From contig NC_043008.1 in NCBI RefSeq assembly GCF_006345805.1, positions 9,176,001 through 9,240,000 on the forward strand: a stretch of 64,000 nucleotides of DNA, read 5' to 3'. Made by a program: the position numbers and the translations under genes. The notes beneath the pieces were generated by a model. That model saw only the letters and a program-made list of their open reading frames with translations. It searched no databases and was not told the DNA's origin. How positions within the stretch are numbered: position 1 is the first letter of the stretch; each line of letters begins with the position of its first letter. The DNA is from Octopus sinensis (lineage: Eukaryota). This document shows, piece by piece, positions 1 to 64,000 of the stretch.

Positions 1-339
1 AAAAAAAAAGAGTCGAGAAGAAGAACCTCGTGAAATCCCAAAGTTAAGAACAAGCGAGAAAGAAATAGTGGAGAGTATGGCAGCAGTAATAGGTTTGTGT
101 GGTCACGGAGCATGCAGTGAGACGCCAGAAATTCCATTGATGTGAACACCAGAAGATCTGACAACACTGAAAGAGATGAAATTACGATTCTAACTTTCTT
201 TATTTCCCAAGTGGCAGCTGAAGCTTAAAACAAAATGTGATCATGAGAAATACAAGTTTCATTAACTTATAATAATTCTTCTGTAAAAAGGAGACAGCTG
301 ACAGTTAAGCTGTTTCAATTTACATATTCTTAAGATAGA

Positions 340-379
<40 letters not shown>

Positions 380-977
380 GTGAGTATATAGGTATGTATG
401 TATATTTTATATATAGAGAGAAAGACAGACAGACACAGTGAAAGAGAGAGGGAGAGAGAGAAAGAGATAAATAACTTGAGTATATATTTATGCATGTTTG
501 CACACACATACTCACACATGCATGCGTATATACGTATATGTATATATATATATACACACACACACACATATATATATACATATATATATATATATACACA
601 CATATATACATATATATATACACACACACATATATATATATATATACACACACACATATATACACACACACACGAACATATATATATATATATAATTTCA
701 ACAATTGAGGGTAAAATTAATTAATTAATCAATTTCACCAAGTATTCAGTATGCAAAGGGACCATTTAAGGCGAATTCAAATTATTACATTATATAAAAG
801 GGCTTAGTAAAATAAATTACTTTGCCGCATACTGAACTCATTAGAAATAGCAGCTAAAAAAACTTTTTAAAACTATTTCTAATACTTAAAGAAAACCTCT
901 CTCATATAGTGTTTGCTCAATTCAACTCACGCAAATATGGGGGTAGAGACATTAAAAAATCAAGTGCAAAGGTTATT

Positions 978-1029
978 TGAGAACGTACGTTTCAAGATTA
1001 GTCAACACGACACTTCTATCATCAGCTCA
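978..1029 (-). ncRNA. Putative type I hammerhead ribozyme (556-bp family, inverted copy)
   Basis: Minus strand: UGAG-CUGAUGA-UAGAAGUGUCGUGUUGACUAAUCUU-GAAAC-GUAC-GUU^CUCA. Confidence 0.55.
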
Positions 1030-1291
1030 GAACTCCCTGGTTTGGATTTGAAAACACTGAAAGTGGGAGCATACCCTTTCGGCTTCCTCTCGCTTCTGAA
1101 GATCTGCTCGTAACTAACAGTGCCAACAAACCCAAAAATGCAAGCGAAGAATTTCTGCTCTCCCCTTTCCACCAGCGTGTGTTAAAATCAGTAAACACTA
1201 TGCTTTTTTCGGTAAAGTCCGCGGCATTATATAGAGAGAGATGAATTATAATTTCAACAATTGAGGGTAAAATTAATTAATTAATCAATTC

Positions 1292-1343
1292 TGAGCTGAT
1301 GATAGAAATGTCGTGTTGACTAATCTTGAAACGTACGTTCTCA
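1292..1343 (+). ncRNA. Putative type I hammerhead ribozyme (556-bp family)
   Basis: CUGAUGA 1296-1302, GAAA 1328-1331, palindromic stem III ACGUACGU, GUU triplet 1337-1339, stem I UGAG/CUCA. Stem II is weak (U.U, then AGA/UCU, then GUC/GAC). Confidence 0.55.
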
Positions 1344-1847
1344 AATAACCTTTGCACTTGATTTTTTAATGTCTCTACCCCCATATTTGCGTGAGTTGAA
1401 TTGAGCAAACACTATATGAGAGAGGTTTTCTTTAAGTATTAGAAATAGTTTTAAAAAAGTTTTTTTAGCTGCTATTTCTAATGAGTTCAGTATGCGGCAA
1501 AGTAATTTATTTTACTAAGCCCTTTTATATAATGTAATAATTTGAATTCGCCTTAAATGGTCCCTTTGCATACTGAATACTTGGTGAAATTGATTAATTA
1601 ATTAATTTTACCCTCAATTGTTGAAATTATAATTCATCTCTCTCTATATAATGCCGCGGACTTTACCGAAAAAAGCATAGTGTTTACTGATTTTAACCCA
1701 CGCTGGTGAAAGGGGAGAGCAGAAATTCTTCGCTTGCATTTTTGGGTTTGTTGGCACTGTTAGTTACGAGCAGATCTTCGGAAGCGAGAGGAAGCCGAAA
1801 GGGTATGCTCCCACTTTCAGTGTTTTCAAATCCAAACCAGGGAGTTC

Positions 1848-1899
1848 TGAGCTGATGATAGAAATGTTGTGTTGACTAATCTTGAAACGTACGTTCTCA
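1848..1899 (+). ncRNA. Putative type I hammerhead ribozyme (556-bp family, next tandem unit)
   Basis: CUGAUGA 1852-1858, GAAA 1884-1887, GUU 1893-1895, stem I UGAG/CUCA. Confidence 0.55.
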
Positions 1900-2089
1900 A
1901 ATAACCTTTGCACTTGATTTTTTAATGTCTCTACCCCCATATTTGCATGAGTTGAATTGAGCAAACACTATATGAGAGAGGTTTTCTTTAAGTATTAGAA
2001 ATAGTTTTTTAAAAAAAGTTTTTTTAGCTGCTATTTCTAATGAGTTCAGTATGCGGCAAGTAATTTATTTTACTAAGCCCTTTTATATA

Positions 2090-2127
<38 letters not shown>

Positions 2128-2429
2128 ACATAGATATATGTATGTATGTATAATGTGTGTGTGTGTGTGTGTGTAAACACTTAATTGTAAACAAGAAGAA
2201 GAGAGTTTTATTCAATACTGAAGAGGGAGAGAGTGTTATATTATCCATTATTGGAAGCGAAAACTTCACAAACCTTTATATCGGAAGCAGGAATCTCCGG
2301 ATAATGATTTATGAAATTTCAACTGCCAATAAAATGTGAACAGAAATACATATGTAATCTTTCTTTGTTCGTTCATTTGTTCATTCATGCATGCACATCA
2401 CATGTGCATGCATGCATGCATACATTCAA

Positions 2430-3110
2430 ACAGGCACGGCTGAGTGACTAATAGCTTTGCTTCCCAATCTGACTGTTTTGGATACAGTCCCGTTGTTTGG
2501 AACCTTGGGGACATGGTTTCTACTATAATCTCAGGCTCGACTAAAGCCTTGGGAGTGAATTTGGTGGACAGAAACTGAAAGAAGCCTGAAAGGGCGGCGA
2601 GCTGGCAGAATCATAAGCATGGTCAGGCGAAATGCTTAGCAGCATTTTGTCTGCCGGCGAGCTGGCAGAAATGTTAGCACACCGGGCGAAATGCTTAGCG
2701 GTATTTCGTCTGCGTTACGTTGTGAGTTCAAATTCCGCCGAGGTCGACTTTGCCTTTCATCCTTTCGGGGTCGATAAAATAAGTACCAGTTACACACTGG
2801 GATCGATATAATCGACTTAATCCCTTTGTCTGTCCTTGTTCGTCCCTCTGTGTTTAGCCCCTTGTGGGTAGTAAAGAAATAGGTATTTCGTCTGCCGTTA
2901 CGTTCTGAGTTCAAATTCCGCCAACGTCGACTTAACCTTTCATCCTTTCGGGGTCAATAAATTAAGTACCAGTTATGCACTGGGGTTGATGTAATCGACT
3001 TAATCCTTTTGTCTGTCCTTGTTTGTCCACTTTATGTTTAGCTCCTTGTGGGTGGTAAAGAAATAAGAAACTGAAAGAAGCCCTTTGTGTGTGTGTGTTC
3101 TTGCTTTAAC
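2430..3110 (+). mobile_element. Nested SINEs: a Meta-domain-like tRNA SINE (duplicated head and body) inserted into a second SINE family
   Basis: The insert at ~2591-3066 (ggcggcgagctggcagaa...gtcgactttgcctttcatcctttcggggtcgataaa) is flanked by the direct repeat agaaactgaaagaagcc, which belongs to the host SINE. Confidence 0.75.
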
Positions 3111-3397
3111 ATTGTGCAATAGGTGTAAACAAGTATCACATACACACACACATACACACACACGGTAATCAGTCGCCAGATCGCGGTTCACCTATCGTGC
3201 CCTCAGTACATCACGGATTTTTCTGGCTAATGTATGTAAATTTATATCATGGACTCCTCAGTATATCACAGGCTTCTGCATCTGATAAATATATATATAC
3301 TTTTTAGATTTTAATTATTTTTGTGGTGAAATAAACATTTTCACACCTAAAAGTTAATAAATAGAAATGCAGTACAGTACTGCACTGTATAACACAT

Positions 3398-3720
3398 CAT
3401 CATCATCATCATCATCATCGTTTAACGTTCGTTTTCCATGCTAGCATGGGTTGGACGGTTCGACCAGGGATCTGGGAAGCCAGAAGGATGCACCAGGCTC
3501 CAGTCTGATCTGGCAGTGTTTCTACAGCTGGATGCCTTTCCTAACGCCAACCACTCTGAGAGTGTAGTGGGTGCTTTTTACATGCCACCGGCACAGGTGC
3601 CAGGCAGGGCTGGCAATGGCCACGATCAGATTGGTGCTTTTTACGTACCACCGGCATGGAAGCCAGTCAAGGCGGCGCTGGCATCGGCCAGGTTTGGATG
3701 GTGCTTTTTACGTGCCACAC
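3398..3720 (-). mobile_element. SINE/RTE-tail family with (GAT)n tail. Further copies at ~14330, 25730, 31325, 32655, 36363, 46895, 48350, 52990; opposite orientation at ~46300, 59250, 61185.
   Basis: Recurrent (cat)n-cgtttaacgtccgttttccatgctagcatgggttggacgg...ctggatgcccttcctaacgccaaccactcc block. Confidence 0.8.
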
Positions 3721-4736
3721 ATTAATTAAAATATATTAAAAGAAAACATGTAGTCTATTGAAGATGAGTAAGTAAAGAATTGCAGGTACTGTATGGAAAT
3801 AAAACTTGGGAGGTGAGTGTGTGGTGCAGTTTTGCATTTGTGTGTAAAATTGTGAATTTATTTCAAGCCCTACAGTGTCACCCAAACGTTTTGCACCGTC
3901 TAAGAATATACAGTACAGTAGAAACTTCACAGTTCTTTACATATTGTTGGGGGGGGGGGTCTTGGAAAGTAACACCTGCGATACTCAAGGGATTACTATA
4001 TATATATATGTTATGTATACTGAAAGTGTGCTTGCACGAGGAATTTTGACAAATTATAACATATAATGATGAGACACGTGTTATTTGTCTCTGAATTATA
4101 AGTTAGTTGTTAAAGCGGGTTACTGATGAAAATTTGCCTAGCAAATTATCTTATTTGCTAATGAAATTTTAAACCTAGGTATAACCGCAAAAAATAACGA
4201 GGTAAAAGTTTTTATTTTTCATTTTCTTCAAAAATTGGTCTTAAATGTGGTTTTGGTCATCTTGGCTGCTTCTTCTAGTGTGTAAAAATTACCTGTTAAA
4301 GGGTAGTTTTCTCTTGTGTTTAATTGTACACTATTTTATATTGTGTATATATATATAAATATATAAATATCTATGTATGTAAGTATGTATATATATATAT
4401 AGACTTAGATCCAATCTGACTGCATGGCATCTTGGGCAAGAGACATTTTACTACAGACTCAGATCGATGCAACCTGAGTAAACCAACGGATGGATTGTAA
4501 CTGCAAGTCAAAGATCCACACCTGTGTAACACACTGCCATGGTAACTCTCCCCGAAAGTTACCTTAAGTATACACACACACCTGTGAAATACTCAGCCAC
4601 TTATAAGCTAAGCTAATTCAATGAACAGTTTCAGTTGATCTAACAGCTGAAACCTTTGAAAATCCTGTAATCCATTTATTTCTTTTATATATATATATAT
4701 TATATATATATACATATATATATATGTATGTATGTT

Positions 4737-4794
<58 letters not shown>

Positions 4795-4820
4795 ATATAT
4801 ATATTATATATACGTATATA

Positions 4821-4879
<59 letters not shown>

Positions 4880-5032
4880 GTGTGTGTATATATATATATA
4901 TATATAATATATATATATATATATTATAAATACTATATATATACATACATACTACGTCTGTGAATACTCTCATGCATTTATATATGCATACACATGCACA
5001 AAGGCAAGCAGATTCATAGCTGTAAATGTATA

Positions 5033-5071
<39 letters not shown>

Positions 5072-5619
5072 ACTTATACATATATATGTAAATGTAGCAA
5101 TACACATATACACACATTTGCATCCACACAAATTTGGCAAATTCCTGACTTTCATCTCTAATCTAAGCAGCATACCTGCCAATTCCTGTCTGGAGGCAAA
5201 TGAAATTGAATTTGCTCATTTCTAACTAGAACAGAATTACTTCCTAGAAACCGTTCAGCGTTCTTCCTTGTTATGTGTAATTACATATATACAAACACAT
5301 ACACACACGCACACATCCTGTATATCTCTACATATGTTTCTGATATACAAACTTTTATTTTTCTTCTTTTTACTGTGTGAATTTGTGAAATATTCCCCTA
5401 TAGGTTATTTGTGCTGAAATAGGGTTCCAATGGGTCACTCGCTAATTCCCAATATTTCCACTGGCAAGAGTTGTTGGTACACTTGGCTCTTAGAAGATTG
5501 TGTCCCATGAACCATATTTCTGTAGCATCTTATGGTAGTGCTGGAAGCTGCTGCCTAAAATATAAGTTTTAGTATTATGTTTGGCAGCTCATATTCAGGT
5601 ATAAAGATTGGTAGCCACT

Positions 5620-6030
5620 ACACACATTTTTTTTTCTCTCCTTGTTTCTCTCCTTGTTTTTTTCTGTGTCCCTTTCTGTAGAGGAGCATAGGCTCGAAAC
5701 GTAAAAGACTTTTTCAATTCCTGAGCATTATACTAATACATCTGTTGGTTTTGTATACTACCTGTCTTCGTCTTTTGTTTTTTTCGTAAACTCTCCCTAT
5801 ATATATATATGTGACCCTTCTGTCCGAGTCAGTCGCCATGATAGATCGTTAGCCAACACACATTTTTTTCTCTCCTTGTTTCTCTCCTTTTTTCTGTGTC
5901 CCTTTCTGTAGAGGAGCGTAGGCTCAAACATTAAAGACTTTTTCAATTCCTGAGCGTTATACTAATACATCTGTTTGTTTTCTACACCACCTGTCTTCGT
6001 CTTTTGTTTTTTTTCGTGAACTCTCCCCAT
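5620..6030 (+). repeat. Two tandem copies of a ~230-bp element carrying a minimal hammerhead-like motif
   Basis: cacacattttt...gtgtccctttctgtagaggagc.taggctc.aaac...aaagactttttcaattcctgagc occurs twice, with cores at 5676 and 5906. Confidence 0.8.
5668..5709 (+). ncRNA. Putative minimal type I hammerhead with variant core CUGUAGA
   Basis: CUUU-CUGUAGA-G-GAGC(AUAG)GCUC-GAAAC-GUA^AAAG. Stem III is only the palindrome ACGU. Confidence 0.5.
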
Positions 6031-6457
6031 AAATATATTAACCCTTGTAGAACAGTAATGGTAGCTTTGCTTTGAGGTTCTAACATGCTGTTACTTCACT
6101 TCAGTTTATAGACCACTGCCTTGGCAATAACTCATTTTCTGTGATATAAACTGTGGGTGATGAGTATTTTAGGAGCATAAACTTTGTCAGCTGCAATGGT
6201 CCTGTGTGCTTTCTTTTGGACGAATGAGTTGCTTTGGTATGCTATGTGAAACACTCAGGTGAGATAGACATTCTTCCTGATGCTTGAGTGTTTTGCTTTA
6301 TAGATAATGGTTCTTCTTTCCATGTCCAATATGCCTGCAGTTCACACAGCACTCAAAGCTTTTGTGCATTTTCATTAATGTAGAAATGTGTTCCTTCCAA
6401 CTTACAGTCCATACTCAGAATCTGATGTTCCTTTTCTATTATAACTTACAATTTTCA

Positions 6458-6691
6458 GAAGGCGGCAAGCTGGCAGAAACGTTAGCATGCCGGGCAAAAT
6501 GCTTAGCGGTATTTCGTCTGTTGTTATGTTCTGAGTTCAAATTCCGCAGAGGTCGACTTTGCCTTTCATCCTTTCGGGGTCGATAAATAAAGTACCAGTT
6601 TCGCACTGGGGTCAATGTAATCGACTTAATCCCTTTGTCTGTCCCTGTTTGTCCCCTCTACGTTTAACCCCTTGTGGGTAGTAAAGAAATA
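6458..6691 (+). mobile_element. tRNA-derived SINE (Meta-domain-like) with an 18-bp target-site duplication. Other copies at ~12170, 21040, 22870, 39304, 40945, 47990, 52580, 54710, 54960, 59970.
   Basis: TSD tataacttacaattttca at 6440-6457 and 6692-6709; B-box-like gagttcaaattcc; central gcctttcatcctttcggggtcgataaa resembles the MetaSINE domain as recalled. Confidence 0.8.
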
Positions 6692-7314
6692 TATAACTTA
6701 CAATTTTCAAAGTACAATACAAGGTTTTGGTGAACTTTGATAGAAACCCTTGTTTTACCATTTAATGGCATGCATATCACCTTTCAGTTGTCTATTCAAT
6801 CACTACTTATCCTAAGATCTCTATACAAGCTATACACTTCGACATTGCTTAATCCTGTTGATTTTACACATCCAATTTGTGTTCAACCATCAACACAGAT
6901 GGATAACAGGTATTAATTAATGATATTAATTAATGGTAGCTGATTGTCAATATTTGGTAGGTGGCACTCTCTGAGAAAGAAATAATTGGAGATACTGAAT
7001 TTGCTTTTTTTTACCATTGAGTTTATGGTGACATCAAGTTCAATACAGGTATATGTAAATGGTCAGTTCTTCCAGAGAGAGAGGGGGGAGAGAGAGAGAA
7101 AAGGAGACAGATGGAGAGCAAGTATGTGTGTGCATATGTGTTTGCAATACACTACTACATGGTGCTTCAGAGGTTGCTGCATGCCATGTCTGCATTATTC
7201 TCTACCAAAACATAGCTGTACCTTGCTTTAATAAACTCATTTGTTTTCTGGAACACGGTTCTTCCTTTATTGACAAAAAATGCTTCCTAACTCTTCATAT
7301 TCATTACTGAGCTA

Positions 7315-8602
7315 CGAGGGGCGTTCAATAAGTAATGCCTCTGACCCACTTGCAGTTGTTTGATCTAGCTGAAATTTTGCATGTGCAATTATTTATATCT
7401 CTATAGATTAAGTGGCAAATTACAGCTCTGAACTAATTGTGGTTTCCGATTTACAGGTGTTTGAACTGAGTCAAGTGTGAAATGGAGCATGTTGAGTGTC
7501 GAGCAGTGATCCGGTTTTTGTATTTGAAAGGACGCACACCACGGGAGACTTTTGATGAAATGAAAGTAACTTATGGTGATGATGCCGCATCATATGACCT
7601 TGTAAAACGCTGGCATCGTGAATTCAAACATGGTCGGAACTCTGTGGAAACAGCTCCCAGATCTGGTCGCCCCTTCTGCCATTGATGAGGCATCTGTCCG
7701 TCAAGTTGAGGCTGCCATTTTGGAAGATCGACGCATAACTATTCGCCAAATAGCCCATGAGGTCAAGATTAGTACCGGGTCTGTGGAAACTATCATTCAT
7801 GACCATTTGCATATGCAAAAGGTGTCTGCCAGATGGATTCCCAGGTTGCTCACACCTTTCCAGAAGCAAGAACGCGTCGATTGCTCGAGGATGAATTTGG
7901 AGATGTGCCAAGAAGATGAGTCAAAATTTTTCAAAAGACTGATTGCATAGGATAAAACCTGGGTCCATCACTATGATCCAGAGACCGAAGCACAGTCAAT
8001 GCAGTGGAAGCACCGTGACTCACCTCCTCCAAAGAAGACAAGGGTGCAGCCCTCCGCAGGCAAGGTCATGCTTACAGTCTTCTGGGACAGGACGGAGTAG
8101 TGAAGACAGATTTCCTGGCAAAGGGTGCCACAATTACAGGAGTCTATTATGCTTCACTTTTGAGGAAATTAAGAGAAGCTATCAAAATCAAGAGGCGGGG
8201 CAAGATCAGCAAAGGCATCCTCCTCCTGCAGGACAACGCTCCGATCCACAACTCGCGTGTCGCCAGATCAGAAGCACAGGCGTGCGGCTATGAACTCATC
8301 CCCCATCCCCCTACTCTCCCGACCTTGCACCCTCTGATTTTCACCTCTTCCAGCCATGAAGTTGTTTTTGAAAGGAAAGCGTTTCCCAGATGATGCAGCC
8401 TTGATTTCTGAAGTCACGTCGTGGTTGGAGGACCAAGCTGGGGTCTTCTACAAAAACGGTCTTCAGAGCTGCATCAAACGATGGGAGAAATGTGTAACTC
8501 TGAGTGGTTCCTATGTAGAAAAAGACTAATAACTGTTCCAAGTTTCGTTGCTCTACTGCTATGGGAAGTGGGTCAGGGGCATTAATTATTGAACGTCCCT
8601 CG
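7315..8602 (+). mobile_element. Full-length mariner (Tc1/mariner, DD34D) transposon, 1288 bp
   Basis: 37-bp TIRs cgaggggcgttcaataagtaatgcctctgacccactt / aagtgggtcaggggcattaattattgaacgtccctcg (3 mismatches); TA TSD at 7313-7314 and 8603-8604. Confidence 0.95.
7482..8529 (+). pseudogene. Decayed mariner transposase
   Basis: HTH region, WIPRLL motif, [stop]DKTWVHHYDPE, LLQDNAP, and frameshifted HPPYSPDLAPSDFHLF. Frameshifts near 7672, 8090 and 8305; in-frame stop at 7948-7950. Confidence 0.92.
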
Positions 8603-9779
8603 TACGTTTAGTCCCTTGACATTTAACTGAAGGTTTTCCTTCAAATGGAAATGTTCATGGCATTGCTTATTATTACAACTGCCACTTGAATGCCACATTG
8701 CTTTGATATCGTTTCCTTTAAGGGCAATTTACTTGTTAATTGATAATGAAGTGATGTCAAATGTCTCAGCTGTTTGACCTTCTGTAGTACCAATCCTTAA
8801 GAACTTTCATTTTCACCAACATTACAGAACGGTTTGATTTACAGATGTGTGCTAGAGTCACAGACACAAAAATCAAGAGTACCCTCTTTCTCCCAGTTGG
8901 TCAGTTATGATTTACTATAAACCAAGGGAGTTAGTCAGTTGTGTGTGTTGACCAATAACCATCACTGTTTGATTATTGAACATATCTTCCTTGTAGTCAC
9001 TAGATTCCCCAGCAAGATAACCGACAGTACATCAAACACCATAGTTCCCAAGTCATGAAAGTCAAGTCAGTCATCGTTAGTCTAATTTGTGGATCCAGTA
9101 AGAAGTTTCTGAAACAAAAAAGTTCTGAAACAAAACCATATGAGTTTCAGAGCTGCTGGGAGCATATTTTTCTGGGGTTGTGATGTGTGGCAATGTCCAA
9201 CAGGTCATACACAGCAATTGTACCATTGACCTTATTCTACAAAGGAATAAGGTCAGAGGTACAACAAAAAATAAGGTTCAAGATACATCAGGTCTGAAAA
9301 AGAAAACGTCGGGATGGTCAAAAATAGAATGTCTTTTGACCATAGGTCTAGTTGCTCAGTGCTGACCAGGGCCTCAACAACAATAACAACAACAACAAAT
9401 TGTGTTATACTTTTACTAGGTTACAGCAATAATAATAATGATAATAACATGTGGGGCATTACACCATGTTATTAGACCAAGCAGCCTCCACAACACCTCG
9501 GGGCTAATGTGCTTTGATATTTCATGCATTTCTAGTTCGTATAACTTGTTTAAACAGTAACAAAAACAGCAACAACAACAACAACAACAACATGGTGTTG
9601 TGTGTTAATGGAAATCTTCTTTAAAGTCTTTCCAAGCAGAGGAATGCAAAGAGATGAATAGCTCATTTGGAATTAGATAGCTTTTCAGATTCCATGGCTG
9701 ATTAATGGAAAAAGAAAAGATGGCCACCCCAAGTGGTGGCAGATGATATTCAGAATTACATATAAATGTGTGCAAGAGC

Positions 9780-10310
9780 ATGTGTGTGTGTGTGTGTGTG
9801 TGAGTATGTGTGTGTGCATATGTGTGTGTGTGTGAGTGTGCATATGTGTGTGTGCGTGTGTGTGTGCATATGTGTGTGTGTGCATATGTGTGTGTGTGCA
9901 TATGTGTGTGAGTGCATGTGTGTGTGTATATGTGTGTGTGCATATGTGTATGTGTGCATATGTGTGTGTGTGCATGTGTGTGTAGGGGGTAAGTGCATGT
10001 TAGAAGATGTGTGTGTATGAGTGTGTGTGTGTGAGTATGTGTGTGTATGAGTGTATGTGTGTTAGAGTGAGTGATTCTATGTGTGAGATAGAGAGATAGA
10101 GAAAGGGGGTCAGAATATGTGTGTGTGTATGTGTGTGTGTGTGTGTATGTGCATATTAGGAGATGTGTGTGTATAGTGTGTGTGTGTGTGTTAGAGTAAG
10201 TGATTGTATGTGTGAGATAGAGAGATAGAGAAAAGGAGTGAGAATATGTGTGAGAGAGAGAAGGGGTGAAAATGTGTGTGTTATGTGTGTGTGTGTGTTA
10301 TGTGTGCATG
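9780..10310. repeat. Compound (TG)n microsatellite
   Basis: Direct inspection. Confidence 0.95.
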
Positions 10311-10705
10311 CATGTATGTATAAAATAATAAAAAATTGACTAATTTGGCAATTAAAAAAGTATACATCAAAACCATAAGTTGAAAAACTTAAAGCTGGCA
10401 AATGAAAACCTGGATATCAAAGTTACGTTGAATGGCATCAAAAGACTCGCTTCACGGCTGATTATGTTAACTGTGGTGACACTGCAAGTGATGACTTTTT
10501 AAAAGAAAATACTAAAAGGAAGAGGAGGAAGAGGAAGAGGAGGAGGAGAAGAACAAAAAAATAAAAAAAAGAAAGAAAAAGCATTTAAAAAGGTGGAAAG
10601 AATGAAACAAGAAACGGTAGAGAGACAGATTGAGTTTCAAGAAAAAAATATTTCAGAAGACTAAAGAAAACACTCAAAATATATAAATAAGCAACAACAA
10701 CAATA

Positions 10706-10945
<240 letters not shown>

Positions 10946-11499
10946 CTGAGATCTACAAAGTTAATGTAAAAATCTGAAAGCTAATGACAATGTGTCTTAT
11001 GTATCACTGAAAAAAAGACACGGATTGAATATACTTTCTGAGAAAAGAAGACTGTCAAGGGTTAATGCAGTCTTAACTCACATTGAAAATTGCAACCATG
11101 GGACTTCCTACCTACCCACAACAGGCAAATGACTGGATGTTGAAGCTGGTTCTGAAACATGAAGATATCAAAAAAACTATACTCAGTGACAAGAGGTGCT
11201 ATAAAAAAAACCTTTGGGAAATGCAGCTAGACAACCCAGTATGCAAAGAAAATGGTCCCCATTTAAAATAAAAGGGACAAAGAAGTATAGCCAAACAAAC
11301 CAACCTCCAATACAGTAAGGAGAAATAGAAACAAAAACCAACAACAAGACAGAACCTGTTATTATCAAGGAAAAAGTCACATTCAATATGATGAAAAGAC
11401 ATAGGTACAAATTCCACCTCATGTAAACTAGAGATGCATAAGAGGTGCACCACAATCACAGACAGGCAATCAGAAAAGAAGGACTCGTACAATAATCCT

Positions 11500-11960
11500 C
11501 AAGAGCAACCAAGTAGAAGATGCTACCCTGAAGTAGTAAACAACATTTATTAGCTGGGTAACCTAACAAACAGTGGTGGGTAAGTATTGTGAAAGAGATT
11601 TAAGCAGAGCAAGAATGGGTTGGAAAAAAGTTAAATGGCTTAACTCTGCTAGTAACAAAGTGTTTCTTTTTTTAGAATGAAGGGCAGATTGCATGATGCT
11701 TGTGTACCGAGTGCAATGCTGCATGGTAGCAACATTGGGCCTTTAATCCAGAGGATTTATAAAAACTATAAAATGATCATGATCTGCTGGACATGTAAGG
11801 TTAACATGCATGAATGATAGAGCAGAAGTTAGCTGAAAGAAGAGCTGTGATGCCAGTACAGGTATGTGATGAGTATGGAGGGTGACAGTTGTATTAAACA
11901 ATGCAGTGCAGGGCATTTATAGAGGATAGAACATGTTGAGAAGTAAGCAGTAGAAAGACT
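11500..11960 (+). mobile_element. Decayed RTE-type LINE, post-RT C-terminal fragment
   Basis: Broken reading frames LEVVNNIY*LGNLTNSGG and KGRLHDACVPSAMLHGS resemble the RTE motifs LEVVDSFCYLG and GRLYDACVRTAMLHGSETW. Confidence 0.65.
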
Positions 11961-14900
11961 TAGAATGAAGTAGTGAAAACAGCTTTCAGGATTTGGGCCC
12001 TCAAGACGAGTAGGATTTGGGCCCTCAAGATGAGTAGATGTTCATTTCAATCCTCCATATATTATATAAATAAAAATTTGATTGAGAGAAACCATGACTG
12101 AATGAAAGACAAAGCAAAACAAATTTGTTCAAAGATTATGTTGGAGATGTTTATAAAGCACAAAGTATACCTATTTCTTTACTATCCACAAGGGGCTAAA
12201 CACAGAAAGGACAGACAAACAGATTAAGTCGATTATATCGACCCCGAAAGGATGAAAGGCAAAGTTGACCTCGGCGGAATTTGAACTCAGAATGTAATGG
12301 CAGATGAAATACCATTACGCATTTCGCCCGGCACGCTAATATTTCTGCCAGCTCACCGCCAAACATAATGTATACCATCTGTAAAGACAGAGGCCCACAT
12401 GCAGCACTTAGGTTGTTCATAACTCGTCTTTCCTTATATCTCTCTTTTGTCTCTCCCTATGCATGTATGCGCATGTTATAGAATTGGATTTGCGCAATAA
12501 AGTAGAGCATTTCCACCATTCAGTTTCCATGATTTCTTCATTCTGGTTACAACAACTCACTATAACAGCGGTAACCAGTTACTACAGCCATAGCAACAAG
12601 CAGCCACTATAGGAATAAATAACAATTCATTGTTATACCAATAACTATATCGCTATAGCAACAGTAAATCACTATAGCAACGATCAACTCCAGTCAAAGC
12701 AAAAAGTTTATTAGAAACCATAACAATCCAACAGAACAACTGAAGCCATGGCAACATCAACCACACAACTTAGTGAAGAGACTAAGAATAACCATACCAG
12801 GTAGCAACACCCAACAACAACAACTGACTGTCAGAGCCAAAATAAATCACCACCACCAACAACAACAACTGACTGTCAGAGCCAAAATAAATCACCACCA
12901 ACAACAACAACAACAACAACAACAAGTGCTTGCAGAGTAAGTGGCAGTGACAACAATAACAAATGACCCCCCCCCCCAGCATCAAACCATCAATCTTGAC
13001 AGAGAAATTAGATTGACCACTGGTGTTGTATGCATGGTATTTTCTATCAGCAAATTTCAAATATTCAACATCGGTTTCAGTATTGCAGAAGGCGAAGGAG
13101 ATGGAGCGGAGGGCATAGGGGGTGTGGGGCGGTTGGAGGAGGAGGTGGAGGAGGAATCGGGTTATTCAGCCTGACCAACAAGATGAAAACCAATTCATCT
13201 TTACAGTCAATTAGCCAATCATCTCACGCCATACCCACCAACCTTATTTGGACAGTGTTGTCTCATTAGCACCTCATGTCAATTCAGAAATGTCAGGAGC
13301 AAGAGTGACTGAAAGGAAATTTATTGGTTTCTTTTGTGTATCAGAAGGAGGTAGGGAGAGTAAGAGAAAGAGAGAGAGAGGTACAGAGAGAGAGAGAGAG
13401 GTACACAGAGAGAGAGAGAGAGAGATAAAGCAAAAGAAAAGTGTGGGAGGTATTCCACTGTTCCAAGAAACACAGGGTAATGTCGTGGGTGAGAAGAGAT
13501 AGGGGAAGTTCAATGTTGATCAATAATTTCTTGATTTAATTTAGAGGTCAATTTGCATATAGGGTGTTTTACATGACAATACAACAGGATGCTGTGGCCT
13601 GATCTGTGACCTTTCAAAGGACCACCAGATTGGATTATTTAACATTTACATTTCCTTCTTGCGATGATGAATTGAGAAATGGTAAATTTCATTTTCATAT
13701 GTGATTCTTAGAAGGAAAACTAAAACCAGAATTTTTCATTAGGCGGTGCATGAAAAGTAACTATAGCAGCGGATGAAGATTTTATAATTAATTATTATAG
13801 AGGTACCTTTTATTTTCTTCATTCTTTTAATCTGAAGATGAGAGACTCTGCCTACAACCATTATTTCTCAACACCCATCGCGATTTTTGGCAAAGGGAAA
13901 ATTGAATGAGATTTTAACACTTTTTTTTTAATCATTTTATCATCTCTTTCATTGTTATTATAAATAATAAACTGGCGTTAAAGTGTTGTTATGTGGAGTG
14001 GAATAAATAAAGTGCTGTTCATGCTTTCAACAGAGAAGCATTACCATTCTGCATATAATAATGACCATAACAGCATCTTCAGTTGATTCATGCTCAAGAA
14101 ATAAATACATCATAAGCAGTTAAAGAAAAGATATACATACATATATATACATATATATATACATACATACATACATACATATACATATATATGCATACAT
14201 ATATAGATATATATATATATATGTATATGTATGTATGTATGTATGTATGTGTATATATATATATACACATACATACATACATATACATATATATGCATAC
14301 ATATATAGATATATATATAGACAGATAATATATCATCATCATCATCATTTTACGTCCGTTCTCCATGCTAGCATGGGTTGGACGGTTCGACCGGGGATTT
14401 GGGAAGTCAGAGGGCTGCACCAGGCTATAGTCTGATCTGGCAGTGTTTCTACATCTGGATGCCCTTCCTAACGCCAACCACTCCGTGAGTGTAGTGGGTG
14501 CTTTTTACGAGCCACCGCCACAGGTGCCAGGCGAGGCTGGCAACGGCCACGATCGGATTGGTGCTTTTTACGTGCCACCAGCACGGAAGCCAGTTGAGGC
14601 AGCGCTGGCATCGGCCACGTTCGGATGGTACTCTTTACGTGCCATACTAATATATAGATAATATATATATATTATATACCTTGTATGTGTTATATATATA
14701 TATATATATATATATAGTTTCTCTCTCTATATATATATATATATATCATCATCATCATCATCGTCATTTAACGTCCACTATAAACGACGATGATGATATA
14801 TATATATATATATACGACAGGCTTCGTTCAGTTTCCATCTGTCAAATCCGCCCACAAGGCTTTGATCGGCCCAAGACTATAGTAGAAGACACTTGCCCAA

Positions 14901-15890
14901 GGTGCCACACAGTGGGACTGAAACCCGGACCATGTGGCTGGTAAGCAAGCTACTTACCACACAGGCCACTCCTGCATGTAGCTGCTTAGTCCAGGCTGCC
15001 ATACATAAAAACATGAGCAGGAAATAATTTATAATTAATTGAAATTACAGCTCAAACGAGAATTACCAAAGATCAGCCTCACTCTCTGTTTCTGCATATC
15101 ACAATCAAAACGAATCGATTAAAATGTCCTGCAGTTCTCTCCCCTGTTTTTCTGAGAACAAGAAATTCATTAATGCTAATGATGTTTCTTTCATTAGGGT
15201 TGCAATTTCAATTAATTAATTTTTAGTTAATTAATTGAAACTTAATTTTAAATTATTTTTCACTCACCACTTCAAATACGATAACCTGTATTCAGCTATA
15301 TGCACGCACACACACACATACACACACACACATGCACACACGCACACACACACACACACACACACTCAAACACACACACATACATGAATCATCATCATCA
15401 CTTTTAAATCTGCTATTTCCATGCTGACACAGACTAGACAGCTACTTCTTGCACCAGTATTCTACAACTGGGTGCTCTTCCTGATGCCAACCTTTACTAG
15501 TTTTCAAATAAGACGAAAGTTCTGGAAGTACTGCTTGTATTTACATTTTGTTGGGTTTTTTTTGTTGTTATTTTTTTTTGTACACCACATGAATGAATGT
15601 CACTGCAGCCCAAACAGTGCCGGTGAAGAGGGATGCAGAGTGAGCACTTACACACACATGCGTCTGTGCACATGTGTGTGTGTGTGTATGTGTGTGTGTT
15701 TATGTGTGTGTGTATACATTATATATATATATCACCGTGACCGACCAGGCTATCAGATGTTGTTACACATCGCTGGTCAAAATGCGCTTCGCATTGTTTT
15801 AGCCTTCAAATGACGCCACCCCGCTGGCTAAGCGAGCAGGCCATATATATATATATATATGCATATATATAAATATGTATGTATGTATAT

Positions 15891-15949
<59 letters not shown>

Positions 15950-15959
15950 CATATATATA

Positions 15960-16247
15960 TCACGTGATCACGTGACTGACCAGGCTATCAGACGTTGCTA
16001 CACATCGCTGATCACAATGCGCTTTGCATTGTTTTAGCCTTCAAATGACACCACCCCGCTGGCCAAGTGAGCAGGCAAACAAAAGAGAGAGTGAGAGAAA
16101 GTTGTGGCAAAAGAGAACAGCAGGGATCGCCACCCACCCCCAGGCAGAGCCTCGTGGAGCTTTAGGTGTTTTCGCTCAATGAACACACAGAAACCATGAT
16201 CCTCCGACCGCAAGTCCACTGTCCTAACCACTGGGCCATTGCGCCTC

Positions 16248-16248
<1 letters not shown>
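15960..16248 (-). mobile_element. tRNA-derived SINE, family starting ggaggtgcaatggcccagtggttagg (plus-strand copies at 29518-29820 and 33605-33880)
   Basis: A-box-like tggcccagtgg and B-box-like gtttcgatccc (clearest in the 29518 copy); shared body. Confidence 0.75.
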
Positions 16249-16302
<54 letters not shown>

Positions 16303-17385
16303 TATATATATAGGTGCAGGTGTGTGTTGAGAAGCTTGCTTCCCAACCACATGATTCTGTGTTCAATCCCACTGCATGGCATCTTGGGCAATTGTCTTCT
16401 ACTATAGCCTCGGGCCGGCCAAAGCCTTGTGAGTGGATTTGGTAGACGGAAACTGAAAGAAGCCCGTCATATGTATATCTATGTATGTGTGTGTGTGTAT
16501 TCTTTTATTCTTTTATTTGTTTCAGTCATTTGACTGCGGCCATGCTGGAGCACCCCCTTTTTAGTCAAACAAATCAACCCAAGGACATATTCTTTGTAAG
16601 CCTTGTACTTATTCTATTGGTCTCTTTTGCCAAACCGCTAAGTTATGGGAATGTAAACATACCAACATCAGTTGTCAAATGATAGTGGAGGACAAACACA
16701 GCAACACAAACATATACATACACATATATATATATATATATCATGGGCTTCTTTCAGTTTCCGTCTACCAAATCCACTCACAAGGCTCTGGTCAGTCCGA
16801 GGCTATAGTAGAAGACACTTGACCAAGGTGCCATGCAATGGGACTGAATGAGGAAAGGAAGGAGGAAAAAGGAAAGAGAGAGGGAGAAAGATGGAACAAA
16901 GAATGAAAGAATCAAAGAAGGAAGGAGGGGAGAAAGGAATAAAAGAAGGAAGGAAGAAAGAAAGAAAGAAAGGAAGGAGAAAGAAAGAAAGAAAGAAAGA
17001 AAGGAAGAAAGAAGGAAATGAAGGAAGGAAGGAAGGAAAGAAAGAGGGAATAATAAAAGAAAAAAGAGAGAAGGAAGGAAAGAAGACAGACTAAAAGAGA
17101 GAAACGATTACAGAGTGTGAGACAGACAGACAGATAAATGTGGGCTTCCACACAGTTTCAGTCAACCAGATCAACTCACAAGACCTTGGTCAGACTGGAA
17201 CTAAAGTAGAAGACATTTGCCCAAGGTGCCACATGATGGGATTGAACTTAAAATCACATGATTGGCAAGCAAGCTTCTCACCACACAGCCATGCCTGCAA
17301 ACAAATACACACACATATTATTTTTATTATTATTATTATCATCATCATGATTATTATTATTATTGAGTGAGAGAGCAGTTCATGC

Positions 17386-17715
17386 CATCAAAGTGACACT
17401 GGGGTAAAATATACGAAGCCCAGTATACCCATCATGACTACCCGTCTGATAAGGGTACACCAAGCACATGCATCACAACCATATGTGCACGACATGGTGA
17501 TCTCATATCAAGATAAACAGCGCATGACCTTGCAGGTGGGGCCCAGTTAGAATTTTCTTCTGGTCAAGTAGCCCATCCCGCTCAAACGGTCCCTGAATAA
17601 GGGTTGTTTAAGGATGTTGAACGAAACACCCATGTTTCCAGAGGGGAAATATTCAAACCCCAAAGAATTCCTCTCAACACATGGCTATGATGCTCCCCAA
17701 CTACTTCTGCTCATA
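17386..17715 (-). mobile_element. Short interspersed element embedded between (TTA)n tracts
   Basis: ~330-bp non-simple block bounded on both sides by tta repeats; reads as a (TAA)n-tailed element on the minus strand. Confidence 0.5.
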
Positions 17716-17739
17716 TTATTATCATTATTATTAGTATTA

Positions 17740-17775
<36 letters not shown>

Positions 17776-17777
<2 letters not shown>

Positions 17778-18215
17778 AGTTCTTTTTATCACAGGTTTTG
17801 TTGGAACACCTGGAGTCTTGAATTCATAGCAGGCTTGCTACCTGCACCCTATGGTACCATGCTATCCATTCTTTACAGTTATCTAATACTTTCCTGATTA
17901 TTCTGGTCGTGCCAAGGAGACAAACCTTTTGGAACAGTTCTACTGGGCATTCTATTCCTATTTCCTTTATATTCCTCTTGATGCCTTCTGATACTGTTCC
18001 CAAAGACCCGCCAATAACTGGCACTATCTTCACCTTCTTCATTTCCCATAGCAGGGCTATTTCATATTTAAGAGGGTTGTATCTATCTACTTTTTTGCTT
18101 TCTTTCTTGACCATTCGTGGGTCAAAGGGACATGCAACTTCAACTATACGGCATGTGTGGTGCACCTTGAGCACCACCACCAGATCGCAAGACCCTTAAA
18201 GCCAAGAACTTTTCA
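17776..18215 (-). mobile_element. 3' fragment of an RLE-type non-LTR retrotransposon (R4/Dong-like)
   Basis: CDLVVVLK...IVEVACPFD...KVDRYNPLKYEIALLW...VPVIGGSLG...LFQKVCLLGTTRIIRKVL is typical of the restriction-like endonuclease C-terminus; followed by a short UTR and (TAA)n. Confidence 0.8.
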
Positions 18216-19119
18216 GCAACCCCTCATAAAAATATTGTCTCAAAAAATCAACATGTAACAATCTATTAAGAACACACTACGATATATTACAATTTGAGAA
18301 ATACAGCTAAGAAGACAGTTCATGGAATGTATATAATTCCAAGATTCCTGCTCAGTTCCAATATCAATAGAGTACCATTCCAGAAAATATAATAATAGAA
18401 AGAAATACTTTATTCAAAATATTTTAAATTCTTGCTATATACCATAACAAGTGAAAATTTTAGATACATTTACTGTTAGAAGAAAATATCCGTTTAAACA
18501 CCGTCAGAAAATATATCATCGAAGAATATTGATACAATAAACAGAAATAAAAAGCAAAATAAAACAGTAGAGAAAAATACAGCAGCCATTATATCTGTAT
18601 ATATGGATGCATTAGCAGCGTTAGAAACATAAAAACTATTGGCTCTTGAAGTGTTAAATAAATACACTCACATACAGACGCATACACACACGCGTATGTA
18701 TATGTGTGTGCACATATATATGCATACAGATATATATATGCACACAGACAGTAAAGTATGAAATTTCAAAAAATATTTGTTACATAATGTACATAGGTGC
18801 AGGAGTGTCTGTGTGGTAAGTAGCTTGCTTACCAACCACACGGTCCCAAGTTCAGTCCACTGCATGGCACCTTGGGCAAGTGTCTTCTACTATAGTCACA
18901 GGCTAATCAAAGTCTTGTGAGTGAATTTGATAGATGGAAACTGAAAGAAGCCTGGCATGTGTGTGTGTGTGTGTATGTGTGTACACGTGTGTGTGCATGT
19001 ATATGTTTGTGTGTCTGTGTTTGTCCACCCACCATACTTTGACAACCGATGCTGGCATGTTTACATCCCCATAACTTAGCGGTTCAGCAAAAGAGACTAA
19101 TAGAATAAGTACTAGGCCT

Positions 19120-19400
19120 ACAAAACCTGCAGTTGTCTTATCAGGAAGATAGCATCAGCGATGCTTCTCCCTTGCACGAAACCAAACTGCATCTGATCCA
19201 GGCTAACTCTCTTCCTAATTAGTTGAGCTATGATCCTCTCTGTAGCTATGATTCTCTCCAGCAATTTTGATACCTCTGTAATTATTTCTGTCTTTGTAGT
19301 TATTTTTTTACCACTGTATGATTCCCTCGTGAACAACCTGATGAACTATACGGGTGACTAGGGCCATATCCTACTCCACCAGATATTTTAAACATCTCAG
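19120..19400 (-). mobile_element. LINE reverse-transcriptase fragment (RTE-like)
   Basis: SKLLERII...LIRKRVSLDQMQFGFVQGRSIADAIFLIRQLQ is the RT domain QFGF/DAIF region. Confidence 0.8.
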
Positions 19401-19407
19401 CAGTGAT

Positions 19408-20190
19408 TCCTGAAGAGGTTGCTACTGTTTTTGAGCCCCAGGTAACATTGCTTCCAGCTAGCTATACGATACAATATCCATGTCCTTACATTTTCGAACA
19501 GAGAGTCCAGCACCCCCATCCAGCACAAAACAACATCTGTGCACTGGTTTCTGGGTTATTGCTCTTTATCAACACAGAGTAACTGCCTGGTGGTGTTACT
19601 GAATTCACTGCTCAAAAATACATAGTTTTCAAAGTGACACACAGTTACTGATCTAATGAAATAGAAATACTATTATTTCTAAATCTCTCAAAGAGAAATA
19701 CTCAGTAACAGTTCTTTAAAGTAAAGATATTGTGTCATATAACCAGCTGGAAATGATGTTTCCTAGGGCTAAACAATAGTAACAATCGTCCCTTCCAGGG
19801 CAGTCGCATTATGTTGGCAAATAGCCTTTAGTTTAAAGAACTGTCACTGAATATGCCTCCTTGAGATATTTAGAAATAATAATGTTTCTACTTTATTAGA
19901 TCAGTGACTGTGTGTGTCACTTTGAAAACTATATATTTTGGAACAGTAAATTAAGCAACACCACCAGGCAGCTACTCTGCGTTGATAAAGGACAATAACC
20001 CAGAAACAAGTCCATAGATGCTGTTTTGTGCTGGATGGGGGTGCTGAGCTCCCTTTTCGAAGATATAAGGACACAGATATTGTGTCATATAGCCAGCTGG
20101 AAACGATGTTTCCTGGGGTTAAACAACAGTAAAAATCTTCCCTTCCAGGACAGCCACATTATGTTGGCAAATAGCTTTTACTTTATGTAA
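19408..20190. repeat. ~350-bp unit in partial tandem plus an inverted copy (~310-bp inverted arms)
   Basis: 19408-19720 is the reverse complement of ~19831-20148; 19725-19830 directly repeats 20075-20185. Confidence 0.85.
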
Positions 20191-20639
20191 CTATATTTTT
20201 CAATAAATGATGTCTTCTTCGGCTGGCCCATGGCTATTTCTATAAAGGAGGAATTTCGTCAATGGAATTGAACCTAGTACATGACTGGTGCTGAAGAATT
20301 AAAGCAAAGAGTCAACAGTTAAAATTTGAACTTCCTCTGTCTTCAGTATACCTTGTAGAAGCTTCTACACGATTGCTTGACCTGCTAGAAATAGCAGCTA
20401 TATTTCGCCTCATCTTAAAAAAAGGGGGCACTTTGAATAATCCAGTACTAGATATATTATCTAGATAAAAATATAACACTGGTCACATGTGGAATACCTA
20501 TGGTCATAAATCTATTTGACCAGGACTGACCCAGGACTAATAAACAACAATAAATTTCAAATATAATAAACATTTTAATTTGCAGGAGTCGTTTGTAGTC
20601 CAAACACTCTTATACTGCCATACTCACTTTTATTTTATT

Positions 20640-21021
20640 ACTAGCAGTATCGCCCGGTGTTGCTCAGGTTTGTTTTGACCCTTTAGAATTGGAATTTTTG
20701 AAAAGTAAAAATTCTGCATTATGTAGCTTGTTATTCTCTTTAAGTGAACATTTTTCTGGTTGAAATACACTGAAAAATGGCGACACAGCAGTCAAAAAAT
20801 AGGGATATTCATAGAAAAAAAGCACCTTTTTTATGTAAATAATTTTTGGTATTAACATGGTCCGATTTGAATTTTTTCTTCTACGGAATGAAGAGCAAGC
20901 TTTCTTCTATCATACTCTCAATTTTGGTCAACTTGTGCCACAAGGTCTCGGAGGAGATAGTGTTAGTCGAAGGCTACCAAACCCGCCACACACAGACAAC
21001 TTCAGCTTTATATATATAGAT
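20640..21021 (+). mobile_element. Non-autonomous Helitron-like element (second copy with related ends at 23217-23818)
   Basis: 5' actagcagtat.gcccgg..ttgc.cagg and 3' tatata(t/c)agat ends are shared by the two elements, whose interiors differ; no TSD seen. Confidence 0.45.
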
Positions 21022-21494
21022 TAATGTAGAGAGCTGGCAGAATTGATAGCACACCAGACAAAATTCTTATCAACAGTTCTTCCAGCTTCACGTTCAGAGT
21101 TCAAATTCCACCAAGGTTGAATTGGCCTTTCATCTTATTATTTCTGAGCCACTGAAATAATAGCTGAGCATTCGGGTGGATGTAATTAACTGGCCCCCTC
21201 CCCCAAAGATCTTAGACCTTGTGTCTATAGAGGGAAGAATTATTTGTGTAATGATAATATCAATGGATACATATGAAAGTCTTTTGTTATACAACTGCAT
21301 GTTGGTCACGGAGATGTTCCATGATTCTGCTAAATGTTACCTGTTGACCAATTATATTGCTACAGTTGTATGTAGTTGATTATTACTTTGGTTACAGCTT
21401 CCCCATAACAATACAACAAAGAGAACTGACTTTTAACAGATACTGTGAAATACAGGTGTCAAGGATGCCAAAACAGTTAGACATCATCTAGCTG

Positions 21495-21840
<346 letters not shown>

Positions 21841-24279
21841 TCATGACAAATTAATAGCAAATGGTGGTGGGAGGAGGTGACTGCTAACAGAAGTGGACAG
21901 GAGCCACAGAAATGCACAGCCTCAGATAAAAATCATTTACCAAAAAATGCAACTCAGGAATAAATGCTGAAGCTAGTCGCAACTACATCTGAAGAAAAAT
22001 GGGGGACACTCACTTTTATTTCTTTTTTTTAACGATGCTCCACCATCTCCACCACCACCACCACCACCATCAACACTACCACCACCGCTACCTCCTCTAT
22101 CATGGTAAGAGATGACTGTTACTAGAGGGAGTAGTATTGAACTTCTTTGATAATTTCTCATTTCACCATTATCATCACTCCACCATTGCCGCCGCCTATC
22201 GTCACCAGCATCATAATTATTATCACCACCATCATTACCATCATCACCGCCATCATCATCATCATCATCACCTGTGCACTTAACTAGGAAACCATTGACA
22301 ACAACCATAACCAGAATGACTGACAACAATGCATTTTCTTCTAAACACGTTGCACTCTTTCATTAATAGTTACTCTTTAATTCTGTCAGTCGTTTCTGCA
22401 TTAACGGTAAAGAGAGAAGGAAGAACCACTTCGGCTTGCATCTCTGCCATTGTTTGGAATGACTGTCTGAAGGCAGAGAGCGTTAATTTTAGAGTATTGA
22501 CAGTGCGTGTATTGATTTCTGATGGTTTCTCATTAACTAATATTTCAGTCAGTCATAGTGACTCTACGTCGTCACCAAGGTATTAAGCACTCTTCCATTG
22601 GCACACAATCATCGGGAACCTCGCAATCTTGTAATCAAGAATCATTGTAATTTAGTTAATTACAAAGAAGAGAATCAGAACAAGATAATGCAAATTTTGA
22701 AGATACATACCCCCATTCTCATTCTCTCTCTTTCTCACTCTCTCTCTCTCTCTCTCTTGATATACATGTGTGAAAATATGTGCTGTGTGGGTGGACAGAT
22801 GGATATAATGCATTTGCAGAAAAACGGTTGAACTTATATATTTGTATATCATGCCATAACATATACTTTTCTACTTTAGGCACAAGGCCCGAAATTATGG
22901 GGGAGGCAGGGCCAGTCGATTAGATCGACCCCAGTACACAACTGGTACTTAATTTATCGACTCCAAAAGGATGAAAAGCAAAGTCGACCTGGGTGGAATT
23001 TGAACTCAGAACATAGAGACAGACAAAATACTGCTAAGCATCTCACCCCATGTGCTAACGTTTCTGCCAGCTCGCCACCTTCATGTCATAACATATACTA
23101 TGAGAAATGTATAAGGACAAATGTATATGCTAAACATATAGACAGAAATGTATAAGCATGCATATAAAGTAATTCCTCAGTTTACAAGATCCTGGGTTTA
23201 CGAGTTTTATTTTATAACTAGCAGTATAACCCGGCTTTGCCCAGGATTAAGTTAGGATTATTAAGCTAATCAAGTTCTTTATTTCAAACCAAACTAAATA
23301 ACATTGACGTCAAGTTTGATCAAAATCCATTGAAATTGGTTTATATATATCTATATATATATATATATATATATATATGGGCAACACACATACATACACA
23401 CACATATGTACGTACACCTATTGCATACATGTTTATTGTACGCATACATGTTTTTTGTATGCATACATATTCGTGTGTATGTGTGTTGCTTGAATATCAA
23501 CAAAACACTTTTTTCCTTGATGGGAAAAAAACAAAAAAAGTCTTAACAAAAACTTACTCGTTGCTAGAAGGGGACTTAACTCCTGTTTGCAAACAATGGT
23601 GATTTCTCAGACTTGAAAATTGTTAAAAGTTTTGGTTGAAAATTTATTTTTACTGCTATTTACTGGTGCCTCTGGTGAAAATAAGTTGACGAAAATATAG
23701 CTAGGGTCATGATAAATGTCCTCCTAAAATTGGAGCAACACGAGTGCTAATTTGTGGACGTGCATAAATTACATTCACGTACACACACACATAATTCTTG
23801 CATTTTATATATACAGATGACTATAAAAAGGTTAAACAGTCATTTTGTATGTGTGTGTGACGACGTCACAACATGTTCCAACACTGGTTCTGATGCATCT
23901 ACACAGCGATGGAGTAAAATGAGTGCATGAAATTTCTTTGCTGCTATAGTAAATATTATTGCTCTGTTTTACAAGTTTGCGCTTTACAAGCAATCCCCGG
24001 GAACAAATTAACTCATATGTCAAGGCATTATTGTACAAACTCACACATACACACACACACAATCATCATGAGCAACTACATCATATCATGCCCACTTTTC
24101 TTTTGTTTTTTTCCATGCTGGCATAAACTGGATGGGTTTTCTGAGGCAGTGTTTTATGATTGGACCTTTCCTCATGCTAACTGTGTCATGCAAGGTAACT
24201 AAAACAGTCAACTTATATGAGACAGGGACACATTGGACCTACTATAAAGCCAAAATACACATAGTACACAAATATATAC

Positions 24280-24852
<573 letters not shown>

Positions 24853-25952
24853 CACCAGCTAATAAGTTTTGGATACTAACATGCCTAGAGTTAATGTTGT
24901 ATGCCTGTTAGCAGTCTAAATTTATTATAAACATACTAATTAACAAGGAGTTGTGATGTATACTTGAAATATTAAAAAATAAATGGAAACAAAAATATTT
25001 TCATAAATAGTGATATTTTAATTAAAGTGTCATGAACACCGACTTAGTCTTGGTTTATTTTTTTCCAATAAGATGCTTCTTTGTTATTTCTTTGTTGCTC
25101 TGTTGTATTTTCCACGCATTCATAGAATGGGAATAATTCAAAATTTGGCTGCTGAGTTCTTTTACATTGTTCTAAATGTTAACTAAGTAGATTTCTCTTC
25201 TGTTTGGATCTCATATTTGTCATTGGTGAACCAACCTCTATTTTCTAAGTGGCATGCCTGTTTGGCCAATGTAATTCTCACTACATTCACAGCATGTTAT
25301 AATCGAGATTAAGCACTCAGATAAGCAGCCAATTTTTTTTTTTTTTTAATTTTGCCCTCTTTTGAAACAGATCTCTGAACCTTCACTTTTAATACAAATT
25401 CCACAATTTGATCTCCCCAAAGTTTTGAATATTTTGTTTTGGTATAATTTTGGTTAGGAGAGTTTCTTTAGTGGTTTTTACAGTTGTTTTGGGGTTTTTT
25501 TTTTTGCTATTAATTATCTTTTGGTTTTCTCAAATTCTCATTTTGGGATCACATTTTACTAATGATATATTTTGATGAATTCTATTAAAAACAAAACTTA
25601 TAAGGTTGTATGGGGAAATATAGTGCTTCATAAATAGTGAATGTTGATTGCCTCTGCTGTTTTTCATTTAAGAGCTACAAAACACTATTAGAAATAATAT
25701 TAACAATAAAATAAATACCATTCTATCATCATCATCATCATCATCAACAACAACAACATTCAGCGTATGTCTTCCATGCTAGCATGGGTTGCACAGCTTG
25801 ATAGGAACTAGTAAGGCCAGGGGCCTCATCAGATTCCATAGTCTCTTTAGGCTTGGTTTCTTTGGCTGGATGCCCTTCCCAGTGCCAACCACTCCACAGA
25901 CTGTGCTGGGTGCTTTTTACATGGCACCAGCACCCACACCAATGCTTTTTAA

Positions 25953-26173
25953 CGCTTTCATTGCTATATTTATTTTGAGATGTTCTGTGTTTCTTTCAAT
26001 TATTTTAAATATAACAAAGAATTTAGTAAAATAAATTAGTTATCATTAAGTTGGTGTTAGGAACGTAAATTGTGACTAAGGTTTAGTGGAAGATTTTAAC
26101 TCAAAACTTATGAAAACAAGACATTTGTATTACAGTGTCAGACTTGGTTTTGGCCAGGTTAGTATTGAAAGGG
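25953..26173. mobile_element. piggyBac-like MITE, copy 1
   Basis: ttaa|cgcttt...gaaaggg|ttaa; 221 bp; similar over its whole length to the adjacent copy. Confidence 0.65.
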
Positions 26174-26193
26174 TTAAATTAATCATTTATTAA

Positions 26194-26415
26194 CCCTTTT
26201 GTTACCATATTTCTGTTTAGATGCTCTGTGTTTCCTTCAATTAATTTTAAATATAACAAAGAATTTAGTAAAATAACTTAGCTATCATTCAGCTAGTGTT
26301 AGGAACCTAAATTGTGACTAAGGTTTGGTGGAAGATTTTAACTCAAAACTTATGAAAACAAGACATTTGTACTACTGAACTAGAGCCAGTTTCAACTGGG
26401 TTGGTATTGAAAGGG
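26194..26415. mobile_element. piggyBac-like MITE, copy 2
   Basis: ttaa|cccttttgttacca...tggtattgaaaggg|ttaa: TTAA flanks, CCC/GGG termini, 11/14 TIR match. Confidence 0.72.
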
Positions 26416-26988
26416 TTAAGTGAAACCTTGGTTTTAGATTAACAAAAGCATCTATTTGAAATGTTGTATTTTGAATATTATTTAGTATTACTTTATTATG
26501 AAAACAAGGAAAGCAGAATAAGATGTTATGGTTGTTGTAGCTATTAAGCAGAGAGGGGCCTTAATAAGAATAAGAACCAGCATCTCACTTGAACAAATCT
26601 CAAAGCTAAATTTATTTTAAAGAAACCCTTATATTTATAGATCAAGTTAGTATTTGCAAAATGAATTTTAAAATAATGTTAACAATAAAAGATAAATTTC
26701 TTATAAAACGAACATTATTCAAAACTAAAAGTAAAAATTCAAAAAGTTTGTCTAGCTAGACTCCAATCAAAATAAATATTTAAGCCATCAATAAGTTATC
26801 TCGATCTCATGTCAGAAGTTTTATTAAAATATTCATACTACTCATTTATACATGATAAAATATCTCCATAATGAAAGAAGACTTCCCAATTAAGTATCAT
26901 TAAATTCATAATTTTGCCAACTAGGTAGAATAAGATTTTGTATCTATCTACCACTATCAAGTTCAACTATGATAATAATAATAATAAC

Positions 26989-27048
<60 letters not shown>

Positions 27049-29429
27049 GATAAAAATAATAATGATAAAATGAAATTAATCTAGAATAAACCTATTTATA
27101 GTGTACTGTCTCCTTGAGTGAAATTCTATGGCCACACAAATAGAACAGCCTTAGATTGAAGAAAATGTTTCCAGCCAAATGACCATTTTTGGAAAATCTG
27201 GTCTCAGCTTATAATAATCTAAATAAAGAAGGACGGAAAGCAATAGGAGGGGCGTTAGAATTAAGAGGGTAAAAGAATTTCTAAGAACATAAACCAAGAT
27301 TTCACTTCAAAGATCTTATCATTTTTCCTTTTATCTTCTAGTAGTCTCGGTCGTTCGACTGCAGCCATGCTGGAGCACCACATTAGGGAATTTCAAGCCT
27401 GGTATTTATTGTCAGTCTCTTCTGCCAAACTACTAAGTTACAGGGACATAAACAAACCAGCACCAGTTGTCAAGTGGTGGGGGGAAGGGAACAAATAGAC
27501 ACACAGACACATACATACACACATATATACAACGGGCTTCTTTCAGTTTCCATCTACCAAATCCACCCACAAGGCTTTGGTTGGCCCAAGGCTATAGTAG
27601 AAGACATGTGCCACACAGTAGGACTGAACCCAGAACCATGTAGTTGGAAAGTAAGCTTCTTACCACACAGCCATGCCTGTGCATAAATGGTTGAATTTTT
27701 TAATAAAACCATTTAGTTCTAAATTTATCATTTATGAAATACAGTATATGTAATTTAGGTAGTATTTAATTAAAATAGCCATCTATATAACATATTCAAT
27801 GTATACACATTGTCAACAGACCACATACAGCAATATTTGTCCTGAAATAACATCTCTTATGAACTTGCGGCATTAAAAACACAAATAACAGATAAAGTTA
27901 CCCCAGCAGTGACCAGCAAGAGGGCCAGAAGCATTTTGACCTTTTTGGGCCTTTTCACAAAATAGGTGAAGGTCTAATCCATAGAAAGCAGCCAGTTACA
28001 CTCTGTAAAGGGGGTGGCAATAGGAAGGGTGTCCAAAACAGGCAATGGGGCCTTGAGCAGTGTGGCCTGTCAAGCTGTCAAACCCATGTCAGCATGGTAA
28101 ATGGATGTTAAATGATGATCATCATCATTACCATCATCACCATCATCACCATCATCAGCAGCAGCAGCAGCCGTTCAAGAATTTGGATCTGGAGATCTCC
28201 ATTTCCAGCGACTTCGAGGGCCACCTCCCAGTGGTGCCGGGTGTCAACAAAGAGCCCTCGACTACAAGACGACCAAAGTTTTTTTTTCTTTCCAAGGTCT
28301 GGGGTCTCCCGCCCCTAAGCCCTAGACCATCACCTAATCACCCTTGCCTGTCTTGTTGCTTAACAACAACAAAAACAGCAGAGGTAGCAGCAGTAGAAGA
28401 GGCAGCAGCAGTGGTAGCAGCAGCAGGTAGCAGCAACAATCAGAAATTCTTATCAGAGCATGTGGCTGGCTGCAGGTAAACATCACTGAAAAGGCACAAA
28501 AAGGACAAAACACATCTGGTGTTCTCACCACCACCACCACCAGCTGCTGCTGCTGTTGCTGCTGCTGCTGGAATACCTTTTCAGCTCTAATATTTATTGT
28601 GATTTTAACACAGCAAGTCTATAAGAGATATTCATTTCAGGACAAATACAACAGTGACTGGCCTATCAGTGGTGTACGTTAATTATGTTACGTAGACAGT
28701 TGTTTATGAAAAGTATTTGAAAATATTTTAAAACATAAAATTTTAATATAAGGAACATTACTCAAAACCAGCGAGTAAATATTCAATAAGTTTGTTTATT
28801 AAAACACTGGTCAGAATATTTAAACAATCAGTATCTTGTCTGTCTATTTTATATAAGAAGTTGAATTTAAGCGTTGATATTACTTGTTTATAACACTAAA
28901 AAAAATAATAATAATTCTAAAAGGAGACATAGCAATTCTATACCGCAAAACTTAAAATTTTAAATTTTAACACTCCATCACCATCACAAACCAACTATGG
29001 AAAAAAAAAAAAACTGGTGTGATTATATATTATATATAATACATTCATTCACACAGTATCTTTCTTAAGTATACATTCATGCACACAAATATGCATACAC
29101 ACATATATATTATATATATATATATAGCAATAATGTAATATAGCAATAATATAGCAATAATATAGCAATAATATATATAGCAATATATTATATATATATA
29201 TAATATAGCAATAATGCTAAACCCTTTATGCTTAGTATTCCTTAAATTTTCCTCGAATGAGCTTTTACATGCCGAAGACTACTTGGGTAATTGATAATTA
29301 TTCCAAATTAATTAATTTCACCCTTCATTATTACGGATACTATATATATTATATAATATATATATATATATTATATATAATATATATATATATATATGTA
29401 TATATATGTTATATATATTGTATATATAT

Positions 29430-29460
29430 ATTATATATATATGCACACAAATATGCATAC

Positions 29461-29494
<34 letters not shown>

Positions 29495-32400
29495 GCATAT
29501 ATATATATGTGTGGTGTGGAGGTGCAATGGCCCAGTGGTTAGGGCAGCAGACTCGCGATCGTAGAATCGCTGTTTCGATCCCCAGACCGGGCATTGTGAG
29601 TGTTTATTGAGCGAAAACACCTAAAAGCTCCACGAGGTTCCGGCAGGAGGTGGTGGTGATCCCTGCTGTTCTCTTTCGCCACAACTTTCTCTCACTCTTT
29701 CTTCTGTTGGCCTGCTCGCTTAGCCAGCGGGGTGGCGTCACTTGAAGGCTAACAACAATGCAAAGCGCATTGTGACCAGCGATGTGTAACATCTGATAGC
29801 CTGGTCGGTCACAGTGATATATATATATATATATATACTACACCCTTACACACACATATCTACATATATATATCTATATATTAAAACGCATGCATATATC
29901 TCCACATATATATGCTCATAAGCGATTGCCACAATCTCCCATAAATTCAAGTCAGCCTGACATTTACATATATAATTATCTTAGTCTATAAATTCACACA
30001 CAATAAACAATACATATTCTTTAGCATGGACATAGATTTATCAAATATTTATACGAAGGTGTCAGCAAGTTTGCAGTTCATCTTTTATTTTATAAATATT
30101 TTCCATACATTTCAATAAGTTTACAATTACAAGGTTTATCTTTGTTTTTGTTTTTTGCTTTTTTGGGTTTTTTTTTTTTTCAGATAACAAATTCAACCAT
30201 TAGATCATTAAAGTGAGATGTAAATTCATATTCTTAATAAAATTGCCACCTTCTTAATAAGCACAATAACATCTTTCTTTCTTTCGTTGTATCAATTATA
30301 AATCGATACAAAATAATATTCCAAATGTGTTCATTTTGACAGATAATGTTTTATTCAAAATTTTTGTTTTTGTTTTTCTATTGTTATAAGAACTTTCTCA
30401 CAAGGACGAGCTACAGTGTAATAAATTGGTAAGTCTTCTTTCAGTATTGGTAAGTCATTTTAGTGTATTTTAAAACTAAAACAATGAATATTTAAATTAA
30501 ACTACTTCCAAAAAATAAAGGTTTAAATATATATTTAAACCAATATGGAAGGACAGACTTAATTCATAGAGAGATGCTTTTGTAATGTCCCCTTCTAACA
30601 GATACACAGGGGCAGGCATGGCTGTGCGATAAGAATCTTGCTTCCCAACCACATGGTTCTGGGTTCAGTCCCACTGCATGGCACCTTGGGCAAGTGGGTT
30701 CTGTTATAGCCTCAGGCCAACTATAGCCTTGGGAGTGGATTTGATAGATGGAAACTGTAAGAAGACCATCATATATCATCATCATCACAATCATCATCAT
30801 CATCATCATATAGCATCTGCTTTCTATGCTGGCATGAGTTGGACAGTTTGACTAGAAGTGGTAAAGCCAGAGGGCTGCACCAGACTCCAGTCTGATTTGG
30901 CATGGGTTCTACAGCTGGATGCCCTTCCTAACACCAACCACTCCAAGAGCGTAGTGTATGCTTTATACATGCCACATGTTTGTGTATGTGGTTTTGTCCC
31001 CCACCACAGCTTGATAACCAGTGTTTGTGTGTTTATGTCCCCAGAACTTAGCAATTCAGCAAAAGAAACTGATAGAATAAGCAGCAGGCTTAAAAAGAGA
31101 AAAAGCATAGATTTGTTTATGTCACTGCAACTTAATTCATACAAAAGGGCTTTTGTAATGTCCCCTTCAAACAGATACACAAGAACAGGCGTGGCTGTGT
31201 GGTAAGAAGCTTGCTTCCCAACCACATAGTATGGGTTCAGTCCTACTGCATGGCAATTTGGGCAAGTGTCTTCTGCTATGGCCTCGGGCCAACCAAAGCC
31301 TTGGAATGTACATATATATATATCATCATCATCGTTTAGCGTCCGCTTTCCATGCTAGCATGGGTTGGACAGTTCAACTGGGGTCTGGGAAACCAGAAGG
31401 CTGCACCAGGCCCAGTCTGATCTGGCAATGTTTCTATGGCTGGATGCCCTTCCTAACGCCAACCACTCCGTGAGTGTAGTGGGTGCTTCTTACGTGCCAC
31501 CGGCACAGGTGCCAGACGAGGCTGGCAAACGGCCACAATCGGATAGTGCTTTTTATGTGCCACCGGCATAATAATAATAATAATAATAATAATATGAGGG
31601 AATAATATTCCAAACTTACAGGGAAAAATTCAATTTAGAAATACTAAATCAAATTTCACAAAATATGATATATATATGGGTTATTTGTTGTTATTTTTTA
31701 TTATTTCAGTGAAAACATATTTTGAATATTTTACTAAGTTTTCAGGTGTTGACATTAAGAGTTCTTTCTATATATATATATATAAATATATATACATATA
31801 TATTTCTTTAGGTATAATTTGTTTGAATTTATATTTGGTGATTATTGTGGTTGCTTCTGAAGTTTGTAAGACTCACAGCATAGGTACCTGGCTTGAAAAA
31901 AAGAAGCACCTGAGGTTGATTCATTCGACTAAAAATTCTTCAAAGCAGTGCCCCATGGTCGCAGTCTAATGACAGAAACAAGTACAAGATAGATATTTAA
32001 AAGTATTTTCAAACACACTTTGTAAATAATAACTACGTTGATTAAATAAAGCGTTTTTAAAACAGATCTAATTAGATCCTTTAAGTGAAGTGTTTTGATT
32101 TTTATTCTTACTTACACCACAACTCATTCTTAATAACTACCACACACTCCACTTCCGTGTTTCCCTTTTTGCCTTGTTTCTCTTATAAATTGATACAAAA
32201 TAATATTTTAAATCTGATTATTCTAACAAATAATGTTTTTCTTCTGTCTGGATTCCTCAGAAACCATATTTTTATATGTGCCGTTCTGTTATTTTCTTTC
32301 AAAAAGCAAAAAAAAAAATGATTTGTATAAATACGATGAAAACTGATTATCTAAATAGTTTGAGCTCTGATAAAACGGGGAAATAACTGGCCAGCCTCAA

Positions 32401-32540
32401 CACTGGAAGGAAGGAAGGAAGGAAGGAATGAATGAATGCATACATACATGTGTGTGTGTACACATATATATTATGTATATATAATATATATATAAATATA
32501 ATATATAATATATATATATATTATATATATATTGTATGTA

Positions 32541-32592
<52 letters not shown>

Positions 32593-32850
32593 GATATAAT
32601 AAATTTTTCTCTCTCCATATATATATATGTATATTATGTATATATATATATATCATCATCATCATCGTTTAACGTCCGTTTTCCATGCCAGCATGGATTG
32701 GACGGTCTCGACCGTGGTCTGGGAAGCCAGGAGGCTGCACCAGGCTCCAGTCTGATCTGGCAGGTTTCTACAGCAGGATGCCCTTCCTAATGCCAACCAC
32801 TCCGTGAGGTAGTGGGTGCTTTTTACACACACTACATACATATATATATA
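29430..32850. repeat. Duplicated block A (partner at 33520-36570)
   Basis: Colinear non-repetitive AT-rich sequence and identical SINE order in both blocks. Confidence 0.92.
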
Positions 32851-33276
32851 TATATATATAATATATATAGATATATGTATGTTTACATATTATACATACA
32901 TAATATATTATATATATATATATATTATAGAAAAAAAGGTTTGAAAATGCAATTTAAACGATGTGTTTATTTACTTAACCGGTTTCACTCTTTGGTAAAA
33001 GATTGTCAAAAGTTACATTAAGGGAAACATTGAATAATATGGGTTCAAAAATCATTCATGCATAAAGGGAAGTATACCACCAATTGGCTACTTCCTCGTT
33101 CTCTCAGTTTCCAGCCTTTATAATACCAACAGGTCAGTAAAAACATATTCTCGCCTTGTACTTAAAATATTCTGAGATGTATAAAAAATCCATTTTAATT
33201 TTGCTGTTCAAAAGGCTGTATATATATACCGAGATTGTATATATATACATGTAATGTGACAATTTGCGACAACCAA

Positions 33277-33376
33277 NNNNNNNNNNNNNNNNNNNNNNNN
33301 NNNNNNNNNNNNNNNNNNNNNNNNNNNNNNNNNNNNNNNNNNNNNNNNNNNNNNNNNNNNNNNNNNNNNNNNNNNN
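33277..33376. other. Assembly gap (100 N)
   Basis: Run of N. Confidence 1.
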
Positions 33377-33519
33377 TCATCGTTTAACGTCCGTTTTTCC
33401 GGGTTGGGACGGTTCGACGGGGTAAGGGAAGCCAGGGGCTGCTCCAGGCTCCAGTCTGATCTGGCAGAGTTTCTACGGCTGGATGCCCTTCCTAACGTAT
33501 ATGTATATATATATATATA

Positions 33520-35419
33520 ATATATATATGCACACAAATATGCATACATATATATATATATATGTATATATATATGTATATCTATATATTATATGTGTGT
33601 GTGTGGAGGTGCAATGGCCCAGTGGTTAGGGCAGCAGACTTGCGATCGTAGAATCGCTGTTTCGATCCCCAGACCAGGCATTGTGAGTGTTTAGTGAGGT
33701 TCCGGCACGGGGGTGGTAGTGATCCCTGCTGTGCTCTTTCGCCACAACTTTCTCTCACTATTTCTTCTGTTGGCCTGCTCGCTTAGCCAGCGGGGGTGGC
33801 GTCATTGAAGCTAAAAACAATGCAAACGCATTGTGACCAGCGAGGTGACCATCTGATAGCCTAGTCGGTCACAGTGATATATATATATATATATATACAC
33901 ACACACCAACACATATATAACATATTATATATATATACTATACCCTTACACACACATATCTACATATATATCTATATATTAAAAACGCATGCATATATCT
34001 CCACATATATATGCTCATAAGCGATTGCCACAACTCTCCCATAAATTCAAGTCAGCCTGACATTTACATATATAATTATCTTAGTCTATAAATTCACACA
34101 CAATAAACAATACATATTCTTTAGCATGGACATAGATTTATCAAATATTTATACGAAGGTTGTCAGCAAAGTTTGCAGTTCATCTTTTATTTTATAAATA
34201 TTTTCCATACATTTCAATAAGTTTACAATTACAAGGTTTATCTTTGTTTTTGTTTTTGCTTTTTTTGGGTTTTTTTTTTTTTTTCAGATAACAAATTTCA
34301 AACATTAGATCATTAAAGTGAGATGTAAATTCATATTCTTAATAAAATTGCCACCTTCTTAATAAGCACAATAACATCTTTCTTTCTTTCGTTGTATCAA
34401 TTATAAAGAGACTACAAAATAATATTCCAAATGTGTTCATTTGACAGATAATGTTTTATTCAAAATTGTTTTTTGTTTTTCTATTGTTATAAGAACTTCT
34501 CACAAGGACGAGCTACAGTGTATAAAATTGGTAAGTCTTCTTTCAGTATTGGTAAGTCATTTTAGTGTGGTTTTAAAACTAAAACAATGAATATTTAAAT
34601 TAAACTACTTCCAAAAAATAAAGGTTTAAATATATATTTAAACCAATATGGAAGGACAGACTTAATTCGTAGAGAGATGCTTTTGTAATGTCCCCTTCTA
34701 ACAGATACACAGGGGCAGGCATGGCTGTGCGATAAGAATCTTGCTTCCCAACCACATGGTTCTGGGTTCAGTCCCACTGCATGGCACCTTGGGCAAGTGT
34801 GTTCTGTTATAGCCTCAGGCCAACTATAGCCTTGAGAGTGGATTTGATAGATGGAAACTGTAAGAAGACCATCATATATCATCATCATCACAATCATCAT
34901 CATCATCATCATCATATAGCATCTGCTTTCTATGCTGGCATGAGTTGGACAGTTTGACTAGAAGTGGTAAAGCCAGAGGGCTGCACCAGACTCCAGTCTG
35001 ATTTGGCATGGGTTCTACAGCTGGATGCCCTTCCTAACACCAACCACTCCAAGAGCACAGTGGGTGCTTTATACATGCCACATGTTTGTGTATGTGGTTT
35101 TGTCCCCCACCACAGCTTGATAACCAGTGTTTGTGTGTTTATGTCCCCAGAACTTAGCAATTCGGCAAAAGGAACTGATAGAATAAGCAGCGGGCTTAAA
35201 AAGAGAAAAAGCATAGAATTGTTTATGTCACTGCAACTTAACTCATACAAAGGGGCTTTTGTAATGTCCCCTTCTAACAGATACACAGGAGCAGGCATAG
35301 CTGTGTGGTAAGAAGCTTGCTTCCCAACCACATGGTTCTGGGTTCAGTCCCACAGCATGGCACTTTGGGAAAGTGTCTTCTGCTATAGCCCCAGGCCAAC
35401 CAAAGCCTTGGAAAGTACA

Positions 35420-35483
<64 letters not shown>

Positions 35484-36570
35484 GAGGGAATAATATTCCA
35501 AACTTACAGGGAAAAATTCAATTTAGAAATACTAAATCAAATTTCACAAAATATGATATATATGTATATATATATGGGTTATTTGTTGTTATTTTTTATT
35601 ATTTCAGTGGAAACATATTTTGAATATTTTATTAAGTTTTCAGGTGTTGACATTAAGAGTTCTTTCTATATATATATATATAAATATATATACATATATA
35701 TTTCTTTAGGTATAATTAGTTCGAATTTATATTGGGTTATTATTGTGGTTGCTTTTGAAGTTTGTAAGACTCACAGCATAGGTACCTGGCTTGAAAAAAA
35801 AGAAGCACCTGAGGTTGATTCATTCGACTAAAAATTCTTCAAACCAGTGCCCCATGGTTGCAGTCTAATGATAGAAACAAGTACAAGATACATATTTAAA
35901 AGTATTTTCAAACACACTTTGTAAATAATAACTACGTTGATTAAATAAAGCGTTTTTAAAACAGATCTAATTAGATCCTTTAAGTGAAGTGTTTTGATTT
36001 TTATTCTTACTCACACCACTACTCATTCTTAATAACTACAACACACTCCGCTACCGTGTTTCCCTTTTGGCCTTGTTTCTCTTATAAATTGATACAAAAT
36101 AATATTTTAAATCTGATTATTCTAACAAATAATGTTTTTCTTCTGTCCGGATTCCTCAGAATCCATATTTTTATACGTGCCATTCTGTTATTTTCCTTCA
36201 AAAGGCAAAAAAAAAAAAATGATTTGTATAAATACGATGAAAACTGATTATCTAAATAGTTTGACCTCAACACTGGAAGGAGGGAAGGAAGGAATGAATG
36301 AATGAATGAATGAATGCATGCATGTGTGTGTGTGTACAGATATATATGTATGCATATATATATCATCATCATCATCATCATCATCGTTTAATGTCCGTTT
36401 TCCATGCTAGCACGGATTGGACGGTTCGACCGTGGTCTGGGAAGCCAGGAGGCTGCACCAGGCTCCAGTCTGATCTGGCAGAGTTTCTACAGCAGGATGC
36501 CCTTCCTAATGCCAACCACTCCGTGAGTGTAGTGGGTGCTTTTTTACACTACACATACATACATATATAT
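33520..36570. repeat. Duplicated block B
   Basis: See block A; B lacks the SINE at ~31320-31570 and a ~30-bp segment at ~32366-32397. Confidence 0.92.
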
Positions 36571-36689
36571 ATATATTATATTACATATATACATACATAT
36601 ATACATAATTATATATATATAATATACATATATATACATATATACATTATTACATATATATATATATATATATTATAACATATATACAT

Positions 36690-36733
<44 letters not shown>

Positions 36734-37654
36734 TCTATATATATATATATATATATATACTCTCTTTTCTCTTTTTACTCTTTTACTGTTTCAGTCATTT
36801 GACTGCGGCCATGATGGAGCACCGCCTTTAATCGAGCAATTCGATCCCGGGACTTATTCTTTTGTAAGCCTAGTACTTATTCTATCGGTCTCTTTTGCCG
36901 AACCGCTAAGTAATGGGGACATATAAAAACACCAGCATCGGTTGTCAAGCAATGCTAGGGGGACAAAACACAGGACACACATACACTCAATATATATATA
37001 TCTATATATACGACGGGCTTCTTTCAGTTTCCGTCTACCAAATCCACTCACAGGGCGTTTGTCGGCCCGAGGCTATTAGTTAGAAGACACTTGCCAAGGT
37101 GCCATGCAGTGGAATGAACCCGGAAACCATGTGGTTAGTAAACAAGCTACTTACCACACAGCCACTCCGATTTTAAATGAAGATGATCATGATCATGATC
37201 ATGATGACATGTATGTTTATATAGCATCATTATTTTAACATCCACTTTTCCATGGAATTTACCGAAGCAGATTTTCTACAGTTGGATGTCCTTCCTGTTG
37301 CCAATCTTTACCTTGTTTCCAAGCAAGGTAATATTTCACCATGACCAGGTATGTTTTAACAGAATATTGGAAATGAATGATATTCGTGAACAATAATATG
37401 TAGAAGGGCACTTGCTCAAGGTACCATGCAGCGGGATTTGAACCCAAAACGATATGACTGGAAAGCAAACCTCTTAACCCCATACACAATATATATATAT
37501 AGGAGATTGTCTGTGTGTGTGTGTGGTGTCCAATTCCCCTCCCACCCTCTCATTTTTATTTAACAACCATTTGTTCATCCACTGCTGCCACCCTTTAGAC
37601 TTTCTATGTTTCACTTCTCCTCCCATTCTACTTTCACTTTCATTTACATTCTCT

Positions 37655-37982
37655 CACCTTCTCTCTCTTTCTTTCTTTCTTTCTCCCTTTCTCTCTCTCT
37701 CACTCTTTCTCTCTCTTTCTCTCTCTCTCTTTCTCTCTCACTCTCTCTCTCTCTTTCCCTCTTCTCTCTCTCTCTTTCTCTCTCTTTCTCCCTCTCTCTC
37801 TCTTTTTCTCTCTTTCTCTCTGTCACTCCTTCTCTCTCTCTCTCTTTCTCTCTCTCAATCTTTCTCTCTCTCAATCTTTCTCTCTCTTTCCCTCTCTCTC
37901 ACTCTTTCTCTCTCTTTCTCCCTGTCACTCCTTCTCTCTCTTTCTCTATCTTTCTCTCTCTCTTTCTCTCTCCCTCACTCTT

Positions 37983-38013
<31 letters not shown>

Positions 38014-38088
38014 CTCTTTCTCTCTCTATCTTTCTCTCTCTCCCTTTCTCTCTCCCTTTCTCTCTCCCTCTCTCTCTTTCTCTCTCTT

Positions 38089-38132
<44 letters not shown>

Positions 38133-38248
38133 TCAATCTTTCTCTCTCTTTCTCCCTCTCTCTCACTCTTTCTCTCTCTTTCTCCCTGTCACTCCTTCTC
38201 TCTCTTTCTCTATCTTTCTCTCTCTCTCTTTCTCTCTCCCTCACTCTT

Positions 38249-38322
<74 letters not shown>
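37655..38322. repeat. CT-rich polypyrimidine microsatellite with internal higher-order duplication
   Basis: Direct inspection; the ctcaatctttc...ctgtcactcc pattern recurs ~265 bp apart. Confidence 0.9.
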
Positions 38323-38323
<1 letters not shown>

Positions 38324-40182
38324 CCTCATTAAAATTTTCCAACATCTTAAGCACAAGGAACAAAAGCAGTATGAACAAAAAAAATGTAAAAAAAAGGGGA
38401 AAAAGAAATAATACACAGTATAACAAGGAGCAGGGAATGGGGAAGGGGCAAACCATTCTCTTGTAGCCAGACTTTATCCATTTCTCTTTTAGACTTTTCC
38501 CTCTTTCTCTTACTACTTGACTTTATCCATTTCTCCCTTCTGGACACTTACAGCTCCTCATAAAAACTTGCCATTGTCTTCAGAGGTTTGACATCAAAAG
38601 TTATTTTATTTAAAGAAATATCAGCCACAAAAACACTTTGTTTACGTTTCCACACATCCTGTCACTCAAATTATTTATGTCTTACATTTCTTCAAATCAC
38701 ATTTTTTACAATTTCTCTTTAAATTAATAGCCACAGGTCAGCACCAGACAGTGATAATTTCATTCTACAACATTAATGTTTGAGAAGACTCTTCAGTGTT
38801 TTTGTCTTTTTTTTTTTCTTCTCCATAAAAATGTTTTCCTTCCCTGATATATCAAGAACTGAGACACACAATTGCTCTTTTAATAATTTGCTTCCATCAA
38901 TAATACCACAGGAAAAAATGTCCCGCCTATGTCTTCCACTATTAGATGCAAGAGTGTACTAAGGGCAATGAATTAACAACATTAACAAAAACTGTAAGCT
39001 AATGCTGCTTACAAGAAATTAAAGATTGGTAGTGAGTGTGTAGCTTACTGTAATCAGAATGCTTACCAGCCAGGCTGTCCTTACACAACTGGAGGTGCCT
39101 GATGAACAACAGGTTCACCTTCAAACCATTGCTTTCAGACAGGTTGCAGATAAATACCATGAGACCCCACAAGAGAACCAGATAGAAAGCTCAAAGAACA
39201 ACACAAGCAGAGACAAAATTCTGGCCAAACACACCTTGAGTTGTGGAAAAGAGGTGCCTTCAACTATGATGCTGGACATGACCATGCTTCTGAAAAAATA
39301 GTTATTTCTTTACTACCCACAAGGGGCTATACAGAGGGAGGACAAACAAGGACAGACAAACTGATTAAGTCGATTATATCGACCCCAGTGCGTAATTGGT
39401 ACTTATTTAATCGACCTCGAAAGGATGAAAGGCAAAGTTGACCTCGGCGGAATTTGAACTCAGAACGTAACGGCAGACGAAATACGGCTATGCATTTCGC
39501 CCGGTCTGCTAACGTTTCCGCCAGCTCGCACATAAATACCATGAGCTTTCTATCTGGTTCCAGATAGAAAGCTCAAAGAACAACACAAGCAGAGACGAAA
39601 GTCTGGCCACACACACCTTGAGTTATGGAAAAAAGGTGCCTTCAACTATGATCCTGGACACGACCATGCTTCTGAAAAAATAGTTTCAATTGGTGCCATG
39701 TCCAAAATTGATGACAAACGTTTAGACAATAAATGGAAATAAGAGACAAACATATTGTGCTATTCCACTAAAAAATTTAATCTAACGGTCATTGTTGATC
39801 CACCCAAGCCTCTAAAACAGCTTCTAACTGCTGCAGCAAAGAAATCCATACATCTTTTGAAGAACATCAGAAAATATAACTGTTTTCCAAGTGGCTTCTT
39901 TTGAAACCAACATCTTCAGAGAAGAGGAAAAATCTGCCAACTTTAAAAGTTAAAGGAAAAATCTGCCCCAAAACTGATTTCCTTCAACTCTTCCAAATGA
40001 AGGGCCTTTTTTTCTGCCACTGTACTCTGTTAATGACTAAAAGAGATTGATTCATAGTAGGAAAATCATTTCCCTGAGAACAAAGAATAAAAAAATGTCT
40101 GACCATTCTGGAATGCAATCAACATTGGTAAAAAAACATTCTCCATCCACTGAAAATAAATATCCATTTTGGTGCAACTTAC

Positions 40183-40375
40183 CTGTGGATGTACTGAATG
40201 ATCAGCAGCAAAACTCTGGAACTTGAACGGAATGTGTATTACTTCCTTGGGTCTCATCAGTATCTGCTTCCATTTTCCATCCACATTGCTCTCAATAAAC
40301 ATATCCTCTTCCACTGGGGTGGTCACATTGGTCTGTGACTTGAAATACCTCCATTCTTGAGCATCAGTTATAACG
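40183..40375 (-). CDS. NPHP4: Nephrocystin-4 exon (SVITDAQEWRYFKSQTNVTTPVEEDMF...LMRPKEVIHIPFKFQSFAADHSVHPQ)
   Basis: Acceptor ctttttaaccttag, donor cag|gtaagt; 193 nt, phase 2-0. Resembles human SVIVDSQEWRDFK...TPVEEDMF...LRPHETAHVPFKFQSF. Confidence 0.93.
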
Positions 40376-41193
40376 CTAAGGTTAAAAAGAAAAACAAGAG
40401 ATGGTATGACCATTATTGTCATCATCACCATCACCATCATCAGTATTCTATTTTCATTTGTTGATGTTATTTAACTGCAGGTCAGCCATGACCAAGCAGA
40501 TCTGATCCCTTATACAAAGAAAGTATAAAATGTCCCTAGACCGGTGTGTCTCTTTCATGAACCCCCTGTGGGACCTCACTCTGCTCCTTGCACTGGATGT
40601 TATGCCAGTCTATCACAGTTACTTTTTGCAATGGGTACAACTGAAAAAGAGCTTGGTAAACTTAGGAAATACGAGTTGATTTTACAGTGCTGTTGGTTAA
40701 AGCAGGGAATTATTCCTACACTGTAGTCCTTATTTATAGCCATGTAACCTGGGCCAAATAAAAGTCAAGTTTCCTTCCAACATACACACTGGTAATGAGA
40801 GGATATAAACTGCTCTCCTCTTAAATAGATGTTACAGCTGATTGACTCAGCTACTTATGCTCTCCTACAGAAAATTACAGCCAACTCATCTGGTACAGTG
40901 CATCTAGGGTAGTACACACAGGTTCTAAAAATACTGTCTGATAAGTATACCTATTTCTTTACTAGCCACAAGAGGCTAAACACAGAGAGGACAAACAAGG
41001 ACAGACAAACTGATTAAGTCGATTACATCGACCCCAGGGCATAACTGGTACTTATTTAATTGACCCCAGAAGGATGAAAGGCAAAGTCGACCTCGGTGGA
41101 ATTTGAACTCAGAATGTAACAGCAGACAAAATACCACTAAGCATTTCGCCTAGCGTGCTAACATTTCTGCTAGCTCGCCGCCTTTACATGTGT

Positions 41194-41663
41194 AAGTATA
41201 TCTTTACACGCTGAAAGAGAAGGCATATGTGTGGTGGCTGGAGGTGCTGGAAATAGCTCCCATATACCCATATGTTCACACCCTGCTTTCTACAAAAAGG
41301 AAGGATACATATGTATTCAGAATTATGCAGTACTGAATAATTTAATCAAAGATTAAAATGATAAAGACTTGAACAACTTTTGATCTGTCCAATCAGATAT
41401 ATCTAGGACTAGAATAACAACCATCACCTGACCATCCAAACATGTTGTTCCCTCTCCGACTCTTTTGCAGCTACTCCAATTATATTTATGTGAGAGCTCT
41501 TTAATCTTTGATTAAATTATTCAGTTCTACATAATTCTGAATACATATGTATCCTTCCTGTTTGTAGATAGCAGGTTGTGAGCAGATGGGTATATGGCAG
41601 CTATTTCTAGCACCTCTAGCCACCACATATATGCCTTCTCTTTCAGTGTATAAAGGTAAACTT
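41194..41663. repeat. Long inverted repeat (164-bp arms, ~142-bp spacer), MITE/foldback-like
   Basis: Manual ungapped alignment of 41194-41357 with the reverse complement of 41500-41663 gives 15 mismatches (~91% identity). Confidence 0.92.
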
Positions 41664-43213
41664 TTAGTTTTTCTCTCTTCTTTTCTTTCTTGCAAGTTAC
41701 ATGCTGTCTTCCCTAGTGCTGGTGGCATGGAAAAAGCTCCCAGTACATTCTGTAAAATGGTTGGCACATGGAAGGATATCAAGCAAAAGAAACCATTCCA
41801 AAGATGACACTGGAGCTCAATGCAGCCCTGCAGCCTGCTTGTTCCTTCTCAAACTATCCAGCTTGGGAAGCAGACATCAGAAGAGGATGATGATGTTTTT
41901 CATCTTCCAAATTATTCCAAGTTTGTTCCTCACACTCCCCAAAAAATACTAGACAGAACATTTTTTTTTTAAGTCTTTCTCCTTAACCAAAATCATAAGG
42001 GACTCTCTTCCCACACCTGATGCTCAGGTTTTCCTTTCCAACTGACTACCAACACTTTATATGAAGATTATTCACATCAGCATATCATGTTAACAATATG
42101 TCACATTACAGCACACAGCAGATGTTCATCCGTTCTATCCATGGATTAATATTGCTGTAAGATTTATATTGAGTTAAAACCCAAGTTAAAGTATCCGATC
42201 AACAACTTGAATAACCAAGATTTTGAATCTCCTTAGAATATCTCCAAGCTGTTAAAATTGTGTTCTCTTGGTCAAAGTGTATACAGGTAATGACATTAGT
42301 CACTCTGCCTGCTGAAAATAGCAGTCAAATTTTCCTGAAATAACACCAACTGAATACTATCTGAGATATATGATGCAGGAGAGAAAAAAAAAAGGTGGGA
42401 TGGTCATGATGGAACGATTTTGATCACATCTGCTCAGCAGTGGTCAACCTAGAGCTATAACTTTAGCTTGTCGTCTACAACATCTATTTAAATTAGACCT
42501 GAAGTTAATTATGAATGCAGAAACGAAGTGATTTAAGTGGCTTCTATTTTCTTTTTGAATTTTAGAGTAAAAAAATTGAATATTTTCACTTAAATCATTG
42601 GAAGAATTCACAGGAAGATAGTGATTAAGAAGTTCTCCTTCTTTGTCGTGTTAACCACTTAAGTGTGGATTTAGATTGGTATGTCTCATACACTGGTGAA
42701 ATCTGACAGAAGCAGAGTATTGATTTTTATAGACGTAGGAGTGTCTTTGTGGTAAGTAGCTTGCTTACCAACCACATGGTTCCGGGTTCAGTCCCACTGT
42801 GTGGCACCTTGGGCAAGTGTCTTCTACTATAGCCTCGGGCCGACCAAAGCCTTGTGAGTGGATTTGGTAGACAGAAACTGAAAGAAGCCCGTCGTATATA
42901 TGTGTATATATTTAATTTTCATCTGTCTTGCCCGCATTTTCGTTCTGGTGTCCGCTGAATTTTCCTCTAGAGAACATTCTTTTCTTTGTAGTTTGATCAT
43001 AGGTGATCTACTTCTAGCATATGGCCGACCACATAGTGGCTTGCCCTCTAAATATACATATATATACAAAGAGCAATAAAGATTCAAGTTAATTTTAAAA
43101 AATTTACTTGAATATGGTACCTAACTTAGATGCACCAAAAAAAACTATACTGATTTAACAATACAGTAATGTGGGGTGATTATAAGCGAGAAAGAAGCAA
43201 CAAGAATGGATAG

Positions 43214-43309
43214 GTATTTAGTACGATCGTTTCATACAAGGACAGGTTTTATTAAAAGTTGCAAAGATTACAGCATATAAACGAGTCCCGTACTCATCAG
43301 CTAAAATAC
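43214..43309 (-). ncRNA. Type I hammerhead ribozyme, sense orientation in an NPHP4 intron
   Basis: GUAUUUUAG-CUGAUGA-GUACGGGAC(41 nt)GUCCUUGUAU-GAAAC-GAUC-GUA^CUAAAUAC: full conserved core, 8-bp stem I with one bulge, ~9-bp stem II, palindromic stem III ACGAUCGU. Confidence 0.8.
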
Positions 43310-43953
43310 ATGTAAGTTCTCTAGACATCCTAGTGTTTGAGGCTATACTCACGAAGTAATGTAGATAATTAAACAGATTTCTAAAGTTCATTAAAGTTCT
43401 TTAAAGATGATGTACAGTCTTATCACAGAATTTTAAAAAAGTTTTGATAGCATCACAGAGAAGGTGACCTAATCCATATGAATTTCCATAGAATGATGAG
43501 GGATTATATACTCACAGAAGACAAATTTATCCATTGTTAATTACAACGAGGTGGGTCTCAATTCTGCTATTAGCATTACAGAGAGGGTGAATTAATCCTT
43601 GTATATATGCACAGATTCCAATGGTGTAGATGTAATTTCCAGAGAAATGGAGATGAATTTCATATTCACAGGCGATAAATTTACAATGGTTGAACACAAT
43701 GAGGTAGGTATCAATCCTTGTTATATGATTAGGTGTTTGCCACATTAATCACATTACTGCTATCACAAGAGGCTGTAGCTATTTAACTCTTAAAGGCTGA
43801 AGGGCTTACATATATATATATAAGTCAAAAATATCTCATACAGTTTTAAAACAACAACCTATGGACACTCACCATACATTACAATATATGAACCACAATG
43901 GACAAATAAACTTTATTTTAAGAAAAAATAGTTCTCTACTTCTACAAGACATA

Positions 43954-44472
43954 CTGTAAATCCTCAAGTATAATCCACATTTTCCCCCAAAAATTTAAAG
44001 GTCAAAATCCCTAGTGCGTACTATATACAACGTTAAACATGAAAAATATTTTCTAAGCAATGTCCGAGTCTCTATTTGCTGTCTGGCAATGTTTATTCAG
44101 ATGCATTTTGTGATGTCGAGCACGAAAATACCTTAAGCTAAGCCTGAAAGCAATGAAGTCATAAAAGATTCATCCATTACTTACAGTAAGCAACATTTAT
44201 TAAAATAAAAGTATTCAGAACACAGAATAACATGTAACAAAAACAATTTGCAAACATATTTACATTCCCATATAACAGTTAAGAACACCATTATTGTATT
44301 ACGCATGCGCAGAATTGTTTGTTTGACTAGGTGCTGCTGGCTTAATTACGCACGACTCAAGTTAGAGAAGGAATCCCAATTATACACAAGATTTAGGTCT
44401 TTCAGAAGTACAGCTGCCTAAAAATCCCATGTGTATTATACTCAAGGGCAGACTATACTCGAGGATTTACGG
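43954..44472. mobile_element. Tc1/mariner-pogo-type MITE, 519 bp
   Basis: ta|ctgtaaatcctcaagtata ... tatactcgaggatttacgg|ta: 19-bp TIR with 2 mismatches, TA TSD. Confidence 0.8.
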
Positions 44473-44599
44473 TACATAGATTAGACACATACTGTGGAAT
44501 AAGCCTAGTATACCAAACCATTTTCAAAGATACCATAGCATACCAAACCAAAGATAGCAAACCGAAGCAAAGATAAAACAGCATTAAATGTATGCTTAC

Positions 44600-44826
44600 C
44601 TTAGGTCAGAATCATCATATTCAATAGTGACCATTTCTTGTAAATCGCTTGGATTGAGGAGAACAAATTCAAAGAACTCTGCCACAGCAAAGCTAGGGAA
44701 GATTACATGTTCTTTGGTAATGCTGGAGTTTAACATGTTCATAATGCATTCCCGTTTGGTTTGCTGGCGGTAGAGCTCCAGCATTTTCAAATCCCGAACA
44801 CGTTGGTTCAAATCATCTTTGTGAGC
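44600..44826 (-). CDS. NPHP4: Nephrocystin-4 exon (AHKDDLNQRVRDLKMLELYRQQTKRECIMNML...AEFFEFVLLNP...DSDL)
   Basis: Acceptor ctctttcag, donor ag|gtaagc; 227 nt, phase 0-2. Resembles human LRDLQVIAAYRERTKAESI...VAEFFEFVLKNP. Confidence 0.93.
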
Positions 44827-44914
44827 CTGAAAGAGATCAACATTTTAAGGGATGTTTTTTTTTTGTTTGTTTTTGTTTTTGCTTTTTTACAATTGAATTT
44901 CTATATTTTTAAAC

Positions 44915-45323
44915 TCTTTACTCTTTCACTTGTTTCAGTCATTTGACTGCGGCCATGCTGGAGCACCGCCTTTAGTCGAGCAAATCGACCCCAGGACTTA
45001 TTCATCGTAAGCCTAGTACTTATTCTATCGGTCTCTTTTGCCAAACCACTAAGTTACGGGGACGTAAACACACCAGCATCGGTTGTCAAGCGATGTTGGG
45101 GCGACAAACACAGACACACAAACATATACACACATATACACATATATATACATATATACGACAGGCTTCTTTCTGTTTCCGTCTACCAAATCCACTCACA
45201 AGGCTTTGGTCAGCCCGAGGCTATAGTAGAAGACACTTGCCCAAGGTGCCATGCAGTGGGAACGAACCCGAAACTCTGTGGTTGTTAAGCAAGCTACTTA
45301 CCACACAGTCACTCCTGCACCTA
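44915..45323 (-). mobile_element. Composite tRNA-derived SINE (head gtggctgtgtggtaag..., body ...ccttgggcaagtgtcttctactatagcc..., tail ...gactgaaacaagtaaaagag). Many copies, e.g. ~14815, 16310, 18792, 27345, 36770, 42735, 49155, 49755, 52830, 60150.
   Basis: Recurrent near-identical blocks in both orientations. Confidence 0.85.
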
Positions 45324-45774
45324 TATATTTAATTTTTTCAAAATTCTTTTATTCTCTTTTGCTGTCTTTTGACTATTTACAATAATAACTTCATAAATCG
45401 ATGCAAAATGTCTTTAAGTGCATAACAATTGCTCCAATATAAAAATCACAATTTATGATCTGATGGTCAGTAGTCCAGCACCTTGATTGAATGGTCAGTG
45501 GGATTTTATATGCGAACAATTTCCAAAGAAAAATATTGATGAAAAGATTGAGATCAGAGAGGAAGACATTGTATTCAAAAGACAGGATGGATCTTGCAGA
45601 ATGCTCTGGTGATTTCTTTGAAAAGTCTTCGTAATAATATTGTTCAAGAACGTCTCTCTGACAGGCCTGGCATTAATGTGTTTGCTAAATAAATACGTAG
45701 GAATATCCAAAGAGGCAGTCTTTGTTCTCCCAACAGTACTAATAAGACAATGTAAACAGGTGCACACATGCACA

Positions 45775-45931
45775 CACATGTACACCTACACACACACACA
45801 CATACAAACACACACATACAAACACACACACAGACACACACACACACACGCACACACACACACATACACACATACGCATACACACACACATACACATACA
45901 CATACAAACACACACACACAAACACACACAC

Positions 45932-45963
<32 letters not shown>

Positions 45964-45973
45964 ACACACACAT

Positions 45974-46004
<31 letters not shown>

Positions 46005-46043
46005 TACAAACACACATACACACACACACACACACACGCACGC
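45775..46043. repeat. (CA)n microsatellite
   Basis: Direct inspection. Confidence 0.95.
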
Positions 46044-49029
46044 ATAATGGAGTTGTAGTTTAGTGTTTCCATGCACTTATTAATCACTGAACAGAATCTT
46101 CTATATTTTTCCAATAAAAAGATTATTTTTTTAACTCGAATAAAAAGATTGAAATATTAGAAGGACCCAGACATGGCAGAAACGGTAAAGAGTCAAGCTA
46201 AATGCCATACGGCATGTAATTCCTTTCTCTACAAACCGATTTCAAATCCCGCTAGGGTTGACTTTAAATTTCCGCAGTTAAAGATCAATGGTGTACTGGA
46301 AGGGCATCCAGCCGTAGAAACACTGCCAGATTTGACTGGGCCTGATGAAGCCTTCTGGCTTCACAGACCCCAGTAGAACCGTCCAACCCATGCTAGCATG
46401 GAAAACGGACGCTAAACGATGATGATGATGATGATGATGATGATATACTTTTAAAATTTTTGGACAAGAACCAACGTGAGAATTTATTTATAGACTTTAT
46501 GAGGGATAGAAAACACAGTTGGCTGAGCTGGTAACATTTCAGAAAACCAGCCAAGAGGTTAATGGTTCATATTCTCATAATCCCTTCTCACTCAGAGCTC
46601 GGTCTTTGAAAAAACTAAAAAATCTCAAGTTTTGTTTCCATAGTAACCGAACTCAGAAACCAAAGCAAATCTTTCTTTCAAATTCAGAAACCAAAGTGAG
46701 CCTTTCTTGCAATCTCAAGAAATTACAATAATAATTTGTTGTTTAAAAAAGTCAATGAAGACTTCATTTTTCTGTAGTGTAATTGGTGAATTCTGCCTGG
46801 TGATGCTTGAACCTCTCTAAGATAGAAGATGAACTCAGCCTTACAATTTAACAGTGATGTCTCTACCTACAACACCAAGTTGTTCCTCACTGCATTCATC
46901 ATCATCATCATCATCGTTTAACGTCCGCTTTCCATACTAGCATGGGTTGGACGATTTTGACTGAGTGCTGGCGAACCAAATGGCTGCACCAGGCTCCAAT
47001 CTTGATCTGGCAGAGTTTCTACGGCTGGATGCACTTCCTAACGCCAACCACTCTGAGAATGTAGTGGGTGCTCTTTATGTGCCACCGGCATGAGGGCCAG
47101 TCAGGCAGTACTGGCAATGACCTTGCTCGAATCTTTTTACACATGCCACCGGCACAGAGAGATATATATATATACTTTATTTAAAAAGCAGCGGAAAATA
47201 AATCATATTACTCTATCTCTGGTATTTTAGTACTATTTTATCCTCATCTGATTATTAAACAGTTTACAAGTATTAGATTTTGCACTGCTAGCAATGGCAA
47301 ATAAAATTTATTCTTTTTCACAAACTACATTGATTTATAGAGCCAATTCTAGAATCCATATTAAACAAATGAGAGACAAATAATTCCATGGCTAGAAAAT
47401 AGTCTATTGCAGAATTCTTTCCAAAAGAAATTTAAGACGTTTTCTCTACAGTTCCATGAAGTGAGGCAATGATAGTTATTCAAGTGTACTCTAATGTGAA
47501 TTAGAACTCACATTTTATATGTTATTCACCCAGCCATTAGTACATTAGAATTCATAAATGTGTGATGCTGACTTAAACACCCAACCAGCTGTTTACTGTC
47601 TGCCTGCCCCGCAAACAGAACCCAAATATAGATTATGAGCAACATTTTGGCATCAGTGAAAGAATCTTAAAAGATGAAGAAGAAATAAATAAGAAAATAA
47701 TAAAACCAGAAAGTGTATAGGTTACAGATGTTGTTTCTGAAATTAGCCGTGAGAAATTGATAAGAAACTTTGGCAGGTATAATATTTACTGTTTTGCTTT
47801 AAGGGAACTGAGAGAGGGAAGAAGAGAGAGAGTGAAATTGAGAGAGAGACAAGCAGACTGACAGACAGAGTAAAAGATAAAATTATAGAGAAAGAAACAG
47901 GAAGAAGTAGAGAAAAATAGATGGATGGATGTAGAGAGGCGAGAGAGTGAGTTACTGTGCTGAGAGATTTATGATATTTCACAAATATTGGTTTAAAAGT
48001 TTGGCACAAGGCCAGCAATTTCGGGGGAGGGGGTAAATCAATTACAACAACTTCAGTTTTCAACTGGTGATTATTTTATCAGCCCCAAAAGGATAAATGA
48101 CAAAGTCGACTTCAGTGGAATTTGAACTCAGAATGTAAAGATGAGCAAAATGCTGCTAAATATTTTGCCCAGCGTACTAATGATTGAGCCAAATCACCAT
48201 CTTGCATTTAAGAAATATTAGCTCAAAGGGTTTTTTTATCCGACTGGATGAGATGTTCATGTAATGTGAGATCTTGAAGAAGTTAGAATTATTAATGCAT
48301 ATATTTATTAATTTAACGACTGCATTTTTGTTTTGATTCTGTTGTTGGTATCATCATCATCATCATCATCATCATCATTTAACATCCACTTTCCATGTTA
48401 GCATGGGTTGGATGATTTGACTGAGGACTGGCAAACCAGATGGCTGCACCTGGCTCCGATCTGATCTGGCAGAGTTTCTACAGCTGGATGCCCTTCCTAA
48501 CGCCCTCCTAACTCAAGGAAGCCAGCCCCCAACCCTCACCAAGGAGATTAAAGGATACAAAGGTGTGGTAATCAGTTTCAATTCCTGACAGAGAACTGCT
48601 TTCACTTATATATTCAATGCTTGTGGGAAAGCCATGAAGAGTTCTTGTCTTAGAAACAACAGTAACATGGCCAAGATCATAAAGTATTGAAACATCTGCT
48701 CACAAAATATGAATTCACAAAGAAATTATTAAAAATCTAAGAGAGTGAGTGTACATCTAAATTTATGTCATTCCAACCATAATTGTGCTGACTTCTGCTT
48801 TTTGTATATCAAGAACAATACCATCCTCCTCTTCATCATCATCATCATCCATCATTTTGAATCCGGGTTTTGTCCCTGTTAATAGGGGTGGCTGGACCTA
48901 CATCAATGCCATAGCAACTGCCCTCACACCATTTCACCATCCCTTCCTTCTCTCCTTCCCCCTGCAACTACTCACGTGAAAGTGTTACGGATGGGCTAAG
49001 TAACGGAGGAACAGGCAGAATTACTATAA

Positions 49030-49720
49030 GATGACTTCATTGTACACAGTGCTCAGGTGCATTACAACTCGCAAGGAAAACTAATGAAAACTGCATGAAC
49101 AGTATATAGGATATGCACACGAAGTGAACAGGGAATGAGTCTTAAAATGAAACAGGCGTAGGAGTGGCTGTGTGGTAAGTAGCTTGCTTATGAACCACAT
49201 GGTTCTGGGTTTAGTCCCACTGTGTGGCACCTTGGGCAAGTGTCTTCTACTATAGCCTCAGGCCGACCAAAACCTTGTGAGTGGATTTGGTAGATGGAAA
49301 CTGAAAGAAGCCCGTCGTATATATATATATATGTGTATGTGTGTGTATATGTTTGTGTGTCTGTGTTTGTCCCCCCAACATCGCTTGACAACCGATGCTG
49401 GTGTGTTTATGTCCCCGTAACCTAGCGGTTTGGCAAAAAGACCGATAGAATAAGTACTAGGCTTACGAAGAATAAGTCCGAGGGTCGATTTGCTCGACTA
49501 AAGGTGGTGCTCCAGCATGGCCACAGTCAAATGACTGAAACAAGTAAAAGAGTAGAAGAAAAACAGTGGTGGGAACCATCAGGTGTGCTGTTGGTGAATT
49601 TCAGGAAGCATGGAAGTTTTGAAGGATGCGGTGTACTGACAGCAAGCAAGTGATGTGGGTCGTTTATTCCATGCTTCAGCGACTCTGAACATGAAAAAGT
49701 GTTTCTCAAAGTCATGGGTG
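49030..49720 (-). mobile_element. L2/CR1-type LINE 3' fragment interrupted by a SINE. Related 3' ends at 55157-55390 and 57376-57610 (+) with (ATT)n tails.
   Basis: KHFFMFRVAEAWNKRP...SFK resembles the terminal FF..RV...WN.LP motif; tgcacctgagcactgta(t/c)acaa is shared with the other two copies. Confidence 0.65.
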
Positions 49721-49963
49721 TTGTGTTGTTTTTTTGATCCTATTCTTTTAATTGTTTCAGTCATTTGACTGCAGCCATGCTGGAGCACCGCGTTTTAGTC
49801 GAGCAAATTAACCCCATGACTTGTTCTTTGTAAGAAGCCTAGTACTTATTGTATCAGTCTCTTTTACTGAACCACTAAGTTACAAGGATGTAAACACCCC
49901 AGCATTGGTTGTCAAGCGATGTTAGGGGGACAAGCAGACACACCAACATATAGACACACATAC

Positions 49964-50004
<41 letters not shown>

Positions 50005-50013
50005 TATATACAC

Positions 50014-50054
<41 letters not shown>

Positions 50055-51008
50055 CACATACACACACACACAACACACACACACACATATATATATATAT
50101 ATGTGATGGGCTTCTTTCAGTTTTCCATCTACCAAATCCATTTTGGTCGGCCCGAGGCTCTAGTAGAAGACACTTGCCCAAGGTGCCATGCAGTGGGACT
50201 GAACCAGGAACCATGTGATTGGTAAGCAAGCTACTTACCACACAGCCACTGCTGTACCTATTTTGTAAGCATGTGCACAAGTGTTGGCCATATGGAATTC
50301 AAAAAGGTGCCCAAGATTTTAGTTCAAACCAACCAGCTGCAGCCTCTTAGGCATGCATACCCTATATATGTGTCATTCTAAAAACGAACACACAAACACA
50401 GAGTCAGAATCTTGAAGTTATGCGATAAAGCCTGATTAATTCAAAACAATATGAATAAATAATCGTTACATTTGTCAGCGTAATCTGAATGCTAAGGGTC
50501 TGAGGTGAAACTGAGATGCATTTCAATGTTAATTTATCTTAAATGGGTAGAGTCAGTCATATAACACGTCTTCTTGCCTGGGCAGGTATAAGGTCAGAAA
50601 TATATAAAAGAAAGGTGAATAGTTGCTTGATCTGACTAGTAAAGAGTTGGCTAACCACAGCAAGGTACTTAACACTTAACGAGTGAGGCAACATATGTAC
50701 TTAGTGTCAATAGAATGGTTTGCGTAATCATTGTGTAGTAGAAGAAACTGACAGTAGTCATACGTTGAAATATACTTAGTCAACGACATAGTATATTTGT
50801 AGTAGCAGCAGTAGTACAAGCTGAACTGTGAGCAATATTTTCATCTCACACGATAACAGTTTGGACGGCAGGAATTCGTTATTTATTCTGTGCCAAAGTA
50901 TTCTGTTATCAAACAGGAGTCTATATTGCTGGCTGAATTTCATAATGAGACAATATGTTTATTATACATAGGAATATGTCAGGGCACACACACACACACA
51001 CACACGTG

Positions 51009-51098
51009 TACGGCGGAGGTAAAGAATACGCCCACCACCCGTTTTCAGCGCACTCCTAACCCTAAACACCGCGTGTGCGTATTCTTTACCTTCGCGTA
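51009..51098. repeat. Short hairpin element (19-bp arms) with a cctaaccctaa loop
   Basis: gcggaggtaaagaatacgc (51013-51031) versus gcgtattctttaccttcgc (51077-51095); 1 mismatch. Confidence 0.8.
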
Positions 51099-51166
51099 TA
51101 AGTATATATGTTAGCATGCACTCGACACACATACAGGCATTCTTTCGGTATGAGTCTCATTTACGT

Positions 51167-51319
51167 CACGTGTATTTGTTTACATTTGAAAAAGAAGATC
51201 GTCGCTTTCCGTAAAATTTTTATTTTTTTACATATGTGGGGTTGGGGGTTAGGGTTAGGATTAGGGGTGGGGGGAAGGGTATCTTTTTTTTTCTTCAGAA
51301 ATGTAAATAAACCCACGTG
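51167..51319. mobile_element. MITE-like element with imperfect ~21-bp TIRs and an internal telomere-like G-rich tract
   Basis: cacgtgtatttgtttacattt ... aaatgtaaataaacccacgtg; internal ggggttgggggttagggttaggattaggggtgggggg. Confidence 0.55.
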
Positions 51320-52286
51320 GGTTTATAAGTGACAGTTATGTTACTAGTAACGAATGATCGCCCACATACAAACAGACATACACGCACGTGTTGTGTGTGT
51401 GTATGAGGGGGGAGGCGTATCCAATCCCTGGAATCGTGGAGCATGGACGTTCAATGACTGACTGATCGATCGATTGATATGTGCGTGTGTTCACTTTTTA
51501 TGTCTGACTGAAGCCGTCCTCCTCATTATTTGATTAACATACTTTACAAAACGATAGTGTGTAGGTTCGATTTTCAGTAGGAACTGCTTCACTTCCTTTG
51601 TTACCAATACCCGGAGAGAAGTCCTTGACTTTGTACTCGACCCCTTCTCGAACGAAAAACGGGGTTTAGGTGCGAGAAAGAATATAGAGTTAAGTCCCTT
51701 GAACAAGGGAAATAACACGTTCCATAAGTTTTGCGCTTGTCAAAGGGAAAATAATCAATGAGACTTATTCTATTTTTTTTATATCTGCAACAACTGGAGT
51801 AAAAAGATCTTCAAGTTTAGCAACAGATGTCTTAATATAGAGTAAATTATTTATTATACAGTATTAAAGACAATAAAGATACAAAATAGTAATAGAAAAT
51901 CAGTCAGAGCTAAGAGAAGAATAAGATGGAATGAATTGAACTTGAAATATTGTATTTATAGTGCTTCTGGATCTGCTCAAGGAACCAAGGAATATAAAAC
52001 AAGACTGACACGATTCTTAGTCAATTCATTGCTTTTAGAAAGTAACCTGCTTTTCTTTGTTGCTGGCATGAACGTCCAAAACGTTGTGGGGTCAATAGGA
52101 TAAGATATAATACGATAGAGGTTTTGACTGAGAAATGAGAATGTTGTAACAACAGATAAAACTACAATGTTAAGAAGGAAAAGATCCTCAGTGACGGATG
52201 GGTGAATAAGAACCTTATAATACCAATAAATAAACCCAAGATTCCGAGTTCGATTCCAGGCAGTGACCTGAATAATAGTAATAATG

Positions 52287-52319
<33 letters not shown>

Positions 52320-55300
52320 GTCTACATAGGTACAAAGTCACACATTTTGTGGAAGAGGCAGCCAGAGCTTAAACAGATCCAGCAAAACATTGCAAGACAT
52401 TTATTTTATTCACGGTTTTGGCAGGTGCAATAAAATGGGCTCTCAGGAATTTCCCAACCCCTGACTTATAGTAACTATAATAATAAGGATCAATGAAAGA
52501 ACAAACTATCGCAACAAGTCATATTCAAAAGAATAACCATAACCACTGTAACAAATATGACAGATGTTCTCTTCTACTCTAGGCACAAGGCCTGAATTTT
52601 TGGGGGAGGGGGGGCAGTCGATTAGATCGATCCCAGTATGCAACTGGTACTTAATTTATCCTTTTCTACTCAAGGCACAAAGTCCGAAATTTTGGAGGTA
52701 GGGGCAGTCGATTAGATCAATCCCAGTATGCAACTGGTACTTAATCTCTTGACCCCGAAAGGATGAAAGGCAAAGTTGACCTCAGTGGAATTTGAACTCA
52801 GAATATAAAGACAAACGAAAACAAATATGACAAGGAGTTGCTGTGTGGTAAGTAGCTTGCTTACCAACCACATGGTTCTGGGTTCAGTCCCACTGCATGG
52901 CACCTTGGGCAAGTGTCTTCTTCTATAGCCTCGCGCCAACCAAAGCCTTGTGAGTGGATTTGGTAGGCAGAAACTGAAAAGAAGCCCATCATCATCATCA
53001 TCATCGTTTAGCGTCCGCTTTCCATGCTAGCATGGGTTGGACGGTTCTACTGGGGTCTGTGAAGCCAGAAGGCTTCATCAGGCCCAGTCAAATCTGGCAG
53101 TGTTTCTACGGCTGGATGCCCTTCCTAACGCCAACCACTCCGTGAGTGTAGTGGGTGCTTTTTACGTGCCACCCGCACAGGTGCCAAACAGAGCTGGTTA
53201 ACGGCCACGAACGGATGGTGCTTTTTATGTGCCACCGACACAAGGGCCAGGCGAGGCTGGCAACGGACACGAACGGATGGTGCTTTTTACGTGCCATCGG
53301 CACGAGGCAGTCGGGGTGGTGCTGGCAACGGTCGCGAAACGGAAGGTTCTCTTACATGCCACCAGCACTGGTAACACATCTGCAATTTCCATTGATCGAT
53401 TTCGATTCTGATCCTCATAGATATATCCATCATAGATATGTATATATATATATATATATATATCTGTGTGTGTGTGTGTGTATGTATGTTTGTGTGTCTG
53501 TGTTTGTCCCCCTAGCATTGCCTGACAACCGATGCTGGTGTGTTTACGTCCCCGTAACTTAGCGGTTCGGCCAGAGAGACCGATGGAATAAGTACTAGGC
53601 TTACAAAGAATAAGTCCTGGAGTCGATTTGCTCGACTAAATGTGGTGCTCCAGCATGGCCACAGTCAAATGACTGAAACAAGTAAAAGAGTAAAGAGTAA
53701 TGTGATGTATCAGACTGGGGTCTGGTGCAGCTCCTCTGCTTACCAGTTCCAATCAGCCCATCTAACCCATGCCATGGAAAAAACACTAAATGATTATAAA
53801 TTACTATTTTTAAATCGCACAATGAGAGATATTCAGCAACAGTACTTTGTAGTAAAGATTGTTTGCCAACATAATATGGCAGTCCTGGTTTAGGAGTCCT
53901 GGTTCAAGAGTAGGAGAGAAAAGTTTGTGTATTTTAAAAGGAAATAGATCAGTGAGGGCACTTACTTGAAGGTGCCATCAGAATAAATGCAATGGTTTGT
54001 CTTGCGTTGCTAAGGGGCTTCAACTCCTGATGAAGGTACATAGAGGTACCCTCAGGACATGGAGCATCATCATCATAACAATCAGATATCTTCATGGTAT
54101 ATAGTATGTCTTAGGTACCATTTTAGATATGGCATGGTCCATCCATGTCCAGATCTGACTATAACCAATTCCTTGTAGAAGGAAAAACAGAGAGGGAGGG
54201 GGAAGAGAGAGAGACAGTGAGAAAGAAAGAGAGACAGAGAGAGAGAAAGACAGTGAGAGAGGCAGACAGACAGACAGAGAGAAAGAGAGACAGAGAAAGA
54301 CAGTGAGAGAGACAGACAGAGAGAAAGAGAGACAGAGAAAGACAGACAGAGAGAAAGACAGTGAGAGAAACAGAGAGAGAAACAGAGACAGACAGACAGA
54401 AAAAGAGAAAAAGGAAAAAAGAAAAAGAAAGGAAAAAAGAAAAAGAAAGGAAAAAAGAGAGAAAGAAAGAAGTACAGGACTGGTACTTTATGAAAGGTAG
54501 AGTCGATCTTGATGGCATTTGAACCTGGAATGGAGACAACCAGGACGACGTATACCACATGATAATCCCTCCAAAGCTCTCATGATGTGCTCACCTCTCC
54601 ATCATATCCGTCTTGACAGATGATCACCATTTTGCCAAGTACATTAGGGTTTTATGCTTTGTTGAAGAGCTTTCTATACTTACCATATTAATTCAAATAA
54701 CATTGGTTTTAAATTTTGGCACAAGGCCAGCAATACTGGGAGAGGGGGTTAAGTCAATTCCATCAACCCCAGTATTCGACTGGTACCTAGTAAAGCAAAG
54801 TCAATCCCAGCAGAATTTGAACTCAGAATGTGAAGATGGATGAAATGCCGCTAAACATCTTACCCAGGGTGCTAACGATTCTGCCAACTCACTTCTTTTA
54901 ATTGAATTGATATTAGTTTCAAACCTCTGAGTGAAATTCTTAGTGTTATTTGTCTGTCTTTACGTTCTGAGTTCAAATTCCACTGAGGTCAACTTTGCCT
55001 TTCATCCTTCTGAGGTCAATAAATTAAGTACCAGTTGATCTGGCACCCCACCCCCACTCCCCAAAAATTTCGGGCCTTGTGCCTAGAGTAGAAAAGAATA
55101 TTAGTCTCAAACATTAGCAAAAGGCCAGCAGGTTTGAGGCAAGGGGCTAAGTTGTTAGTTGTCGGAGCACTGCATCCTTCAAAACTTCCATGCTTCCTGA
55201 GACTCGCCAACACTACTCCACCTGATTTTCTGCCCTCCATACACACACAAGCATGTATCTGACTCATACATTATTCACTTTCCAGACATTTGTACATTAC

Positions 55301-55659
55301 TACATATGCTTTATACGCACTTTTGACAAGTTGTGGTGCACCTGAGCACTGTATACAATAATTTCATTATTATTATTATTATTATTATTCTATGTTTGAC
55401 TTTTGATTTACATTTGTACAAGTTGGCTCCAAGTCCCACCCAGAGACCTCAAGAGACAACAAGTTGGAAGTTCATGTTGGTGTTATGTCTCAGGTGCCAT
55501 ATATTTGGTTTTGTACTTAGTGTTGTACTAGTGAATGTCTAAAAAAAAACGTACGAAAATTGTTTGTTTTAAAACTTGAGATTACATAGAAAGTATTTTG
55601 CGAAGGATATGAGCAGTTCCCATGAGCACTATCTTTTGAATTCCTGCCATTTTGGGGTT

Positions 55660-55750
55660 TGGGATCATCATCATCATCATCACCGTCGGCGGCAGCGGCA
55701 TCATCATCATCATCATCATTATTATTTATCATTATTATTATCATTATTAT

Positions 55751-55782
<32 letters not shown>

Positions 55783-55871
55783 TATCATGATTATTATTAT
55801 CATTATCATTTATCATGATTATTATTATCATTATCATTATTATTATTATATTATTATTATTATTTATCATG

Positions 55872-55906
<35 letters not shown>

Positions 55907-55928
55907 CATTATTATTATCATTATCATT

Positions 55929-55963
<35 letters not shown>

Positions 55964-55996
55964 CATTATTATTATCATTATTATTATTATCATCAA
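55660..55996. repeat. (ATT)/(ATC) trinucleotide microsatellite
   Basis: Direct inspection. Confidence 0.95.
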
Positions 55997-56496
55997 ATGA
56001 AACTATATCATTCTGCACTTGTTTTCCAAAAGCATAAATACAATCCGCAACCAACACGGCTACCTCTTGACCACTCGTTGGCTCGACCGCTTCACATCCA
56101 GCTGCTTTTCACACTCACCAGAGCTCTGCCTTTCGTAGCTGAACCTGATCTATTGGGCAAGCAATCCATCATCTTCATCTCATCTTCATCTCCAGCTTCC
56201 ACAAACCTTTCCCATTTAGTATTCAGGTCTCACAACCATGCAGCACCGCATTGCTTATGCATTTGTAAATAATGGATGCATCTAGAACGTAGATGGATGT
56301 CTTGTCTCTGCAGCATATAATTTATGTTGCTTAGAATAAATGTGCTTATAATTTATGTATCTATAATCAATCTTTCTGTTCTACAAAGAATGTTCTTACG
56401 TATATATATGTGTGTTTAATAAACAGGTATAAAATGATTGAATGTATATAGCTCTGCATGTGTGTGTGTGTGTGTATGAGAGTGTATATGAGAAAG

Positions 56497-56527
<31 letters not shown>

Positions 56528-56569
56528 ACTTGTATGCATGTGTGTCTATCAAGGAAAAACGAACATAAA

Positions 56570-57005
56570 ATGTTGATGATGACGATGTCACTGATGATGA
56601 TGATGGTGATGATGATGATGTTGATGATGATGATGTTGATGATGATGATGTTGATGACGATGACGATGACGACGACGATGATGACAATGTTGAAGATGAC
56701 GATGATGATGATGATGATGATGATAATGATGATGACGATGATGATGATGACGATGATGATGATGATGATGATGACGACGATGATGATGATGTTGATGACG
56801 ATGATGACGACGACAAAACGACGATGATGACAATGTTCAAGATGACAATGATGATGATGACGATGATGATGATGATGATGATGATGACGATGATGATGAT
56901 GATGATGATGATGACGATGATGATGATGATGATAATAATAATATTGATGATGACAATGATGATGATGATGTTGTTGATGATGACGATGATGATGCTGATA
57001 TTGAT
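56570..57005. repeat. (GAT)n trinucleotide microsatellite
   Basis: Direct inspection. Confidence 0.95.
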
Positions 57006-57580
57006 TGATATTATTCTGAGGCTCCATGCAAGTGCAGGAGATAAGGTTTCATTTGATTTTATCAGACCTCCTCCCAGCATGGAATAGATTTTCTCATACC
57101 TGCTGAATTTATGAATTCATGAATATATCAAGATTCATTAGCAGATTTAGAAAATTAATTAGCTTCAAGCACTACACTCTACTGAGTATAGCTGAAGGAA
57201 AAATTGGGTTCCACTCGGCTAAGTTGCCCTGAAATATTACATGAAAATGAAGTTTTGGCCCCTTTTTTTAAAAATTAAAATGGATTACAAGGCCTAGAAC
57301 GAGATTCCAGAAAAAGAGCATTCATCACTTTTGTAGTACTCCCATTAGTTTCAAAAGTTAAAACCACTGAGAATAGTTGTCGGAGCACCGCATCCTTCAA
57401 AACTTCCATGCTTCCTGATTTTCGCCAACACTACACCTGATTTTCTCCCCTCCATACACACGCAAGCATGTATCTGACTCATACACTGTTCACTTTCCAG
57501 ACATTTGTACATTACTGCATATACTTTATATGCACTTTTGACAAGTTGTGGTGCACCTGAGCACTGTATACAATAATTTC

Positions 57581-57613
<33 letters not shown>

Positions 57614-57700
57614 ACCAATAATGACCCACTAAATATTGTCTTTCTCAACCAATACGGCATCGCAACTAAAATGAAAGACATGAAGTCAAAGAATACTTAC

Positions 57701-57918
57701 CAGAACTAAAGCTGGTTTCACATCACTTGTTAACTGTTTCTTGACCATTTCCATTCTGGCCAGTTTGCGTTTACGTTCGACAGAGTTGTCGCCCTTGAGG
57801 CTGGCAGGGGTCCCAGGAATTGCAAGACTTTTCTGCGATGTTATAACCGTTCCCAGCTCAGGATGAGTATGAAGAAGATGATTGGCCAACGAAATCTTTT
57901 TAACACCAACACCAACTC
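57701..57918 (-). CDS. NPHP4: Nephrocystin-4 exon (GVGVGVKKISLANHLLHTHPEL...ERKRKLARMEMVKKQLTSDVKPALVL)
   Basis: Acceptor ttgcag, donor ctg|gtaagt; 218 nt, phase 1-0, matching both neighbouring exons. RKRKLARM resembles human RRRKLERM. Confidence 0.85.
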
Positions 57919-58989
57919 CTGCAACATGAGATTGCATTGTTCACTTGAATTCTACTTACGATATTCGTACAAAGAAAGTGTTAGATTATACAAAGCAACA
58001 CATCTGCCATGTAGAATCTGAGTAAGGAGGCTACCATGCAACTCACAAGAGCATGAAACCCAAGTGGAGGTTGGGGAGCAGTTTTATGCTAGGAGATGAG
58101 GGGTTAAATTAAGAGACGGAGCAGCAAGCTTTCTTTTTTTGTTGTGAAGGAAATATGTGACTACTCACATTTTAGAAAAAAGAACAAGAATGCTTAAAAG
58201 GAACTGCGAAGAGATAAATACAAATAATTATTAATGAGGTGTCCAGGTGTCTATCTTTTTACAGATTAATCAAACCATTCCTCCTGAGATCGATCCTGAT
58301 ACCTTCTTTTACTAATCATTATTTTCCATGCCAAGATGGTTCAGCAAATTTAGTTCTCACAAATTTTAACATTTCTCTTTTATTGATTTTACAGTTAAAC
58401 ACCAGACAAATGTGAAGAAGAAATAAAAATATGTTTCAGCTTAAATTGCTGGGAGGTTAAGGTGCTAGACAAAGGATCACATGGTCATAAGTTCAAATTT
58501 TAGTACGGTTATTGCAATATGTTCCTAAGCAGGCATATAACACTGCTGGCTTCCGTTAGTTGGCTGATTGATTAAAAATACGCTCCATTATCACTTCACA
58601 GTTGAAAAGGTTAGATGCAGGGAAAACATTCAGTTGTAAAAATAATTGCTGCAACATAAAGATAAATCCCACCCATCATATACGTGGCTGGTAAAAAATT
58701 GTATATAACATTAACATGAATCTATGTGTGTGTGTGTGTGTGTGTTGTGTGTGTGTGTTTGTGTGTGTGGAAGTGTGTGTGTGTGTGTAAATGTGTGTAT
58801 GTTTGTGCATGTGTAAATGTGTGTAATATATGTGTGAGTGTGTATATATGTGCTTGCAATATAACAGAAGTTTAAGATATGTATGTGTGTGTGAGTGGGT
58901 GTGTGTTGGTGCATGCATGAGTAATATGTGTGTGTGCTTGCATTATAACAGAAGTTTGAGATGTGTGTGTGTGTGTGAGTGTGTGTGTG

Positions 58990-59240
58990 CTGGTAAAAAG
59001 CACTTGTGTCGGTGTCACATAAAAACGACCTGTGTTGAGGCCACATAAAAAGCGATCATACTGGTGCCGCATAAAATGTGCCCATACTGGTGCCACATAA
59101 AAAGCACCCATGTTGGTGCCACATAAAAAGCACCCATACTGGTGCCACATAAAATGTGCCGATACTGGTGCTACATAAAAAGCATCCATGCTGGGTACCA
59201 CATAAAAACATCTGTGCTGGTGTCACATAAAAAGCACCCA
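58990..59240. repeat. ~26-bp minisatellite (tggtgccacataaaaagcacccatac), about 9 copies, at the end of a SINE
   Basis: Direct inspection; the unit derives from the SINE-internal cacgtaaaaagcaccca motif. Confidence 0.85.
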
Positions 59241-59404
59241 GTACACTCTGTAATGTTGTTGGTGTTAAGGACATCCAGCCATAGAAACCTTGCCAAAACA
59301 GACAATAAGAGCCTGGTGCTGGTGGCAAGTTGGGGAGCTCCCCAATTCGCCACCCCATATAAAACTGTCCAACTCATGCCAGCATGGAAAATGGACATTA
59401 CATA

Positions 59405-59439
<35 letters not shown>

Positions 59440-60443
59440 ATATTAGTAAGTTACCTTGTTTATGTCCAGGAACTAGACTCCCTCCATGGAACTGAGTTTC
59501 TCCGGTCAGGTGAGACGTTATCACATGTTTCCTCACAGAAATTTCATTTACCGCTACAACAGGTTAAGAGAAAAAAAAACAGAAAAAAATAGAAATTTTT
59601 TTTTCAAACTTCCTTTTTTTTAAAAAAAAAAAATTATATCAAACTGCACTGACATTATTATATTTTCACAAATTTATTCGTTTCTGAATCAATCTGAATT
59701 GGAGAAGTGTTAATAAGATTAAAAGTATTATTCCTGCATCCATCATAACCAAATACCACAGGATCACCGAAGTTTAGTTCTGTCAACCAATGAAACATTC
59801 AGCAATTTCATAACAGTGTTACTGAGGGGCTTAGAGAAGACAACTGATTCACCTTGAGATGCCAACTTGCCTTTCAGTGAGGAATTGATCCCACTGGCTG
59901 CCAAGAGCTTACAGGGGCCATGAACTTGGCCTGTTTTATGGACTAAACAAAATAAATATTCAATCTCTCTAAGGTGGCGAACTGGCAGAAAAGTTAGCAC
60001 ACCGGGCGAAATGCTTAGCAGTATTTCGTTTTCCTTTACATTCTGAGTTCAAATTCTTCTAGGTCGACTTTACCTTTCATCCTTTCGGGGTCGATAAATT
60101 AAGTACCAGTTGCATACTAGGGTCGATCTAATCAACTGACCCCCTTCCACCATCACTTGACAACTGATGTTGGTATGTTTACGTCCCCGTAACTTAGCAG
60201 TTCAGCAAAAGAGACCAATAGAATAAGTACTAAGCTTACAAAGAATAAGTCCTGGGGTCGATTTGCTCGACTAAAAGGTGGTGCTCCAGCATGGCCACAG
60301 TCAAATGACTGAAACAAGTAAAAGAGGAAAAGAGAGAGAGTATAGTGATGGAATTGGTGTAGTGCTGGTGATTATATTTCCATTGTTCTTTTGGTGGATT
60401 TGGTGATTTTGTTGGTGGTTTTGATTAAATAGATGTCACTGAC

Positions 60444-60660
60444 CTTTTTTAGATTCTTGAACATTCTTGGGTGGATATCCAATATTAGCCATTCTCAAGT
60501 GCAGTTGTCCTTTAGAAACCGCAGTTGAGTTATATGGCTGAATATCTCGCAGTTTTCCAATATCTTCGCCCATTTCTTGAAGCTCTCCGGATGATTCTGT
60601 GACCAAAATATCCAATTCCACAGAACACTGCACTGCTTCATTTCCTCTTCGACACAGGTA
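60444..60660 (-). CDS. NPHP4: Nephrocystin-4 exon (YLCRRGNEAVQCSVELDILVTE...KGQLHLRMANIGYPPKNVQESKK)
   Basis: Acceptor ttttggactag, donor g|gtcagt; 217 nt, phase 0-1. Resembles human [22 protein letters not shown]...KGRLHLTLANVGHP. Confidence 0.9.
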
Positions 60661-61421
60661 CTAGTCCAAAATTAAAAGACAAAACAAAAAAAACATTATT
60701 AAGAAGCAATTCTTCATGTGTATGAAAAGAATGGATCATCAATGATAAATGCCAATTTGGGTGTCAAAGAAAAGTGTATTGGTGAAGAAGGCTGAAATCT
60801 GGATTTAAAAATAAAGATTCTAAGTTCAAACTCAGTCAAAAGTATGTAAAGAAATACATAGAATTCAGGAAAGTTTTTGATAATTTTGGGATAAATTGAT
60901 TGAAATATAGACTAAAAGATAATAATAGGGAAGTGATTATGATATTGTGATACGAACTGGGATATCTCAAGTTCTAATCATGTGTATCTCCATATGTATT
61001 TCAACAATATACTTGATTCTATATTACTTTAATGAAGAAGTCTTCAAATGTGAATTACATTTATTTCAATTCCATATTTAAGAGATGGGGAATTATGTAC
61101 AATATTTACATTTGACAGATAGTGGTTAAGAGCATGGGCTACTAACCCCAAGATTCCGAGTTTGATTCCAGACAGTGGGCACGTAAAAAGCACCCACTAC
61201 ACTCACGGAGTGGTTGGCGTTAGGAAGGGCATCCAGCTGTAGAAACACTGCCAGATCAGACTGGAGCTGGTACAGCCTCCTGGTTTCCCAGGCCCCAGTC
61301 AAACCATCCAACCCATGCTAACATGGAAAATGGACGTTAAACGATGATGATGATGATGATGATGATGATAGCATCGAAAAAATACCTTAGGAATGAGAAC
61401 TGAGGTTCTAAATTTCCCCAA

Positions 61422-61467
61422 GACACCTGATGAAGGCTGAAGGGTATATCAGCCGAAGCATTGTGTT
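61422..61467 (+). ncRNA. Decayed minimal type I hammerhead motif
   Basis: GACAC-CUGAUGA-A-GGCUGA(AGGGUAUA)UCAGCC-GAAGC-AUU^GUGUU. GAAA has become GAAG, and the expected GUU has become AUU. Confidence 0.55.
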
Positions 61468-62091
61468 AACAACAAATAAGATGAGGACAAATATCTGTCA
61501 AGTGTAAATGATGTAAATAATGTACATATTTATTTCATATTAAAACTAGTGTCCAATATCTTCATTGGTCGCAAATTTCCAACAGACCAATCACTGAGTC
61601 ACTCTCACCATCAAAACTTGGGATTTACTTCAAACGACATTGGAGTTTCAACAATGCTTACATCTTTAATTAACATACATGAGCTAAAGATATACACATA
61701 TATAGAAAGAGGGAGAGAGGCCTATATGTAATTACATATGTATGTGTGTGTGTGTGTATTAATATCATGGCACTCCATCGGTTACAATAACAAGGGTTCT
61801 AGCTGATCCGAACAATGGAATTGCCTGCTCATGAAATTGACGTGCAAATGGGTGAACATACCACAGACATGTGTACCCTTAATGTAGTTCTCTGGGAGAT
61901 TCAACGTGACACAGAGTGTGACAAGGCTGGCCCTTTGAAATACAAGTACAACAGAAACAGGAAGAAAGAGTAAGAGAAAGTTGTGGCAAAACTGTACAGC
62001 AGGTTTGGGTCGATTTGTTTGACTAAAGGTGGTGCTCCAGCATGGCCGCAATCAAATGACTGAAAACAAATAAAAGAATATTTAAAAATAC

Positions 62092-62235
62092 CTTTAAGGG
62101 GGCAGAGGAGGAACCAAGCAGAAGTAAAGAATCGCCATTCCAAATATCAATGTGAAGAATGTGGTGTTCTAAATATTGCAAGAACAGTGGGAATTCACCG
62201 AGTTTTAAGAAACAGGGGTCAACGAAATAACGAAT
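62092..62235 (-). CDS. NPHP4: Nephrocystin-4 exon (IRYFVDPCFLKLGEFPLFLQYLEHHILHIDIWNGDSLLLLGSSSAPLK)
   Basis: Acceptor ttttttttcag, donor aag|gtattt; 144 nt, phase 0-0. Resembles human NPHP4 LRYMVGPGFLKPGE...[22 protein letters not shown] as recalled. Confidence 0.92.
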
Positions 62236-62399
62236 CTGAAAAAAAAAAGAAGAAGAAACAGTAAAAATATGCAAGACTTTTCTCAAGTTTCAAATGTGAA
62301 TTTGTCTGTGTTAATTACATTCCAAAGATGGAGCCTTGTATCTTTGTTGGAAACCCGGCTCCCTCCTTAGTGAATAATTAAAAAACAGAAGAGACATAC

Positions 62400-62665
62400 A
62401 TGCATACATACATTCATGCATGCATGCTTACATACATACACACATACGTACAAGCATGCATGCATCGTGCATACATACACAAATACGTACACACACACAT
62501 ACGCACACATACATACATATATACATATATACATACATACACATACTTACACACACACATACATATATACATACACACCCACACATATATACATACATAC
62601 ACACACACACACACATACATACACACATACATACATACATACACACACACATACATACATACATA
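62400..62665. repeat. (CATA)/(CA) microsatellite
   Basis: Direct inspection. Confidence 0.95.
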
Positions 62666-63304
62666 CAAACAAACAAACAAACAAAAATACCAATGAAGGA
62701 ACCTTGGATCTAGGTTAGAAACCGGTTCTTTCTCTATTGGCAAGAAATCTTGAAATAAACTGAATAATGACATACAGACACATGTATACATACATACATT
62801 CACACTCACATATGCATGCACACATACACGCACACACACACACTATGGGCTTCTGTATAGTTTCTGTTAACAAATTTCATTCAGAAGCCTATAAAAGAAA
62901 ACATCTGCCTAAGGTACAGCATACTGGGATTGAACCCAGAACTCTATGGTTGAGAAGCAAACCTCTTAACCACACAGCCATGACTGAAACTAACAAAAAA
63001 CATAACAACTTAAAAATAACCACAAACAACAAAACAACAATGACTAACTTCGAAACCAGCTGAGCCTTTCGACTTGAGATCCCCTTTATTTATTTTGTGT
63101 AAAATACTAAAATTGGTTTGGTAATTCTCTCCTTTTCCTTTCTTGTCTTTGACTCTCCACAACAATAATCTGCAGAAGAGAAATAATAAAAACAGATGAT
63201 GGTATATTTCAAGATGGTCGTTTAATTTTTCCTGCCATATAAACATACACACTATATGTTCCCCACTCATTTATTGTTTTTATTTTATCTTATGTGCATT
63301 GTCG

Positions 63305-63480
63305 ATTGTCCAGAAATCTTTCGTCACACTTCTGTGACCTCTTCAGCGACTCTTCCATCCACGTGTATTCTACTGTTCTGTTTAGTCCATTCTGTCATTC
63401 TAAACAGAACAGGAGGATACACATGGATGGAAGAGACACTGAATAGGTCACAGATGTATGACAAAAGATTTCCAGACAAT
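63305..63480. repeat. Long hairpin: 81-bp ungapped arms, 14-nt loop
   Basis: 63305-63385 versus the reverse complement of 63400-63480: 70/81 identical by manual alignment. Confidence 0.92.
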
Positions 63481-64000
63481 GGACATAAGATAAAATAAGG
63501 ATAATAATAAACGGGTGAAGAATGAATATATAATGCATGTTTATTTGGCAAGAAAAAAAACGAGCCTCCCCAAATATAACAATATCTGTTGCAACACACA
63601 ATTTCACATCAGGAATCTTGCAAAAGAAATTCATAAACATAAAAATAGATGAGGTTTCAGTTAATTCTAAAACCTAATCCTAATTCCTGGAAGGAGTGAA
63701 AATACTTGGTTTATGTTGCTAACACACTTTGGGAAGGCAGAACTCAAGGTCAAAATACTTATTTCTCATTCAACCCTGTAATCCTGAAAATGGATTCCTC
63801 TGATCATTGGAATATCCTCATCACCATCACCATCATTCAACATATTTTCAATTGTGGTGTGGGTTGGATGGTTTAACAAGATCCAATGAACAACCAAAAA
63901 AAACAAAATGGTTACGGTTACCTTCTTGAATCATACTAACTCATAAGACCTGGTTTCCTGGTTTTCATGGCGTATAAGTTCCCCACCTGGACAGGATGCT

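What the first reader, a model, noticed from the sequence alone, without database searches (positions are those of the whole stretch)
43214..43309. Near-canonical hammerhead ribozyme in the sense strand of an NPHP4 intron
Seen: the minus strand (NPHP4 pre-mRNA sense) reads GUAUUUUAG CUGAUGA GUACGGGAC-[41 nt]-GUCCUUGUAU GAAAC GAUC GUA^CUAAAUAC. All core nucleotides are present (C3-A9, G12-A15.1, NUH=GUA). Stem I is 8 bp with one bulge. Stem II is ~9 bp and can extend into the insert (GUUUAU/AUAAAAC). Stem III is the palindrome ACGAUCGU. The 10.1-11.1 pair is G.U, one CpG-type transition from the canonical G-C. The predicted cut (43222/43221) lies ~1.4 kb after the donor at 44599 and ~2.8 kb before the acceptor at 40376. 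Known: type I HHRs with palindromic stem III occur in Penelope-like elements and non-LTR retrozymes, and conserved intronic HHRs exist in amniote genes. Inference: this copy could cleave the nascent NPHP4 transcript co-transcriptionally and affect splicing or expression of a ciliary transition-zone gene, i.e. a mobile ribozyme positioned as a potential host regulator.
Basis: partly seen in the sequence, partly recalled or inferred. Interest (0 to 1): 0.82.

Follow-up and report, generated by a model that had tools for sequence, protein, structure and literature searches.

The report
Solitary hammerhead ribozyme relic in intron
A 96-base stretch inside an intron of a ciliary gene (NPHP4-like) carries every conserved base and all three stems of a hammerhead self-cutting RNA, but it looks like a stranded leftover of a mobile element, and nothing shows that it regulates its host gene.

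Summary
The minus strand 43309→43214 has CUGAUGA, GAAA and a GUA cleavage triplet. Helix I is 8 bp with one bulge. Helix II is 9 bp with one bulge around a 41-nt insert. Helix III is the palindrome ACGAUCGU. It lies in sense orientation in a verified 4224-nt intron.

It is the only such motif in the window. Chance expectation is 2.5e-5 to 8e-4 per window, which scales to about 1–30 per 2.7-Gb genome. So it is significant locally but not beyond chance genome-wide.

Its helix III form (GAAAC + 4-nt palindrome + GUH) is the one seen in validated mollusc, coral and axolotl retrozyme hammerheads. However, Rfam and a covariance model built from those validated ribozymes both miss it. It has G·U at the conserved 10.1–11.1 pair and no recognisable loop1/loop2 contacts. 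It has no partner copy, no tandem repeat and no Penelope ORF nearby.

Orthologous introns could not be obtained, so conservation is untested.

Best reading: a solitary Penelope/retrozyme-type hammerhead relic, probably weak or inactive. A host regulatory role is unsupported. This is an ordinary kind of find in animal genomes that carry Penelope-like elements. Interest is low.

The parts
43214..43309 (-). whole hammerhead-like motif (type I topology), 96 nt
43301..43309 (-). helix I, 5' strand GUAUUUUAG (one bulged U)
43294..43300 (-). core C3-A9, CUGAUGA
43285..43293 (-). helix II, 5' strand GUACGGGAC (G10.1 first)
43244..43284 (-). 41-nt A/U-rich insert capping helix II; essentially unstructured (-1.4 kcal/mol alone)
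43234..43243 (-). helix II, 3' strand GUCCUUGUAU (bulged U; U11.1 last, giving G.U at 10.1-11.1)
43230..43233 (-). core G12 A13 A14 A15.1 (GAAA)
43223..43230 (-). helix III, perfect palindrome ACGAUCGU (as a monomer, 2 bp plus a GAUC loop; in a dimer, an 8-bp intermolecular helix at -10 kcal/mol)
43222..43222 (-). A17; predicted scissile bond between 43222 and 43221
43214..43221 (-). helix I, 3' strand CUAAAUAC
40376..44599 (-). host intron (4224 nt), GT...AG, of an NPHP4-like gene; the motif lies 1377 nt after the donor and 2845 nt before the acceptor

Best explanation
The site is a solitary, sense-oriented hammerhead motif of the metazoan type I kind. It is most likely the stranded remnant of a Penelope-like-element pLTR or a non-LTR retrozyme monomer that inserted into this intron. 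In its parent element the ribozyme would have cut multimeric element transcripts. Cutting would occur as a monomer helped by loop-loop contacts, or as a double hammerhead formed through the palindromic helix III of two tandem copies. Here it is alone. It carries a G.U in place of the conserved G10.1-C11.1 pair, which fits CpG decay. It has a long, loosely structured helix II cap instead of a canonical loop 2, and an A/U-rich helix I. I infer that it cleaves the NPHP4 pre-mRNA slowly or not at all, and that it has no host function. Shown: the motif, its uniqueness in the window, its position and orientation, and the absence of partner copies and element ORFs. Inferred: the mobile-element origin, the low activity and the lack of function.
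For: All core bases and three helices are present, and it is the only such site in the window. The chance expectation is 2.5e-5 to 8e-4 per window. Helix III has the form GAAAC-[palindromic tetraloop]-GUH found in validated retrozyme hammerheads of coral, mussel and axolotl. The mussel ACGCGCGU differs only in the two central bases, and both motifs share CUGAUGAGU. The literature describes long helix II, bulged nucleotides, palindromic 15.2-16.2 with loop 3, mostly solitary dispersed copies and low in vitro activity for PLE hammerheads (PMC4209133). A cephalopod genome has 235 Rfam Hammerhead_1 hits (PMC6962438). In Xenopus, about 44% of retrozyme-homologous sequences overlap introns, and monomers are dispersed (bioRxiv 10.64898/2026.07.22.740005). 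CpG observed/expected is 1.41 in the motif, against 0.34 in the intron and 0.2-0.36 in the flanks. This fits inserted rather than background sequence. Two further hammerhead-like relics lie in the same window. One at 4113-4190(+) has the same architecture but U at position 12. One at 28480-28522(+) scores 22.7 bits against a model built from validated retrozyme hammerheads, while the control DNA maximum was 13.1 bits. No partner copy or tandem repeat exists.
Against: No family of related copies could be shown, so origin from an element is inferred rather than demonstrated. No RT or GIY-YIG remnant and no pLTR-like repeat flank the motif. Rfam hammerhead models and my model R1 do not detect it. 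Genome-wide, about one chance motif of this quality is expected. Low activity is not shown. The nearest-neighbour 'probability of the hammerhead fold' (6e-6) lies within the range I obtained for experimentally active hammerheads (3e-6 to 2e-3), so folding energetics do not discriminate. A 2-bp helix III with a tetraloop is compatible with monomeric activity in invertebrate retrozymes.
Confidence: 0.65

Rival explanations
1. Chance occurrence. An A/U-rich intron happens to contain CUGAUGA and GAAA at a suitable spacing, with enough A-U and G-U pairing to draw three helices. It has no ribozyme ancestry.
For: The Markov-1 simulation expects about 1 (all features) to about 34 (any helix III) such sites per 2.7-Gb genome. 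Helix I is mostly A-U, and folding is no better than for shuffled sequence (z -1.09 for the motif, -0.36 for 291 nt). No covariance model detects it. No related copy was found anywhere. Perreault et al. warn that consensus matches arise by chance in large databases (PMC3088659).
Against: The per-window expectation is only 2.5e-5 to 8e-4. The perfect 8-nt palindromic helix III with C15.2-G16.2 is the specific hallmark of metazoan retrozyme and PLE hammerheads. The motif is locally CpG-rich. Two more hammerhead-like relics lie in the same 64 kb, against 0.073 'strong' sites expected.
Confidence: 0.2
2. Active, host-retained intronic ribozyme. The motif self-cleaves the nascent NPHP4 pre-mRNA and thereby tunes splicing or expression. 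This is the reader's proposal, by analogy with the amniote intronic hammerheads and the CPEB3 ribozyme.
For: The motif is in sense orientation, in mid-intron, with an intact catalytic core. Four CpGs are retained in a CpG-poor intron. A helix III of 2 bp plus a tetraloop supports monomeric cleavage in invertebrate retrozymes. There is precedent for intronic ribozymes competing with co-transcriptional splicing (PMC10919898; PMC6155905).
Against: No conservation evidence could be obtained. The most conserved pair is G.U. No canonical loop1-loop2 contacts can be identified, and these raise activity by orders of magnitude at physiological Mg2+. PLE-type hammerheads show no monomer activity and low dimer activity in vitro. 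Slow hammerheads in introns do not impair splicing. Only about 2.8 kb remains to the acceptor, which is roughly a minute of transcription. Retrozyme sequences are depleted from introns, which suggests selection against them rather than for them.
Confidence: 0.05
3. Intron-encoded C/D box snoRNA. UGAUGA would be the C box next to a terminal stem.
For: There are weak cmscan matches to C/D snoRNA families (Afu_294 at 14.2 bits, E 4.6; sR35 at 11.5 bits). The location is intronic and in sense orientation, with a terminal stem.
Against: All scores are far below the gathering thresholds (43-60 bits). No CUGA D box lies next to the 3' strand of the terminal stem. The matches are driven by UGAUGA alone.
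Confidence: 0.01

Closest known systems
Type I hammerheads of metazoan non-LTR retrozymes (e.g. Mytilus Mg353, Acropora Amil224, axolotl Ax353/Ax330; PMC7229834)
   Same: Type I topology and the CUGAUGA...GAAA core. Helix III is A15.1-U16.1 and C15.2-G16.2 capped by a 4-nt palindrome (mussel ACGCGCGU, axolotl ACACGUGU, here ACGAUCGU). The cleavage triplet is GUA, as in Ax353. G10.1 and U10.2 match the mussel motif. The context has low G+C.
   Different: Helix II is 9 bp plus a 41-nt cap, instead of 4 bp plus a 5-6-nt loop 2. There is no recognisable loop 1 or loop 2. The 10.1-11.1 pair is G.U. The motif is not in a 150-400-bp tandem repeat. It is not detected by a covariance model built from those four ribozymes.
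Minimal/variant hammerheads of Penelope-like elements (Cervera & de la Pena 2014, PMC4209133)
   Same: Longer than usual helix II, bulged nucleotides in the helices, palindromic 15.2-16.2 with loop 3, high sequence variability, mostly solitary dispersed copies, and expected low monomer activity.
   Different: No PLE ORF or pLTR adjoins it. Helix I is 8 bp rather than 4-5 bp. There is no unpaired nucleotide between A9 and 10.1. G10.1-C11.1 is not kept. No family members were available for comparison.
Conserved intronic hammerheads of amniotes (RECK, CTCL, DTNB; Rfam HH9/HH10)
   Same: A sense-strand type I hammerhead inside an intron of a protein-coding gene, thought to derive from retroelement ribozymes.
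   Different: The amniote motifs are canonical, are detected by covariance models, and are deeply conserved. Here there is no model hit and no conservation evidence.
CPEB3 HDV-like intronic ribozyme
   Different: It belongs to a different ribozyme class, and it has a measured rate (t1/2 2-3 min) and in vivo effects (PMC10919898). Nothing comparable is known here.

Membership tests
Hammerhead ribozyme (type I) | Conserved core C3 U4 G5 A6 N7 G8 A9 ... G12 A13 A14 | tested here: met
   CUGAUGA at 43300-43294 and GAAA at 43233-43230
Hammerhead ribozyme (type I) | A15.1-U16.1 pair followed by H17 (NUH cleavage triplet) | tested here: met
   A at 43230 pairs with U at 43223; A17 at 43222; the triplet is GUA
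Hammerhead ribozyme (type I) | Three helices around the core, with open ends in helix I | tested here: met
   Helix I is 8 bp with a bulge, helix II is 9 bp with a bulge, and helix III is 2 bp plus a tetraloop (or an 8-nt palindrome)
Hammerhead ribozyme (type I) | G10.1-C11.1, the most conserved stem pair | tested here: not met
   The pair is G.U. The pair is described as highly conserved, although U.U variants are active.
Hammerhead ribozyme (type I) | Match to curated covariance models (Rfam Hammerhead_1/3/II/HH9/HH10) | tested here: not met
   No hit at gathering thresholds or at E<=10 in 42900-43600. The 41-nt insert in helix II probably accounts for much of the penalty, but I could not test a trimmed sequence.
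Hammerhead ribozyme (type I) | Loop 1-loop 2 tertiary contacts needed for activity at physiological Mg2+ | tested here: inconclusive
   No canonical loops are present. Single bulged U residues lie 5 bp (helix I) and 4 bp (helix II) from the core. Whether they interact cannot be judged from sequence.
Hammerhead ribozyme (type I) | Predicted accessibility of the hammerhead fold | tested here: inconclusive
   P(fold) is 6e-6 against 3e-6 to 2e-3 for four validated hammerheads. Helix I pair probability is 0.215 in isolation and 0.03 or less in context, against 0.44-0.93 for the validated set.
Hammerhead ribozyme (type I) | Site-specific Mg2+-dependent self-cleavage | not testable with these tools
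   Needs in vitro transcription and a cleavage assay
Metazoan non-LTR retrozyme | Tandem repeats of about 150-400 bp, each with a hammerhead | tested here: not met
   Region 43100-43500 is single copy in the window, with no tandem or direct repeats and no second motif. It could still be a dispersed monomer.
Metazoan non-LTR retrozyme | Helix III of 1-2 bp capped by a 2-4-nt palindromic loop | tested here: met
   ACGAUCGU; compare the validated sequences and the description
Metazoan non-LTR retrozyme | Similarity to validated retrozyme hammerheads under a covariance model | tested here: not met
   Model R1 gives only fragments of 7.5 bits or less in 43100-43420, even with filters off
Penelope-like element (pLTR hammerhead) | Adjacent RT / GIY-YIG ORF or its remnants | tested here: not met
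   No such ORF in the window. Pfam scan of the three sense frames of 42912-44599 found nothing relevant.
Penelope-like element (pLTR hammerhead) | Flanking direct repeats (pLTRs) carrying the motif twice | tested here: not met
Domesticated intronic ribozyme | Conservation at the orthologous intron position with stem covariation | not testable with these tools
   No orthologous intron sequence could be reached. The only related contig (L001, 85.5% identical) covers the downstream exon only. Protein-probe searches over the motif found nothing.
C/D box snoRNA | C box plus a D box (CUGA) adjoining a terminal stem | tested here: not met
   No CUGA next to the 3' strand of the stem. Rfam snoRNA matches have E>4.

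The most novel reading that the evidence does not exclude
This is a working hammerhead with an unusual long helix II cap that has been kept in the sense strand of the NPHP4 intron of octopods. There it cleaves nascent pre-mRNA, possibly only when two transcripts or a trans partner pair through the palindromic helix III, and so sets the output of a ciliary transition-zone gene. It would be the first domesticated intronic hammerhead outside amniotes.
Probability: 0.03. Interest if true: 0.7.

Novelty: new member of a known kind. Interest (0 to 1): 0.2.

Why it matters
If it is what it most likely is, it adds one more dispersed hammerhead relic to the thousands already described in animals that carry Penelope-like elements and retrozymes, many of them in introns. 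Its only special points are the long helix II cap, which hides it from covariance models, and its sense orientation in a ciliopathy-gene orthologue. It would matter only if it proved to be conserved and active. In that case it would extend domesticated intronic hammerheads from amniotes to cephalopods. It would also give a tractable case of ribozyme cleavage competing with splicing.

Tried and rejected
1. Rfam at gathering thresholds and at E<=10 found no hammerhead at any of the three sites.

2. I looked for copies in the window by self-BLAST and repeat finding. The motif region is single copy, and only a neighbouring ~180-nt SINE is repeated.

3. I tried to reach orthologous or paralogous DNA through protein probes.
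- An exon probe found only short Logan contigs. The best (L001, 85.5% nucleotide identity) does not reach the motif.
- The spurious 57-aa ORF over the motif is not on record and has no homologues.
- A six-frame probe of 43090-43800 gave no hit.

4. Exact-pattern scans of metagenome and viral contigs gave only chance matches without the helices.

5. A Pfam scan of the sense-strand frames from 42912 to the donor at 44599, covering the motif and both flanks, found no RT or GIY-YIG. The first attempt failed because of stop codons.

6. I first took the thermodynamic result as evidence against activity: P of the hammerhead fold is about 6e-6. I dropped that argument after validated active hammerheads gave 3e-6 to 2e-3 with the same measure.

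7. A covariance model built from four validated retrozyme hammerheads does not recover the candidate.

8. A rod-like retrozyme structure for the surrounding 291 nt is not supported (z -0.36).

9. The C/D snoRNA reading is rejected because there is no D box.

10. Pfam confirmation of NPHP4 with the local library failed, so the gene name rests on precomputed labels.

11. Supplements of the two key papers hold no cephalopod data.

Full report
**Observation**

I wrote a type-I hammerhead descriptor with these elements:
- CUGAUGA or CUGANGA;
- helix II starting at 10.1;
- GAAA;
- A15.1-U16.1;
- H17;
- helix I flanking both ends.

I ran it on both strands of the window. The candidate is the only hit. 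Its anatomy is:
- Helix I has 5 pairs, a bulged U on the 5' strand, then 3 pairs.
- Helix II has 7 contiguous pairs, or 4 pairs, a bulged U, then 5 pairs.
- Helix II closes a 41-nt A/U-rich cap that has almost no structure of its own (-1.4 kcal/mol).
- The segment from 15.1 to 16.1 is the perfect palindrome ACGAUCGU.

The intron boundaries are as stated: GT at 44599-44598 and AG at 40377-40376. The frame is continuous across the junction. The predicted cut at 43222/43221 lies 1377 nt after the donor and 2845 nt before the acceptor, in the sense strand. All 18 homologues of the flanking exons carry a precomputed PF26190 (Ig_NPHP4_1st) label. My own hmmscan did not reproduce it. So 'NPHP4' is likely but rests on those labels. 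I could not check the organism.

**Is it more than chance?**

I fixed CUGAUGA and drew 3 million flanks from a first-order Markov model of the window, twice.

| Criterion | Expected per 64-kb window | Scaled to a 2.7-Gb genome |
|---|---|---|
| Helices I+II of at least 17 pairs, any helix III of at least 2 bp | 8e-4 | about 34 |
| Same, with a short helix III | 1.9e-4 | about 8 |
| Same, with a fully palindromic short helix III | 2.5e-5 | about 1 |

So the motif is highly unexpected in one window. But a scan of a whole genome would meet roughly one chance look-alike. Perreault et al. make the same general warning (PMC3088659). Sequence statistics alone therefore do not settle ancestry.

**What speaks for a real ribozyme ancestry**

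- **Helix III form.** The supplement of PMC7229834 gives four experimentally cleaving retrozyme hammerheads. All have GAAAC, a 2-6-nt palindrome, then GUH:

| Source | Helix III |
|---|---|
| mussel | ACGCGCGU |
| axolotl (Ax353) | ACACGUGU |
| coral | ACAGUACUGU |
| this candidate | ACGAUCGU |

  The candidate also shares CUGAUGAGU with the mussel motif.
- **PLE features.** Cervera and de la Pena list palindromic 15.2-16.2 with loop 3, long helix II and bulged nucleotides as recurrent features of Penelope-element hammerheads. These are mostly found as solitary, highly variable copies (PMC4209133).
- **CpG content.** The motif has a CpG observed/expected ratio of 1.41. The intron has 0.34 and the flanks have 0.2-0.36. 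This suits inserted rather than background sequence.
- **Other relics in the same window.**
  - At 4113-4190 (+) there is an exact CUGAUGA and the palindrome ACCUAGGU. Helix I again has 5 bp, one bulged nucleotide on the 5' strand, then 2 bp. Helix II is long and well structured, and the element folds with z = -4.2. However, position 12 is U. The 'strong' class of my relaxed descriptor has 2 members in the window, against 0.073 expected.
  - At 28480-28522 (+) a covariance model built from the four validated ribozymes scores 22.7 bits (E about 3e-4). The maximum in 105 kb of unrelated control DNA was 13.1 bits. That copy has G8 and G12 replaced by A.
- **Background from the literature.**
  - A cephalopod genome has 235 Rfam Hammerhead_1 hits (PMC6962438).
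  - In Xenopus, about 44% of retrozyme-homologous sequences overlap introns.

**What speaks against, or is missing**

- Rfam finds no hammerhead at the site, even at E<=10.
- The model from validated retrozyme ribozymes finds only fragments there, with filters off. The 41-nt cap is a likely cause, but I could not test a trimmed sequence.
- The region is single copy in the window. There is no tandem or direct repeat and no second motif on the same strand.
- There is no RT or GIY-YIG remnant.
- The 291-nt context is no more structured than shuffled sequence.
- I could not obtain any related copy or orthologous intron.
  - The only related contig is 85.5% identical but covers the downstream exon only.
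  - Three protein-probe searches and four pattern scans found nothing.

**Would it cut?**

Folding energetics do not decide this. The hammerhead-compatible fold has an ensemble probability of 6e-6. The same measure gives 3e-6 to 2e-3 for the four validated ribozymes.

Helix I is weaker than in the validated set. Its pair probability is 0.215 in isolation and 0.03 or less in a 191-491-nt context, against 0.44-0.93 for the validated ribozymes in isolation.

A 2-bp helix III with a tetraloop supports monomeric cleavage in invertebrate retrozymes. That activity depends on loop 1-loop 2 contacts, which raise activity by orders of magnitude at low Mg2+. No such loops can be recognised here.

PLE-type motifs showed no monomer activity and low dimer activity in vitro. 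There is no second copy to form a double hammerhead in cis. The 8-bp intermolecular helix III (-10 kcal/mol) would need two transcripts to meet.

I infer weak or no cleavage. This is inference, not a result.

**Would cutting matter?**

Hammerheads placed in introns were reported not to reduce splicing, because the exons stay tethered to the polymerase. Only a fast ribozyme did reduce it (PMC2995048). The CPEB3 case works because its half-life matches the polymerase transit time to the next exon. Here only about 2.8 kb remains to the acceptor. Retrozyme sequences are depleted in introns relative to intergenic DNA. That points to selection against such insertions rather than recruitment.

**Verdict**

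The best explanation (0.65) is a stranded Penelope/retrozyme-type hammerhead relic that is probably inactive or slow. Chance remains a real rival (0.2). A host regulatory ribozyme is possible but unsupported (0.05), and a snoRNA is excluded.

This is a new member of a known kind, of low interest unless genome-wide family searches, orthologue alignments and a cleavage assay show conservation and activity.

Noticed in passing
window 4113-4190 (+): A second hammerhead-like motif, antisense to the NPHP4-like gene strand: GCGGGUUA CUGAUGA AAAUUU[33 nt]AAAUUU UAAA C CUAG G UA UAACCGC. It has the same architecture as the finding: helix I of 5 bp + 1 bulge + 2 bp, a palindromic helix III ACCUAGGU, and a long helix II. 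Position 12 is U instead of G. It folds very stably (z -4.2). It is single copy in the window, and Rfam does not detect it.
   Followed up: partly
window 28480-28522 (+): ACAUCACUGAAAAGGCACAAAAAGGACAAAACACAUCUGGUGU scores 22.7 bits (E about 3e-4) against my model of four validated retrozyme hammerheads; the control DNA maximum was 13.1 bits. It is 77% identical to the axolotl Ax330 ribozyme, with G8 and G12 changed to A. It is probably a decayed canonical type I hammerhead. It sits in the loop of a long (CAG)n/(CTG)n inverted repeat. Rfam gives no hammerhead hit.
   Followed up: partly
window 42728-42911 and about 16 other sites (e.g. 45142-45325, 49154-49332, 52833-52990, 14798-14973): A SINE-like repeat of about 180 nt is present about 17 times in both orientations, at 78-93% identity. 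One copy lies 300 nt downstream of the motif and forms a 184-nt inverted pair with a copy that lies beyond the upstream exon (45142-45325), so the pair brackets that exon and the motif.
   Followed up: no
window 30619-31303 vs 34722-35410: Near-identical ORFs and repeat hits spaced about 4.1 kb apart suggest a tandem segmental duplication of about 4.1 kb. A run of 100 N (an assembly gap) lies between them, within 33208-33549.
   Followed up: no
window 7618-8293 (+) and 17824-18180 (-): ORFs that look like transposon remnants: a mariner/HTH-type transposase fragment, and a conserved C-terminal piece seen in retroelement polyproteins. This is judged by eye only.
   Followed up: no
window 40259-40266 (-), inside the exon 40183-40375: The coding exon itself contains CUGAUGAG. 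It is one of the 7 CUGAUGA sites on the minus strand, and no hammerhead helices surround it.
   Followed up: yes
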